DNA from: Selaginella moellendorffii
Taxonomy: Eukaryota; Plantae; Lycopodiophyta
Assembly: GCF_000143415.4 (NCBI RefSeq)
Contig: NW_003314293.1
Span: 836,062-900,061 of the forward strand
Direction of reading: 5' to 3'
DNA: 64,000 nt
Under the pieces are notes generated by a model. That model did no database searches and had not been told where the DNA came from. It was given only the letters and a program-made list of their open reading frames with translations. How positions within the stretch are numbered: the first letter of the stretch is position 1; each line of letters begins with the position of its first letter. The position numbers and the translations under genes are program-made. Positions 1 through 64,000 of the stretch are shown here, one piece after another.

Positions 1-119
1 GTATGCTGGATTGCTGCGCCATGCTTGTTTGCCTTGGATTGCTGCTGCTGTGCCCTGAAATGGTGTGCCCTGGCTGGATTGTCGTGTGATGCCGTGCGCC
101 CTAAAACCAGAATATTCCA

Positions 120-275
120 TACGAGAATATTCTGAACAGTGGTCCGTGTTAGTAACACGGACCACTGTTCACGAACACAGCCGTGGGAACACGACCCATG
201 GCCGTGTTCGTGAAACACGGTGAACACGGCCAGGATCCCGGCCGTGTTCGTAACACGGCTATTTTTCAACTAGTG
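120..275. mobile_element. Terminus of a CACTA (En/Spm) DNA transposon with subterminal repeats
   Basis: Ends ...gctatttttcaacTAGTG at 275 (reverse complement CACTAGTTGAAAAATAGC). It is preceded by many aacacgg/ccgtgtt units in alternating orientation, including the palindrome tgaacagtggtccgtgtt-agt-aacacggaccactgttca. Confidence 0.8.
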
Positions 276-734
276 CTCATATATTTAAACAAAAGAGCTG
301 ATATAATAACAGCATATATTGGGGACATCTATTCTAGGCATATGCCAAAATCCAATTGATAAATAATGGAGAGTTGCAATGATGGGCACTTAGCAACTCT
401 TTGCCATGACTGGCAAGATACCTCCACTGCCTTGTCAATGCAGCCCTCAACATGGAGCTCTTCTCTCTATACCCAACCATAGCCTCACTCCCAGGCAGAC
501 CACCAACATCGCACTGCAAACCAGCCGTGCATGTGCTACTTTATATCCATGGTGCCATACATGTCTGCATAGAAAGTCTCCTACACCACTATGTTCAAAT
601 ACATCGCCTGCAATATGAAATCCTATGTATTTGTAACATGAAATCCTCTATGTTGACCCAGCCCTTCTTCAACAACACAAGCTACACAACTAGATTCTCT
701 AGGAGCTTGCAGAGCCTAGCATCTTTGCAGCACA

Positions 735-3700
735 AGATCTGGTCTTGCTTGTGAAGAAGAAAGACGGTCAATGCGTGTATTGACTACCGCACTTTGAACA
801 AAAAGATAGTGAAGGATAAGATGCCATTGCCATGTGTGGATGATATCCTAAACAAGCTTGGTGAAGCATGAGTGTTTACCAAGATTGATCTGAGGAGTGG
901 ATATCATCAGATTGCAATGGATGATGGATCTATCTCCAAAATGGCATTCAACACAAGCTTTGGACATTTTGAGTTTACAGTTATGCTGTTTAGTTTGACG
1001 AATGCACCGGCCACATTTACTCGGTTGATGACGGAGGTATTTGGGCATTATCTTCATGAGTTTGTGGAGATTTTCTTGAACGATATTCTTCTTTTTAGCA
1101 AGAATATGGAGGAGCATAAGGTGCATTTGCGCAAGGTTCTTTTGTTACTCCGAGACAACAAACTTTATGCAAAGAAGAGCAAATGTGAATTTGCAAAGTT
1201 GGAGGTGGAATATCTAGGCCAAAGTGTGACATCTAAGGGTGTCAAGATAGATCCAAGGAAGGTGGCTGTGGTGGAAAACTAGCCTACACCGACTACAGTG
1301 GCCAAGTTGCGCAGTTTTCTTGGTATGGCTAGTTACTACCGACGTTTCCAGCATAAGTTTGCCAAGGTGGCTATTCCTTTGACATGGTTGATACGCAAGA
1401 ATGTGCCATTCGAGTGGAAGCAGCCACAAGAGGAGAGTTTTGTGGTGTTGAAATGATTGTTGAGTGAGACTCCAGTGCTTCACATTGCTGATCTATCGAA
1501 ACCTTATGAGGTGACATGCGATGTGAGTGGTTATGCACTGGGAGGAGTTCTCATGCAAGAGGGACAGCTTATTGCATATGAGAGTCAAACTTTGAATTCC
1601 ATGGAGCAACACTATTCCACATATGAGCAAGAGTTACTCTCTATTGTTCATGCTTTGCGGACGTGGCAGCACTATCTTTATGGTGTAGTGTTTGTGGTGT
1701 TGACAGATCACAAACCACTTGTGTATCTTTTCACACAGAAGGAGTTGAACATTAGGCAAGCTCGTTAGATGGTTAAACTCATGGAGTTTGGGGAGTTTAA
1801 TATTGAGCATTGTTCAGGAAAATCAAATGTGGTGGCAAATGCTTTATCTCGTATTCGTCATGTAACGACGTTACAAACACGATTTTGTCATCATTTGAGT
1901 AAGGTGGTCTATGATTTTGGGCAGTTGGTTGAGCATGCTCAAGCTCAGGATGCTGAGGTGGCCTCTTTGTGTGACCAGATGGAAGCCCCTTTCTCATTGG
2001 TGGATGGGATTCTCTACTACAATGGCCATGTATATTTGCCACGAGTGGATGCGTTAATTACTCAAGTTTTATTCCACTATCATGATCGTCCAGAGGCCGG
2101 TCATTTTGGGGGGAAGAAGACGTATAAGTTCATTAAGCGCAACTTTTATTAGAGGAATATGAAGGCTGATATCCTCAAGTATTGTAAACCATGCGAGCTT
2201 TGTCAGCAGGTTAAGGTGCCATAGGAGAAGCCAGGGGGACTTTTGCAACCTTTACCTATTCCTCAGAGCCATTGGTGTAGTATCTTTATAAACTTCATCA
2301 CTTGTTTGCCACGAACACAGAGGCAAAAGGAGCAAGTATGGGTTATTGTAACGCATGTGATCATGGGATGAGATTTGAATATACTATCACTGTGGATCTG
2401 AGGGATAAATGGGGATAAAATAGCTACTAAGGGCTCTCTCATCAAGCAATTGCCCCTTTTCTAATTAGCTTAAGGGGAGAGAGATAGGGTGTGCTATATG
2501 TGGTATCGGAGCAAATGGCATGGGTTCGATTCCCATTAATTAATGGCTACTTAAAAATATAATATACCCTTGAACAAGGTATATTCCTACCCCTAAATTT
2601 GAAATCGTACGTATTGTGCATCCATGCGTATATCCTTCCTCTTGTGTGGAGTATCCATGGACAAAGGTATCTATCGTGGGACTGCGTTACGAGTGGATGA
2701 CTAGTTGCCTCACATGGAATAGTTGGTCTACACAATGGAAGGATTGGTAAATTCAGTGTAGAAATGGAGGTGCTGGTTCCCCTTGGCTCAATGTAATGCA
2801 TGTGATCATAAGATGAGATTTGGATATACTGTTACCGTGGATCCTTGGAACCTTGGGGGATAAATCGGAATAAAATAGCCACTAAGGGCTCTCTCATCAA
2901 GCAATTGCCCCTTTTCCAGTTGGCTTAAAGGGAAAGAGATAGAGTGCGCTATAATCATAGTGGTTTTCCAGTTGGCTTAAAGGGAGAGAGATAGGGTGCG
3001 CTACAATCATAGTGGATCGGTTGACGAAGTATGTGCGGTTGTTAGCTCTTCGGAAGACTGTCATTGCCTCAATCTTACTGTTACCGTGAATCCTTGGAAC
3101 CTTGGGGGATAAATCGGAATAAAATAGCCACTAAGGGCTCTCTCATCAAGCAATTGCCCCTTTTCCAGTTGGCTTAAAGGGAGAGAGATAGGGTGCGCTA
3201 CAATCATAGTGGATCAGTTGACGAAGTATGTGCGGTTGTTAGCTCTTCGGAAGACTATCATTGCCTCAGACTTGGCTACAGTTTACTTGGAGAAGGTTTT
3301 TCCTGATTTTGGTTTGCCGAAGGATATCATTAGTGATTGAGATTCAAAGTTCACCAATGGATTTTGGAAAAGCTTTGCAAAGGCTATGTAAGTGACTTTG
3401 AAACTCTCGAGTGGAGATCATCCTCAGACAGATGGGCAAACCGAACGTGTGAATCAGGTGGTGGAGGATATGCTACGTTATAGCATTGGTCAAAGGCAAG
3501 GAAATGGGATTTATATCTTCCGTTGGTGCAATTTGCTTACAACAATAGCTAACACAGTGGAACCAGTCTTTACTTTGCCATGTTTGGAAGGAATTCTCGA
3601 ACAGTGGTGGAGTTGGGATTGGATTTGAGTAAGGACATTCAAAATAAGCTTGATTCCGAGGTGATTGATCTGGCCATAGAACTTGATGAGATTCTAGTGA

Positions 3701-4065
3701 TGTGCAAACGAAATTTGCAAGCAACTCAGGATAGAGTGAAGAAGCTTGCTAATGAGCATCGCCAATTTCAGGAATATAAGGTGGGTGATCTCATCTTTGT
3801 GCGAGTGATCTTTCTGTCAAGTGAGCGGCGGACCACATTGGTGCCTTTATGGACAAAAAAGAGTGATAAAATTTCCCATCGATATGCTGGTCCATATGAA
3901 GTGCTGGAATGCATTGGTAAAGCGGCTTATCAGGTGCGGCTGCCAGCTGGGGTGAAAATTCATCCGATATTTTATGTCAGCCAATTGAAAGGTATACTAT
4001 CTCGGAGTGATGGGCCCAATGCCTCCTTGATGTATGCGGCTGTGGAAGATGGACCAAAAGCTTGA
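735..4065 (+). pseudogene. Ty3/gypsy pol remnant (RT, RNase H, integrase), family A
   Basis: Motifs [40 protein letters not shown]...GHFG, HPQTDGQTERVN and GPY. Broken by stops, frameshifts and a TRIM insertion. Confidence 0.95.
2347..2953 (+). mobile_element. TRIM (non-autonomous mini LTR retrotransposon) inserted in the gypsy integrase
   Basis: Two ~150-160 bp direct repeats (2347-2498, 2792-2953; TGTAA..CATGTGATCAT...) and a tRNA-iMet PBS TGGTATCGGAGC at ~2501. It interrupts the WVIVD codons, with degenerate 5-bp TSD GTTAT/ATCAT. Partial re-duplications follow at ~2960-3260. Confidence 0.8.
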
Positions 4066-4139
4066 GTAGGGTTCCCCAGAAAGGGTGATCACCAGTACAA
4101 CTCGTCCTTGGGACAAGGACTTTGTTGGGGGGGAAGAAT

Positions 4140-4373
4140 TGTTAGGCACCAACTTTGACCACGTGGTCAAAATTGGTCAAAGGGAGGCTCAAGGATATAT
4201 TAAAGCATGTTAAAGTGAGGGACTTAACCTACCCTAAGGCTCACAATGGAGCGGCAGCGCAGTGGAGCTTTTAAGGTAGCTTGGGGGTGGTTGGGTGGTG
4301 AGGAACATTAAGAGGTGGTGTAACATAGTTTAAGGCAACTAGATCTCTGTCTTTTTTGTGCCGGATCATAACA
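4140..4373 (+). mobile_element. Gypsy family A 3' LTR (234 bp)
   Basis: TGTTA...TAACA ends, preceded by polypurine tract GGGGGGGAAGAA and followed by CTGGC. Confidence 0.9.
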
Positions 4374-5862
4374 CTGGCTACTCCTGCAAATAAAGTCGGT
4401 CCATATGTCCGAGCAAATATGAAACAGAGCACTTCTAGCACTGGATCAGGTTCCTAGAAAGATGAAAGAAACAAACTCGTTAAAATAAAAGAGAAAATAG
4501 CTAACCAACCTTCACAAGTGAGTAAGCTATCTCCCTTCGGGAAATCCTTGAACTTCTTCAGCATATCATCACCGGTTGTGGAAAATGCTGTTTTCTCTTC
4601 CTCGTCATTGCCACCTATGGAACAGGTCCTCGTGAGAACCTGTCAGCTCCTGTGAACAAGTGCCGCCAGCTTTCCTCCTGTGGAAGCCAAGGAAGAAGTC
4701 TACAAACCGATCAAGCTGGTCCCTGTGCCACCCCACTCGAGCGAAACACGAGAGTAGCTTGGCCAAAGCGCTGGCGCAGGATGAGAGCCGCCAGAAAGTG
4801 GTGCAGTCTTATCAGCGGCTTCCAAGGCAAAGCCTGGAGCGAGGGAGCGCAAGGCTGCGATTGCGGAGGGAAGTCCCTGGAGAGCATGTTGAGGAGCTTT
4901 GCCTGCTAAGATCACAAATTCTGAAGTGGAACAAGGAGACCACGGTCATGGCACGTGTTTGATATCTCCACGGATGGCCCGCACTGCTCCCAGCAGCGTG
5001 AGATCTTCGGTGCAGAGGCCTCGAATCCGACCTACAAATATGGCCGAAAATCCCAGCAATGGTCAAAAGTTGGTGCAGTGTATCAGCGGATCAGGTACTC
5101 TTCTCACAACGCTCATCTCAAAACGAGCAGACCTTATTCACGCTTCTTTTTTGTGAGCATGAATATTTATCTGCTGTCTACTGTGCTGTTGAGTAGCAAT
5201 CCTCTGGGAGGGAAGGCTGGCTGAGATCGCCATGGCCTTGATGCTTGCTCCAGAATAAACTCTCCATGTGGCTTTAGATCAGCGCAGTTCCAAAATATGA
5301 GTTAAATGAAAGAGAAATCAAAGCAAGAAAAGAGAAGTGAACCTTACGGACAACAAGTCAGCTCCCTTTGGAGCTTCTCCAGCATTTCATTGCCAGTAGT
5401 GGTAAATGCTGCTTTCTCTTCCTCGTCATGACCACCTATGGAACAAATCCTCATGAGAGCCTGAAGCTGCACCCTCGCCTCCTCAGTGTGGCCTGATTCA
5501 AGAACCTCAGACAAGGACCGCCACTTTTCGTCCTGTTAGTTCTTCCTTGCCCGACTATGGAATCTCACATCCTGCCCTCGTACATGAGAGTTGTTCTGGC
5601 CTACAAGCTTGAAGGAAGTATAAGCAAGCCAACGCACTGCCCACATATACAACGATTTGATGTTAAATACTAATATATCCTAATCCTCTCCAACCACTAG
5701 AAAGTTTATGAAAAATATTTTTTCAGTTTTTTTTTTAATTTAATACAATTATATGACATTGGGGATATAATTAAATTGACCATTTAGGTTCACAACACTT
5801 TTTAATTTGACATAGAGGAACCCTAGAAATTCCCAATTTTAGGGTTCTTGGGCAGGGGAAGG

Positions 5863-8654
5863 ATGGCGTCCTTTTTTGCAGTTATGGATGAGCTTGAATA
5901 TTCCATCCTGGCTGTGGGCACTGAAATCGAAGAATTGAAAGAACAACTGAAAAGCGAGAAAGATCCTGAAGAGAAAAGGCATCTGTGGGAGGAGAAGTGG
6001 CAACTGCGGAAGAAGGAGGAGCAGCTGCGGAAGAAGGAGCTTGTCCTGCTCAAATCTAATGGTAAGTACATGCTATGCGCGATCTGAGAGATTTGATGCA
6101 CACTCCTAGCCTTGCCCTGCAAAAGCCCCAATCAGCTGCTTTTCATATCTGCCGCAGAAGCCCCAAATGTCGAGCTTTGTTTCGTTGCCATCTCGAATCG
6201 AAAAAGCCACTCGAGGTGCACTTCCATCCTTTTGCATTTTATCCCTTGTTTGCCCCATCCAAAGCTTGCGCCATTGATCCCATAGCTCTAAGTCTGCCAC
6301 AGCTCGAAACCGAGGAGACGTTTGGAAGACATTGCTTAAAAACTCACTTTTTTTCTGCCGTTTTTTTTTCTCCGTTCTAAGCTTGTGCTTTTGTCTTGTG
6401 CAGCTCAAGAAATTCCAACTGCTGGTGAAGTATTAATCGAGGCTCTCCCCCGCGTAGACGCTTTTATCCAAAAGGCCCGGGAGTCTATCAAGCAGCTTGG
6501 AGCTGTGCCCACAGTGAAGGGGAAGCCCAGCCTACTTTTAGCGGGCTTGGGAACAAGCTTTCTGACGCAGTCTGGTGATCTGGGCAAGATGCTAGACAGT
6601 AAAGGTCCGGTGGTTTCTGTGGTGGGCACATCGGGTTCAGGGAAAACAAGGACGTTGCTGGAGCTTCTCTGTTCGAGAATTGGGCTTTACTTCGTAGCTG
6701 ACATGCAGGGTAACTTTGGGTTTGAGGACTTAACATTATTGCGCAGCTTGGTTCTGGAAGGCGTGGCATATGACGTTCGAGCTGCTCTAGCTCAGTCGGT
6801 AGTACGAGCTTCAGTTTTAGCTCGGTTATTTCTACTTAAGCGTTGTCTTGAGGTGAAGTTCTCGGCACGGGAATGGTTGCTACTCCAGCTTCTGGGAAGT
6901 CAGTTTGTGCAGGTGGATATTTGCAGGGATTTAACGGGGTCTTTGCTCGTCAAGTTGGAAGCTCTAGGTGTAGTGAGAAGGCAGGAAACCTTAGAGGAAG
7001 AGATCAATGAGCAGTGGCAGCAGGTTATAGGGATGGCTACTGATGTAGTCGTTGTGTTGGATGAAGCGCAGGCGCTCTTCGAGTTGCACAAAGATCAGTT
7101 TAAGCCTTTTGGCGGAGGGACTGGGACGAGGAGTTCGTTCCATCAAGTGTATGAGGCACTTAGCCGGCCTTCCAGAGGTGTGACTGCCAAGCTGCTGCTC
7201 TCGGCTACTTGTTTGGCCGGATACAAGGAAACGGAGGTTTTCTCGCCGGCAATTGCCAAACAGCTGTTACGGGGTCCTGCTTTCTGTTCCTTCGGCAAGT
7301 TTCGAGACACGGGTGACATGTACAAGTACATGAAGAATTTTGTTGCTGTCGATGACACTGTTGATGAAGAGTTGCTCCAGAGGTTCGTAGGGAGATACAG
7401 ACCACTGGCTCGGGTTCTTGAGGATTTTCTGGAAAAGCAACACTCTCTCAATGAGTCGCTTAAGAGTGTCCGATCGATGCTCGCGAAGGAGGACTCGGAA
7501 GGATCTTACGTCACGGTTTTGAAGCGCATCCAGGTCCAGCCACGGATTCACAACGTGGAGCTGATCCAATTGTGCCGGATGATACGTCTGACAAGCCAAT
7601 ATGTTGGAAAGTACTACTGCACCAGGAAAGAGGAAGTCGAGCTGATTCACCATGGGCTAGCTTATTTGGATGCTGTTGATGTGGATAAGGGAGAGTTCGG
7701 GCCGGAAGGAACGATCGAGGAACCACTCGTGTTGGAAGCGCTTGAGTACTATTTCCGTGAGGACAACGCCCCTCTTCACATAATGAATCGTCTCAATTCA
7801 CCATCGGCAGGATTCAACCTCGAGATAGCTGCAGCAGATGCTCTTTGCAGTTTTCTTTCGGCTGGCAAGTTCAGTAATCATCCTATCTTTGAGGGCGCAA
7901 CTGCTTTACCAGACATCTTCTGCCAGCAGCTGAGGTTGTGGTCGCAGACAGCCTTCGACTGGTGTGTAGTACCAAGGGAATGACGAGCTATCTCGCTGGT
8001 GGGATGGGAACAGCAAAGGTTCTCCACCCGGAATTCCTAGCAGGTCCAGATCTGGTGATCCCACTGAAGACGGAAGACAACAAGGAGCTGATCCTCTTTG
8101 CACAGTTCAGACTCCTGAACTTTCTTGACAAAAAGAAGTTCGAGCAGGGCGTGTCGACGACGAACCCTGAGTTCATATTCAGGTCTCGCAAGGCAGCGAA
8201 ACTGAGGGCAGAGTTCAAGGAGGAGGTTGGTAACCGCTGGTGGAAGAATGGCATTATCAGGTTGATGGTAGTGTATCCAGCAGTCTTCAAGAAGGAGCGT
8301 ATGCCTCCTGCTGTTGAGGTGATTCCTGCTGCAGGCGGTGTTGGTCCCCAGCTCAAGATCATCATTCATGCTGGCAACGCAAAACAATTGTTTTCTCAGG
8401 AGTAAGTGGTCTTCATCTGTGTACTGTGATTGTTGCTAACTTGTTTTGACAGTTTGGTAAACTTTCTGAACGTGTACAAGGGATTCAAAGTTGGAGAGCC
8501 GGAGTCCTTGGCACGTGCAGTTGATAAAGTGCTGGCATTGGACTTGCATCGCTCGTTCAAGGACAGGCCTAGGAGGAAAAGAGATTTCGATGTAGCCTTT
8601 ACTGAACTGGAAGACTACTGGGGTGATGAGGACGGAATGGAGTTGGATGTATAA
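5863..8654 (+). pseudogene. Coiled-coil/P-loop NTPase/REase-like (Crinkler-like) gene, frameshifted copy
   Basis: Exons 5863-6061, 6404-8401 and 8453-8654 with in-phase GT-AG introns. Walker A GTSGSGKT, Walker B VVVLDEAQ. A 1-bp deletion near 7944 (gtcgcagac vs gtcagcagac in copy 2) shifts the frame. Confidence 0.85.
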
Positions 8655-9684
8655 ATTGATAACTATAAACAGGTAAACCGGTCAGTTGTTTTGTCAAGCT
8701 TCCCCCCACCTAGGTACACATGCCCAAATCCTAGAAATAGTTTGAAGTTGTGTTTTGATCGATGTGGTTGCTAAAAGAAATATACATTTCCTTCCTATAA
8801 ACCCTAGAAGTTTGGATAGTGTTAAAAGAGTTAAAGTTGTGTTTTTGTTTTGAAGATGCATGGATATTTTTTGGGAGTTGTGGGATGAGAATTTGTGCTA
8901 AATGACAGTAAAGATTTGGAGGAAATCAATGGGAGAGCTGGTTATATGAAATTGGTCAGGGAGGCCTTGTTGCTAGTGGCCAACCATGAATTTTAATCAA
9001 AGCTTATTAAAAACTGAGTGCAATTTCATTAACACTTAAAATCTCTTTATCCAGGATGCTTTGAACAGGATTATGGTGAACCGGACAATTGTCATTGTAA
9101 CCCATAAATTATTTACCATCATTTACCATCAAGAACACAAATTATTGTTCAGCTAACTATTCAGTAAAATCACTTGAAAAACATTCTAAAATGCTTTTAA
9201 ACACTATTAGTCAAATAAGGCCTAACCTGACCCTTCCCTAAAGTAATTTTTGTTTGTTTCTTTTGTAACTCATTAGATTCTCACCTAGGTGCAATACAAT
9301 GGAATCTGCACAGCATAGCACCTTTGTAATGCATGTGATCATGTATTTTATTTGAATGCCCCGCCAAGAGCTGCGATCCAGGGCCGGGAGCCAAAAGTTT
9401 TACACTGCCAATACTTTGGGCCAGCGAGTGCGACTTCCCACGTACAAGCCTGGCCCCTGCTGTGTTTTTGTTTCTTCTGCCATGCAGGCTTCAACATGGC
9501 AAAAGATAACAAGATTTAACAAGAGGCGTCTAGCCTCGCAAAAGAAAGAACCACACACAAAAGGTCCACTGTATCCTGGTCTATTTGTGGTAAGCTTGAG
9601 CTCAATCCCTGGATCTCATCGATACTTGCACCTCTTTGCTGCCAGAAGAATCTACACTCGCATTCTAACCTCCTCCCGGGCAAT

Positions 9685-11138
9685 ACACAACAGGCTGATT
9701 GCAATGTACACAAAACTGGGGGGCCTGGACGACGCGACAAAGACTTTCGAGGAATTGCAACGCAAGAATCTATTTCCTTCGTGCTAATTCTCTCTCCTTA
9801 TGCACACGCTGGACAACTCAATCGCACTAAATCCCTCTTTGATACCATGCCTGCGTGGAATCTTCTCAGGCATGTAACTTTCTACAAAGCTAAAAGCTTG
9901 ATCAAAATGCCCGTTTTGGGCATACGTAAGGACCATCACATTACAAGCAATAAGATTTCTGTACGGCATTCTTTTAAACAAATTCTTCGTTTTTTGATAA
10001 AATTGTGTTTAGCATAAGAAGAAAGCCCAGAAACCCACAAATTAAAAGAATGCTGTTCCTCCAGCATAATTTCAGCTTCTTCAAAATACCCAGTTTGGGT
10101 CTATGCAGAAAGTATAGTTGTCCACGAGATAAAGACTCCCAAAGGCATTTGTAGAAAGGTCTCGGTGGCAAAATCAATTTCCCGGTCAGTGCGTACAGTG
10201 CTAACATAACGTTGCAAGAAATAATATTTTTATCCGGCATATTTGCAAACACAGCCCTTGCATACTCTAGATGCCCAGAACGGGTATATGCAGTTAGCAT
10301 CGCATTCCATGCAACTGGGATTTGGTTATGTGGACCTCCTTTCTCGCAGCATTGGCACAATACGGTCATGTGGAAGATGCCAAGCGTGTGTTTGATTTGT
10401 TGTTTATGACCAAATGGGCCAAAGGGATCTCATTGCAATGGCTGTGATGCTCTCGGCATATGCTCAAAATGGACAAATTGTCGAAGTGAAGAGATTCTAT
10501 GAGAGCTTCCCAGAATGGAACATGGTATCGACTAACACGATGCTTTCGGCATAGGCCCAGCATGGCTATCTAGATCAAGCACTCGTCATCTTCGACAATA
10601 TGCCCCAGAGAGACGAAGCAACTTGGAATGCTATACTCAAAACGGACATCTTTCAGATGCCAAGAGAATCTTTCACTCCATGCCCAGCCGCAATATCATC
10701 TCGTGGAATACCATTCTAGCTGGTTTTGTGGAAAGTGGACAACCAGCAGTGGTGAAGAAGGTTTTCAATGAGATGCAATCAACAATCCTTCCGGATGAGG
10801 CTTGCTTTGTCATGGTCCTCATTGCCAGCAGCCAAGATGGTTCGCCAGGGGATCCAGAACTTTAGAAGCATGGTTATCGACTATGGAATCCAACCTTTGA
10901 AGCAGCATTATTGCTGCATGGTTGATACTTTCAAGAGCTCGGCATTTGGATGTGGCAATGAAGCTAATTGAGAGCATCCTTTCGTTGCTGATGGAGTGGA
11001 TTGGATGTGCTTTCTTTCAGCTTGCGGGTGTCAAGCTCATGGTCATGCTGGCTTGAGTGTGGCAAGGCATACAATTGAGAAAGACGAGAAGAAAGCAGCG
11101 TTTTATGTGTCAGTGGCAAACATCTACTCAGAGCTTTG
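9685..11138 (+). pseudogene. PLS-class PPR protein pseudogene with internal inversion
   Basis: Motifs NRLIAMYTKLG.LDDA, WNAMLTAY..SGHL, ISWNTILAGF, HYCCMVD and E-domain-like W..FLSAC. Many frameshifts. 9864-10316 is inverted relative to copy 2. Confidence 0.9.
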
Positions 11139-11596
11139 ATGTTAATGAAGGATCGCGAGAGAGAAATCTACTGCTGAGAACCACTTTGTTTGTTGTGGAG
11201 CAGGGCTTGAAGCTGGAGCAGGAGATGCTGGATCACCCACTGCTTCAAAAGGCGGAAGAGATTGGCGTTATGATTGTCAACGACTCCTTTAGAAAAGAAT
11301 GCGTCCCTGTTGTGGTTTACAATCTCAACGATGCAACCGCAAAGGTGACAGCCGGAGTTTGAAGAGTAGTTCGTGAACGCAAAAAAAAAAATGGAGATTA
11401 TGTCGATACTCAGTGGCAATGGAATACTTGTTAGTGCGTGGTTAGGAATTTAGAATGGTCGTGGCAAACGGCATGGTACCATGGGCCACGCTGGATACCT
11501 CCACCCTTGAAAACCAAGACTCGAAAAATCATTGTATTTCAATTGTGATTTTGTGCCTGCTTGTTTGAAGCTAATTACAAAGAAAATCCTACAAAG

Positions 11597-12931
11597 CCTA
11601 CTGGGACGCATAAATCAAAATCACTCTCGGATTCATATCGAGGATTTCTTCTGCATAATAGTCCCTCAACATGTTGATGAAATAGCCATTGTAATCTAGA
11701 GCCGTCCAAAAGTCAGAGCTGGTGCTGGGCCTGGGATTTCAAGTAGCATCTGTGTAAGCGGCAGACGTTCTCGTGAAATGACGATCTCAGCTCTAGAACC
11801 TGTAAAATGGTTGGGATAATGAGAATATAACTCAAAAGAGATAAAACGAAACTCCCTACCCTTGAATATAGTTTGTGGATGCCATCCTCCCAGCTCCTAA
11901 TGTTCTTGAGCAAGGAGCAAAAGTTGAGCAAGCACTGCATTATGTTGTTCATGCATGACTTCACTCCTGTGTGTTCCAAAGAAACACACACAAAGACAGC
12001 AGAAGGCATAAAAGTCTTGCTTTACTTCGGTGCTTACTGATGGACTGCATTGATCAAGTACTTGTGGTGAACTACCTCCAAGTCCTGCATGTCCTTGATA
12101 TTCATAATACGTCTGCAAGGAGAAAAAACTTGCAGCACGTTATTCTATTTATCTCGTGTTTGATAGCACGAAGAAAATCGCCCCAGAAGCTGCGAATGTA
12201 CGTGACATTGAAAAACTGTGACAAAATGCCCGATTTGAAGAAAAACAAAGCCTCAATGAATTAGTGAAGAAAGTTGTTAGAAAGCACCTAAAAAGTTGAA
12301 GAGCTCGGAGTTTATCTGTCTGCTGCCCCGAAGAACTCAAAGAACTCAATTGACGCATGACTGCCTGAAATTATAGAAAAAAATAATGAAATGTCGGCCA
12401 TGCCTACAAGTAAAGATGAGATGCTTAATGCTCGATCGGCTGAGGAACCCAATTCAGGAGGAACCTCGTTTGCGAAAAGACTATCCTGTGTGTGCGGTTG
12501 AAGCAAGAAACTCAACTCCCGTCACAACTGGCAGTTTCCTGCTCGGAGCTAGCATTGGTATCACTGTCGTGATTGTCATTGCTGTCCTCACCAAGTCACT
12601 TCAGCAGAAGTGGCCTTGTTTAAGAGAAAACTTTTCAAATGCACATTTTACTGATAAAAACGACAGACTCACACTGTTTCTGGCTCTGATTCCGAGTCCT
12701 CTGAAGCTGTTGTTGATTCTTCCTCCTGTATAAACAAGTTAACATTGGAATAAAGAGAAAACTATAGACAACTACCAGTGATATTGGATACTTCAAACAA
12801 GGCGATCAGAAGCAGCTGGTTTGTGAGGATATTGAGACTGGATGTACGAAGCCAAAGAATACATCCATCTTTAGGCTTGCTAGTCTGCTGAACAAGCCGG
12901 AAGTTCCAATCATCTTGGTGGGGTCTCTGGC
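11597..12931 (-). other. Possible exons of an unidentified multi-exon gene or pseudogene
   Basis: Short minus-strand ORF blocks separated by GT..AG-like segments. No recognisable domain. Confidence 0.3.
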
Positions 12932-13165
12932 TGTTATGTGCCAACTTTGACCATGTGGTCAACATTAGTCAAAGGGAGGCTCAAGGATATATTAAGGCAT
13001 GTTAGGGTGAGGGACTTAACTTACCCTAGGGCTCACAGTGGAGCGGTGGCACAGTGGAGCTTTTGAGGTAGCTCGGGGGTGGTTGGGTGGTGAGGAACCT
13101 CAAGAGGTGGCATAGCATAGTTTAGGGCAATTAGATTTCTATCTTTTTTGTGCCAGATCATAACA
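12932..13165 (+). mobile_element. Gypsy family A 5' LTR
   Basis: TGTTA...TAACA ends, preceded by CTGGC. Followed by PBS TGGTATTAGAG (tRNA-iMet-like) and a gag start (ATGGCCGACC at ~13190). Confidence 0.9.
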
Positions 13166-13189
13166 TTGGTATTAGAGGAGTTGGTTGCG

Positions 13190-13775
13190 ATGGCCGACCA
13201 AGTTGAACGCTGGAATCCTATTGTCGATGGTGGTGCCGACAATGGTGCCGACAAAGCTACGGAGATTTAGACCATTCAAAATGTGGTTCATGAGTTGCAA
13301 GCCCTTAATTGAAATCAGTAAGAGATGCAAGACGAAATGCATGGCATGATGGATACCATGCATGGGTGTGTTGAGGCAATTGAGGCTGGAAGGGGTAGCG
13401 CTCCAAGTAAGCCTTCTTTGGTAGATCGACTCAAAATTCTAACCTTTTCCGGTGATGGTGGTGTGGATGAGTGTCTCACTTGGCTAGCCAATGTAAAGAA
13501 GTTCTTAGCTGCTAGGGGAACTCCAGATGTAGAGGCTTTAATGGTTATTCCAAAGTCTCTCACCCTAACATGCCTTAATATATCCTTGAGCCTTCCTTTG
13601 ACCAACTTTGACCACGTGGTCAAAGTTGGTGCCTAACAATTTTTCCCCCCTAACAAAGTCCTTGTCCCAAGGACGAGTTGTATTGGTGATCACCCTTTCT
13701 GGGGAACCTTACTCAAGCTTTTGGTCCATCTTCCACAGTTGTATACATCAAGGAGGCATTGGGCCCGTCACTCTA
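13190..13775. pseudogene. Truncated gag followed by an inverted LTR/PPT/integrase-end fragment of family A
   Basis: LKI.TFSGDG..DECL.W gag motif to ~13550, then the reverse complement of the LTR 5' part, PPT and pol end. Confidence 0.8.
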
Positions 13776-15110
13776 TGTCGCAAATGTGACTTCGGGTATT
13801 GAAAGTTACCTGTTGACTAGTCCTTACAGACACTCTTACCTTATTGCCACGATGGCAGGAGGTCGGTATTGCTAGACCCGTTATCAGTCTCCGCCTAAGC
13901 TAGTCTTCGCATGTGCACTTGACTAGATGAGCATAAGGAAGGAATTCCTAAGTGTCTATTTAGTCAAGCATACTTAACCTAGTTAGAGAAACTCATTCGT
14001 TGACTTGCACTTGTTAGTGTTGGGAACCCCCGCGATATTGAGCTTGGTCCCTCAATATCACTAGATGATAACTTACTGTGTCTGCCAAACACCCTCGCTA
14101 TCATGCCTTTTGTGTTACTCTCATTTTGGTCCCAAATGTTATTTATGGAAAGTGTCTAGATTTGCTCATTTGGCATATCTACGGAATGCAGAGATTAGCC
14201 TGAACACAATGGTGTTTGTCCTGTGTCCAAATTCACAATCTAGCGCCATTCCATATTTAGTAAGTTTCGAGCTTGTCCCAGAGACTAACTCCTGATACTA
14301 AGGGAGGCTTGGGGTGAAAGCCCAAAACATNNNNNNNNNNNNNNNNNNNNNNNNNNNNNNNNNNNNNNNNNNNNNNNNNNNNNNNNNNNNNNNNNNNNNN
14401 NNNNNNNNNNNNNNNNNNNNNNNNNNNNNNTGTGGCACACGTTAGTGTGCCCTAGAATATGGGCTTACTCTAGAGTAAGTACCACTAGCCAGATTTGGCT
14501 AAGGACGTTCTAGACTATATAAAGACATTTTTCTACATTGTCATCAGGTCTTAGGCCTTTTTCGGGTTCCAAATGTATAGTAGGGATAGTGGGTACGTTG
14601 GGCATGGCCAACCAACCTGAGGCATAGTCTAGCTCCTACTTGCGTGCCTGTTCTTGTTCTACGTTTGGCTTGGGTCTAAGCCCAAGCTCCACACCATGCT
14701 AGTTGGTGGAGTACCCATATCCTCACGTTAGGCCACCGGTATACTGAAATAGCACCAGACTCCATTTGGCTTCGTTTTGCGTGCTGGTCCTGGCATTGGG
14801 ATACTGGTTACTCTAGGACTGTTCCAAGTCACTCCGGACTCCTATCCCTTCACTCCTTGGGTTGTATGCTCGGGAGTTGCTCCGTGGTTCGGTTCCGTCA
14901 CTCCTCGGCTCCATGCTTGGGAGTTTGGCACCGTTCCTTCGTTCAGTGGCCCAAGGCTCTAAAACTCGGGTTCCACACCACTATCCTTTAGACATGTGGC
15001 ATGTGACATGTGGCATTTGTCATGTGGCACAAAGAGGGTTTAGGTTCCGCTCCATGGTTATCCTATGGTAAACCACCATAGGATAAAGGGTAAAAACCAC
15101 GTGCGCTACA
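13776..15110 (+). mobile_element. Family B long LTR spanning an assembly gap
   Basis: TGTCGCAAATGTGAC...GTGCGCTACA followed by PBS TGGTATCAGAG. Homologous to 40470, 45955-46833, 47994 and 49578. Confidence 0.8.
14331..14430. other. Assembly gap (100 N)
   Basis: Run of n. Confidence 1.
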
Positions 15111-15350
15111 TTTGGTATCAGAGAATGAGTCTTAGCGAGTACTATCCAATGAGATTGGGCAACTAGTCATGTTGCATATGCAGAGATGAAAACGATGATC
15201 CGAGTGGGTACACGTTTTGGTGCAAAAGACTTCGCAATCATTCCTTAGGTATGGATTTGGTTACCTTTTTGTACCGTAATAATGTGAGCTTGCTCTTGGG
15301 CTCATATGATGGATTTGAGCTATACCGTTTGCACGAGTTTGAGCTTGGGC

Positions 15351-15421
15351 TCGTGAGTGAGGCACATTAGCAACTCGAGAGTGAGGCACATTAGCAACTC
15401 GTGAGTGAGGCACATTAGCAC
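15351..15421 (+). repeat. 24-bp tandem repeat, 3 copies
   Basis: tcgtgagtgaggcacattagcaac repeated head-to-tail without spacers. Confidence 0.85.
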
Positions 15422-16186
15422 ATTACACTTTGAGTTGGCAGGATTAATGATAGCCTATCGGTGGTTCCATGAGTTGTTCTTTGTACCATGGGTGAAAGCA
15501 AACCTCCCTGGGTTTGACACGGATCAAACAGTTGCAGTCCGTAGCTGTTTAGCATGGCACTAGTGGATCCTTCCTAGGTATGATTACAAGTGGATCAATC
15601 AAGACTATAGGGATTAGTCTATTGGTTCAAGTAGTTATTGTTGTGCTCTCTCATAAACTTTTCTTGGATTGAACTGAAGGTAGTGCGAAAGCAAGCTTGA
15701 GGCTTAGTCAAAGATGAGACCAAAAAAAGAGTCATTGGGGACGAAGGATCAAACACGTAAATCATTTTCTCTTCTCGGAGAGATGATTCGCAACGAAGTG
15801 CTAACTTATTGCTCGTGCTCACATCATGCAATCAAGAGTCCCTATCTTGATGCATGTTGGAGATGGTGGTCTTACGAGTGGTGAGTTACGGGATGGATAA
15901 TGGTGAAGCGCTATACTATTTTGTCTAGGCTTGCTATTGGAAGACTTGGGTTGCAATACTCAATTCTTTTTTGGAGAACCTTGTTATTGCTCCTTGAGTA
16001 ACTTGGTGTTGGATTAGTGTTGAGTTTAGTCGGAAAGAGAGTGGCATGAGCTTATCCGTGTTGTGAACAAAAGTTAGTGGTGTTAGGTGTTGTAAATCTC
16101 TATTGATGGGGTGTGGCATTTATGTTGCATTTTGTCGAATCAAGTTGGCACTTGATATTCACATAAACCTTTGCAGTAGTGACATG

Positions 16187-17095
16187 GGTGAAGTCTGTCT
16201 ATCCATCAAGAATTATACACATTTTGTACATTTAAGATTTTGAGATTCTATGTATATATAAGATCCAAACAGGTGTGTTCCTCTTGTTAACTTACAGCCT
16301 AGCTCAAACTCATCATAACTGTTTGTGTGGCATTCATCCTCCTTTCTCATCTCATTGAGTGTGTTGGTTGTCATTTGTCAAGGCTTCTACAGCTATTGAT
16401 TGGTGCATATTACATCAAGGTGAGATTGAACAGAATTTGAGGTTCTCTATATAAATCCATAAATTGTTTCAATTGTTATATTCACTTTTCTTTTTAATGA
16501 GCTTGTCTATTTCAAAGCAAGTAGCTATTGCTTTGAAATACTTGGCATCTGGAGCTTGTCTATTTCAAAGCAAGTAGTTATTACTTTGAAATACCTTGCA
16601 TTTGGAGACATGTTGAAAACAATTGGTAATGCATTTAAAATAGCTTCATGCATTAGTCAAGCTTGTTTATGCCATTTGAGGATGGTCTAAAGTTGAGTTG
16701 AGCTCACGAGTTAAGCTCAACTCAGCACAAGTCAACTCAAGTCAACACAGTTAACTAGAAGTTTTACAAAGTAAATCTAAATTGAAGAAATGAAGGTTCT
16801 AGCGAACATTTAAATATTGAAATATATAAATATCTGAGTTAAAAGTTTCTATTAGATTGAGTCATTTGAAAAAGATAAAGTTCACAAGAATATTATTTTA
16901 CTATGACTATTGTTACAGCTGTCATATTTTGATTTGACTACTTTTACAATTATACATATTATTCCTTCATTTAAAAGATTTTTTTAGGGTTCTTGAGAAA
17001 AGGAAAATAAAAGATCTGTGATTAAGAGTTGTAGTGCAAAGGAATGTGAGAATGTTAATTTTGTTTCACTATCACAATCTCTATATAATACTCTT
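16187..17095 (+). repeat. ~0.9 kb dispersed repeat containing a PIF/Harbinger-like transposase fragment (inverted copy at ~50933-51850)
   Basis: ~16500-16680 reads QVAIALKYLASG / TLKYLAFGDMLKTIGNAFKIA, a Harbinger-type helix motif with an internal tandem duplication. The reverse complement is present at 50933-51850. Confidence 0.65.
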
Positions 17096-17411
17096 TGTAT
17101 AAACTAAAAACCCAAGCTCAAGGGACTCCGACCTTAAACTCAGAGCTGCATCAGAGATATCAATTAGATCATGCACAGCATATACCATTCATTAGCATAT
17201 GTTGGCAGTTAGAACCGCCAGCCTTTCAAGGGGGGGATTTGAGTTGTGGATCCCTATCTCCATTCCATCATTTTTTTTATCAATACACAGCATTATTTCA
17301 CTCATCCTTCTTCTTAGCCCTTAGAGATTAGGCCCTTTTTTCTTTTGTTTTCTTACTAACAATAGATTTCCAGTGAAGAGGAGTATCCACACCTCTTCAT
17401 TTGGCGACTAC

Positions 17412-19957
17412 TGTTATGATCTGGCGCAAAAAGACAAAGATCTAGTTGCCCTAGACTATGCTACGCCACCTCTTGAGGTTCCTCACCACCCAACCACCCC
17501 CGAGCTACCTCAAAAGCTCCACTGTGCCGCCGCTCCACTGTGAGCCCTAGGGTAGGTTAAGTCCCTTACCCTAACATGCCTTAATATACCCTTGAGCCTT
17601 CCTTTGACTGATGTTGACCACGTAGTCAAAGCTGGTGCCTAACAATTCTTCCCCCCTACCAAAGTCCTCGTCCCAAGGACGAGTTGTACCGGTGATCACC
17701 CTTTCTGGGGAATCCTGCTCAAGCTCCTGGTCCATCTTCCACAGCTGTATACATCAAGGAGGCATTGGGCCCGTCACTCCAAGATAGTACACCTTTCAAC
17801 TGGCTGACATAAAATACCGGATGAATTTTCACCCCAGGTGGCAGCCGCACCCGATAAGCCGCTTTACCAATGCGCTCCAGCACTTCATATGGACCAGCAT
17901 ATCGATGGGAAAGTTTATCACTCTTCCCTGTCCGTAAAGGCACCAAGGTGTTCCGCTGCTCACTTGACGGAAAGATCACTCGCACAAACACGAGATCACC
18001 CACTTTATATTCCCGGAATTGGCGATGCTCATTAGCAAACTTCTCCGCTCTATCCTGAGCTGCTTGCAAATTCCGTTTGCACACCACCAGAATCTCATCA
18101 AGTTCTGTGGCTAGATCAGTTGCCTCGGAATCAAGCTTATCTTGAACATCCTTACTCAAATGCAATCCCAACTCCACCGCTATTCGAGGATGCCTTCCAA
18201 ACATGGCAAAGTAAGGACTTAGCTTGGTTCCATTGTGTTGGCTATTGTTGTAAGCAAATTGCACCAACGGAAGATATAAATCCCACTGTCCTTGCCTTTG
18301 ACCAATGCTACAACGTAGCATATCCTCCACCACCTGATTCACACGCTCAGTTTGCCCATCCGTCTGAGGATGATCTCCACTCGAGAGTTTCAAAGTCACT
18401 TGCATAGCCTTTGCAAAGCTTTTCCAAAATCCACTGGTGAACTTTGAATCTCGATCACTAATGATTTCCTCCGGCAAACCAAAATCAGGAAAAACCTTCT
18501 CCAAGTAAACCGCAGCCAAGTTTGAGGCAGTGACAGTCTTCCGAAGAGCCAACAACCGCACATACTTCGTCAACCAATCCACTATGACCCATACTTGCTC
18601 CTTTTGCCTATGTGTTTGTGGCAAACAAGTGATGAAGTCCATAGAGATACTACACCAACGGCTCTGAGGAATAGGTAAAGGTTGCAAAAGTCCCCCCGGC
18701 TTCTCCCGTGGCACCTTAACCCGCTGACAAAGCTCGCATGATTTACAATACTTGAGGATATCAGCCTTCATATTCCTTCAATAAAAGTTGCACTTAATCA
18801 ACTCATACGTCTTCTTCCCCCCAAAATGACCGGCCTCTGGACGATCATGATAGTGGAATAAAACTTGAGTAATTAATGCATCCACCTGTGGCAAATATAC
18901 ACGGCCATTGTAGTAGAGAATCCCATCCACCAATGAGAAAGGGGCTTCCATTTGGGCTCGCAAAGAGGCCACCTCAGCATCCTGAGCCTGAGCATGCTCA
19001 ACCAACTGCCCAAACTCGCTGACCACCTTACTCAAATGATGACAAAATCGTGTTCGTAACGTCATCACATGACGAACACGAGATAAAGCATCTACCACCA
19101 CATTTGATTTTCCCGGACAATGCTCAATAGGAAACTCCCCAAACTCCATGAGTTTGACCATCCAACGAGTTTGCCTAGTGTTCAACTCCTTCTGTGTGAA
19201 AAGATACACAAGTGGTTTGTGATCTGTCAACACCACGAATACTGCACCATAAAGATAGTGCCGCCACGTCTGCAAAGCATGAACAATAGAGAGTAACTCT
19301 TGCTCATATGTGGAATAACGTTGCTCCGCGGAATTCAAAGTTCGACTTTCATATGCAATAGGCTGTCCCTCTTGCATGAGAACTCCTCCCAGTGCATAAC
19401 CACTCGCATCGCATGTCACCTCGTAAGGTTTCGATGGATCAGCAATGCGAAGCACTGGAGCCTCGCTCAACAATCGTTTCAGCGCCACAAAACTCTCCTC
19501 TTGTGGCGTCTTCCACTCGAATGGCACATTCTTGCGTAGCATCCGCGTCAAAGGAATAGCCACCTCTGCAAACTTATGCTGGAAACGTCGGTAGTAACTA
19601 GCCATACCAAGAAAACTGCGCAACTTGGCCACTGTAGTTGGTGTAGGCTAGTTTTCCACCACAGCCACCTTCCTTGGATCCGTCTTGACACCCTTAGATG
19701 TCACAATATGGCCTAGATATTCCACCTCCGACTTTGCAAATTCACATCTGCTCTTCTTCGCATAAAGTTTGCTGTCTCGGAGTAACAAAAGAACCTTGCG
19801 CAAATGCACCCTATACTCCTCCATATTCTTGCTAAAAACAAGAATATCGTCCAAGAAAATCTCCACAAACTCATGAAGATAACGCCCAAATACCTCCGTC
19901 ATCAACCGAGTAAATGTGGCTGGTGCATTCGTCAAACCAAACGGCATAATTGTAAAC
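17412..19957 (-). mobile_element. Gypsy family A 3' half (LTR 17412-17644, PPT, integrase, RNase H, RT), cut at 19957 by the DNA transposon
   Basis: ORFs 17719-18771 (integrase), 18778-19632 (RNase H) and 19648-19959 (RT, FLDD). The RT sequence stops at tgtAAAC, immediately before the TIR. Confidence 0.95.
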
Positions 19958-20617
19958 ATGCTCTATTTCGTTAAAGTGGGATTTATTCAGTAAAATGGGA
20001 CTAGGTACAAATTTTCAAGTATTTGAAAATGACGTGAAATTATATGTTTTTTGTCCAGGGGCTAGACATATCTGGGGCATGGTGACTAGCGCGGTGACTT
20101 TGTGTCCAGACTGAGTCCATCTGGTTGTATAATAAATCTCATTGTCAAGGTGAACAAGCCAAATCTGAAGCTAAAGAAGAGCGATGGCATGCGCGCACAC
20201 ACTATTTGTTTGTTCATTGAGCGTGTGGTGAGCTTTCCAAGATGAACGTCATTCCTATTAGCCAGATATATAACTTAATGGTGAGAACATTTAGATATTA
20301 TTCAATGTTATCTTTTTCTAATGAATCTAATTGTGAAGGTGTAGCAAGAGGCATTGCTAGTCTGGAGAAGTCATTTAACTCATTTGACCCTTAGTGTATT
20401 TTCATGAAACTAAATAACATTCATATTATTAAGGAATTTCTCTAGTACCTTTTTTTTACGACATAGAGGCTTGCATTTCTTTCAAAGGTGATTTAGTAAA
20501 AGGCCTGAGGGCACATGCCATTCTATTTCTCAGACCGGTATTAAAATATACTAGTGCAAAGGGAAAAAGGTATTTGGTGATCAAGTAAATGGCATGAGGG
20601 CACACGCCATTATAAGC

Positions 20618-20890
20618 CTAAGCGCTAGTGGACACCTCCTTTTTGGTACTCTCAGCGGTACTATCATCCTTCTCCGGGTCAGTTGTTTTGCTTTGGATTG
20701 TTGTCTCTGACGTTACTGGGGCGTTCTCGATAGTTGTTAATGTTGCCGTTTGTTCAGAAAAATGATCACCTGGAGTATAGTACGGGGAGTTTGGAAGACT
20801 TATATATTCTACATCTTCACCTATCTCCTTCTCCGTCTCCTTTTCTGCCTCACTTACAGATTTTGTGCTTGCCATGAGAACGCTCTTCAC
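20618..20890 (-). CDS. Low-complexity acidic/Ser-Thr-rich ORF inside the transposon, possibly an exon
   Basis: 90-codon ORF with E/S/T-rich composition, flanked by palindrome-bearing intron-like AT-rich DNA. Confidence 0.3.
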   Translation of the reverse strand: MKSVLMASTKSVSEAEKETEKEIGEDVEYISLPNSPYYTPGDHFSEQTATLTTIENAPVTSETTIQSKTTDPEKDDSTAESTKKEVSTSA

Positions 20891-21588
20891 CCTAAAATAT
20901 GGAGTTCGTTGTGTTATAAAAGGAAATCAACACACACGCTGCAAGGGAATGATGGTACATAAAGCACGTAAGCCCACAATATGGGTTTATATGCCATTAA
21001 TATAGGCCACACGCCATATTATTAGATTTATGCACGTGTGATTGGTAAATGCATTTGTCACATCATCTTTGTTTTACCTCACACACTATATCAGGCCTAA
21101 TGAACCATATCACATGTGCGCACATGCTATATATATGGAGAAGTATTATGCAAGGATAGAAAAATTCAATGCATGATTGTGGAGAGCAATGGCATGAAGC
21201 CACATGCTAAATAACATTTTAGAGAAAGAATTAAAATAAAAACATGCAAACAGTACTGAGTGGACCAAGACTTAGAAGTGCACAATTGAATGAGGTATTT
21301 CTAATAAATATTTCACTCACCTCATATAGGAATGGCTACCACTCTCAAATGGCGTATCGCCTCATGCCATCACCTCGCAATTTGTTATAACAATCCGATG
21401 AATTCATATTCGGCTTGTTCACCTTGAACTTTAAGTAAGATTTGCTAGAACAACTAAGAATTTATACTTGTTATTTGTATCATCTCACCTAGGAATGGCG
21501 TAAGGCCACATGCCATCACACCTCCTCTGATTCAGATTCGGATTGTTCACCTTGAAATAAAATACATTAGAAACTTAGTAAAGGAATA

Positions 21589-24009
21589 TTAATGAATCTC
21601 ACCTTGAACCCGGGTTATGAATGCTCTTGCTGCATCTCTTGCATGGTCTGGCAAGGTGATGGTGGCACTCTGCTTCCGCATCCAACCATGCACAACATTA
21701 TCCACCGATATGCTCATGCTGGGATCCCTTGGATTCAGCACCCATCTCTTTTCTAGGCAATCCTTCGTATATCCGAAACTTGGCTTGAACCACTCCACAG
21801 TTACATTGAAGGAGTTAGTTTCCGCGTCCTCCTCTGCATCAGTGATGTAGCGCCCCACCCATATCATTTGTTTTTTATTACTGGGTCTGACAAGCATGAC
21901 CATTCCTTTGCAGACATGTACTGGATTGAATGTTGAATCCGGCTTCTTGTTCCTCGGCCCACAATAGTGATCCTCAACATCGTTATCTGTCACTGCATTT
22001 CCAGAGGACATTGTTCCGCTACTATCTGGTGCTCTGGGTTTTGGCCAAAAGGACTCTTCCAATTCTTCATATACAACCGGCCCATTTTGGATAGCAGATA
22101 TAATCTTCTCCCAGTATTCGATCAAAGGCTTGCACCTCTGAAAATAGGATTCTCCACCAAACACCAACCCCCTCTTCCAGAAGGCAATATGCTGTCTAAT
22201 CCCGGCCACTATACTTTCCTGGTCTTTGAGTCCATCCGGGTGCATTGGCCGTGGGGAACCCTGAGGAATCATAGGTTCCCTAGTTATGGGATCTCTCTTG
22301 AAGAGTTCAATGCCGTCCACTGGCAGCTACACTGTGTCCCATTCTCTCATCTTGTACCTCATCACTGGAGCACCGTCACGCATGCTGAAATGAAACTGAA
22401 GAGGCTTGGAGTGGCCAATCAGCGTTTCGGATCCGTCCCTGATGTAGCCTCTTACAAACCCCTTAAAGTTTGGAACCTCTGTCACAAGTGCAGCTTCAAC
22501 AGTGCCTTTGATGCAATTTTGGAATTCATCGTAGAGTTGTGGGAGGGTGAGGACATTGGATCGCCGAAGGGACTCTGCCAGGTGACTGAATATGGCATCG
22601 ACGTCTTCATGAGTGTGCCCAACCATGAGAAAGCCAAGTGTAACCGTTTCAAATATGCCTTTGGCAACAAGCATCGCCAAGTACGCGAAGACGTACATGT
22701 TTTTGTTCTCACTGCCAGCATTGTCTGTTTGGAGCAGAAGATGGGGTGGAAGGCCACATCGGCCGCAAAAACTTCCTTGAGATTCTGCTTCGTTTGGATG
22801 AGGCTGTGCATTCACCAGGCGACCAGCCTCGTCGGAATGGCATGAGGCCTCACGTGATAACCCTACAATCTGACGGCCAACATATTCACTGGGATGGCAT
22901 GGGGCCCCACGCGATACTGCAAGCCTTTGCTCCTCCTCCAGCTGAACCTTGTATGGGGTTCGATCGACAAGGGCCTTATGCAAGGGTTGGCCGTTTAGCT
23001 CAGTCTGCGCACTTTGCAGAGACCTTAAGTGTTTGGCTAGGGAAGCAATCATCATGTTTGCACCCCCGCCACCCCATAGAGGTACAAAGAAGTTCCCATA
23101 GTTCTGGGCACCATGCCCATGAGCGATTATGCCAAACAGAGACACAGGCAGCTGCATGGATGAAGAGATTGCCTTGGGGGCAGGATTGAGTCGAGGTAAG
23201 CACGTCTTTTTCTGGTCCATTTTGTCGTGGATGATGCAGAGGTAAGAGTCAGGTCTCTCCATGGAGAGAATCCTGTTATGATAATATGCAGTCCTGCAGC
23301 TTCTCTGCTCGATGTTGTGGTCGAGCCGCCTTCTAACCAACGTCTCTCGCTCTTGAGCGCTGCAAGAATTCTTCGACAAAGCCATTTTGATAGCAGTGCA
23401 CTCGTCACACTTTGAAAAGCTGGAGTACTTTTCTATACTCACATCCCTGAACCTGTTGCTCCACAATCTACTAAATCTAGATTGGCTCAGCTTCCTGTAG
23501 CCATTACTCTGGAGTTCCCGATTCACATCTTCCAATATGGCCCCCTTGGTATACATGGCAGGGAGAACTCATTGGGTGTCTCGAGTTTCATCTTCCAAAA
23601 GGCGGGTTTTATGTGATTGCTGCTCGCTACATGTCTCGACAAACCTCTTGAAGATTGCCTCTCCATATACAACATGACCCCTGGTTTTGTGAGTACCGTC
23701 GTTCCCATGGACTGCCTGTTGAACCCTTTGTTCCTCGAACTCAGTTTTGATTCTGTAGAATGTGGTTTGAGGGACTCCATAAATGATTCTCCATGCCTTC
23801 ATGCAGACCAAACCCCTCTGGAAGACCATGCTCGCAACACCGCAACTGCTCGTAGCGCCGCTTGCACAAACTGCCACTTGCATAAACTGCCGCTCGCAAT
23901 GGCGCTCGCAATGCCGCAACCGCTCGTAGACGCATAAACCAGAGCTCACAACACCGCTTACACAAGCAGCGCTCACTGCGCTCAGCAGAACCAAGAACAC
24001 GGCGCACAA
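21589..24009 (-). pseudogene. DUF7869/Sola1-like DDE transposase with a C-terminal SH3/Tudor-like extension
   Basis: ORFs 23569-24009, 22327-23556 and 21589-22320 are in one frame, separated by single stops (Q*VLP, V*LP). Motifs FSKCDEC, IIHDKMDQ, QTDNAGSENKN, GFLMVGHTHEDVDAIFS. The 5' end is uncertain. Confidence 0.85.
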
Positions 24010-24685
24010 AAATGATAGACCTAGGAATGATTCGAGAATTCAAAAATAACACACGCTTGAACGTCACATCAAATCCTCTGACAAACCAGATCTTATGATT
24101 CCTCTGACAAATTTCAAACTGAGTAGCTTCTAGACTTTGCTGTTGGAGGTTGAACTTTGTCACATCATGTCCTTGCCTCGATCCAGCTGTGCCATGTCAG
24201 TGATTCGAACTTTGCCATGCCATGTCAGCGATCCGCGCCAAGATTATTCGCCGTGTAAAGGAATAATTATGCTGTGTGTGTACGTCCATTTATGGCAATA
24301 TAAGGCCATACGCCATTCAAAGAATAATGCTAGTCGAGCATTTTTTGGTGCATTTTTGGGTTCAAAATTGCATGAGCCCACACGCTATAAAGTTTACCTG
24401 TACCAAAAATAGAAACAGCTTTATTTACTTGGGAATTTAAGTGGTTGAAGCATTTTTAAACTTACAAACACATGCCCTACTTACATTCCTTTGGTTGCTT
24501 AAAATTCAAAAATATTATAAACCTTTCTTTTTATTATCTATAATATTATCTATTTGCATCCCGTCATGTTTATAGCTAGCTTTCGTTTGTCCCCTTCGCT
24601 AGCCTGAGATACATCTGCTCGGCATCTGCCTCTTACAGCATTTGCCCAGAAAGGGCATCTTTCTTCACGCAGCATTTGCCACATA

Positions 24686-24704
24686 TTTAGGGTTTAGGGT
24701 TTAG
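24686..24704 (+). promoter_or_regulatory. Telo-box-like TTTAGGG tandem in the divergent promoter region
   Basis: TTTAGGGTTTAGGGTTTAG lies between the transposase and the cargo gene. Confidence 0.45.
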
Positions 24705-25707
24705 CAATTCAGTAGCTTGATAAACATGCAAATACAGAACTTGATGCAAAATCCTTTGATATGTCAGGACCAAAAACACATTTCAATAGAGAGGGTCCTT
24801 TCATTTCATAACTTCTTACGTAGATCTTGGTGAAACCAGAGTTAGTGAAGTTGGTTTCTTGTGATCCCGCATCTGATTGTGATGTCCCTTTGCAGTGTCG
24901 ATGGAAAGGTCAATGCACACCAAACTGTAGAATCTTGGAGCAAAATAACGGTCGGATCTATGGCAAATGCCCCTGAAACATTGTAAGGCTCGTGTGGTCT
25001 CATGTGGTGTCCGATCAAGATGCTTCTTTGCAGGGTCATCAAGAAGGACATTGTATACCATTCTTTATTTAGCTGAACATCTGGCATTTTTGGAAATACA
25101 AGATGCTTTGGAATATCCAATCATGCATGGTATAAATATAGCGAGGGTATTAAATGATATCCCAATCATGATCTTTCTTTTGGATTTCGCATGCATGCAG
25201 TCCGAGGAATGATGACGTTGCGGATTTCTTTTGGATTTCACGTGCATGCATGCGCGCGGCGATCCAGAAATTAATGGTGGCGCCCAAGTCCGAGGAATGA
25301 TGACGTGGCGGGATTACCAACCGTCGTGACATTTCGCGCGTGTGAGGTTAGGTTTTGCATCGTACTCGTGCTCGCATCACGCTCCCACTCACGATCACGC
25401 TCACATTCGCGCTCATCTACCTTCTTTACAGGTTTCTCGTGTGCATCGGCGTCCACTCGCGCTTGCATCACACTCGCGCTCGTGTGCATCGGCGTCCACT
25501 TCAAGACACACCCAGTTTGGAACTTCGCCGCCAACTCCGCCGCCCACTCCGCCACCCACATGCAGCCCACTTGGCGTCCCGGGAGATTTCAGCGCCACTC
25601 TCCAACTGTAAGTGGCAGAGTAGCCTTGCTGCTACGATCCGCTGCACACACAGTGCACATTCGCCAGCGAGTCCGGCCTCGATTGTCACGCCTCCATTCG
25701 GCTTCAA

Positions 25708-28700
25708 ATGGTAAGTCTTTTAGGCCAAGTAGAAAATGGCATGAGGCCACATGCCATTCAGTAGCAACATTGGCATGCACCGATTGAGCTCTCGAGTGTA
25801 GTCCGGTTACAGATGGCGTGTAGCCTCACGCCATCTTAGGATGCAGCCTCAAGACATCTGATGCAGTGGTGAATGGCGTGTGGCCTCACGTTATTTCCAG
25901 CTGCTAGCTTGTCATCTGTCAGCTCTAATTATTGTGCATTTCTGAACAGGCGAGGAATTGCGTTCTTCTTCCAGCCACTGTCAATGTGGATGCAGAGAAG
26001 GGGGAGGAGCTCACCAGTTGGACTTTCAGGATGGAAGGCGAGGATCTGAGGCTGTACAACACAGATGGTGGGAGAAAAGAATGCATGGGGATCCTCATCC
26101 AAGTGACAGACACTCCATGCAGTTCCATGCAAGAATATGGACTGGCACTTGTGGTAGAGACAGCGTCCGCCTTCAAGATCCACCTTGCATATCCTAGCGG
26201 CTTCCCGGAGGGGGGCAGCGGCTATGAGGAATTCCTAGAGGGAGCTAGGGAGAGGTTGTCCAGGAGGCCCACAATTTCAAAGACGCTGCGGGTCTATGAA
26301 GATCACATGGAATCCACGGACCTCACCTACGGCGATGTTCAAAAACTATATTCCAACATTGAGCCGTTGAGAGTGCCTCCAGTTCGTGAAGCGAAGGGGA
26401 AGGGGGTCGATTTGGAAACTACCCCGAAGCAAAAAAGGGTGGTCAAGCTCAAGCCGACGTCCGACTCTCCTGCTCCAAAAAAGAAGCTACTCGGTGATGC
26501 CATTGCCTCGGGTTCGAACACTACACCCACCAAAAAGAAGAGCCGCAAAGAGCAGAAAGAGGAAGAAGAGGCAGCAAAAATCGTCGCAGATAATAGTACT
26601 TGTTACTATTCCAACAAAGTATATACAATCGACGTGAGCCGTATCGACATCCAAAACAAATACAACCACAGGCTAGTATCTGATGAGTGGGTGGAGAAAC
26701 TGAAGCAGAAGATGCTGGCAAGTCCAGTAACACCCGACATCGCAGACGTGATCCCCTACTACCGAACAATGAAGGGCGAGACGAGGTTTCCAGACTTGAT
26801 CAATAGGAAGGTGTTGGACGATCAGAACATCCGGTTCTATGCCGTCTCCGGGCAGCATTTTAGCTTGGCGATGCAAGAGATAGTTGTGGATATTATGGTG
26901 GGCGAGGAGGTGAAGAAAGTCTTCAAGACAAGAGTTGTCCGCCTGATAAAAGGCAACTCGCCCCTCCGATCTATCATATACATCTCCCACGCGCAGAATG
27001 TCAAGCAAGAAATGTGCTACAAATCGGGTCTGCACGAGACATTGGCACAGACACGGAAGCTCTGGGTTCAACTGAAGAAGCCACAAAAACCAGGACAAGG
27101 ACGTGCACTAGCAACTAGCGCCTGGCAGGTAAGCCTCGTTGCATGTGGCATAGCATGTGGCCTCACGCCATTTCCATTGCAGGAATTCTCGAGTCTTCTC
27201 TTGAAAACACTGGGGGTCAATGACACACTCCGCATCCATAACATTCTACTCGTGACAAAAGTTGTTTTTGACAAATGGGTAGATGTGCTGAGGAGGTACC
27301 ATGATGGGGAGTTGCTAAACTCAATGGGTGTGGAGGACGGCCGGAAGCCCAATGATTTGAAGCTCAATGCCTTGCGTTTCTCGCGGTCTCTAGACGACGA
27401 CGACCTTCTGACAGTGGCTAATGCTCTTCTACGTGGTGAGGTAGTCTTCACCAAGACTAAAATGACTCCCGGCCATATTGTGACATACGAGGACTTGTGC
27501 ACGACTCTGAGAGCTTGTGCGCTATTGAAGGATTGGATCTTCGAGCAAGTGGCTGTGGAGAGGGTGAGCATCGACACCACGCAAGAGATGATGGAAGCGC
27601 TGGAGTTGTCAAATGAAGACATCGACGAGTACGTGAAGGGGGCCCCCAAGTTCATCGATCTGCTGCGGGATGCCACGAAAAGTAAAGCTGAGAAGTTGGA
27701 TCAGTATCCAAATTTCATTAAGAGGGATGTCGACCGCCGGCTTCAGAAACAGCTCGACCCCGCAGCAGAGGCCTATCGAGAACCTTACCAGGTATTTGTG
27801 AATTCGGATGAGGATCAAAGGTGGAGGAGCATCGTTTCCCGTGGAGATGAGCAGGTCAAGAACATCTTTTGTGTGATGGACTTCACAAACGAGGAGATCA
27901 CTCATGCAGACGAAGTCAGCTCCATCATTGACTTAATGGTGGGACTTGCGGAGGTGGAATCTTCAGTCCACTATATGATCTATGACTCCGAATCCTATCA
28001 CAAGTTCTGGAAGGCCTTGAACGAGGTGAAGGCTCGGTTGAAAGGCAAGGAGATGCGGGAGATCCATGGGATAATGGCTAAGAAGAAGATACCGACGAAT
28101 GTCTGCATCTTCACACTCACCCTTGTTATTGGTCCTGCAGCAGAGTGGGACTAGAGTGACTTCCCAGCTTCGTTCGACAAGGCCGATTGAATTGATCTGA
28201 GGGAGGTCAATTTACCCATGCCTGAGGAACTGAAGACGGCTATAGAGCTTTCAAATCCAAAGAAAGCTCCAGGTGCAGCATGGGAAATGCTCAGCTGGGT
28301 CTTCAACGCAATAGCGGGTGGGTCACCTGCTTCCGACTCCAAGGGCAACTGCGTTGTCGAGTACAACTGCAGCGGACTATTCTTTTGAGCCGCACTACTC
28401 AAGGGTGTCCCGTGTGTTGCGGTGACAAACTCCATTGAAGAGGTGACTTCAATGGAGCATATAATTACAGTTGCCAAAGAAAAACAGTATCTTCTTTGCA
28501 AACTTGGTGAGTACGCACTTTAAGTTTAAATGTTATCTCACAAGCTCTGTATGCAGGAGCGTGGCCACCCCCAGATGCTGAAACGGCGTTAACAGCTACT
28601 GTTGAAGATACCCATGTTGGGCCGAGCTCACAACCTGCACAAGGTAAGGTCACGTGAGGCCTCACGCCATTTTGATTTTAGATCGTTGTGAATATTCAGA

Positions 28701-29563
28701 CACGAGGACTGAAAAGCGCACTGGTGGCGCGTCGAAGAAGGACAAACAGACAAGCAATAGGAAAAAAGGAGGTACAAATTATATTTGCAATGGCGTGTGG
28801 TCTCATGCCATTCCTTGCAGGAGACACTTCTTCAAAGGCAAAACAGGCAAGCACCAACCAAGCTCAAACTGACAGTGGTCATAAAAAGTGAAAGCACGTT
28901 GGACAGTCGTCGGGATCAGAGGCGTTTGATTCGAAAAGGAAGAAGGGCAACGAAAAGATGATAGGTAATGCCTCGCGGTTATGGCGTGTGTGCTCATGCC
29001 ATTCATTGCAGATCAAGGGCTGAGTGAAAGCAGCCAGTCACCACCTCCTGACTCAGATTCCTATGGCGGACTCCCCTTCCCCAATCTCAATGGAGAGGTA
29101 CAATGGATGAGGGATGCTTTTCAAGTCAGGGCCACGTTTTTCTCATCTCGTCGTCTTCGAAGGGTGCAAGAACATGCAGAAACCATGTTAAGACAGTCGG
29201 GTGAGGATACGGTTCTAGGTCACGCACTAAAACAGGCTATGGATGTCTTGTATTTTGAGATGGAGACTCGGCCAGATGATTTTCCCAAGATGGTCCTAGA
29301 AGAACAAGCCATCCAGCCTGAGCAGCCTATGGAAGAAATGCAGGAGGGGGATGAGGAGCCAGAGAAAGATAATGAGCAGGAAGAGTAGAAGGACGAAGAG
29401 GAGGACAAAGAAGAGGAGGACGAAGAAGAGGAGGACGAAGAGGACTTGGATGGTCCTCACAATGGTGACGATCACAATAACGACGACGACGATGATGACG
29501 ACGATGGCCAGCCTGAGGTGGCCAAAGAGTAGCGGAGGAAGGTCATACAAGACAAACCATCAG
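25708..29563 (+). pseudogene. Transposon cargo gene: ParB/Srx-like domain, degenerate amino-methyltransferase-like domain, basic and acidic low-complexity tail
   Basis: ATG|GTAAGT at 25708. In-phase introns at 25711-25949, 27129-27182, 28507-28556, 28644-28699, 28772-28820 and 28965-29011. ParB-like YTIDVSRID..NHRLVSDEWVEKLKQKM..FYAVSGQH. The frame continues past 28154 through single stops. Confidence 0.7.
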
Positions 29564-29835
29564 GTAAATAATAATACATCCATTCCTAACCTTTTACCAT
29601 TTCTAACATTGTCCATGTAGGTCGCAGAGCAAATGGTAAGTAGAGATTATTCAGTTGAATTTACAAACTCTAGCCTTTAATGTCGAGGAAGGATAGTGCC
29701 AAGCAAGGGTCGAAACGTATGTCCAATCCTTCAGAATCAGCAGTGTGCCCAAGTGATATCGGTCCTAGTTCCTCAATAACAGTTGATGGTAAATACAGTA
29801 TAGTTGATTCAATGTGCTAATGAGTTTGTTTTTAG

Positions 29836-31330
29836 TAGCACGGGAGGATACCATCTCAATCGAAGGGAGATATTTGGACATGCATATGGATCCGCCAGTG
29901 GACTCTACTTGCCTGCAAGAGTCATCAGAGCTGGTGGAGGCTACTATCCATATCAATGCCAAGCAAGCTGACCACGCTCCACTTGATGCTGCCCATACCA
30001 CTAAGTCAATCTTGTCCACGTATCCAACTAACGGTGACCAGGCGCCATTGGACCCGCATGAGGCCGCCCCAGCCGCCGAGCCGGTCGTATCCTCATTTCC
30101 AACGGACTCAACATGTGCCCAATCGTTTGACTACGCACCGTTGGAACCTCCCTACACCGCCCCTGCTGCCTGTTCGGTCATGTCCACTTTGCCAACGGAG
30201 GCACCAGCTGAAATGGCGTGTGATCACACGCCATCGGAACCACCCCATGCCACTATTGAGCCAGTTGTACCAGAGTCTACAGCTGAAATGGCATGTGCCC
30301 ACACACCATCGGATGCGATTGACCCCACATTGCAGAGGAGAGTATTTCCGCCCTTCACGTTTCCTCGACCAAAACCCTCTCAACGACCATCGGGAGCACC
30401 ATTCGCTAATATTGTAGATGGTAAAATTGACTTGTACCATTTTTTATATTGACGCATTTCATTTCAGAGTCACGGCGAAGGTACTGTATCGTTTTTGATC
30501 TGAACGGTGTCCTTTTCTCCCATGAGCGTGGCTCGTCCTCGAATGTCATTGCACCCTCCAAAGCCTGTGGTCGCAAGTTGGTCAAAAGAGACAAATTCAC
30601 ATTAATCACACGGGAGAAACTGCGGGATCTAATAATGACCATGCGACACTTAAAACAGAGGGCCGGGTTCAATTTGCAATTGGGAGTTTGGACATCCATG
30701 ATGCGCCACAATGCATTAACGTTGCTACAGATGATGCACGATCAGACGTGAGTAATATTACCATTTGACTTTCTCCTAACGCAGAAGGATTGCTTGACTA
30801 TGGTCCATGTGAAGGGTAGCAAGCCCATCTTCGTCAAGCCAGAGGCTGTAGTGATGAACCGGACTGCTAGGTCAAGTGAAATCCTCATCATCGATGACTC
30901 GCCGATTAAAACTGCAGCGAACACGCACACATATGCAGTGCACCCCATCTCTTGCAGTATGGAAACTAGGGAGAAGAAACCGTATGTTCTGGGGGACCTT
31001 GCAAAACGGCTTGGAGCGATGGTGATAGAGAACCGGCCAGTCCAGGAGGTGGCTGCAGAAATCAACCAAATGGCAGATGGAACGGTATATCAGAAGCCAT
31101 TTGATCAGACAGACACCAGTCATCATTTATGGCATGTATATTGTCTAGCCAAGCACTATCCGCATCTCCATAATCTGCTCAACCGGATGGGTTCTTCGAC
31201 CACTGAACATGAGCGTGGACGTATTAGAGAAGAGATGGCATTACTATTGGGTTTAAATCCTGATAGTGTGGAGAGTGATGAAATTCCAAGATTATTGTAT
31301 AGGCGTTGGAGGCAAAAAATAACAGTCTGA
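29836..31330 (+). pseudogene. Pro/Ala-rich exon plus FCP1/NIF-like HAD phosphatase domain
   Basis: Intron 30421-30467 is in phase. Motifs CIVFDLNGVL, LGVWTSMMRHN, FDFLLTQKDC, LIIDDSPIK. One in-frame TGA at 30749 separates same-frame ORFs 30449 and 30794. Confidence 0.75.
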
Positions 31331-32408
31331 GATGGTATGTATTTATTTAAAAATGTAACTTATTATGGCATGGGGTTCCATGCCATTGTATTAATATTAA
31401 AAGACAATTCTTTGAGAGGATTTGCATTATACTAGAAGTGTTACAGCATGTTATTGGAAGTCTACGAAGTTGTTTTATTAATAAGGGGAAAGTAAAGATT
31501 GAATGGGGACTTGGGCTCCACCTAGACTCGGAGCAACTAAGCCAATATTAAAAGGATGGAAAGAAATTGAACGACGATGACAAGGAGAAGAGAGAGGTGA
31601 AGCAATGGCAGGGGGAGGAGAAGTGATTGAGTAGACATTTCCTTGTTTAAAATAAAATGGCATGTGCCTCAATGCAGTTGAATTTTGTTATATTTATATA
31701 CTATATAAAGGTTTGGAAACCTTATTTTACAAGTGGGATAATGACAATTCCCACTTTAACGAAATAGAGCTTGTATGGTGTTTGATGCTTAAACGTATTG
31801 TTGGGTCTTGAGAATTTATATTAAGGTGAACATATGTGAAGTTGTAGGTAAGAAGAAGTTGATTATGTCTTAAGAATTTGTATTCCTAAATTAAGAGTCA
31901 TTCTTTCTCTTGGATGGAAAATTTTCCATAAATTTTTTAAAACTTTTCCAATGGCTAATATATTGATCATTTTTCTCAAAAACCATTTTGTTTTTATAAG
32001 CTATTGCAAACTAGTAAAGGGATTGGAGTTAACTTTAGTTAGTTTAAACTTTAGTATGTAGTTTGTATCATGTGGCCCCAAAAGGGATGTTGACTTTTAG
32101 GGCTAAGGCAATTGAGTTGGATAGAGTCTCGAGTTTGTGTAGAAAAGTGGCTGTTATGCTTTTCTAAAAAAGATGACCCTTGTGCCTTTTTTCTATATTG
32201 ATATATACTTGGTAAGTTGAACCTTCTTGTGAGACACAAAATCCTTAGGCCCCAAAGGGGAGTTGAAAGGGTGCCACGTGGTAGTGGTGGAGGTAAGAGC
32301 CAAATGAGCATAACACATTTGGACTAAAAGCTTTGACTCGAGAAGTTGAGAGCGGGAGTGGAACTCCCAACGAAGGGCTCAAGGAACGAGCATGAAGCGA
32401 GCAACAAG

Positions 32409-33100
32409 TGAGTCTGAGATGGACTTGAGATGGAGTCCGAGATGGAGTCCGAGATGGACTCGAGATGAAGTTTAAGATGGACCTGAGATGGATCCGAGAT
32501 GGAGTCCGAGATGGACCCGAGATGGAGTCCGAGATGGGTCCGAGATGGAGTCCGAAATGGACCCGAGATGAAGTTTGAGATGGACCTGAGATGGATCCGA
32601 GATAGAGTCCGAGATGGACCTGAGATGGAGTCCGAGATGGACCCAAAATGGATCTGAGATGGAGTCCAAGATGGACCTGAGATGGACTCGAGATGGAGTC
32701 TGATATGGACCCGAGATGGACCCGAGATGGAGTTCGAGATGGACCCGAGATGGACCCGAGATGGAGTCCGAGATGGACCCGAGATGGAGTTCGAGATGGA
32801 CCCAAGATGGACCCGAGATGGAGTTCGAGATGGAGTCCAAGATGGATCCGAGATGGATTCTAAGATGGACCCAAGATGGAGTCTGAGATGGAGTCTGAGA
32901 TGGAGTCTGAGATGGACCTGAGATGGAGTCCGAGATGGATCTGAGATGTATCCGAGATGGAGTTCGAGATGGACCTGAGATGGAGTTGGAGTCCGAGATG
33001 GAACCAAGACTGAGACCGAGACCAAGACCGAGTCCGAGTCCGAAACCGGGACCGAGACCAAGACCAAGTCAGAGTTTGATTTTGAGTTCGAGTCCGAGTC
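32409..33100 (+). repeat. 11/12-bp minisatellite (GAGATGGAGTCC / GAGATGGACCC)
   Basis: Dozens of alternating units decaying into a 6-bp CCGAGT/CCGAGA repeat. It produces spurious repetitive ORFs. Confidence 0.95.
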
Positions 33101-36100
33101 TGAATACTAATATAGACTATTGGGTGAAAGCCCAAAGCAATCGTCCCCCCAGAGGGGGGGGGGGGAGAGTGTGGGATTGGAGCCCAGTGGAGCTAGTTTG
33201 GCTAGGAAAGGCTAGTTTGGCCTAGGAAGGCCATACCCAGCTGTTGGGTGATGGGATGACCACTAGGAAGTGAATATTGACTGACAAGCAAGGTAGCTTG
33301 GTGAAGTGTTCAAAAGCCGGCTCTAGTTCCCCCAAAAGATCGAATGGTCAATGCTCCCAGTCCAAGTGTGGGTGGCACTATCTACTTGGATACCTGGCAT
33401 GGCTCAATAGAACCTCGCTCTAAGCCCATAGCTAGAGCACCCAAAGGCAAAAGGCAGGGAGAGTACCCATGAGGCTCGCATAAAGCCATGGTATTCCGAA
33501 ATGTTGTTCCAAAGTCCCAGACTGTGAAAAGGAAGAGGAGCAGTCCTCTAGTGTAGAGACCAAGGATATTGTCATGTGAGGAGGAAGTCCCAGAGGACCG
33601 TGGGACTTAGTGATCGGGCCTATGGGCCTTGATCCAGTGGTAGTGTTGGCAAACATGGCCATGGATAAAAAGGGATTTGGTGGGGACTAGAAAAAGGATA
33701 TTGGGAAAGGCTATTCCCCATGCTTGCGGGCATCCTAAAGATGCTAAGAAGTAGATCTGGGATGATCACTCATGGATGGATAGCCCAGTCTTTGAGAGAT
33801 GGGACTGTGATGCAGGTGGTGTTGGACCACCGGTGTGGCCAAGGTGAAGGGGAATGGCCTTAGCGTAATAGGTTGATATGTCGGTGGTACCTTGAGGTGT
33901 CGATCATAGGATCCGACATGTGGAGCACTTGGGCCAAGTGCAAAGTTTGAGTGGCAGGGATGCCATTCTCTGGGCTAACAAGCCCAAGTCCGGAATAAGA
34001 CTTATGAAGGTTGTGAGTGAGACTCCGACAAGTGGTCGGAGGTGTGGTTAAGTGACTAAAGTAGAATGGTTGCTTACATGGTTGTTTATACTTCTATTAC
34101 ATTAGACTCTATGAGAGTAGTGAACTCTCACTAACCCTGACTTGGTCTTGGTAGCCTTGTGCCTTGGCTGAGGATAGTGATGTCCAACTTAGTTATTTGA
34201 GTTTAAGGTGTTAGTATCTATACTATAGCTTTATCTATCAAGAGGTTGTGTACCAATATAAGTCCATCTCATGGTCTACACTTTAGTTTTGACTGAGTGT
34301 TAATCATGCATAGCTAGCCTCTTCATGGCATACCTAGAGCTATTGGCTATACGCATTAGTGAGTTTATTGTAGCTGAGTTGTATTCGAGTGGTCATTTAG
34401 TTCATGTTTGTCCTTGTACATGAGGTGTTACCTTCTTGTTAGACAAATATATAACTTGATGACGTGACATGAGTTTAGTGTTTGGGTCTTGTAAAGGCAA
34501 GTTGAAAAGTGATTATTAGTTGTTTTGTGACTAGTGGTTGCTTGTAAACTTCATTGAGGACTACTAACACTTGCTTCCCTTGATGATGATTTAGCAGTGA
34601 TAAACTTACTTTACTAGATAGTGTTACAAAGGATTGTATCATTAGTTTACATGGTTTTTCTTTGTTAGTGTCTCGACTCTACCTCTGTTGATATCATTTG
34701 GTTATGTTTAGTCTCTGATGTTGGATTAACTAATGTATTTTCGACTTTGGTTAGCTCGGTTGCTAGAGAGTTTTAACTGGTGATTCACTTTTTACTTTCT
34801 TCTTGCTTTGTTATGGTGTTGATGGCATTGAAGTGATGCTTTATTATTGACATTATTATTATTGAGATTCAAGTGAAATGAGATGTTTCTCCGTAGGATT
34901 GATATTGAGTTTCATTAATCTCAATGTAGATAGTGTTAATGATGTGGTTGTAACTTTGTGTTATTAACATTTATGCATTTATTAGTTAGCAACTGAAATA
35001 ACGTTCAAACAAGCTAAGTGGCAAGTTGAGTTAGTTATATTCTAAACGAAATTATTTAGTAGGGGTTGAGCTTTTGCTATATTGATCATCGATGATTCTT
35101 CTTGTGTTTGTTATGAAGTGAGTTATGTCATGCTATAGAAAATAGATTCATAGAGGATCTTTTGGTGTCACTTGTTGAGCATAGCTTTATTGTGCTTGGC
35201 TTTTGGATTAATGCAGAAATGTTTTTCATTAGCTTAAGCATTATAAAGTTTAGCTTATGGATGTGTTGAGAAGGATATTGTGGGTTGTACTGTGATTTCT
35301 TCTTTAGCATTAAAGTTAGTTTATGCGAGACTCATAATCATTACTAGGCATAACTTGGCTATAGGCTTCTTCAAGCTTTTAGTTCTTTGAGTTTTATGCT
35401 CATTGTTCCATTTATTAAAAGTTGTTGGGGAAGGCATTTTGGCTCATTAGCTTTGATGTTGAAATTAGTATTTGCATCTAGCAATCATTGGTGATGATTA
35501 ATTATCATTTAGGATAGATGATTATTCTTGTCAAAAGGTTTTGCTTGATTATTGTTGATATAGAATAATTTGTTGTTCTTTGGGATAGTGAATTCTTTTT
35601 TCAATGATGATTCTATATCTTTTATTAATAGGATTATTAATGATTTTTCATAATTTTTAGTTGTTCTCTTTGATAAATTATGGCTTTTCATAATACTATA
35701 TGTTTTTTGTGGTTTGCCTTAGATTGGTCTCTTGGGTTTGAGATATCAATAGGATATTGCTGATGCTTATTTGAGAAACTTTGGTTCCCTAGTATTATTG
35801 ACTATGACATATTCAAATTAATTAATGCGATCATTGGCATAAATGATTGTTTGATTGCTTTGCAACATTCATTCTATTTTGTTGATTATTACTACAATTG
35901 GTTCTGATAAATTATATGTTATTTCCTTCGGGTGATATATTCGCAAGCATTTTGCTTGCTAGTCAATAATACTTTGTATTCTTGTAGTTGTCTTTCATAA
36001 GTTGTTTGGCATACTATCTACAATCTTTGATAGTTAAGTTTTATCATTAAGTATTTTTTATGGTATACTTGCTATTGAATTTTGTTGGATGGTGAATCTT

Positions 36101-36220
36101 ATATTTCCCAATTATGATGATCTTAATGGTTTCTATACTATCATACTAGTTTATCTACTGATAACTTACTTGGAATACTTTTGTGTTCTAATCTAAGATT
36201 TATTCATTGATAATTAAGTC
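33100..36220 (+). mobile_element. Highly decayed, C-depleted LTR retrotransposon internal region
   Basis: Starts with the family B-like gggtgaaagcccaaagc..ggggg motif. T-rich and stop-ridden. 36077-36220 recurs at 39745-39890 upstream of a PPT and family B LTR. Confidence 0.45.
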
Positions 36221-36373
36221 TATGTGTCAACATCCTTGAAATTTAAACATTTCCGCTCCTGCAAAGATGGGAAGGACCATTTCAACATAGCACTCGCGTG
36301 CTCTGGATGTTAGATTGACAATCTCAATCCTATTGCAACAAAAACTTGGTGAAAGAAACCGAAACCCCTCGTT

Positions 36374-36660
36374 ATGCTTTATTTCGTTAAAGTGGAACTT
36401 ATTCAGTAAAGTGGGACATTAATTAGCATGTGTCCACATGCCATTTCCTAGTACTTAATTAATATTTATTAATATTTCTATCAGTTTTTTAATTTATTTT
36501 TTATATTTCACAATATTATAACACAAAATCATATGAAAAGTTTTTAATTTATAAATTATAAAGCTAAAACTTCAATTTTTTATTGTTGTTATAAAAATGG
36601 CATGTGGCCACACACCATAAGTGGGATAATGAAAAATTCCACTTTAACGAAATAAAGCAT
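36374..36660. mobile_element. 287-bp MITE derived from the Sola-like element
   Basis: TIRs ATGCTTTATTTCGTTAAAGTGGAA ... TTCCACTTTAACGAAATAAAGCAT. Perfect 4-bp TSD CGTT (36370-36373, 36661-36664). AT-rich interior with two copies of the 22-bp palindrome. Confidence 0.92.
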
Positions 36661-36751
36661 CGTTCGATTTGATTAGAACTTACATGAGAGGAGAGATTGA
36701 TCATCTCATCCACAACAAAACCTCTTTATGATCAGTAATCAGTCACGAATT

Positions 36752-37155
36752 CTAGCAGCAGCAGCAAGAGCAGCGGCAGCAGCAGCAATCGTCCTTTGGC
36801 TTGGGCTTTTCCACCTTGATCTCCTGGACGGATTCCACAGAAATACACTTGTGTTTCTTCTTGGTGGCCTTGAGGATGTCGTCCACCTTGAAATCACCCG
36901 TGACGGTGTAAAGGGGATCGTTAACCTCCACTTTCTTCACACCTGCAAGAGCACGAAGATCTCTTGATCAGCGATCAAAATTTGGGAGAATTTGCGGAAA
37001 TCTACACTCACCGGAGACGCCGTGATAGATCTGAGACATCATCCTGTCCTTGCATTTGTTGCAAGAGTCCACTTTCAAGACAACCTGCAGCACAGAGCTC
37101 GAGATCAAACAAGGCTCAACGAAATCAGAGACGCAATGCTCACCTTCCAAGCCAT
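36752..37155 (-). CDS. Heavy-metal-associated (HMA) domain protein with poly-Cys C-terminus, 91 aa
   Basis: Exons 37155-37144, 37084-37012 and 36942-36752 with in-phase GT-AG introns give MAWKVVLKVDSCNKCKDRMMSQIYHGVSGVKKVEVNDPLYTVTGDFKVDDILKATKKK...DDCCCCRCSCCCC. Confidence 0.85.
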
Positions 37156-39261
37156 CTTGATTGTCTACGAATTTGCAGATCACAGTTGTGAAATTCGCAG
37201 CTTTGACAAGCTTGAGACACTAGATACGGAATGAAGAGGGCCCTGCTGCTGACTGGGGAGACGTCATGAATTTATATCCGAGCAGCAGTCGGATGGAATG
37301 CTTTCCACTCGTTTTACGCGGAAAGTTTCCCGTAGGAATTGCCGCGTGGAAGCCGTCTTTGTATGTACAATGAATCCCGCGCACGTTCGTAAAGAGAAAA
37401 CGTTTTTTTTATTATAATACTTTTTATATCGAGTCATTAAGACCTATAATCCGTTTGGCGCCAAAGCCCTAATTGTTTGAACAGAAATGTAGGGTTTGAT
37501 CGCTGGCGTGCAAGACCTGGCGCGCTCACACCGCCTGGATCGGCACTGTTGTCGTGCTGTGGAAGATCGCCCCCAATTCGACAACCAGGGCGTCATGATC
37601 CAGAAGGAGCGCCGCTCGAATCTGTGGCAAGCACGAAACAAAGAACAAGGCCAGAGAACTCTTCCGTTCCTGGCCGAGGTTGCCAAACTTTCCTTCTTCT
37701 TTCTTCTATGAAGATGGAGATGGAGCTCCAATCTCTCTCCATCATCTAACCATCCTTCTAGCGATGGAACACACTCACTTATTCCATCCAGAAACCTTAA
37801 AAACATCATAGTCCGCATGGATAATTAAGAGGGCGAGACCGATCGACAAGCTATAGGAGTAATGTTGTACAGCTGCTGATGACGACTGGCGATGGCGATG
37901 ATCATCCTCAAGTCAGCATGGAAATCCTACTCCACAGGGAATTGCTCCTGTCGAGAGAGTTAACTCACCAATGTAGGCCGTGGGCTTGGCAGCGAGGCTC
38001 GAGGTTTTGCCATAGACCGATCCAGCTCTCCAGACGTGATGAAGTACGCTCCATTCAGGAACAAGTTCTTCTCGGATCTCCCGTGCCAGCTCTTCCAGAT
38101 TGATTTCTCAGTGTACTCTCGCTTTATGATCAAACATCAGTTTTGTAGCCTATACAAAGAAAAAGTTCAAAAAAGCTTTACCTCTTTCGAGTTTTTGCAA
38201 AGAATGTATTGCCTTCGGTGTTAATTGTGGGATTTGGGCTGCTTCCAATGGCGTGCATCTTCCATTCATTTAGTTGTAGTTTTATGGTATTAGCATTTGT
38301 GTAGTCATGGTTGACAACGTGGAAGTATCCGTGTCGGCATCTACCAAAGCAAAAGAAGAAAACGAAATCCAGTTTAGAAAAGCCAAACCCGTGCAAAGAA
38401 AGCAAAAGTATGAGGCTGACCTCGACATTCTTTCGACTAACCCTGTTTAAAGTGATTGTAAGCTACAGTCACTTGCATTGCCCGGTCTGCAGTGTAATCG
38501 TCGTTGTGTGTCCCAGGAGCATCCAAAGCATGAAAAAAACCAGTTACGATGCCAGAAATGTTCGAGCAAAGACACAAGAACACATCAAGAAAACTTCAAG
38601 ATGATCCACAGCGGATCATGCCGTAGCGCAGCGTGCCGGGCTTGGGATTCACTGGGTTGTCGTCGCACAACGTAGATTTCCCCGTTCTTACCCCCGAGGC
38701 CAAATCCTCGCGCATTCGGCCAAGTGTTTGCGATTGTTGTGCCATTTTGGGTCGCAGCGCCAGCAGTCGTCGATCGGATTGCCGCTGCTACCACAGCAGA
38801 ACGCTTCCCTCCTTACCTCCGAGAAAGAAAGAAACAAACCCGGAGTGAGTCAAAACTTTGCTCGATCTCCTCCACTTCCGGGCAGCGCTCCAAAGATTCA
38901 GATAGTGTAGTCTAAAGATGAGGAAAAACAAAGCCAAGAAAATGTGGGTGGGTTTCTAGGCTATAGTTTATTATGGATGAGCAAGAGGAGCAGCAAGATG
39001 CGGAGGACGCGCTCGTCCTCTTCCCAGCACCAGCGCCAGCGCTAGCAGACCTTGTGGAGGTGCGCGATGACGCTGGAGATGGCGTCGTGGACGTAATCGC
39101 AGAGGTGGAGCTCCACGCCGTCCTTCTGGACCTGGTTGTCAAATTGGGGGCGATCTTCCACAGGCGGCCATCGCACGAAGCAAGCCGATCTAGGGCCAGG
39201 CCTTGCAGACCGTCAGCAACAAAAGGAAATTGAGAGCGTGGTACCAGAAGATCTGGAGGAA

Positions 39262-40395
39262 GCACTTGATATTATCTATCTATTGACCTTTGGGTTTGGG
39301 CCAGTATATGCAGACTGGCTTCAGCACTTCGTGTGCATGGTGAAATCTCTAATTATGGGGTAGCTACTGTAAATTGGTCACATCACCTGCCTCTCTCTCG
39401 ATGTTCCTTATTTCCTTAAAAAGGGTATAACTGCATAATTAACTCTAACTACTTGTTTACAGTAGTTTATCTAAACTTTACCGACGGATTTGGTTTCTTT
39501 GCTCAAGAGGGTTGGGGCCTCTGGCTTCTCTCTCTATGTCCCTACAGGCAGGGGTGTATCACACTTTTGTAAACTGGGTGACACATAGAGCAGTAAGGGT
39601 GGCTAACTCTATTAGTCATTTCCTTGTTGGCGATAACCGGAAGGTGTCTAAGTTAGTAGTGCATCCGCATTAGACAAAGAGGTTACGCTAACTTGTTTAA
39701 GTTGGTGCATTTCTCACATAGTGTGATCACTATGAACTTTTTCTAGAATTTTGTTGGATGGTGAATCTTATGTTTTCCAATTATGATGATCTTAATGGTT
39801 CCTATACTATCATACTAGTTTATCGACTGATAACTTACTTGGAATACTTTTGTATTCTAATCTAAGATTTATTCATTGATAATTAAGTCTCTAAGATATC
39901 ATTGTCTCTGACTTTGATATTATCTATCTATTGACCTTTGGGTTTGGGCCAGTATAGGCAGACTAGCTTCAGCACTTTGTGTGCATGGTGAAATCTCTAA
40001 TTATGGGGTAGCTACTGTAAATTGGTCACATCACCTGCCTCTCTCTCGATGTTCCTTATTCCTTTAAAAAGGGTATAACTGTATAAACAACTCTAAGTAC
40101 TTGTTTACAGTAGTCTATCTAAACTTTACTGATGGGTTTGGTTTCTTTGTTTAGGAGGGTTGGGGCCTCTAGCTTCTCTCTCTATGTCCTTGTTAGCAGG
40201 GGCATATCACACTTTTGTAAACTAGGTGACACCTAGAGTAGCAAAGGTGGCTAACTCCGTTGGTCATTTCCTTGTCAGTGACAGCTGGAAGGTGTCTGAG
40301 TTGGTAGCATTTGAGTTAGAGAAAGAAGTTGCCTTTTAACTCATTTAAGTTAGTGCATTTCTCATATAGTGTGATCATTGTGAATTGTTTCTAAA
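39262..40395 (+). repeat. Imperfect ~480-bp direct duplication in a decayed retrotransposon 3' region
   Basis: acttgatattatctatctattgacc... at ~39262 recurs at ~39911. Confidence 0.85.
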
Positions 40396-40469
40396 GTTGT
40401 TTCCTTGTTGGTGGTTTACACTAAAATATGCATCGACGAGGACGTCAATCTTCCCTAAGGGGGGGAGAG

Positions 40470-40925
40470 TGTCGCAAATGTGGCTTTAGGTATCGAAAGT
40501 TATCTATCGACTAATCCTTTTGAATATTCTTTCCTTACCACCACGATAGCAGGAGGTTGATATTGTTGAACCCTTTATGACTCCCTCTTGTTCAAGTGTT
40601 AGTAAACTAGACTTGGCATCTGTAATTGGCCAAAAGAGCATAAGGAAGGAATTCCCAAATGACTATTTAGCCAAACATACTTGGCCTAACTTGTTAGTTC
40701 TCTTTTGCTTTATCTTGCACAAGAACTGTTGCATATTAAGTCTAGTCCCTCAATATCACTATGTGATAGCTTACAGTGTCTACCAAACACTTTCGCTATC
40801 ATACACCTTGTGTTAGTACTCTTTAGTTTCAATTGCTTTTTATGGAAAGTGTCTAGATTTGCTAATTTGGGATATTTACATAATGTAAAGATTATCTTGA
40901 ATATAATGGTATTTATCCTCCCTAA
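40470..40925 (+). mobile_element. Family B LTR, 5' part, with upstream PPT
   Basis: AAGGGGGGGAGAG followed by TGTCGCAAATGTGGC. Confidence 0.8.
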
Positions 40926-40927
40926 TG

Positions 40928-41455
40928 TCATATAATTGTATTAAATAAAAAAAAAAAACTGAAAAAATATTTTTCATAAACCTTCTAGTGGTTGGAGAGG
41001 ATTAGGATTTAACATCAAATCATTGTATATGTGGGCAGTGCCCTCGCTTGCTCATACTTCCTTCGAGCTTGTAGGCCAGAACAACTCTCATGTACAAGGG
41101 CAGGATGTGAGATTCCATAGTCGGGCAAGGAAGAACTAATAGGAGGAAAAGTGATGGTGCTTGTCTGAGGTTCTTGAATCAGGCCACACCAAGGAGCTGA
41201 GGGTGCAGCTTCAAGCTCTCATGAGGATTTGTTCCATAGGTGGTCATGACGAGGAAGAGAAAGCAGCACTTACCACGACTGGCAATGAAATGCTGGAGAA
41301 GCTCCAAAGGGAGCTGTCTTGTTGTCTGTAAGGTTCACTTCTCTTTTCTTGCTTTGATTTCTCTTTCATTTAACTCATATTTTCGAACTGCGCTGATCTA
41401 CATAGAGAGTTTATTCTGGAGCAAGCATCAAGGCCATGGCGATCTCAGCCAGCCA
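40928..41455 (-). repeat. Inverted, diverged partial copy of ~5215-5760
   Basis: Reverse complement of the region upstream of the NTPase gene. Confidence 0.85.
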
Positions 41456-41956
41456 TGAAAAGTAGCTTGAAGGTCTGGATTTTGTTTCATCAGATCTCGG
41501 ACTTCTGTGTGATCTGTCCATCCTCTAGGTCCGGACTGGCATCAATACTCCTGTTTTCTATGTATCATCCCAAATACTGCATATGGAAGTCCTACTAAAG
41601 CGTCCAGAGATGCATGAGTTTGCCCAAGCCTTGAGCCATACGTTTCAAGGCTCTATGCCGAGTGACGAGATAGACATGAAGGACAGGTCTCTTGTTTCTT
41701 ATTTGTGGCCTTTGACAGGAAGGGCCTCAGCCAAGTTTTCAAGTAGAGGCTGCATTGAGTGGAGACAATTGCCGTAAAGTCTTTCAGTGACAAGTATCCC
41801 ATATAATTGGTAGGAGTTTTTACTTTTCCAAACTTATCATGTTTCATAAAATAGGAAGAATGGACAACAGCTTAGAGGACTCGGAAGTAGAGCTAGAAAA
41901 ACGTGAGTCTTCGTGGTTTTATATCAGTAAACTGTGTGTTGAGAACTACTAATGAA

Positions 41957-44245
41957 GAGTTTGACCATCCAACGAGCTTGCCTAGTGTTCAACAACTTCT
42001 ATGTGAAAAGATACACAAGTGGTTTGTGATCTGTCAACACCACGAACACTGCACCATAAAGATAGTACTGCCACATCCGCAAAGCATAAACAATAGAGAG
42101 TAACTCTTGCTCATATGTGGAATAGCGTTGCTCTGTGGAATTCAAAGTTCAACTCTCATATGCAATAGGCTGTCCCTTTTGCATGAGAACTCCTCCCAGT
42201 GCATAACCATTCGCATTGCATATCACCTCGTAAGGTTTCGAGGGATCAGCAATCCAAAGCACTGGAGTTTCGCTCAACAATCGTTTCAGCGCCACAAAAC
42301 TCTCCTCTTGTGGCTGCTTCCACTCGAATGGCACATTCTTGCGTAACAACTGTGTCAAAGGAATAACCACCTCGGCACACTTATGCTGGAAACATCGGTA
42401 GTAACTAACCATACCAAGAAAACTACGCAACTCGGCCACTGTAGTTGGTGTAGGCTAGTTTTCCACCACAGCCACCTTCCTTGGATCCATCTTGACACCT
42501 TTAGATGTCACAATTTGGCCTAGATATTCCACCTCCAACATTGCAAATTCACATTTGCTCTTCTTTGCATAAAGTTTTTTATCTCAGAGTAACAAAAGAA
42601 CCTTGCACAAATGCATCTTATGCTACTCCATATTCTTGCTAAAAAGAAGAATATCGTCCAAGAAAATCTCCACAAACTCATGAAGATAACGCCCAAATAC
42701 CTCCGTCATCAACCGAGTAAATGTGGCTGGTGCATTCGTCAAACCAAACGGCATAACTGTAAACTCAAAATGTCCGAAGCTTGTGTTGAATGCCGCGTGT
42801 GACCAAGCCATGGTCTGCAACAAAAGTTGTCATCGCTCCCACTATATAGTAAAATCCGCACTAGATCACCATAAAACACGCCTTCCAGCACTAAAGCTGA
42901 TTCACGTGTATCCTTAAGCTCCATCTTGTTCCACACACAGTTAAGCTAACGAGCAACGATTGAAAGTCTCTTCCTCCGATTGGAATGGTCTCATCCTCAC
43001 GCTGCAAAGTTTGCAACTTTTTAGTATCGGACTTACTGTGAGAAGAAGATTGGCCATTCTTCTTGTTCTACTGCTTGTTCTAAAACTATGGACAATCAGC
43101 CTTGTAGTGTCTAAGTTCACCACAATGATGACAACCCTGTCTATAATTCTTCACAAAGAACTTCTGCTTTCTGGACCCCTTTGCATCCGAAGTAGTCACC
43201 ACCGACTTCAACTTGTGATACTTGTTCCCATCCTTATGTCCACGGCGATCATCACGAAGATTCTCGACAGAAGGACTCCGGGAACGCTTGCGAGACTTGT
43301 GCTTGTCATTGTCAAGTCGACAAGCCACATCAAAGAGCTCCTTTAAACTCTTTGTAGGCTGAGAATGACGCAAGTGTTGCCGCATGCTCTCACTATGTAG
43401 GCCATCAATGAAGTAGGACTTGTTTTGATCTAGATCCTTCGTTGGAACATGACTAATCAAGCGAGTAAGCTTCTCAATATAGTCCCCGAGTGTTATTTTC
43501 CCTTGCTGGAAATGTCAAAGTTCTGTACGAGCATTCTCCACGTCGTAATGAGGGGCAAAACATAAACAGAAAGCAGCCTCAAACTCATCCATGGTAGATA
43601 TTAGTGGTTTCTTATCTGCAACACAAGACTCCTCAAACCAATTCCACCATCGAAGACCCGCATCACGCAAAACCATTGGAATAGCCACTAAAGCCTCTGC
43701 ATCTAGAGTTCCCCTAGCAGCCAAGAACTTCTTCACATTAGCTAGCCAAGCGAGACACTCGTCCACACCACCGTCACTAGAAAAGGTTGGAATTTTGAGT
43801 CGATCTACCAAAGAAGGCTTACTTGGAGCGTTATCACTTCTAGCCTCGAGTGCCTCAACACACCCACTCATAGTATCCATCATGCCATGCATCTTGTCTT
43901 GCATCTCTTACTGATTTCGATTAAGGGCTCGCAACTCGTGAACCACATCTTGAATGGTCCAAATCTCCACAGCTTCGTCGGCACCATCATTGGCACCACC
44001 ATCGATAATAGGATTCCAGCGTTCAGCTTGGTTAGCCATCGCAACCAACTCCTCTGATACTAATGTTATGATCTAGTGCAAAAAGACAGAGATCTAGTCA
44101 CCCTAGACTATGCTACGCCACCTCTTGAGGTTCCTCACCACCCAACCACCCCCAAGCTACCTCAAACACTGCCACTCCATTGTGAGCCCTAGGGTCGGTT
44201 AAGTCCCTCACCCTAATATGCCTTAATATATCCTTGAGCCTCCCT
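41957..44245 (-). mobile_element. Internally deleted gypsy family A copy (partial 5' LTR 44064-44245, PBS, gag with zinc knuckle, protease fragment, RT, RNase H)
   Basis: CHHCGELRHYKADC knuckle, FLDD, GYALGGVL. Reverse PBS ctctgatactaa at 44052-44063. Confidence 0.9.
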
Positions 44246-45954
44246 CAGCAGTTGGTATGGTGTGCCCTAGACACCTAGAAACACACTTGCCTTTGCTATG
44301 CTCGCCAACTTTCTAGAAGAGGGCCAAGCAAACAGTAGTTCGCGGAATCTATTATTTGAGATCATTCCATGCCTTTTGATTTGGGCCATTTTGGTTGGCA
44401 CGGTGGTTTTGGGGTTTAAAATTCAATCGTGGTCAACCTAACACTTCTACTGTGCCACCATGAGATTCAACTTACAAGTCCGCAACTAAGTGGACCACCA
44501 ATGACTAAAGGCCTCTTTTTTTTACAGATGTAGTACATTCCATGACCATGACAATGGTCGAGGATTGGAGAGATTTATGAGAAGCTCGGTTTTGCACAAG
44601 CCAGTGAGGACAGATAATGGGGAATAACTTCTTCAGAAAGAAGAAACTAAGAGAATGAGCTTCTTTTTTTCCTTAGATTGCAGGTAACCTTGTTCTGTTT
44701 TCAGTTCCTTATGGCATTGCCCTTGTGATAGAAACGGAGAAAAGAAACGCCTGTGGCACTGCAAGATGACATTTTGGAGACGGTTCTCAGCTATGTGGAC
44801 CTGGCCACCAAGTGAGCACATCATGGAAAGCCATCATCAGTGATCTATCCTTTCACCGCCACTGGTGCCAAAACAGTGGCCACAAGGAATCCTTGCGGCT
44901 TATGACTAGCTCCTTCCCCCACGGTGAGCATTGCCATGCCTGGGATCCATCATGGCCAAAATACAGCGTGAAGTTTCCGAAAATTTCCTCCCACTCTAGT
45001 CATTGCTTCCGTAGGTGGTTTGGTATGTGTCTTCAGGACGCACAGGGGCATGGTTGACCATGCTGATGTGTTTCACCTGGTGGTGGGGAATCCAGTGACC
45101 CAAGGGTGGAGTTAACTACCACTGCTCCATTGGGAGGACAGAAAGATATAGTGGGAGTAATCTGGAAAATGTTAATAATGTTGATATATGTGATTAATCT
45201 CATCATACACTTAATAGTGGACATCACAGCCATGACCACATCCTTGCCCTTGTCCTTAAACACGAAAAGCAATAATATCAACCTTCATCAAAATAAAACC
45301 ATCTCTAATTGGAAATGGAGTTGAAGGATGTACAATTAAAAGTGGAAGAGCTAATATCTTATAATGTTATGTTAGTCAAAGAGTATAGTCAAGGGTGGCT
45401 AGAGCAAGTGTATACACAAGTTCCATAAGATTTTGACGAAGTGCTAAATTTGATGCACTCTGATATATTTAGTTTTGCATAAGGCAAAAGGCTCTAGAAG
45501 CAAATGCCAAATTGCATCACTGATTCAAATAGCCTTTGACAAATACAATGTAATTGTTGAAAGGCATTGTCATAATCGTTAATATGTCCAAATGCATGCT
45601 TGAAGATATTTGGGAAAATGGTCCAATCCATATGAGAAGCTATGCTCAAACCATTGTACTACTACAATACTATTCTTTGGAGACACGTAGGAAACTCATG
45701 CAAATACCAAACATCATCATAAAAATGATAGGTGGCAATCATTGTAAAGTGATCAAACCAATATTGCACATCTTCCCATGGAAAAACTCCAGCCAAACAT
45801 GAAGATTGGTAGCAGAGCAAAAGAAATTCTACTATATACTGTAAATATTGCTATTATTTGAATTTATTGTTTAATTGCAACCACATATCATCAAACAATT
45901 CCATCTAGAGTTAAATGAGAAAGAGGCTACTACTTTGCCATGAAGATGAAGGGA

Positions 45955-46833
45955 CAGGAGCCTGGAGCGACTTGGAACAGTCCTAGAGCAACCAGCATCC
46001 CAATGCCAGGACCAGCACGCAAAACAAAGCCAAACGGAGTCTAGCGCTATTTCGGCATACCAGTGGCCTAACATGAGGATATAGGTACTCCACCAACTAG
46101 CATGGAATGGAACTTGGGCTTAGACCCAAGCCGGACGCAGAACAAGGACAGGCACGTAAGCGGGAACTAGACTATGCCTCAGGTTGGTCGGCCATGCCCG
46201 ACCTACCCACTATCCCTACTATACATTTGGAACCCCCCACAGCCCCCCCCCCCCTTGAGGAACACACGCTTTGGGCTTTCACCCCAAGCCTCCCTTAGTA
46301 CTAGGAGTTAGTCTCTGGGACAAGCTCGAAACTTACTAAATATGGAATGTCCTTAGATTGCGAATTTGGACATGGGACGAACACCATTGTGTTCAGGACG
46401 ATCCCTATATTCCGTAGATATGCCAAATGAGCAAATCTGGACACTTTCCATAAATAGCATTTAGGACCGAAATGAGACTAACACAAAAGGCATGATAGCG
46501 AGGGTGCTTGGCAGACACGGTAAGCTATCATGTAGCGATATTAAGGGACTAATCTCAATACGCGAGGGTTCTTGTCACTAGCAAGTGCAAGACAAAACGA
46601 GACGAGAACTCCTTACCGGGCTAAGTATGCTTAGCTAATAATACGTAAGAATTCCGTCCTTATGCTCGTCCGGTCTAAATACACTCAAAATGCCCAGTTA
46701 ACTCCACTAGCACAAGAGGTATTGATAAAGGGTCCAGCAATACCAACCTCCTACCATCGTGGCAGTAAGGTAAGAGTGTCCGTAAGGACTGGTCGACAGG
46801 TAGCTTTCGATACCCGAAGTCACATTCGCAACA
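45955..46833 (-). mobile_element. Family B LTR, partial and inverted
   Basis: Reverse complement of 49578-50450. Confidence 0.8.
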
Positions 46834-47329
46834 GATATAAATGATGCAAAAGCTAAATCTAAACTAAAAGCCTAAATGTAAGCACTCCTCAAGGATAATT
46901 TAAATTGCCCCTCATCTTTACCAATGGAATATGGAAATGAAATACAAAAATGTGCATATCAATAGTTTAAAAACCCTATCTTATTTATAAGAGCGAGTGG
47001 TATGGATTGAAACCAATTTAATAGCTATCAAAATAATATTACATTAATATTTATTTATAGTATCATTTCTGTACACATGAAGCTTACAGTATCTATTTAA
47101 ATTAAAAATAAATTTATTTAAATTTTATTTTTGTATTTATACTTTATTAAGTTTCTATTAATATATATTTAATATATATTTCAGTCTTGGAAATATAGAT
47201 AGAGTTTATTCTTTGATGTGATATTACTTTTGAGTATTTCGAAAGATTTCAATTTCTTTTATTATTATTCATAAACAATATCCATTCTTACATTTCATAC
47301 ACCATAATCCTTTAAGTTCTTGATTGTAA

Positions 47330-47940
47330 CTTTCTTGAGTAATTTGGTGAATTCTTGATTCTTATCTTTTTTCTTAACTTTGAGTTTGTAATCTTCCTCA
47401 TCATCATAAGAGTCATTAGTCCTTGATGTTTCTACTCTTGAAAATTTTCGGATATGTTTTTAGAGGTCATCTCTGATTTCTTCTTTGATTTTCTCAAAGA
47501 TATTATTGATGGTGGTCGCAACATCTAAATCTTCTTCCGTACTTGCTAGAGTGACAATTTGCTAATAGATTTTCTTCAATACCTATACATACCAAATGTA
47601 CTTACTTTGTTTAGTGAGTAGATCTTTGCAATGCTTTGCATGATATTTGAATCTTTGGGTATTTTATCTGATGCTCTTAAGGTGTTCTAGGTGTATGTTT
47701 GTTGTGCTGCTAAGTTGATCTTTTCTTTGTAGTTGAGTTTTTCTTCAAGGTTGTAGTACCATTCGAGTGCTTTGCCTTTGAGTGTAAAAGGAAAGAGGAG
47801 TGCTTCATTTACTTGTTGTTGATTAACTTTGATAATAAAGTTGAATTGTTAAAGATGTCTTTTTGCATCTTCGGTTTTACTTCTAGTGAAATTTAGGTAG
47901 GTGGTTATGTTGTCATATAATGTTGCTGGGTTGATGAGTG
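47330..47940 (-). pseudogene. Decayed retrotransposon gag fragment
   Basis: The minus strand reads LFPFTLKGKALEWYYNL near 47750-47800. Confidence 0.6.
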
Positions 47941-47993
47941 CCATGTCTTCAGTATTATTTGGAATTTATTATGTTGGTGATGGTGGATATGAT

Positions 47994-49072
47994 TGTCATG
48001 AATGTGACTGCGGGTATCGAAAGTTACCTGTCAGCTAGTCCTTTCGAATATTCTTTCTTTACTGCCACGACAGTAGGAAGTTAGTATTGTAAAACCCTTA
48101 TCAGTCCCTCTTGTTCAAGTGTTAGTAAATTGGGCTTAGCACGTGTACTTAGCCAGATGGATATAAGGTAAGAACTTCTATGTGTTTCTAACTGAGCATA
48201 CTCGGCCTGGCTCTTAATTCTCTTTTGTTTTGTCTTGCACTGGCTTGACAAAAACCCTCATGTGTTGAGACTAGTCCCTCAATATCGCTAAATGATAGCA
48301 AACACCTTCGTTATCATGCCTGTTGTGTTGGTCTCATTTCGTCCCAAATGCTATTTATAAAAAGTGTTTAGATTTACTCATTTGGTATATCTATAGAATG
48401 TAAAGATTTTTCTGAACACAATGGTGTTTGTCTTGTGTCTAAACTCACTATTTAGGGATATTCCATATTTAGTAAGTTTTGAGCTTATCCCAGAGATCAA
48501 CTCCTAGTACTAAAGGTGGCTAAGGGTGAAAGCCTAAAGCATGTGTTTCTCATTGGGGGAGGGGGGCGGGGTTCCAAATGTATAGTAGGAATAGTGGGTA
48601 GGTCTGGCATGGTTGACCAACCTGAGGTATAATATAATTCTCACTTGTGTGTTTATCTTTGTTCTACATCTGGCTTGAGTCTAAACCCAAGTTTCATACC
48701 ATGCTAGTTAATAGAGTACCATATCCTTGCATTAAGCCACCGGTATGCTGAAATAGCACTAGCATTAGGATGTTGTATACTCTAGGATTATTCCAAGTCG
48801 CTTCGTGCTTCTATCCCTTCGCTCCTTGAATTATACATTCAAAAGTCACCCCGTGTTCCTAACTCCTTCATTCCTTGGCTCCATGTTTAGGAGTTTGGCT
48901 CTGTTCCTTTATTCAGTGGCCTAAGGCCCTAAAACTCATGTTCCACTCCATTGTCCTTTGGACATGTGGCATATGGCACATGGCATGCAACATGTGGCAT
49001 ATGGAGGGTTTAGGTTCCATTTTATGGTTATCCTATAGTAAATCACCATAGGATAAAGGGTAAATACCACAT
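47994..49072 (+). mobile_element. Family B LTR, diverged
   Basis: TGTCATGAATGTGAC start, collinear with 49578-50667. Confidence 0.8.
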
Positions 49073-49470
49073 TGTAACACACCTTATCTTTCTTCCCTTA
49101 AGCCAACTGGAAAATGGGCAATTGCTTGATGAGAGAACCCTTAGTGGCTATTTTATCCCCATTTATCCCCAAAGGTTCCAAAAATCCACAATAACAGTAT
49201 ATCCAAATCTCATCCTATGATCATATGCATTACACTCACCCCCCCTTTAGAGATGTCAATGTCCTCATTGACTATTGACTAACAACCCCTACTGAGCCAA
49301 GGGTAACTAACACCTCCATTTCCACACTGAATTTACCAATCCTTCCATTGTGTAGATTAGCTATTCCATGTGAAGCAACTAGTCAGCCACCCGTATTGCA
49401 GTCTCACGGTGGATACCTTCGTCCATGGATACTCCACACAAGAGGAAGGACGTAGGCATGGACGTATGCA
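49073..49470 (-). mobile_element. Inverted partial copy of the TRIM
   Basis: Reverse complement of ~2620-2953, with a PPT (ctcacccccccttt on the plus strand). Confidence 0.8.
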
Positions 49471-49577
49471 TAGACACCATCGCTAGTGGTGGTATATCTT
49501 TGTCTAGTTGTAAATCTTTTACTATTGAGTTGTCTTCAATTTTTGTTATAGTTGTGAAGCTTGATTTGTTGACTTGT

Positions 49578-50667
49578 TATCACGAATGTGACTTCAGGTA
49601 TCGAAAGTTACCTGTCGGCCAGTCCTTTTGGATATTCTTTTCTTACTACCACAACGGCAAGAGGTCGGTATTGCTAGACCTTTTATTAGCCCCTCTTGTT
49701 CAAGTGCTAGTAAACTAAGCTTTGCATCTATACTTGGCCGGATGAGCATAAGGATGGAATTCCTAAGTGTCTATCCAGCCAAGCATACTTCGCCTGGCTT
49801 TTTAGTTCTCTTTTGCTCTGTCTTGCACTGGCTTGACAAAACACCTTACGTATTGAGACTAGTCTCTTAATATCACTAGATGATAGCTTACCATCTCTGT
49901 CAAACACCCTCACTATCATGCCCTTTATGTTAGTCTCATTTCGGTCCCAAATGCTATTTATGGAAAGTGTCTAGATTTGCTCATTTGCCATATCTACAGA
50001 ATGTAGAGATTGGCTTGAACACAATAGTGTTCGTCCCGTGTCCAAATTCGCGATCTAGCGCCATTCTATATTTAGTAAGTTTTGAGCTTGTTCTATAGAC
50101 TAACTCCTGATACTAAAGGAGGCTTGGGGTGAAAGCCCAAAGCGTGTGTTCCTCAGGGGGGGGACTGTGGGGGCTTCTAAATGTATAGTAGGGATAGTGG
50201 GTAGGTCAGGCATGGTTGACCAACCTAAGGCATAATCTAGCTCTTACTTGCTTGCCTGTCCTTGTTTTGCGTCCGGCTTGGGTCTAAGCCCAAGCTCCAC
50301 ACTATGCTAGCTAGTGGAGTACCTATATCCTCGCATTAGGCCACCGGTATGCTGAAATAGCCCCAGACTTCGTTTAACTTCGTTTTGTGTGTTGCTCCTA
50401 GCATTAGGATGTTGGTTACTCTAGGACTGTTCCAAGTCGCTCCAGGCTCCTATCCCTTCGCTCCTTGGGCTGTATGCTTGGGAGTTACTCCATGGTTCGC
50501 TTCCGTCACTCCTCCATGTTTGGGAGTTTGGCACCGTTCCTTCGTTCAGTGGCCCAAGGCCCTGAACCTCGGGTTCCGCACCACTATCCTTTGGACACAT
50601 GGCACTTTGTGGTGTTATTCTATGGTAAACCACCATAGGATAAAGGGTAAAATCCACGTGCACTACA
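49578..50667 (+). mobile_element. Family B solo LTR
   Basis: TA(TG)TCACGAATG...CACTACA flanked by 5-bp TSD CTTGT on both sides. Confidence 0.85.
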
Positions 50668-51858
50668 CTTGTGTACTCCCAAAAACTCTTATTAAGGATT
50701 CACTACAAAAATATACCTTGGTCTTTTCATATGGGAGGATTACAATACAGGCAAAAAACATAGTTTTTTATATGAATTAAAATTACAAATGTCATAGATT
50801 TCTTGGTGTTTTCCGCTATATTGTTCATTTTTTATTTTTCTTTCTCAGAACTGTTATTATAGAAATAACAAGAGCATTATTATCAATGGTGACAATGGTT
50901 TCCACATTCCTAAATGGGTAATAAAAACCAAGAGTGTTATATAGAGATTGTGATAGTGAAATGAAATTAACATTCTCACATTCCTTTGCACTACAACTCT
51001 TAATCACAGATCTTTTATTTTCCTTTTCTCAAGAACCCTAAAAAAATCTTTTAAATGAAGGAATAGTATGTATAGTTGTAAAAGTAGTCAAATCAAAATA
51101 TGACAGCTGTAACAATAGTCATAGTAAAATAATATTCTTATGAACTTTATCTTTTTCAAATGACTCAATCTAATAGAAACTTTTAACTTAGATATTTACA
51201 TATTTCAATATTTTAAAGTTTGCTAGAACCTTCATTTCTTCAATTTAGATTTACTTTAGATTTACTTTGTAAAACTTCTAGTTAACTATGTTGACTTGAG
51301 TTGACTTGTGTTGAGTTGAGCTTAACTCGTGAGTTCAACTCAACTTTGGACCATCCCCAAATGGCATAAACAAGCTTGACTGATGCATGAAGCCATTCTA
51401 AATGCATTACCAATTGTTTTTGACATGTCTCCAAATGCAAGGTATTTCAAAGTAATAACTACTTGCTTTGAAATAGACAAGCTCCAGATGCAAAGTATTT
51501 CAAAGCAATAGCTACTTACTTTGAAATAGACAAGCTCATCAGATAGAAAAGTGAATATAACAATTGAAACAATTTATGGATTTATATAGAGAACCTCAAA
51601 TTCTGTTCAATCTCACCTTGATGTAATATGCACCAATCAATAGCTGTAGAAGCCTTGGCAAATGACAACCAGCACACTCAATGAGATGAGAAAGGAGGAT
51701 GAATGCCACACAAACAGTTATGATGAGTTTGAGCTAGGCTGTAAGTTAACAAGAGGAACACACCTGTTTGGATCTTATATGTACATAGAATCTCAAAATC
51801 TTAAATGTACAAAATGTGTATAATTCTTGATGAATAGACAGACTTCACCAATGCTTCC

Positions 51859-52911
51859 TTCCCTCCCAGAGGATTGATACTCAACAGCGCAGTAGACAGC
51901 AGATAAATATTCATGCTCACAAAAAAGAAGCGTGAATAAAGTCTGCTCATTTTGAGATGAGCATTGTGAGAAGAGTACCTGATCCGCTGATACACTGCAC
52001 CAACTTTTGACCATTGCTGGGATTTTCGGCCATATTTGTAGGTCAGATTCAAGGCCTCTGCACCGAAGATCTCACGCTGCTCGGAGCAGCGCGGGCCATC
52101 CGTGGAGATATCAAACACGTGCCATGACTGTGGTCTCCTTGTTCCACTTCAGAATTTGTGATCTTAGCAGGCAAATCTCCTCAACATGCTCTCCAGGGAC
52201 TTCCCTCCGCGATCGCAGCCTTGCGCTCCCTCGCTCCAGCCTTTGCCTTGGAAGCCGCCAATAAGACTGCACCACTTTCTGGTGGCTCTTGTCCTGCGCC
52301 AGCGCTTTGGCTAAGCTACTCTCATGTTTCGCTCGAGTGGGGCGGCACAAGGACCAGCTCGATCAGTTTGTAGACTTCTTCCTTGGCTTCCACAGGAGGA
52401 AAGCTGGCGGCGCTTGTCCACAGAAGCTGACAGGTTCTCACAAGGATCTGTTCCATAGGTGGCAATGACGGGGAAGAGAGAACAGTGTTTTCCACGACCG
52501 GTGATGATATGCTGGAGAAGTTCAAGGATTTCCCGAAGGGAGATGACTTACTCACTTGTGAAGGTTGGTTAGCTATTTTCTCTTTTATTTTAACAAGTTT
52601 GTTTCTTTCATCTTTCCAGGAACCTGATCCGGTGCTAGAAGTGCTCCATTTCATATTTGCTTGGACATATGGGCCAACTCCATTTGTAGGAGCAGCCAGT
52701 GTTATGATCTGGCACAAAAAAGATAGAGATCTAATCACCCTAAACTATGTTATGCCACCTCTTGAGGTTCTTCACCACCCAACCACCCCCAAGCTACCTC
52801 AAAAGCTCCACTGCACCCCCGCTCCATTGTAAGCCCTAGGGTAGGTTAAGTCCCTCACCCTAACATGCCTTGAGCCTCCCTTGACTATGTGGTCAAAGTT
52901 GGCACTTAGCA
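51859..52911 (-). repeat. Inverted diverged copy of ~4140-5215, including family A LTR 52700-52911
   Basis: Same LTR-CTGGC junction in reverse (GCCAG at 52695-52699). Paralogous ORF translations. Confidence 0.9.
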
Positions 52912-55900
52912 ATTCTTCCCCCCAAACAAAGTCTTTGTCCCAAGGACGAGTTGTACTGGTGATCACCCTTTTTGGGGAACCCTACCCAAGCTTCTGGTCT
53001 ATCTTCTATAGCCGTATACATCAAGGAGGCATTAGGCCTGTCACTCCAAGATAGTACACATTTCAACTGGCTGACATAAAATACCGGATGAATTTTCACC
53101 CTAGCTGGCAGCTGCACCTGATAAGCTACTTTACCAATGTCCTCTAGCACTTCATATGAACCAGTATATCGATAGGAAAGTTTATCACTCTTCCCTGTCC
53201 GTAAAGGCACCAAGGTGATCCACTACTCACTTGATGGAAAGATCACTCGCACAAAGATGAGATCACCCACCTTATATTCTTGAAATTGGCGATGCTCATT
53301 AACCAGCTGCCCAAACTTGCTGACCACCTTACTCAAATGATGACAAAATCGTGTTTGTAATGTCGCCACAACAAACACAAGATAAAGCATTTGCCACCAC
53401 ATTTGATTTTCCCGCACAATATTTAATAGGAAACTCCATGAGTTTGACCATCCAACAAGCTTGCCTAGTGTTCAACTCCTTATGTGTGAAAAGATACACA
53501 AGTGGTTTGTGATCTATCAACACCACGAACACTGCACCATAAAGATAGTGTGGCCACGTCCGCAAAGCCTGAACAATAGAGAGTAACTTTTGCTCATATG
53601 TGGAATAGCGTTGCTCCGCAGAATTCAAAGTTCAACTCTCATATGCAATAAGCTATCCCTCTTGCATGAGAACTCCTCCCAATGCATAACCACTCGTATT
53701 GCATATCACCTCGTAAGGTTTCGATAGATTGGCAATGGGAAGCACTGGAGTCTCGCTCAACAATCGTTTCAGCGCCACAAAACTCTCCTCTTGTGGTTGC
53801 TTCCACTCGAAGGGCACATTCTTGTGTAACAACCACGTCAAAGGAAGAATATGGAGCATAAGGTGCATTTGCGCAAAGTTCTTTTGTTACTTTGAGACAG
53901 AAAACTTTATGCAAAGAAGAGCAAATATGAATTTGCAAAGTTGGAGGTGGAATATCTAGGCCAAATTGTGACATCTAAGGGTGTCAAGACAGATCCAAGG
54001 AAGGTGGCTATGGTGGAAAACTAGCCTACATTAACTACAGTGGTTGAGTTGTGCAGTTTTCCTTGTATGGCTAGTTATTACCGACGTTTCCAGCATAAGT
54101 TTGCCGAGGTGGCTATTCCTTGCTAAAAAGAAGAATATCGTCCAAGAAAATCTCCACAAACTCATGAAGATAACGCCTAAATACCTCCATCATCAACCGA
54201 GTAAATGTGGTTGGTGCATTCATCAAACCAAATAGCATAACTGTAAACTCAAAATGTCTGAAGCTTGTGTGTTAATGCCATCTTGGAGATAGATGCATCA
54301 TCCATTACAATCTGATGATATCCACTCCTCAGATCAATCTTGGTAAACACTCATGCTTCACCAAGCTTGTCCAGGATATCATCCACACGTGGCATCGGCA
54401 TCTTATCCTTCATTGTCTTTTTGTTCAAAGCACGGTAGTCAATACATATCCGCATTGAACCGTCCTTCTTCTTCACAAGCAAGACTGAAGCACCAAACAG
54501 GGACTTACTTGGCTGAATAAATCTAAACTCAAGTAACTCCTTGACTTGTCGTTGAACTTCTTGCTCCTCCGCATAACTTAACTGAAATGGACGCCGGTAA
54601 ATTGGCTACGTCCTTGGCTCCAATATAATCCCATGCTCCACACCTTGTAACGGAGGCAACCCATGAGGAAGTTTAGATGGAAAAACATCAGAAAACTCGT
54701 CAAGTACATCCCGTGCTACTGCTTCTTCCCCACACGTGCCTTGGGCCCCCAAGTCATGAACAAACAGTAAGTAACTTGAAAATGTTTTTCCATTATGACA
54801 AGCCCGCTTCAAAGATGTAGTAAAGACCATAACAACTGGTGGTTGAACACCCTCGCCAAACCACACATCTCATACTCCAGCAAGATACGCTTAATAGTCC
54901 ACTTTATCTTTGGATCACCTTCACCAACCATGGCATCCCAAGAATGAGATCCACACAATGGATATCTGCAAGATAAAAAGTTTCTACAAGTGTGGTTTTT
55001 CCAACCAACACTTCCAGCCCCTTGACATAAGTATCGAAACGCTGAACAGAGGTAGTTGCACCTTCCACTGTGTATGGAAGAACTCCGTGTGTGACCAGGC
55101 CATGCTCCGCAACAAAATTTGCCAAAACAAAGTTGTCATCACTCCCACTATCCAGTAAAATCCCCACTGCATTGCCACGGAACACGCCCTCCAGCATTAA
55201 AGCTGATTCACGCGTATCCTCGAGCTCTATCTTGTTCCACACACAGTTGAGCTGATGAGCAACGATTGAAAGTCTCTTCCTCTGACCGGAATGGTCGTTC
55301 TCATCATCCTCACGCTGCAAAGTTTGCAACTTTTTAGTATCTGACTTACCGTGAGAAGAAGATTAGCCATTCTTCTTGTCCTACTGCTTGTTCTTCAACT
55401 GCGGACAATCAACCTTGTAGTGTCCAAGTTCACCGCAATGATGACAACCCTGTTTATAATTCTTCACAAAGAACTTCTGCTTTTTGGACCCTTTTGCATC
55501 CGAAGTAGTCACCACAGACATCAAATTGTGATGCTTGTTCCATCCTTGTGTCCACGGTGATCATCACGACGATTCTCGACAGAAGGACTCCACGAACGCT
55601 TGCGAGACTTGTGCTTATCATTGTCAAGTTGACAAGCCGCATCAAAGAGCTCCTCCAAACTCTTTGTAGGCTGAGAATGACGCAAGTGTTGCCGCATGCT
55701 CTCACTATGTAGGCCATCAATGAAGTAGGACTTATTCTGATCTGGATCCTTCGTTGGAACATGACTAATCAAATGAGTAAGCTTCTCAATATAGTCCCCA
55801 AGTGTTATTTTCCCTTGCTGGAAATGTCAAAGTTCTGTACGAGCATTCTCCACGTCGTAATGAGGGGCAAAACATAAACAGAAAGCAACCTCAAACTCAT

Positions 55901-55988
55901 CCATGGTAAACACTAGTGGTTTCTTATCTGCAACACGAGACTCCTCAAGCCAATTCCACCATCGAAGACCCATATCACGCAAAACCAT
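52912..55988 (-). mobile_element. Rearranged gypsy family A internal region (gag, protease, RT, RNase H, integrase end) with deletion and inner inversion
   Basis: LLDSGS..NF protease and DLILGMPWL. RT block ~53840-54118 is flipped to the plus strand. Confidence 0.9.
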
Positions 55989-57612
55989 AACCTACCCTAG
56001 GGCTCACAATGGAGCAACAGCGCAGTGGAGCTTTTAAGGTAGCTTGAGGGTGGTTGGGTGGTGAGGAACATTAAGAGGTGGTGTAACATAGTTTAAGGCA
56101 ACTAGATCTCTGTCTTTTTTGTGCCGGATCATAACACTGGCTGCTCCTGCAAATAAAGTCGGCCTATATGTCCGAGCAAATATGAAACAGAGCACTTCTA
56201 GCACTGGATCAGGTTCCTAGAAAGATGAAAGAAACAAACTCGTTAAAATAAAAGAGAAAATAGCTAACCAACCTTCACAAGTGAGTAAGCTATCTCCCTT
56301 CGGGAAATCCTTGAACTTCTTCAGCATATCATCACCGGTCGTGGAAAATGCTGTTTTCTCTTCCTCGTCATTGCCACCTATGGAACAGGTCCTCGTGAGA
56401 ACCTGTCAGCTCCTGTGAACAAGTGCCGCCAGCTTTCCTCCTGTGGAAGCCAAGGAAGAAGTCTACAAACCGATCAAGCTGGTCCCTGTGCCACCCCACT
56501 CGAGCGAAACACGAGAGTAGCTTGGCCAAAGCGCTGGCGCAGGATGAGAGCCGCCAGAAAGTGGTGCAGTCTTATCAGCGGCTTCCAAGGCAAAGCCTGG
56601 AGCGAGGGAGCGCAAGGCTGCGATTGCGGAGGGAAGTCCCTGGAGAGCATGTTGAGGAGCTTTGCCTGCTAAGATCACAAATTCTGAAGTGGAACAAGGA
56701 GACCACGGTCATGGCACGTGTTTGATATCTCCACGGATGGCCCGCACTGCTCCCAGCAGCGTGAGATCTTCGGTGCAGAGGCCTCGAATCCGACCTACAA
56801 ATATGGCCGAAAATCCCAGCAATGGTCAAAAGTTGGTGCAGTGTATCAGCGGATCAGGTACTCTTCTCACAACGCTCATCTCAAAACGAGCAGACCTTAT
56901 TCACGCTTCTTTTTTGTGAGCATGAATATTTATCTGCTGTCTACTGCGCTGTTGAGTAGCAATCCTCTGGGAGGGAAGGCTGGCTGAGATCGCCACGGCC
57001 TTGATGCTTGCTCCAGAATAAACTCTCCATGTGGCTTTAGATCAGCGCAGTTCCAAAATATGAGTTAAATGAAAGAGAAATCAAAGCAAGAAAAGAGAAG
57101 TGAACCTTACGGACAACAAGTCAGCTCCCTTTGGAGCTTCTCCAGCATTTCATTGCCAGTAGTGGTAAATGCTGCTTTCTCTTCCTCGTCATGACCACCT
57201 ATGGAACAAATCCTCATGAGAGCCTGAAGCTGCACCCTCGCCTCCTCAGTGTGGCCTGATTCAAGAACCTCAGACAAGGACCGCCACTTTTTGTCCTGTT
57301 AGTTCTTCCTTGCCCGACTATGGAATCTCACATCCTGCCCTCGTACATGAGAGTTGTTCTGGCCTACAAGCTTGAAGGAAGTATAAGCAAGCCAACGCAC
57401 TGCCCACATATACAACGATTTGATGTTAAATACTAATATATCCTAATCCTCTCCAACCACTAGAAAGTTTATGAAAAATATTTTTTCAGTTTTTTTTTAA
57501 TTTAATACAATTATATGACATTGGGGATATAATTAAATTGACCAACACTTTTTAATTTGACATAGAGGAACCCTAGAAATTCCCAATTTTAGGGTTCTTG
57601 GGCAGGGGAAGG

Positions 57613-60405
57613 ATGGCGTCCTTTTTTGCAGTTATGGATGAGCTTGAATATTCCATCCTGGCTGTGGGCACTGAAATCGAAGAATTGAAAGAACAACTGA
57701 AAAGCGAGAAAGATCCTGAAGAGAAAAGGCATCTGTGGGAGGAGAAGTGGCAACTGCGGAAGAAGGAGGAGCAGCTGCGGAAGAAGGAGCTTGTCCTGCT
57801 CAAATCTAATGGTAAGTACATGCTATGCGCGATCTGAGAGATTTGATGCACACTCCTAGCCTTGCCCTGCAAAAGCCCCAATCAGCTGCTTTTCATATCT
57901 GCCGCAGAAGCCCCAAATGTCGAGCTTTGTTTCGTTGCCATCTCGAATCGAAAAAGCCACTCGAGGTGCACTTCCATCCTTTTGCATTTTATCCCTTGTT
58001 TGCCCCATCCAAAGCTTGCGCCATTGATCCCATAGCTCTAAGTCTGCCACAGCTCGAAACCGAGGAGACGTTTGGAAGACATTGCTTAAAAACTCACTTT
58101 TTTTCTGCCGTTTTTTTTTCTCCGTTCTAAGCTTGTGCTTTTGTCTTGTGCAGCTCAAGAAATTCCAACTGCTGGTGAAGTATTAATCGAGGCTCTCCCC
58201 CGCGTAGACGCTTTTATCCAAAAGGCCCGGGAGTCTATCAAGCAGCTTGGAGCTGTGCCCACAGTGAAGGGGAAGCCCAGCCTACTTTTAGCGGGCTTGG
58301 GAACAAGCTTTCTGACGCAGTCTGGTGATCTGGGCAAGATGCTAGACAGTAAAGGTCCGGTGGTTTCTGTGGTGGGCACATCGGGTTCAGGGAAAACAAG
58401 GACGTTGCTGGAGCTTCTCTGTTCGAGAATTGGGCTTTACTTCGTAGCTGACATGCAGGGTAACTTTGGGTTTGAGGACTTAACATTATTGCGCAGCTTG
58501 GTTCTGGAAGGCGTGGCATATGACGTTCGAGCTGCTCTAGCTCAGTCGGTAGTACGAGCTTCAGTTTTAGCTCGGTTATTTCTACTTAAGCGTTGTCTTG
58601 AGGTGAAGTTCTCGGCACGGGAATGGTTGCTACTCCAGCTTCTGGGAAGTCAGTTTGTGCAGGTGGATATTTGCAGGGATTTAACGGGGTCTTTGCTCGT
58701 CAAGTTGGAAGCTCTAGGTGTAGTGAGAAGGCAGGAAACCTTAGAGGAAGAGATCAATGAGCAGTGGCAGCAGGTTATAGGGATGGCTACTGATGTAGTC
58801 GTTGTGTTGGATGAAGCGCAGGCGCTCTTCGAGTTGCACAAAGATCAGTTTAAGCCTTTTGGCGGAGGGACTGGGACGAGGAGTTCGTTCCATCAAGTGT
58901 ATGAGGCACTTAGCCGGCCTTCCAGAGGTGTGACTGCCAAGCTGCTGCTCTCGGCTACTTGTTTGGCCGGATACAAGGAAACGGAGGTTTTCTCGCCGGC
59001 AATTGCCAAACAGCTGTTACGGGGTCCTGCTTTCTGTTCCTTCGGCAAGTTTCGAGACACGGGTGACATGTACAAGTACATGAAGAATTTTGTTGCTGTC
59101 GATGACACTGTTGATGAAGAGTTGCTCCAGAGGTTCGTAGGGAGATACAGACCACTGGCTCGGGTTCTTGAGGATTTTCTGGAAAAGCAACGCTCTCTCA
59201 ATGAGTCGCTTAAGAGTGTCCGATCGATGCTCGCGAAGGAGGACTCGGAAGGATCTTACGTCACGGTTTTGAAGCGCATCCAGGTCCAGCCACGGATTCA
59301 CAACGTGGAGCTGATCCAATTGTGCCGGATGATACGTCTGACAAGCCAATATGTTGGAAAGTACTACTGCACCAGGAAAGAGGAAGTCGAGCTGATTCAC
59401 CATGGGCTAGCTTATTTGGATGCTGTTGATGTGGATAAGGGAGAGTTCGGGCTGGAAGGAACGATCGAGGAACCACTCGTGTTGGAAGCGCTTGAGTACT
59501 ATTTCCGTGAGGACAACGCCCCTCTTCACATAATGAATCGTCTCAATTCACCATCGGCAGGATTCAACCTCGAGATAGCTGCAGCAGATGCTCTTTGCAG
59601 TTTTCTTTCGGCTGGCAAGTTCAGTAATCATCCTATCTTTGAGGGCGCAACTGCTTTACCAGACATCTTCTGCCAGCAGCTGAGGTTGTGGTCAGCAGAC
59701 AGCCTTCGACTGGTGTGTAGTACCAAGGGAATGACGAGCTATCTCGCTGGTGGGATGGGAACAGCAAAGGTTCTCCACCCGGAATTCCTAGCAGGTCCAG
59801 ATCTGGTGATCCCACTGAAGACGGAAGACAACAAGGAGCTGATCCTCTTTGCACAGTTCAGACTCCTGAACTTTCTTGACAAAAAGAAGTTCGAGCAGGG
59901 CGTGTCGACGACGAACCCTGAGTTCATATTCAGGTCTCGCAAGGCAGCGAAACTGAGGGCAGAGTTCAAGGAGGAGGTTGGTAACCGCTGGTGGAAGAAC
60001 GGCATTATCAGGTTGATGGTAGTGTATCCAGCAGTCTTCAAGAAGGAGCGTATGCCTCCTGCTGTTGAGGTGATTCCTGCTGCAGGCGGTGTTGGTCCCC
60101 AGCTCAAGATCATCATTCATGCTGGCAACGCAAAACAATTGTTTTCTCAGGAGTAAGTGGTCTTCATCTGTGTACTGTGATTGTTGCTAACTTGTTTTGA
60201 CAGTTTGGTAAACTTTCTGAACGTGTACAAGGGATTCAAAGTTGGAGAGCCGGAGTCCTTGGCACGTGCAGTTGATAAAGTGCTGGCATTGGACTTGCAT
60301 CGCTCGTTCAAGGACAGGCCTAGGAGGAAAAGAGATTTCGATGTAGCCTTTACTGAACTGGAAGACTACTGGGGTGATGAGGACGGAATGGAGTTGGATG
60401 TATAA
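57613..60405 (+). CDS. Coiled-coil/P-loop NTPase/REase-like (Crinkler-like) protein, 799 aa, intact
   Basis: Exons 57613-57811, 58154-60152 and 60204-60405 total 2400 nt, open. Motifs GTSGSGKT, VVVLDEAQ, GFNLE, HPEFLAGPDLV and FAQFR. Confidence 0.85.
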
Positions 60406-61464
60406 ATTGATAACTATAAACAGGTAATCCGGTCAGTTGTTTTGTCAAGCTTCCCCCCACCCAGGTACACATGCCCAAATCCTAGAAATAGTTTGAAGTT
60501 GTGTTTTGATCGATGTGGTTGCTAAAAGAAATATACATTTCCTTCCTATAAACCCTAGTAGTTTGGATAGTGTTAAAAGAGTTAAAGTTGTGTTTTTGTT
60601 TTGAAGATGCATGGATATTTTTTGGGAGTTGTGGGATGAGAATTTGTGCTAAATGACAGTAAAGATTTGGAGGAAATCAATGGGAGAGCTGGTTATATGA
60701 AATTGGTCAGGGAGGCTTTGTTGCTAGTGGCCAACCATGAATTTTAATCAAAGCTTATTAAAAACTGAGTGCAATTTCACTAACACTTAAAATCTCTTTA
60801 TCCAGGATGCTTTGAACAGGATTATGGTGAACCGGACAATTGTCATTGTAACCCATAAATTATTTACCATCATTTACCATCAAGAACACAAATTATTGTT
60901 CAGCTAACTATTCAGTAAAATCACTTGAAAAACATTCTAAAATGCTTTTAAACACTATTAGTCAAATAAGGCCTAACCTGACCCTTCCCTGAAGTAATTT
61001 TTGTTTGTTTCTTTTGTAACTCATTAGATTCTCACCTAGGTGCAATACAATGAAATCTGCACAGCATAGCACCTTTGTAATGCATGTGATCATGTATTTT
61101 ATTTGAATGACCCTGCAAAGAGGGCCACCCGCCAAGAGCTGCGATCCAGGGCCGGGAGCCAAAAGTTTTACACTGCCAATACTTTGGGCCAGCGAGTGCG
61201 ACTTCCCACGTACAAGCCTGGCCCCTGCTGTGTTTTTGTTTCTTCTGCCATGCAGGCTTCAACACGGCAAAAGATAACAAGATTTAACAAGAGGCGTCTA
61301 GCCTCGCAAAAGAAAGAACCACACACAAAAGGTCCACTGTATCCTGGTCTATTTGTGATAAGCTTGAGCTCAATCCCTGGATCTCATCGATACTTGCACC
61401 TCTTTGCTGCCAGAAGAATCTACACTCGCATTCTAACCTCCTCCTGGGCAATACACAACAGGCT

Positions 61465-62896
61465 GATTGCAATGTACACAAAACTGGGGGGCCTGGACGA
61501 CGCGACAAAGACTTTCGAGGAATTGCAACACAAGAATCTATTTCCTTCGTGCTAATTCTCTCTCCTTATGCACACGCTGGACAACTCAATCGCACTAAAT
61601 CCCTCTTTGATGCCATGCCTGCGTGGAATCTAGTTGCATGGAATGCGATGCTAACTGCATATACCCGTTCTGGGCATCTAGAGTATGCAAGGGCTGTGTT
61701 TGCAAATATGCCGGATAAAAATATTATTTCTTGGAACGTTATGTTAGCACTGTACGCACTGACCGGGAAATTGATTTTGCCACCGAGACCTTTCTACAAA
61801 TGCCTTTGGGAGTCTTTATCTCGTGGACAACTATACTTTCTGCATAGACCCAAACTGGGTATTTTGAAGAAGCTGAAATTATGCTGGAGGAACAGCATTC
61901 TTTTAATTTGTGGGTTTCTGGGCTTTCTTCTTATGCTAAACAAAAAACGAAGAATTTGTTTAAAAGAATGCCGTACAGAAATCTTATTGCTTGTAATGTG
62001 ATGGTCCTTACGTATGCCCAAAACGGGCATTTTGATCAAGCTTTTAGCTTTGTAGAAAGTTACATGCCTGAGAGGGATTTGGTTATGTGGACCTCCTTTC
62101 TCGCAGCATTGGCACAATACGGTCATGTGGAAGATGCCAAGCGTGTGTTTGATTTGTTGTTTATGACCAAATGGGCCAAAGGGATCTCATTGCAATGGCT
62201 GTGATGCTCTCGGCATATGCTCAAAATGGACAAATTGTCGAAGTGAAGAGATTCTATGAGAGCTTCCCAGAATGGAACATGGTATCGACTAACACGATGC
62301 TTTCGGCATAGGCCCAGCATGGCTATCTAGATCAAGCACTCGTCATCTTCGACAATATGCCCCAGAGAGACGAAGCAACTTGGAATGCTATACTCAAAAC
62401 GGACATCTTTCAGATGCCAAGAGAATCTTTCACTCCATGCCCAGCCGCAATATCATCTCGTGGAATACCATTCTAGCTGGTTTTGTGGAAAGTGGACAAC
62501 CAGCAGTGGTGAAGAAGGTTTTCAATGAGATGCAATCAACAATCCTTCCGGATGAGGCTTGCTTTGTCATGGTCCTCATTGCCAGCAGCCAAGATGGTTC
62601 GCCAGGGGATCCAGAACTTTAGAAGCATGGTTATCGACTATGGAATCCAACCTTTGAAGCAGCATTATTGCTGCATGGTTGATACTTTCAAGAGCTCGGC
62701 ATTTGGATGTGGCAATGGAGCTAATTGGGAGCATCCTTTCGTTGCTGATGGAGTGGATTGGATGTGCTTTCTTTCAGCTTGCGGGTGTCAAGCTCATGGT
62801 CATGCTGGCTTGAGTGTGGCAAGGCATACAATTGAGAAAGACGAGAAGAAAGCAGCGTTTTATGTGTCAGTGGCAAACATCTACTCAGAGCTTTGA
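61465..62896 (+). pseudogene. PLS-class PPR pseudogene, uninverted copy
   Basis: Collinear PPR motifs over several frames with an E-domain-like end. Confidence 0.9.
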
Positions 62897-64000
62897 TGTT
62901 AATGAAGGATCGCGAGAGAGAAATCTACTGCTGAGAACCACTTTGTTTGTTGTGGAGCAGGGCTTGAAGCTGGAGCAGGAGATGCTGGATCACCCACTGC
63001 TTCAAAAGGCGGAAGAGATTGGCGTTATGATTGTCAACGACTCCTTTAGAAAAGAATGCGTCCCTGTTGTGGCTTACAATCTCAATGATGCAACCGCAAA
63101 GGTGACAGCCGGAGTTTGAAGAGTAGTTCGTGAACGCAAAAAAAAAATGGAGATTATGTCGATACTCAGTGGCAATGGAATACTTGTTAGTGCGTGGTTA
63201 GGAATTTAGAATGGTCGTGGCAAACGGCATGGTACCATGGGCCACGCTGGATACCTCCACCCTTGAAAACCAAGACTCGAAAAATCATTGTATTTCAATT
63301 GTGATTTTGTGCCTGCTTGTTTGAAGCTAATTACAAAGAAAATCCTACAAAGCCTACTGGGACGCATAAATCAAAATCACTCTCGGATTCATATCGAGGA
63401 TTTCTTCTGCATAATAGTCCCTCAACATGTTGATGAAATAGCCATTGTAATCTAGAGCCGTCCAAAAGTCAGAGAGCTGGTGCTGGGCCTGGGATTTCAA
63501 GTAGCATCTGTGTAAGCGGCAGACGTTCTCGTGAAATGACGATCTCAGCTCTAGAACCTGTAAAATAGTTGGGATAATGAGAATATAACTCAAAAGAGAT
63601 AAAACGAAACTCCCTACCCTTGAATATAGTTTGTGGATGCCATCCTCCCAGCTCCTAATGTTCTTGAGCAAGGAGCAAAAGTTGAGCAAGCACTGCATTA
63701 TGTTGTTCATGCATGACTTCACTCCTGTGTGTTCCAAAGAAACACACACAAAGACAGCAGAAGGCATAAAAGTCTTGCTTTACTTCAGTGCTTACTGATG
63801 GACTGCATTGATCAAGTACTTGTGGTGAACTACCTCCAAGTCCTGCATGTCCTTGATATTCATAATACGTCTGCAAGGAGAAAAAACTTGCAGCACGTTA
63901 TTCTATTTATCTCGTGTTTGATAGCACGAAGAAAATCGCCCCAGAAGCTGCGAATGTACGTGACATTGAAAAACTGTGACAAAATGCCCGATTTGAAGAA

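What the first reader, a model, noticed from the sequence alone, without database searches (positions are those of the whole stretch)
20184..31678. 22-bp palindrome ATGGCRTG-N6-CAYGCCAT repeated across the entire element
Perfect or near-perfect copies start at about 20184, 20500, 20589, 21189, 21349, 21495, 22837, 22894, 25736, 25813, 25873, 27150, 28649, 28790, 28981, 30213, 30288, 31365 and 31657. Half-degenerate copies lie near 20980, 21000, 24295 and 24367. The 8-bp arms and 6-bp spacer length are conserved while the spacer sequence and flanks vary, which is the pattern expected of a dimeric protein binding site rather than a simple duplication. Unlike ordinary subterminal repeats, they are spread through all 11.8 kb.
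Basis: seen in the sequence. Interest (0 to 1): 0.88.

Follow-up and report, generated by a model that had tools for sequence, protein, structure and literature searches.

The report
Plant transposon tagged with own palindromes
A decayed 11.8-kb jumping gene, likely from a non-seed land plant, carries 21 copies of one 22-base palindrome in its introns, gaps and protein linkers, and related elements each carry their own different palindrome, so these are likely landing sites for a ParB-like protein that the element itself is predicted to encode.

Summary
The motif is real. There are 21 copies inside 19958-31772, 2 in a 287-bp miniature derivative (36374-36660) and none elsewhere in the window; shuffles give 0.1. 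The spacer is always 6 bp but not free: its G and C are as conserved as the arms. The element is a terminal-inverted-repeat DNA transposon of a multi-copy family, with a broken Sola-like DDD transposase (DUF7869). On the other strand lies an accessory gene: ParB fold, helical region, degenerate N6/N4 methyltransferase-like fold, FCP1-like motifs. Copies avoid conserved coding blocks; several lie in ~50-nt predicted introns. Relatives on stray contigs in two metagenome bins carry different 21-23-bp palindromes. All 4 ParB-like genes examined have their family's palindrome in the same intron; one case was predicted in advance. Best reading (0.6): family-specific binding sites for the accessory protein, probably anti-silencing or self-marking. 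Binding is untested, and the transposase is the main rival reader. ParB-methyltransferase accessory genes and the self-binding idea are in print for algal transposons. Intron-dispersed, family-specific palindromes in land-plant-type elements were not in the papers I could search.

The parts
19958..31772 (.). Whole TIR DNA transposon (11,815 bp), a decayed copy of a multi-copy family
   Evidence: The Gypsy RT match to three other copies stops at 19957. Contigs of runs X2-X4 cover all 30 bins, end at 19958-19960 and 31772, and show other flanks.
19958..19981 (+). Left TIR, 24 bp
   Evidence: 23 of 24 match to the right TIR
31749..31772 (-). Right TIR; the flank beyond is not the rest of the Gypsy, and there is no TSD (AAAC vs GTAT)
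19974..20000 (+). AARTGGGA pair (in the TIR and subterminal); mirrored at 31731-31756 and at both MITE ends; candidate transposase sites (inferred)
20184..21516 (.). Seven palindromes (20184, 20500, 20589, 21109, 21189, 21349, 21495) between the left end and the transposase stop
21589..23830 (-). DUF7869 transposase pseudogene with invariant D115, D282, D324 (numbering of ORF 22327-23568); in-frame stops at 23569-23571 and 22327-22329; the 5' ~170 codons seen in P0001 are missing at 23830/23831
   Evidence: Pfam E=1.8e-42; alignment A1; P0001 match starts at residue 175; loose ends at 23831
22837..22915 (.). Two palindromes (22837, 22894) read in frame at the start of and inside the variable, low-confidence loop of the transposase
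   Evidence: A1 variable insertion; pLDDT under 50 at residues 222-270
24367..24388 (.). Palindrome between the two divergent genes
25736..25894 (.). Three palindromes (25736, 25813, 25873) in the predicted 5' intron region of the accessory gene (GT at 25711)
   Evidence: splicing predicted only
25929..31330 (+). Accessory gene or genes, multi-exon: N-terminal region, basic linker, ParB-like domain, helical region, methyltransferase-like domain (with stops), acidic/low-complexity region, FCP1/NIF-like motifs
26616..27017 (+). ParB/Srx-fold domain (conserved xGQH)
   Evidence: AF2 pLDDT 78; Foldseek Noc E=4.4e-5; VIA Z 10.9, rmsd 2.2, 95 residues to M. xanthus ParB
27129..27182 (+). 54-nt GT-AG intron after the ParB exon, holding palindrome 27150; the same intron holds the family's own palindrome in L088, L089 and L095
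   Evidence: 16-residue gap against P0060 at this place
27850..28506 (+). N6/N4 DNA-methyltransferase-like region, degenerate, with 3 in-frame stops
   Evidence: the end aligns to P0060 (score 59, 0 of 1000 shuffles), whose C-half folds like N6_N4_Mtase (TM 0.59-0.68)
28644..29011 (+). Three predicted short introns (28644-28681 or -28699, 28772-28820, 28965-29011) holding palindromes 28649, 28790, 28981
   Evidence: predicted from GT/AG, no read support
30213..30309 (.). Two palindromes (30213, 30288) in a Pro/Ala-rich low-complexity frame, part of a 75-bp duplication
30467..31000 (+). FCP1/NIF-like HAD motifs (VFDLNG, IIDDS), weak in this copy
   Evidence: pieces against the L088 NIF domain: 3 of 1000 and 19 of 1000 shuffles; L088 NIF E=2.4e-14
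31365..31678 (.). Two palindromes (31365, 31657) between the accessory gene and the right end
36374..36660 (.). 287-bp MITE with related TIRs, a 4-bp TSD (CGTT) and one palindrome near each end (36423, 36597)
   Evidence: the joint 20001-31731 in X3 and X4 shows it in those runs

Best explanation
The 22-bp palindromes lie in the non-coding and linker parts of a Sola-like DNA transposon and are likely family-specific binding sites for the ParB-like accessory protein that the element is predicted to encode. Shown: the TIR element, its MITE, the two genes, the ParB fold of the model, where the sites lie, and different palindromes in related elements, including in the same intron. Inferred: a dimer reads the two half-sites in double-stranded DNA. 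With a site about every 560 bp it would coat the whole element, possibly spreading as bacterial ParB does from parS. Protein and site would diverge together, so each family marks only its own copies. The most likely pay-off (inferred, about 0.4 on its own) is protection from host silencing or self-activation, as VANC does for VANDAL. The methyltransferase-like domain seems to have lost its catalytic motif, so it would act as a binding or scaffold module rather than writing 6mA or 4mC. This copy is dead, but the family looks young (about 1.4% from family contigs).
For: Motif statistics, and confinement to the element and its MITE. Half-sites vary independently and C5/G18 is kept selectively. 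0 of 21 copies lie in conserved coding blocks making up 33% of the element (blocks drawn after seeing the alignments, so partly circular), and 0 of 33 in long exons making up 53% of four related contigs (clustered sites are not independent). ParB fold. Relatives L066 and L067 (30-32% transposase identity) carry TTYAGCTCGA-N-TCGAGCTRAA: 17 in 9.6 kb and 6 in 4.3 kb, against shuffle maxima of 2. In bin G002 (4.8 Mb) that motif lies on 3 contigs only (18 sites; reversed control 1), and a ParB profile built without them hit exactly the two that lack the transposase. A third ParB contig without that motif had its own 23-bp palindrome, 5 copies, shuffle maximum 2 of 30. 4 of 4 ParB-like genes have their family's site in the post-ParB intron. 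Protein and motif distances agree: L088/L089 (78% in the second exon) share the motif; L095 (30-31%) shares only the core; the window (15-19%) differs entirely.
Against: No binding or function was measured. No DNA-binding HTH was shown after the ParB domain: the structural match ends at model residue 153, and HTH_Tnp_Mu_2 scores only E=0.086 in L089. The ParB-type GxxR arginine (motif recalled) is absent (xGQH then F, S or T), so CTP-driven sliding is unsupported. The three loci nearer by transposase (L001-L003, 40-43%) show only 1-2 candidate palindromes each, not above shuffles; they are 2.2-4.4 kb and mostly coding. All three related ParB contigs come from one bin, and none is joined to a transposase; only L066 links a transposase to a methyltransferase-like exon. 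Three raw RNA runs of one study show almost no reads on the element and no splice joints.
Confidence: 0.6

Rival explanations
1. The palindromes are transposase binding sites, used for end pairing or for transposase-driven self-activation.
For: The MITE keeps one copy 49 bp from the left end and 42 bp from the right. The sites occur on transposase contigs L066 and L067. A preprint abstract reports sequence-specific activation by a transposase (10.64898/2026.08.24.746577, abstract and outline only).
Against: The ends carry a different repeated word, AARTGGGA, within and beside the TIRs. Most palindromes are kilobases from the ends. Six distant DUF7869 loci (L068-L072, L074) have no such family (maximum 1-3), though they are short.
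Confidence: 0.17
2. The palindromes act as RNA or single-strand hairpins, for example shortening tiny introns or aiding splicing.
For: Several sit just upstream of a 3' splice site. Two introns fold with the arms paired at -13.7 and -17.3 kcal/mol (no shuffle control). In the L066-type motif 11 deviations are compensated on both sides, against 62 that are not.
Against: Arms do not covary in the window (8 A-C, 6 A-T, 4 G-T, 4 G-C). The third intron tested does not pair its arms. Ten copies lie outside either gene's predicted transcribed coding span, and two are in a non-coding MITE. Neighbouring short introns lack the motif (28507-28556). A hairpin would not need a fixed, family-specific sequence.
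Confidence: 0.07
3. The palindromes are sites for a host transcription or chromatin factor that the element exploits.
For: A dimer-type site does not say who binds, and host factors can read intronic sites.
Against: Elements from one bin carry three different variants (L067, L088/L089, L095), and the window a fourth, unrelated word. A 22-bp word is long for a plant transcription factor (general knowledge). The site is absent from 52 kb of host DNA here.
Confidence: 0.08
4. Neutral by-product: a small palindrome spread by local duplication or conversion and survived only where harmless.
For: Some copies arose by tandem duplication (30213/30288; the 50-bp array in L066). Avoidance of exons alone would also follow from purifying selection on protein.
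Against: The same intron holds different words in different families. Conservation within the motif is position-specific and drops to background in the flanks. The MITE keeps two copies in 287 bp.
Confidence: 0.08

Closest known systems
Sola1-1_Ec32 of Ectocarpus (PMC12477816; passages read)
   Same: Giant Sola-type element with an opposite-strand accessory gene joining a ParB-like domain to an N4C/N6A methyltransferase domain, proposed to bind and modify its own sequence
   Different: No palindromic sites are mentioned in the main text ('palindrom' 0 hits; supplements not read). Brown alga, 21.5 kb. Here the methyltransferase motif looks degenerate, an FCP1-like domain follows, and candidate sites are mapped. 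Direct protein homology was not tested.
PAG3 of Bostrychia Plavaka transposons (bioRxiv 10.1101/2025.02.11.637652; passages read)
   Same: ParB-like accessory protein, with inverted repeats proposed as its own target
   Different: EnSpm/Plavaka host element, 2OG-oxygenase partner domain, and tandem arrays beside the gene rather than single sites spread through introns of the whole element
VANC/VANDAL of Arabidopsis (PMC5735166; abstract and passages read)
   Same: Accessory protein and family-specific motifs in non-coding parts, co-diverging between families and sometimes amplified in tandem
   Different: Mutator-like element (recalled); 8-9-bp non-palindromic motifs; binding and demethylation shown by experiment; no ParB fold reported in the passages read
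Bacterial ParB/parS and Noc/NBS; phage ParB_N + N6_N4_Mtase fusions
   Same: Same N-terminal fold; palindromic target (recalled); ParB-methyltransferase fusions are among the structural neighbours of P0060
   Different: GxxR arginine absent, HTH not shown, 21-23-bp sites, eukaryotic intron-containing gene

Membership tests
Sola superfamily | DDD transposase (per PMC10741241) | tested here: inconclusive
   Three invariant Asp in 25 of 25 rows. Foldseek gave no hit at E<=0.001, only weak RNase H-fold rows (Argonaute PIWI, Mos1).
Sola superfamily | 4-bp target site duplication | tested here: inconclusive
   Met in the MITE (CGTT, 1 of 1 intact insertion). Absent in the full element, whose right flank is not the interrupted Gypsy.
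Sola superfamily | TIRs of 11-1124 bp; size 2-9 kb, some over 15 kb | tested here: met
   24-bp TIR, 11.8 kb
Sola superfamily | Transposase homology to Sola1, Sola2 or Sola3 references | not testable with these tools
   HMMs exist in the supplement of PMC5751038 but cannot be run here; the two parts read covered uninformative positions
ParB-methyltransferase transposon accessory genes | ParB-like domain | tested here: met
ParB-methyltransferase transposon accessory genes | N4C/N6A methyltransferase domain downstream | tested here: met
   Fold through homologue P0060; L088 N6_N4_Mtase E=0.033, below cut-off
ParB-methyltransferase transposon accessory genes | Separate gene on the strand opposite the transposase | tested here: met
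   Head-to-head here; tail-to-tail in L066
Active beta-class amino-methyltransferase | Catalytic (D/N/S)PP(Y/F) motif (recalled) | tested here: not met
   The strand ends in DFT, DFR or DLR in the window, L088/L089 and P0060
ParB CTPase clamp | GxxR arginine motif (recalled) | tested here: not met
   xGQH followed by F, S or T in all rows
ParB CTPase clamp | HTH DNA-binding domain after the ParB domain | tested here: inconclusive
   The match covers model residues 20-153 only; the helical region was not folded separately
ParB CTPase clamp | Binds its palindrome and spreads | not testable with these tools
   needs biochemistry
VANC-type anti-silencing system | Family-specific motifs in non-coding regions | tested here: met
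VANC-type anti-silencing system | Homology to VANC | not tested
   no VANC sequence was fetched
VANC-type anti-silencing system | [quoted passage not shown] | not testable with these tools
   needs expression and a methylome

The most novel reading that the evidence does not exclude
Land-plant Sola-like transposons run a eukaryotic ParB/parS-like self-recognition system. A captured phage-type ParB-methyltransferase fusion loads at family-specific palindromes parked in introns and linkers, spreads over the whole element and shields it from silencing. Protein and site turn over together, a second, independently evolved VANC-like system.
Probability: 0.3. Interest if true: 0.88.

Novelty: new variant of a known kind. 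Interest (0 to 1): 0.66.

Why it matters
[quoted passage not shown] This locus and its relatives supply three distinct protein-site pairs, so a swap experiment can test family-specific self-recognition directly. If it holds, it is a second transposon counter-silencing or self-marking system in plants, built from a bacterial or phage fold, and a possible source of orthogonal 21-23-bp DNA-binding proteins.

Tried and rejected
No whole genome is held for this window, so genome-wide motif density was not tested; only the 64 kb and the laid runs were. The motif in viral contigs gave 62 loci with one site each, i.e. background. No transposase or ParB relatives in viral contigs. No ParB-profile match in 5 bins behind distant DUF7869 loci, in G001, or in 400 + 401 further prokaryote genomes apart from G002; such blanks show nothing about absence. 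Word-index protein searches found nothing for the ParB region and only P0060 itself for P0060. PDB sequence searches gave nothing meaningful. Rfam found nothing in 19900-36800 at E<=1. The homodimer prediction returned no verdict (score 0.02). No RNA holder was listed. The wide structural search (pdb_via_wide) was never run, so the transposase fold stays open. L073 and L075 were dropped from the palindrome tally: their arrays lie in long prokaryote contigs with weak, fragmentary matches. One search used a wrong frame and was redone. The direct comparison of the L066 methyltransferase exon with the window was not significant (805 of 1000 shuffles), nor was BLASTP of the L088 NIF domain against the window's last ORF. 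Rejected: tandem repeat or satellite (no Tandem Repeats Finder array covers a copy); simple larger duplications; neutral CpG decay alone. Literature: 'DUF7869' 0 papers; ParB-like + transposon + bryophyte + DUF3723 (3 of 4 terms) 0 papers; Sola + Selaginella + DNA transposon 6 papers, none on this by listing; Sola + ParB + transposon + eukaryotic 4 papers, one relevant; searches gave no description of such palindromes by listing. The original Sola paper (Bao 2009) is not held, and Repbase entries, subscription papers, bioRxiv supplements and the Ectocarpus supplements were not seen; any of these may describe the motif.
Full report
Observation. The motif ATGGCRTG-N6-CAYGCCAT has 20 matches with up to 2 mismatches in the window, against 0.10 in shuffles, and only spacer 6 is enriched. 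All 19 listed positions are real. With 21109 and 24367 there are 21 copies in 19958-31772, plus 2 in a small element at 36374-36660. A weight matrix separates these 23 (15.6-35.7 bits) from everything else (7.9 or less). The spacer is partly fixed (G10 in 20 of 23, C13 in 21 of 23), and information falls to background outside the 22 bp. Flanks mostly do not align, with a few local duplications.

The element. It has 24-bp terminal inverted repeats (23 of 24 match). Its left end interrupts a Gypsy reverse transcriptase exactly at 19957/19958. The Gypsy does not resume on the right and there is no target duplication, so the right flank was probably rearranged. The 287-bp element has related TIRs, a 4-bp duplication (CGTT) and one palindrome near each end: a MITE of the same family. 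Contigs of three small assemblies of one sample cover all 30 bins, stop at the TIRs and show other flanks. One 5.3-kb contig differs at 74 positions, and changes are mostly T>C and A>G (103 of 135 in X2). This copy is therefore a C-to-T-decayed member of a young multi-copy family (run type not on record). Two listed differences fall in the transposase stop codons, so intact copies probably exist. The host is likely a non-seed land plant. This is an inference from the ~50-nt introns, the named transposase relatives in liverworts, and the one named accessory-gene homologue, from Selaginella moellendorffii, at only 28% identity.

Genes. The minus strand carries a DUF7869 protein (E=1.8e-42) with three invariant aspartates across 25 sequences. 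It has two premature stops and lacks the 5' part found in P0001. DDD, a 4-bp duplication and short TIRs fit the review description of Sola (PMC10741241, passages); sequence-level membership could not be run and the fold search was weak. The plus strand carries a multi-exon gene. Its 26559-27128 part models well and matches Noc and ParB (E=4.4e-5; Z 10.9 over 95 residues). The next part aligns to P0060 with a 16-residue gap at the 54-nt palindrome-bearing segment, supporting an intron. P0060's C-half folds like N6/N4 DNA methyltransferases, several fused to ParB_N, and the window's last stretch aligns to it (0 of 1000 shuffles). The catalytic motif (recalled) is not kept. Weak FCP1/NIF motifs follow.

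Where the sites lie. None of 21 falls in conserved coding blocks (33% of the element, blocks drawn with hindsight). Ten are intergenic or terminal, seven lie in predicted introns, two in the disordered transposase loop and two in a low-complexity frame. The half-sites vary independently. C5/G18 is kept in 43 of 46 half-sites while the adjacent G6/C17 is kept in 20 of 46 (p=2.5e-7; the R/Y freedom was part of the search pattern). That pattern suits double-strand sequence reading better than a hairpin or plain decay.

Relatives. Thirteen loci with related transposases were fetched (3, 10). Two, L066 and L067, are intron-bearing, plant-like contigs inside prokaryote bins (origin inferred). They carry a different 21-bp palindrome, 17 and 6 copies against shuffle maxima of 2. 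L001-L003, nearer on the tree (9-row clade, support 96/92), show only 1-2 candidates each. Six distant loci show none, and L073 and L075 were set aside. In bin G002 the 21-bp word lies on 3 contigs only, and the window-derived ParB profile hit exactly the two without a transposase. These, L088 and L089, repeat the architecture ParB-like, helical, methyltransferase-like, acidic; L088 also shows the NIF domain. 0 of 33 sites lie in long exons. A third ParB contig lacking that word was then searched without a preset motif and gave a 23-bp palindrome, 5 copies against a maximum of 2 in 30 shuffles. In 4 of 4 ParB-like genes the intron after the ParB exon holds that family's word. Limits: the three come from one bin and are not joined to a transposase; L066 alone links a transposase to a methyltransferase-like exon (42% to L088).

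Mechanism. The element, genes, folds and site pattern are shown. That the accessory protein binds the sites as a dimer and marks its own family is inferred (0.6); that the purpose is anti-silencing is a further inference by analogy with VANC (PMC5735166). Against it: no HTH shown, no ParB arginine, the transposase cannot be excluded, and the nearest short loci are not enriched. Three raw RNA runs of one study (about 12% of each read) gave almost no reads on the element apart from rRNA cross-matches, and no splice joints.

Known context. An opposite-strand ParB plus N4C/N6A methyltransferase gene is reported in Ectocarpus Sola1-1_Ec32 (PMC12477816). ParB-like PAG3 with adjacent inverted-repeat arrays is reported in Bostrychia Plavaka elements (10.1101/2025.02.11.637652). 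Both propose self-binding, with no test in the passages read. Earlier AI notes of this scan describe similar palindrome-studded elements of other superfamilies (unchecked, not evidence). PMC4738411 (passages) describes ParB-linked methylases but no such transposon. What this locus adds is a land-plant-type Sola-like case with mapped, intron-dispersed sites, turnover of the word within one conserved intron, and retention in a MITE.

Verdict. Observation confirmed, interpretation partly supported; a new variant of a recently proposed, untested kind; interest 0.66.

Noticed in passing
window 25605-25644: A 40-bp stretch just upstream of the accessory gene matches abundant RNA reads (111-237 loose-ended reads per run, mostly 99% or more alike) that run on into other sequence; it aligns weakly to the 3' end of eukaryotic LSU rRNA (Rfam E=0.31). 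Probably a captured piece of host rRNA.
   Followed up: partly
window 27129-27182, 28772-28820, 28965-29011: Three 47-54-nt predicted introns share palindrome plus TYCMTTGCAG-like ends, and two share their start, as if whole introns were duplicated.
   Followed up: partly
window 4225-12242 and 55988-64000: Near-identical (97-99.5%) 8-kb duplication with a 452-bp segment inverted (9864-10316 vs 61632-62073); it holds an ORF with weak AAA_22/AAA_16 hits.
   Followed up: no
window 32410-33065: Degenerate 11/12-bp tandem array (GAGATGGATCC-like), open in several frames.
   Followed up: no
window 24687-24705: About 2.7 copies of TTTAGGG (plant telomere or telo-box word, recalled) between the divergent genes.
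   Followed up: no
window 16183-17098 and 50927-51853: Inverted pair of ~925 bp at 95% identity, possibly LTRs or another repeat; several Gypsy fragments are nested around.
   Followed up: no
G001:C22; G002:C71, C74, C243, C269: Intron-bearing eukaryotic transposon contigs are binned into prokaryote genomes (likely contamination); their ORFs look intact, so they may be active members.
   Followed up: partly
L001:53 and 3415; L003:145; L002:36 and 92: Candidate 22-bp palindromes (CCTATGRY-N6 type; TGCTCAA-N8 type) near transposase genes, too few to pass shuffles.
   Followed up: partly
window 21592-21960: The transposase C-terminus has a conserved beta-rich domain (W..P motifs in A1) with no Pfam match; it could be a chromatin- or DNA-reading barrel (not folded).
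   Followed up: no
L075:12411-14678: A 43-bp-period array of about 42 palindromic units lies beside a weak DUF7869-like match in a prokaryote contig.
   Followed up: no
window 14331-14430: Assembly gap of 100 N.
   Followed up: no

Follow-up and report, generated by a model that had tools for sequence, protein, structure and literature searches.

The element and its two genes

The window (the whole 64,000-nucleotide stretch of Selaginella moellendorffii DNA that was analyzed) contains a DNA transposon with two predicted genes on opposite strands and, to its right, a MITE (Table 1). Terminal inverted repeats of the kind that mark cut-and-paste DNA transposons bound the element, with 23 of the first 24 bases matching between the left and right ends (counted from positions 19958 and 31772), and a gypsy reverse-transcriptase fragment is interrupted by the left end. 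Around the 11.8-kb element, no matching target-site duplication survives, and the right flank fails to resume the interrupted gypsy sequence. The MITE is flanked by a 4-bp target-site duplication, CGTT, as is characteristic of Sola1, and retains just the terminal repeats and one copy of a 22-bp palindrome near each end. The transposase frame matched PF25273 at 142.7 to 145.5 bits against a Pfam cut-off of 26, and DUF7869 was present in 34 of the 36 transposase relatives listed; the relative P0003, which is 92% identical, has a front part absent from the window's frame. When positions 5 to 30 of the Sola1 RNase H profile were compared with the transposase by eye and unscored, the first-aspartate segment was similar (D..QK..LPRLN in common) and the aromatic stretch that follows it was unlike. 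We conclude that the element is, as judged from its sequence, a decayed DUF7869 DNA transposon that appears to be Sola-like.

TABLE 1. Coordinates of features in the window, numbered from its first letter
Feature	Position	Strand	Description
DNA transposon	19958..31772	.	11,815 bp; limits are the terminal inverted repeats
Left terminal inverted repeat	19958..20001	+	44 bp at 91% to MITE left end
Left-arm palindrome copies, seven	20184..21516	.	20184, 20500, 20589, 21109, 21189, 21349, 21495
DUF7869 (PF25273) transposase frame	21589..23892	-	Two premature stops; palindrome copies 22837, 22894
Other palindrome copies	24367, 31365, 31657		31657 weak and gapped
Cargo gene	25708..31330	+	Model predicts 11 exons and 1643 codons without a frameshift; 7 premature stops
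Intron 1	25711..25949	+	239 nt, phase 0, after in-frame ATG-only coding exon; copies 25736, 25813, 25873
ParB/Noc/sulfiredoxin-fold domain	26550..27128	+	Structure matches
Intron 2	27129..27182	+	54 nt, phase 0; copy 27150, whose CTCAC gives A at -18
Degenerate amino-methyltransferase-like region	27771..28506	+	Weakly supported, via relative P0065
Intron 3	28507..28556	+	50 nt; no palindrome; CTCAC, A at -17
Intron 4	28644..28699	+	56 nt; copy 28649 directly after donor; separate TTGAT at -25
Intron 5	28772..28820	+	49 nt; copy 28790, whose CTCAT gives A at -16
Intron 6	28965..29011	+	47 nt; copy 28981, whose CTCAT gives A at -16
Introns 7 to 10	29564-29620, 29636-about 29680, 29789-29835, 30421-30467	+	No palindrome in any
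Last exon, NIF/FCP1-type HAD phosphatase-like domain	30468..31330	+	Read through one stop
Right terminal inverted repeat	31731..31772	-	40 bp at 90% to MITE right end
MITE	36374..36660	.	287 bp; same terminal repeats; copies 36423, 36597

The second, or cargo, gene was assigned domains by structure and profile comparison. A structure search with the N-terminal domain returned a Noc-DNA complex as the best match (E 4.5e-5), followed by ParB, Srx, and PadC, and VIA-align superimposed the domain on PadC (Z 9.1, rmsd 2.6, 97 aligned) and KorB (Z 8.9, rmsd 2.6, 94 aligned). The protein has in this domain the ParB/Srx fold expected of ParB-like plus methyltransferase accessory proteins, and the match spans residues 14 to 154 and excludes any helix-turn-helix; sulfiredoxins have the same fold yet do not bind DNA. 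The methyltransferase-like region had no Pfam match of its own, and its single-sequence structure model was uninformative (pLDDT 40). The Riccia relative P0065, which aligns weakly to that region, matched PF01555 at an E value of 5.8e-4, below the cut-off, and has the domain order ParB-like, N6_N4_Mtase, NIF predicted for the cargo protein. The last exon matched Pfam PF03031 at 25.2 bits (cut-off, 21.8), and because the NIF domain continues across it, a candidate eleventh intron at 30748 was discarded. We conclude that the second gene is predicted to encode a ParB/Noc-fold, methylase-like, and NIF-phosphatase protein.

Relatives of the cargo protein are distant. Word-based protein searches returned nothing, PDB sequence searches were blank or gave chance matches, and a full HMMER search gave 12 weak matches. 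Eight relatives were aligned; P0042 (a repeat protein that matches another part), P0049 (short), and P0041 and P0044 were omitted, the last two being compared separately for the downstream part of the protein. In the ESM Atlas, the cargo protein adjoins fungal DUF3723 clusters (0.95 to 0.96), which is a lead only.

Distribution and nature of the palindrome

The 22-bp palindrome occurs in 23 copies, all of which lie within the element or its MITE. With at most two mismatches there were 18 matches where 0.02 were expected, and 0 of 100 shuffles reached 18. A matrix trained on 19 of the 23 copies gave 22 of them scores of 20 to 36 bits, compared to a best score of 5.7 among 51,809 positions outside. 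Seven copies fall in five predicted introns and 16 fall elsewhere, in the arms, the transposase frame, a cargo exon, and the MITE. Searches for related DNA loci with the palindrome or the terminal repeat found none, and those made via the ParB and transposase alignments gave 49, 149, 116, and 27 pattern matches, none of which was confirmed.

Within the element, the copies favor non-coding DNA, introns included, as do the motifs of VANC-type systems. Of the 5206 places in the cargo gene where a copy could lie, 481 are intronic, yet introns hold seven of the gene's nine copies (P = 1.7e-6), and 17 of the element's 21 copies lie in non-coding DNA (P = 4.5e-5); some copies are local duplications and not independent, and the P values are therefore overstated. 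The four coding copies lie in the transposase stretch before the DUF7869 match, a pair that is also encoded in P0003, and in a proline-rich segment of exon 10, where copies 30213 and 30288 sit inside a 41-bp duplication. The bias supports the original prediction that introns allow binding sites to be placed inside a coding region at no cost to the protein. Density was 10.1 copies per kb in introns, 4.3 in the left arm, and 0.4 in cargo exons, and introns exceeded even the remaining non-coding DNA of the element in copies (7 of 17; P = 0.002), which is more than tolerance alone predicts.

The palindrome could act as double-stranded DNA or as an RNA hairpin. Watson-Crick pairing was possible between positions 9 and 14 in 7 of 19 copies and between positions 6 and 17 in 9 of 21, and the arms did not covary (Fisher P values of 0.35 and 0.67). 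Neither property of a conserved RNA hairpin, covarying arms or stability above that of shuffles, was found, and Rfam contained no match at E values up to 1. Arms that vary independently and introns that fold no better than shuffles fit the DNA site of a dimer rather than an RNA hairpin.

The original prediction had also raised an RNA hairpin as an autoregulatory splicing switch, and possible retention of the 54-nt intron 2. In such a switch, intronic copies would hide the branch point, with retention of intron 2 among the outcomes. Isolated copies from introns 5 and 6 do fold at -10.5 kcal/mol with CTCAY in a stem that persists in the whole intron, and the few RNA reads within intron 1 are unspliced. 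As predicted, intron 2 keeps the frame and has no stop, a state that is unremarkable, as 60% of 20,000 shuffled versions are likewise free of stops. However, six of the seven intronic copies are mismatched at positions 9 and 14, and the most perfect hairpins (-13.0 and -13.9) are formed by one exonic copy and one right-arm copy. Folding z-scores for introns 2, 4, 5, and 6 were +1.20, -0.38, -0.95, and -0.36, and no hairpin forms in intron 2. Moreover, the Selaginella relative P0054 aligns with a gap of exactly 18 residues at intron 2, reading WQ-EF across it, and its score rises from 72.4 to 83.6 bits when the intron is removed, which argues against retention. We consider a hairpin switch improbable.

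Which protein would recognize the palindrome is a separate matter, and one candidate is the transposase, with the palindrome as its subterminal and internal site and the cargo protein unrelated to it. The MITE copies lie 49 bp and 42 bp from its ends, and many copies crowd the left arm. An A/T asymmetry at positions 9 and 14 also reverses around the element's middle, as it would for sites oriented to the nearer end: A-A occurs six times to the left and never to the right of 25780, and T-T once to the left and five times to the right (P = 0.015 at a cut chosen after the fact, and 0.06 at the true midpoint). Eleven copies, however, are at least 1.5 kb from either end, within both genes, and the terminal repeats and the palindrome have unrelated sequences. 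Copies cluster most densely in the first intron of the cargo gene, the place in which one would expect an autoregulatory operator. A transposase site with no role for the cargo protein is unlikely, if less so than a hairpin switch.

We conclude that the palindrome is probably a double-stranded DNA site recognized by a dimer that the element encodes, with the ParB-like cargo protein the likeliest candidate, and that the introns are probably older, ordinary, short ones that gathered copies because introns tolerate them. Binding to the palindrome would then help the element to move or to escape silencing.

Predicted introns of the cargo gene and their possible branch points

The cargo gene has ten predicted introns, intron 1 and nine tiny ones. 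The original prediction placed four of the tiny introns correctly: introns 2, 4, 5, and 6 run from GT to AG and carry one copy each, which fills 39 to 47% of their length. Intron 3 was rightly said to carry none, and intron 1 does follow an ATG-only exon and hold three copies. The gene continues to 31330, such that four of nine tiny introns and five of all ten bear the motif rather than four of five, and its seven premature stops go unmentioned in that prediction. Introns 3 to 10 are all in phase 1 and lie in a low-complexity linker.

A gene-modeling artefact in a dead copy, with some of the introns unreal, is one conceivable source of the pattern. No spliced reads or contigs were found at the predicted junctions in 4 of 23 RNA runs (three sampled as raw reads, about 12% of each, and one as a contig set); raw reads from the three runs left most of both genes at zero depth, and X1 contigs that cover introns 1 and 2 are unspliced and may be DNA. 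Intron 8 depends on an acceptor assumed to have decayed, the region of introns 3 to 10 has no protein relative against which it could be checked, and the candidate at 30748 proved false. The model nevertheless stays in a single frame over 1643 codons and links three domains in the P0065 order, P0054 agrees with intron 2, and a branch-like A falls within a 4-nt interval in eight of the nine tiny introns. An artefact is the least probable of the explanations weighed here.

The claim that the introns were built around the palindrome was not supported. Half of them lack the motif, and tiny introns with and without it are alike in size (means of 51.5 and 49.2 nt, respectively). Furthermore, the position of intron 2 is common to distant relatives at 23 to 29% identity, with seven of the eight aligned relatives stopping within 1 to 25 residues of it. 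A related idea is that the motif created introns as small insertions with their own splice signals, in the manner of introners, or that the introns were copied from one another. Introns 2, 5, and 6 share motif, acceptor, and spacing (9 to 11 nt to the intron end), positions 28790-28820 match 28981-29011 at 90% over 31 nt, and the uniform phase of introns 3 to 10 within the linker would suit such an origin. Against it, likeness over the whole intron length at new positions was not found, and when the motif was masked, the 5' flanks of motif-bearing introns showed no convincing kinship (P values of 0.14 for introns 2 and 6, 0.42 for introns 5 and 6, and 0.02 for introns 2 and 5, among six pairs). 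With five introns of the same size lacking the motif and the intron 2 position being old, an introner-like origin is about as improbable as a hairpin switch, or slightly more so.

Most of the tiny introns have in common a branch-like site. A yTnAy sequence with its A at -15 to -18 was present in eight of the nine, compared to 5 to 22% of shuffles for each, and intron 1 has its own branch-like CTAAT at -22. In introns 2, 5, and 6, the CTCAY within the palindrome is the only branch-like site between -10 and -30, and it puts the A at -16 to -18, the same distance as in motif-free introns. As a 22-bp site fills almost half of a 47- to 54-nt intron, the palindrome would have either to keep clear of the branch region, as in intron 4, or to supply the branch point itself. 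A point added by this analysis is that the CTCAY of the palindrome may double as the predicted branch point in introns 2, 5, and 6. The original suspicion of a link to splicing was sound in that respect, with the evidence favoring a branch point over a hairpin.

A further and more tentative possibility is that a DNA operator has been fused with a splicing signal: the right half-site of the palindrome of the ParB-like protein would be the branch point in introns 2, 5, and 6, and binding sites could not be lost without losing splicing of the binder's own gene. If true, the fusion would be an inherent tie between protein and target sequence, by which a transposon could stop the two from drifting apart, and a compact case of DNA binding and splicing both constraining a single sequence.

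Comparison with known systems

The N-terminal domain of the cargo protein resembles those of bacterial ParB, Noc, and KorB in fold, at 10 to 16% identity. The bacterial proteins act at palindromic DNA sites present in many dispersed copies (ParB/parS, Noc/NBS, and KorB/OB) and have a helix-turn-helix, bind CTP, and slide.

The distribution of the palindrome resembles that of VANC motifs in Arabidopsis VANDAL (Mutator-like) elements. In the accessible text on that system, VANC21 binds motifs in introns, intergenic regions, and terminal regions of VANDAL21, such that the short motif of an element's second protein piles up in non-coding element DNA, introns of its own gene included (PMC5735166); binding here would follow the same pattern. 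VANC motifs are tandemly repeated and 8 to 9 bp long, whereas the palindrome here is 22 bp and dispersed, and the two systems differ in transposase superfamily and in having VANC or a ParB-fold protein (PMC5735166). For VANC, binding and demethylation have been demonstrated, whereas binding here is a prediction, and the accessible text makes no mention of motifs that act as branch points (PMC5735166).

ParB-like cargo proteins have been described in two other transposons. According to the accessible part of its description, Sola1-1_Ec32 of Ectocarpus is likewise a DNA transposon of large size that has a target duplication of 4 bp and carries on the opposite strand a gene whose ParB-like and N4/N6 methyltransferase protein was proposed to bind and modify its own element (PMC12477816). 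Compared by description only, Sola1-1_Ec32 is 21.5 kb with AACCG termini and a 282-bp repeat, the element here is 11.8 kb with ATGCT termini and repeats of about 24 to 44 bp, and the cargo protein here has a NIF phosphatase-like domain in addition (PMC12477816). The string "palindrom" is absent from the main text of that paper (PMC12477816). The Plavaka (EnSpm) elements of Bostrychia, in the portion of the preprint available, pair a ParB-like accessory protein, PAG3, with inverted repeats proposed as binding sites (bioRxiv 10.1101/2025.02.11.637652). Those repeats form tandem arrays beside the gene, in contrast to single copies inside introns, PAG3 has an oxygenase where the cargo protein has a methylase-like domain, and the transposases differ (bioRxiv 10.1101/2025.02.11.637652). 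The cargo protein is undescribed in the accessible text of Iyer 2016 (PMC4738411), and literature searches for a ParB/methyltransferase transposon protein returned no description of a land-plant form.

Every ingredient has precedent, namely, self-binding intronic motifs, ParB-methylase cargo, and ParB cargo beside inverted repeats, and the ParB precedents are proposals without a tested site. The element offers a sharply delimited candidate site of 22 bp in 23 natural versions, a MITE showing what stays in cis, and what appears to be a land-plant form of ParB cargo with an added phosphatase-like domain, and the idea that ParB cargo binds its own element thereby becomes directly testable. Finally, introns of phase 0 that come right after the ATG are over-represented in eukaryotes, flowering plants included, as reported in the accessible text of PMC1626468, and the ATG-only exon of the cargo gene fits that ordinary pattern.

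Palindromes in the cargo gene introns

The symmetrised consensus of the palindrome was ATGGCRTGW-GGCC-WCAYGCCAT, and a centre-free pattern gave 18 matches at ≤2 mismatches against 0.02 expected. A weight matrix recovered 23 copies, 21 of them enclosed by the element's terminal inverted repeats, and a scan of 51,809 other positions gave no score above 5.7 bits. The seven intronic copies of the original prediction were all found, inside GT..AG segments and where it had placed them, and four copies were coding: some lie in the transposase stretch ahead of the DUF7869 match, the others in a proline-rich segment that is duplicated. Seven of the nine cargo-gene copies fell in predicted introns, although these account for just 9% of the sites where a copy could lie (p = 1.7e-6); non-coding copies made up 17 of the 21 in the element (p = 4.5e-5), and introns exceeded the element's other non-coding DNA in copies (7/17, p = 0.002), all p values being optimistic because of local duplications among copies. 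We conclude that the palindrome pattern in introns is real and that the proposal of binding sites placed in introns, free of cost to the protein, stands.

The further proposal that the introns were built around the palindrome fails, as only 5 of the 10 introns, and 4 of the 9 tiny ones, carry it. Tiny introns averaged 51.5 nt with the palindrome and 49.2 nt without, and these similar sizes indicate that the palindrome replaces intron sequence and adds none. Introns of 47 to 56 nt are not extraordinary, because Selaginella intron lengths group with the short fungal type (a passage of PMC6157073), and an intron directly after the ATG is a common known arrangement (PMC1626468). Protein alignments indicate that the position of intron 2 is old. 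Seven of eight aligned cargo relatives (23-29% identity) end 1-25 residues past the valine at the intron 2 donor position, probably as unspliced gene calls, and the relatives P0044 and P0059 start just beyond that position. Among Selaginella gene models, which are predictions and not RNA evidence, P0054 has an alignment gap of exactly the 18 residues encoded by intron 2, and its sister P0041 has two additional residues there. Intron 2 is stop-free, as noted when its retention was suggested, but so are an expected 60% of its shuffles.

Possible DNA site, RNA hairpin or branch point

An RNA hairpin acting as a splicing switch was not borne out. The palindrome arms vary independently, being paired at positions 9/14 in 7 of 19 copies and at 6/17, probably also subject to CpG decay, in 9 of 21; only one of the seven intronic copies is paired at 9/14; and whole-intron folding was no better than that of shuffles (z +1.20 to -0.95), even though introns 5 and 6 do fold into the stem. 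The two best hairpins lie outside introns. A DNA site agrees with the distribution of copies, which occur on both transcribed strands, beyond the genes and within a MITE. At positions 9/14, an A/T asymmetry reverses near the middle of the element (A-A left, T-T right).

The branch-point consensus is yTnAy. Eight of the nine tiny introns have this motif, the A lying at -15 to -18 relative to the 3′ end, compared with 5-22% of shuffles each, in a window derived from the same data; all tests of a splicing link were made after the fact. The five palindrome-free introns all set the position of the branch-like A independently. In introns 2, 5 and 6, the palindrome's CTCAY is the only yTnAy between -10 and -30 (A at -18, -16 and -16), and in intron 4 the copy sits right behind the donor, with a separate TTGAT at -25. 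With copies placed at random, three out of four would fall in branch position with p ~0.04. The T creating CTCAY on the plus strand occurs in 6/7 intronic and 2/15 other copies (p = 0.002), including 0/5 of the non-intronic copies on the right (p = 0.015). The CTCAY-type form is present on the minus strand in 6/10 left-hand copies, however, so that a polarity reversing mid-element also explains the T. Also against a branch role, two T-bearing intronic copies belong to intron 1 and lie at a distance from the branch region of that intron, and host introns have the branch-like A at -21 and -26. The proposed branch-point overlap is the part of the pattern that merits testing.

Element, cargo protein and candidate binder

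The element's left end cuts a gypsy reverse-transcriptase fragment that is not resumed in the right flank, and thus no target duplication of the element survives. The 287-bp MITE has the same ends, a 4-bp duplication and one palindrome close to each end. The DUF7869 transposase frame, on the minus strand, has two premature stops; one relative is 92% identical, its front part not being found in the window, and others share 26-41% identity across long stretches, most of those with a named source coming from the liverwort Riccia. Judging by its relatives and by a neighbouring small gene that stays open across two short introns, the host is probably a non-seed land plant of the Selaginella type. 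Assignment to Sola1 is plausible from resemblance judged by eye.

The cargo gene extends beyond the stretch originally predicted, with 11 exons, 10 introns and 1643 codons now predicted. It has seven premature stops (3 TAG, 4 TGA) and no frameshifts if the intron 8 acceptor is assumed to be decayed, and this copy is dead. By eye, the relative P0040 appears to resemble the cargo protein in the part preceding the first internal methionine, in keeping with the ATG before intron 1 as the start. The cargo protein has a ParB/Noc/sulfiredoxin fold (model pLDDT 70) whose top Foldseek match was Noc bound to DNA (E 4.5e-5), VIA-align giving PadC (Z 9.1) and KorB (Z 8.9). A methylase-like region is weakly supported and a NIF phosphatase-like domain exceeds the Pfam cut-off; the order ParB-like, methylase-like, NIF recurs in Riccia P0065.

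The ParB-like cargo protein most likely binds, as a dimer, the palindromes along the element, the main alternative being that the transposase is the binder. Binding by the cargo protein would aid transposition or fend off silencing, and the three intron 1 copies may serve as an operator. Copies would persist where harmless, and in this 5.6-kb gene no free space exists other than the short introns; because one copy fills almost half of a tiny intron, it would survive there only if the branch region were left free or supplied by the copy itself. In VANDAL/VANC, self-binding motifs in transposon introns have already been shown (PMC5735166), like the candidate binding sites in introns here. Parts of other reports describe a ParB-methylase gene on the opposite strand of Ectocarpus Sola1-1_Ec32 (PMC12477816) and a ParB-like gene paired with inverted-repeat arrays in Bostrychia Plavaka elements (bioRxiv 10.1101/2025.02.11.637652).

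Neighbouring features and RNA matches

Features of the window and their positions
Feature	Position	Strand	Remark
Duplication, near-identical	~4200-12000 and 55990-63770		offset ~51.75 kb; also holds a PPR fragment; 314-bp piece also inverted
AAA-ATPase-like frames in duplication	6340-7983, 58090-60156
Assembly gap	14331-14430		100 N
Terminal inverted repeats	19958 and 31772
62-nt unit	20130-20206		like the transposase last exon, inverted
Palindrome copies	20184-31678 (21 copies); 36423; 36597
Transposase frame end	21321-21602	minus	seems to enter an AT-rich 52-nt intron, then a short last exon, tandemly duplicated with a palindrome after each copy
RNA-matching stretch	25605-25644		40 nt, upstream of cargo ATG
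Cargo gene	25708-31330
Intron 1 end	25949
Phase-1 introns, eight successive	28507-30467		around symmetrical exons (15-585 nt) of the low-complexity linker that joins the methylase-like and phosphatase-like domains; no clear exon duplication
AT-rich block, 4.5 kb	31773-36230		adjoins right terminal repeat; possibly an LTR from a different element, which displaced the original flank
11/12-bp tandem array in block	32390-33100
Repeat of block end	39746-39890
Host gene	36749-37155	minus	91 codons, frame kept open through two introns (59 and 69 nt); MITE ~90 bp past its stop; cysteine-rich tail, presumably resembling a heavy-metal-associated protein

Splice joints across the cargo introns were sought in 4 of 23 listed RNA runs, and none was seen. 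Two raw-read runs each had 3 reads within intron 1, with letters of another copy. Contigs of the RNA set X1 run unspliced through introns 1 and 2 and may be DNA; the one over intron 1 has 4 base differences, 0 of them in the three palindromes, which, at a level that is not significant, shows these palindromes retained in a putative second family member.

The RNA-matching stretch upstream of the cargo ATG corresponds to an RNA that is plentiful in each of the three raw-read runs (111-237 reads, with the same loose ends) and is also present in X1. An Rfam search returned nothing there. The flanks of the matching RNA presumably resemble the 3′ end of large-subunit rRNA, and the stretch is possibly a captured rRNA fragment.
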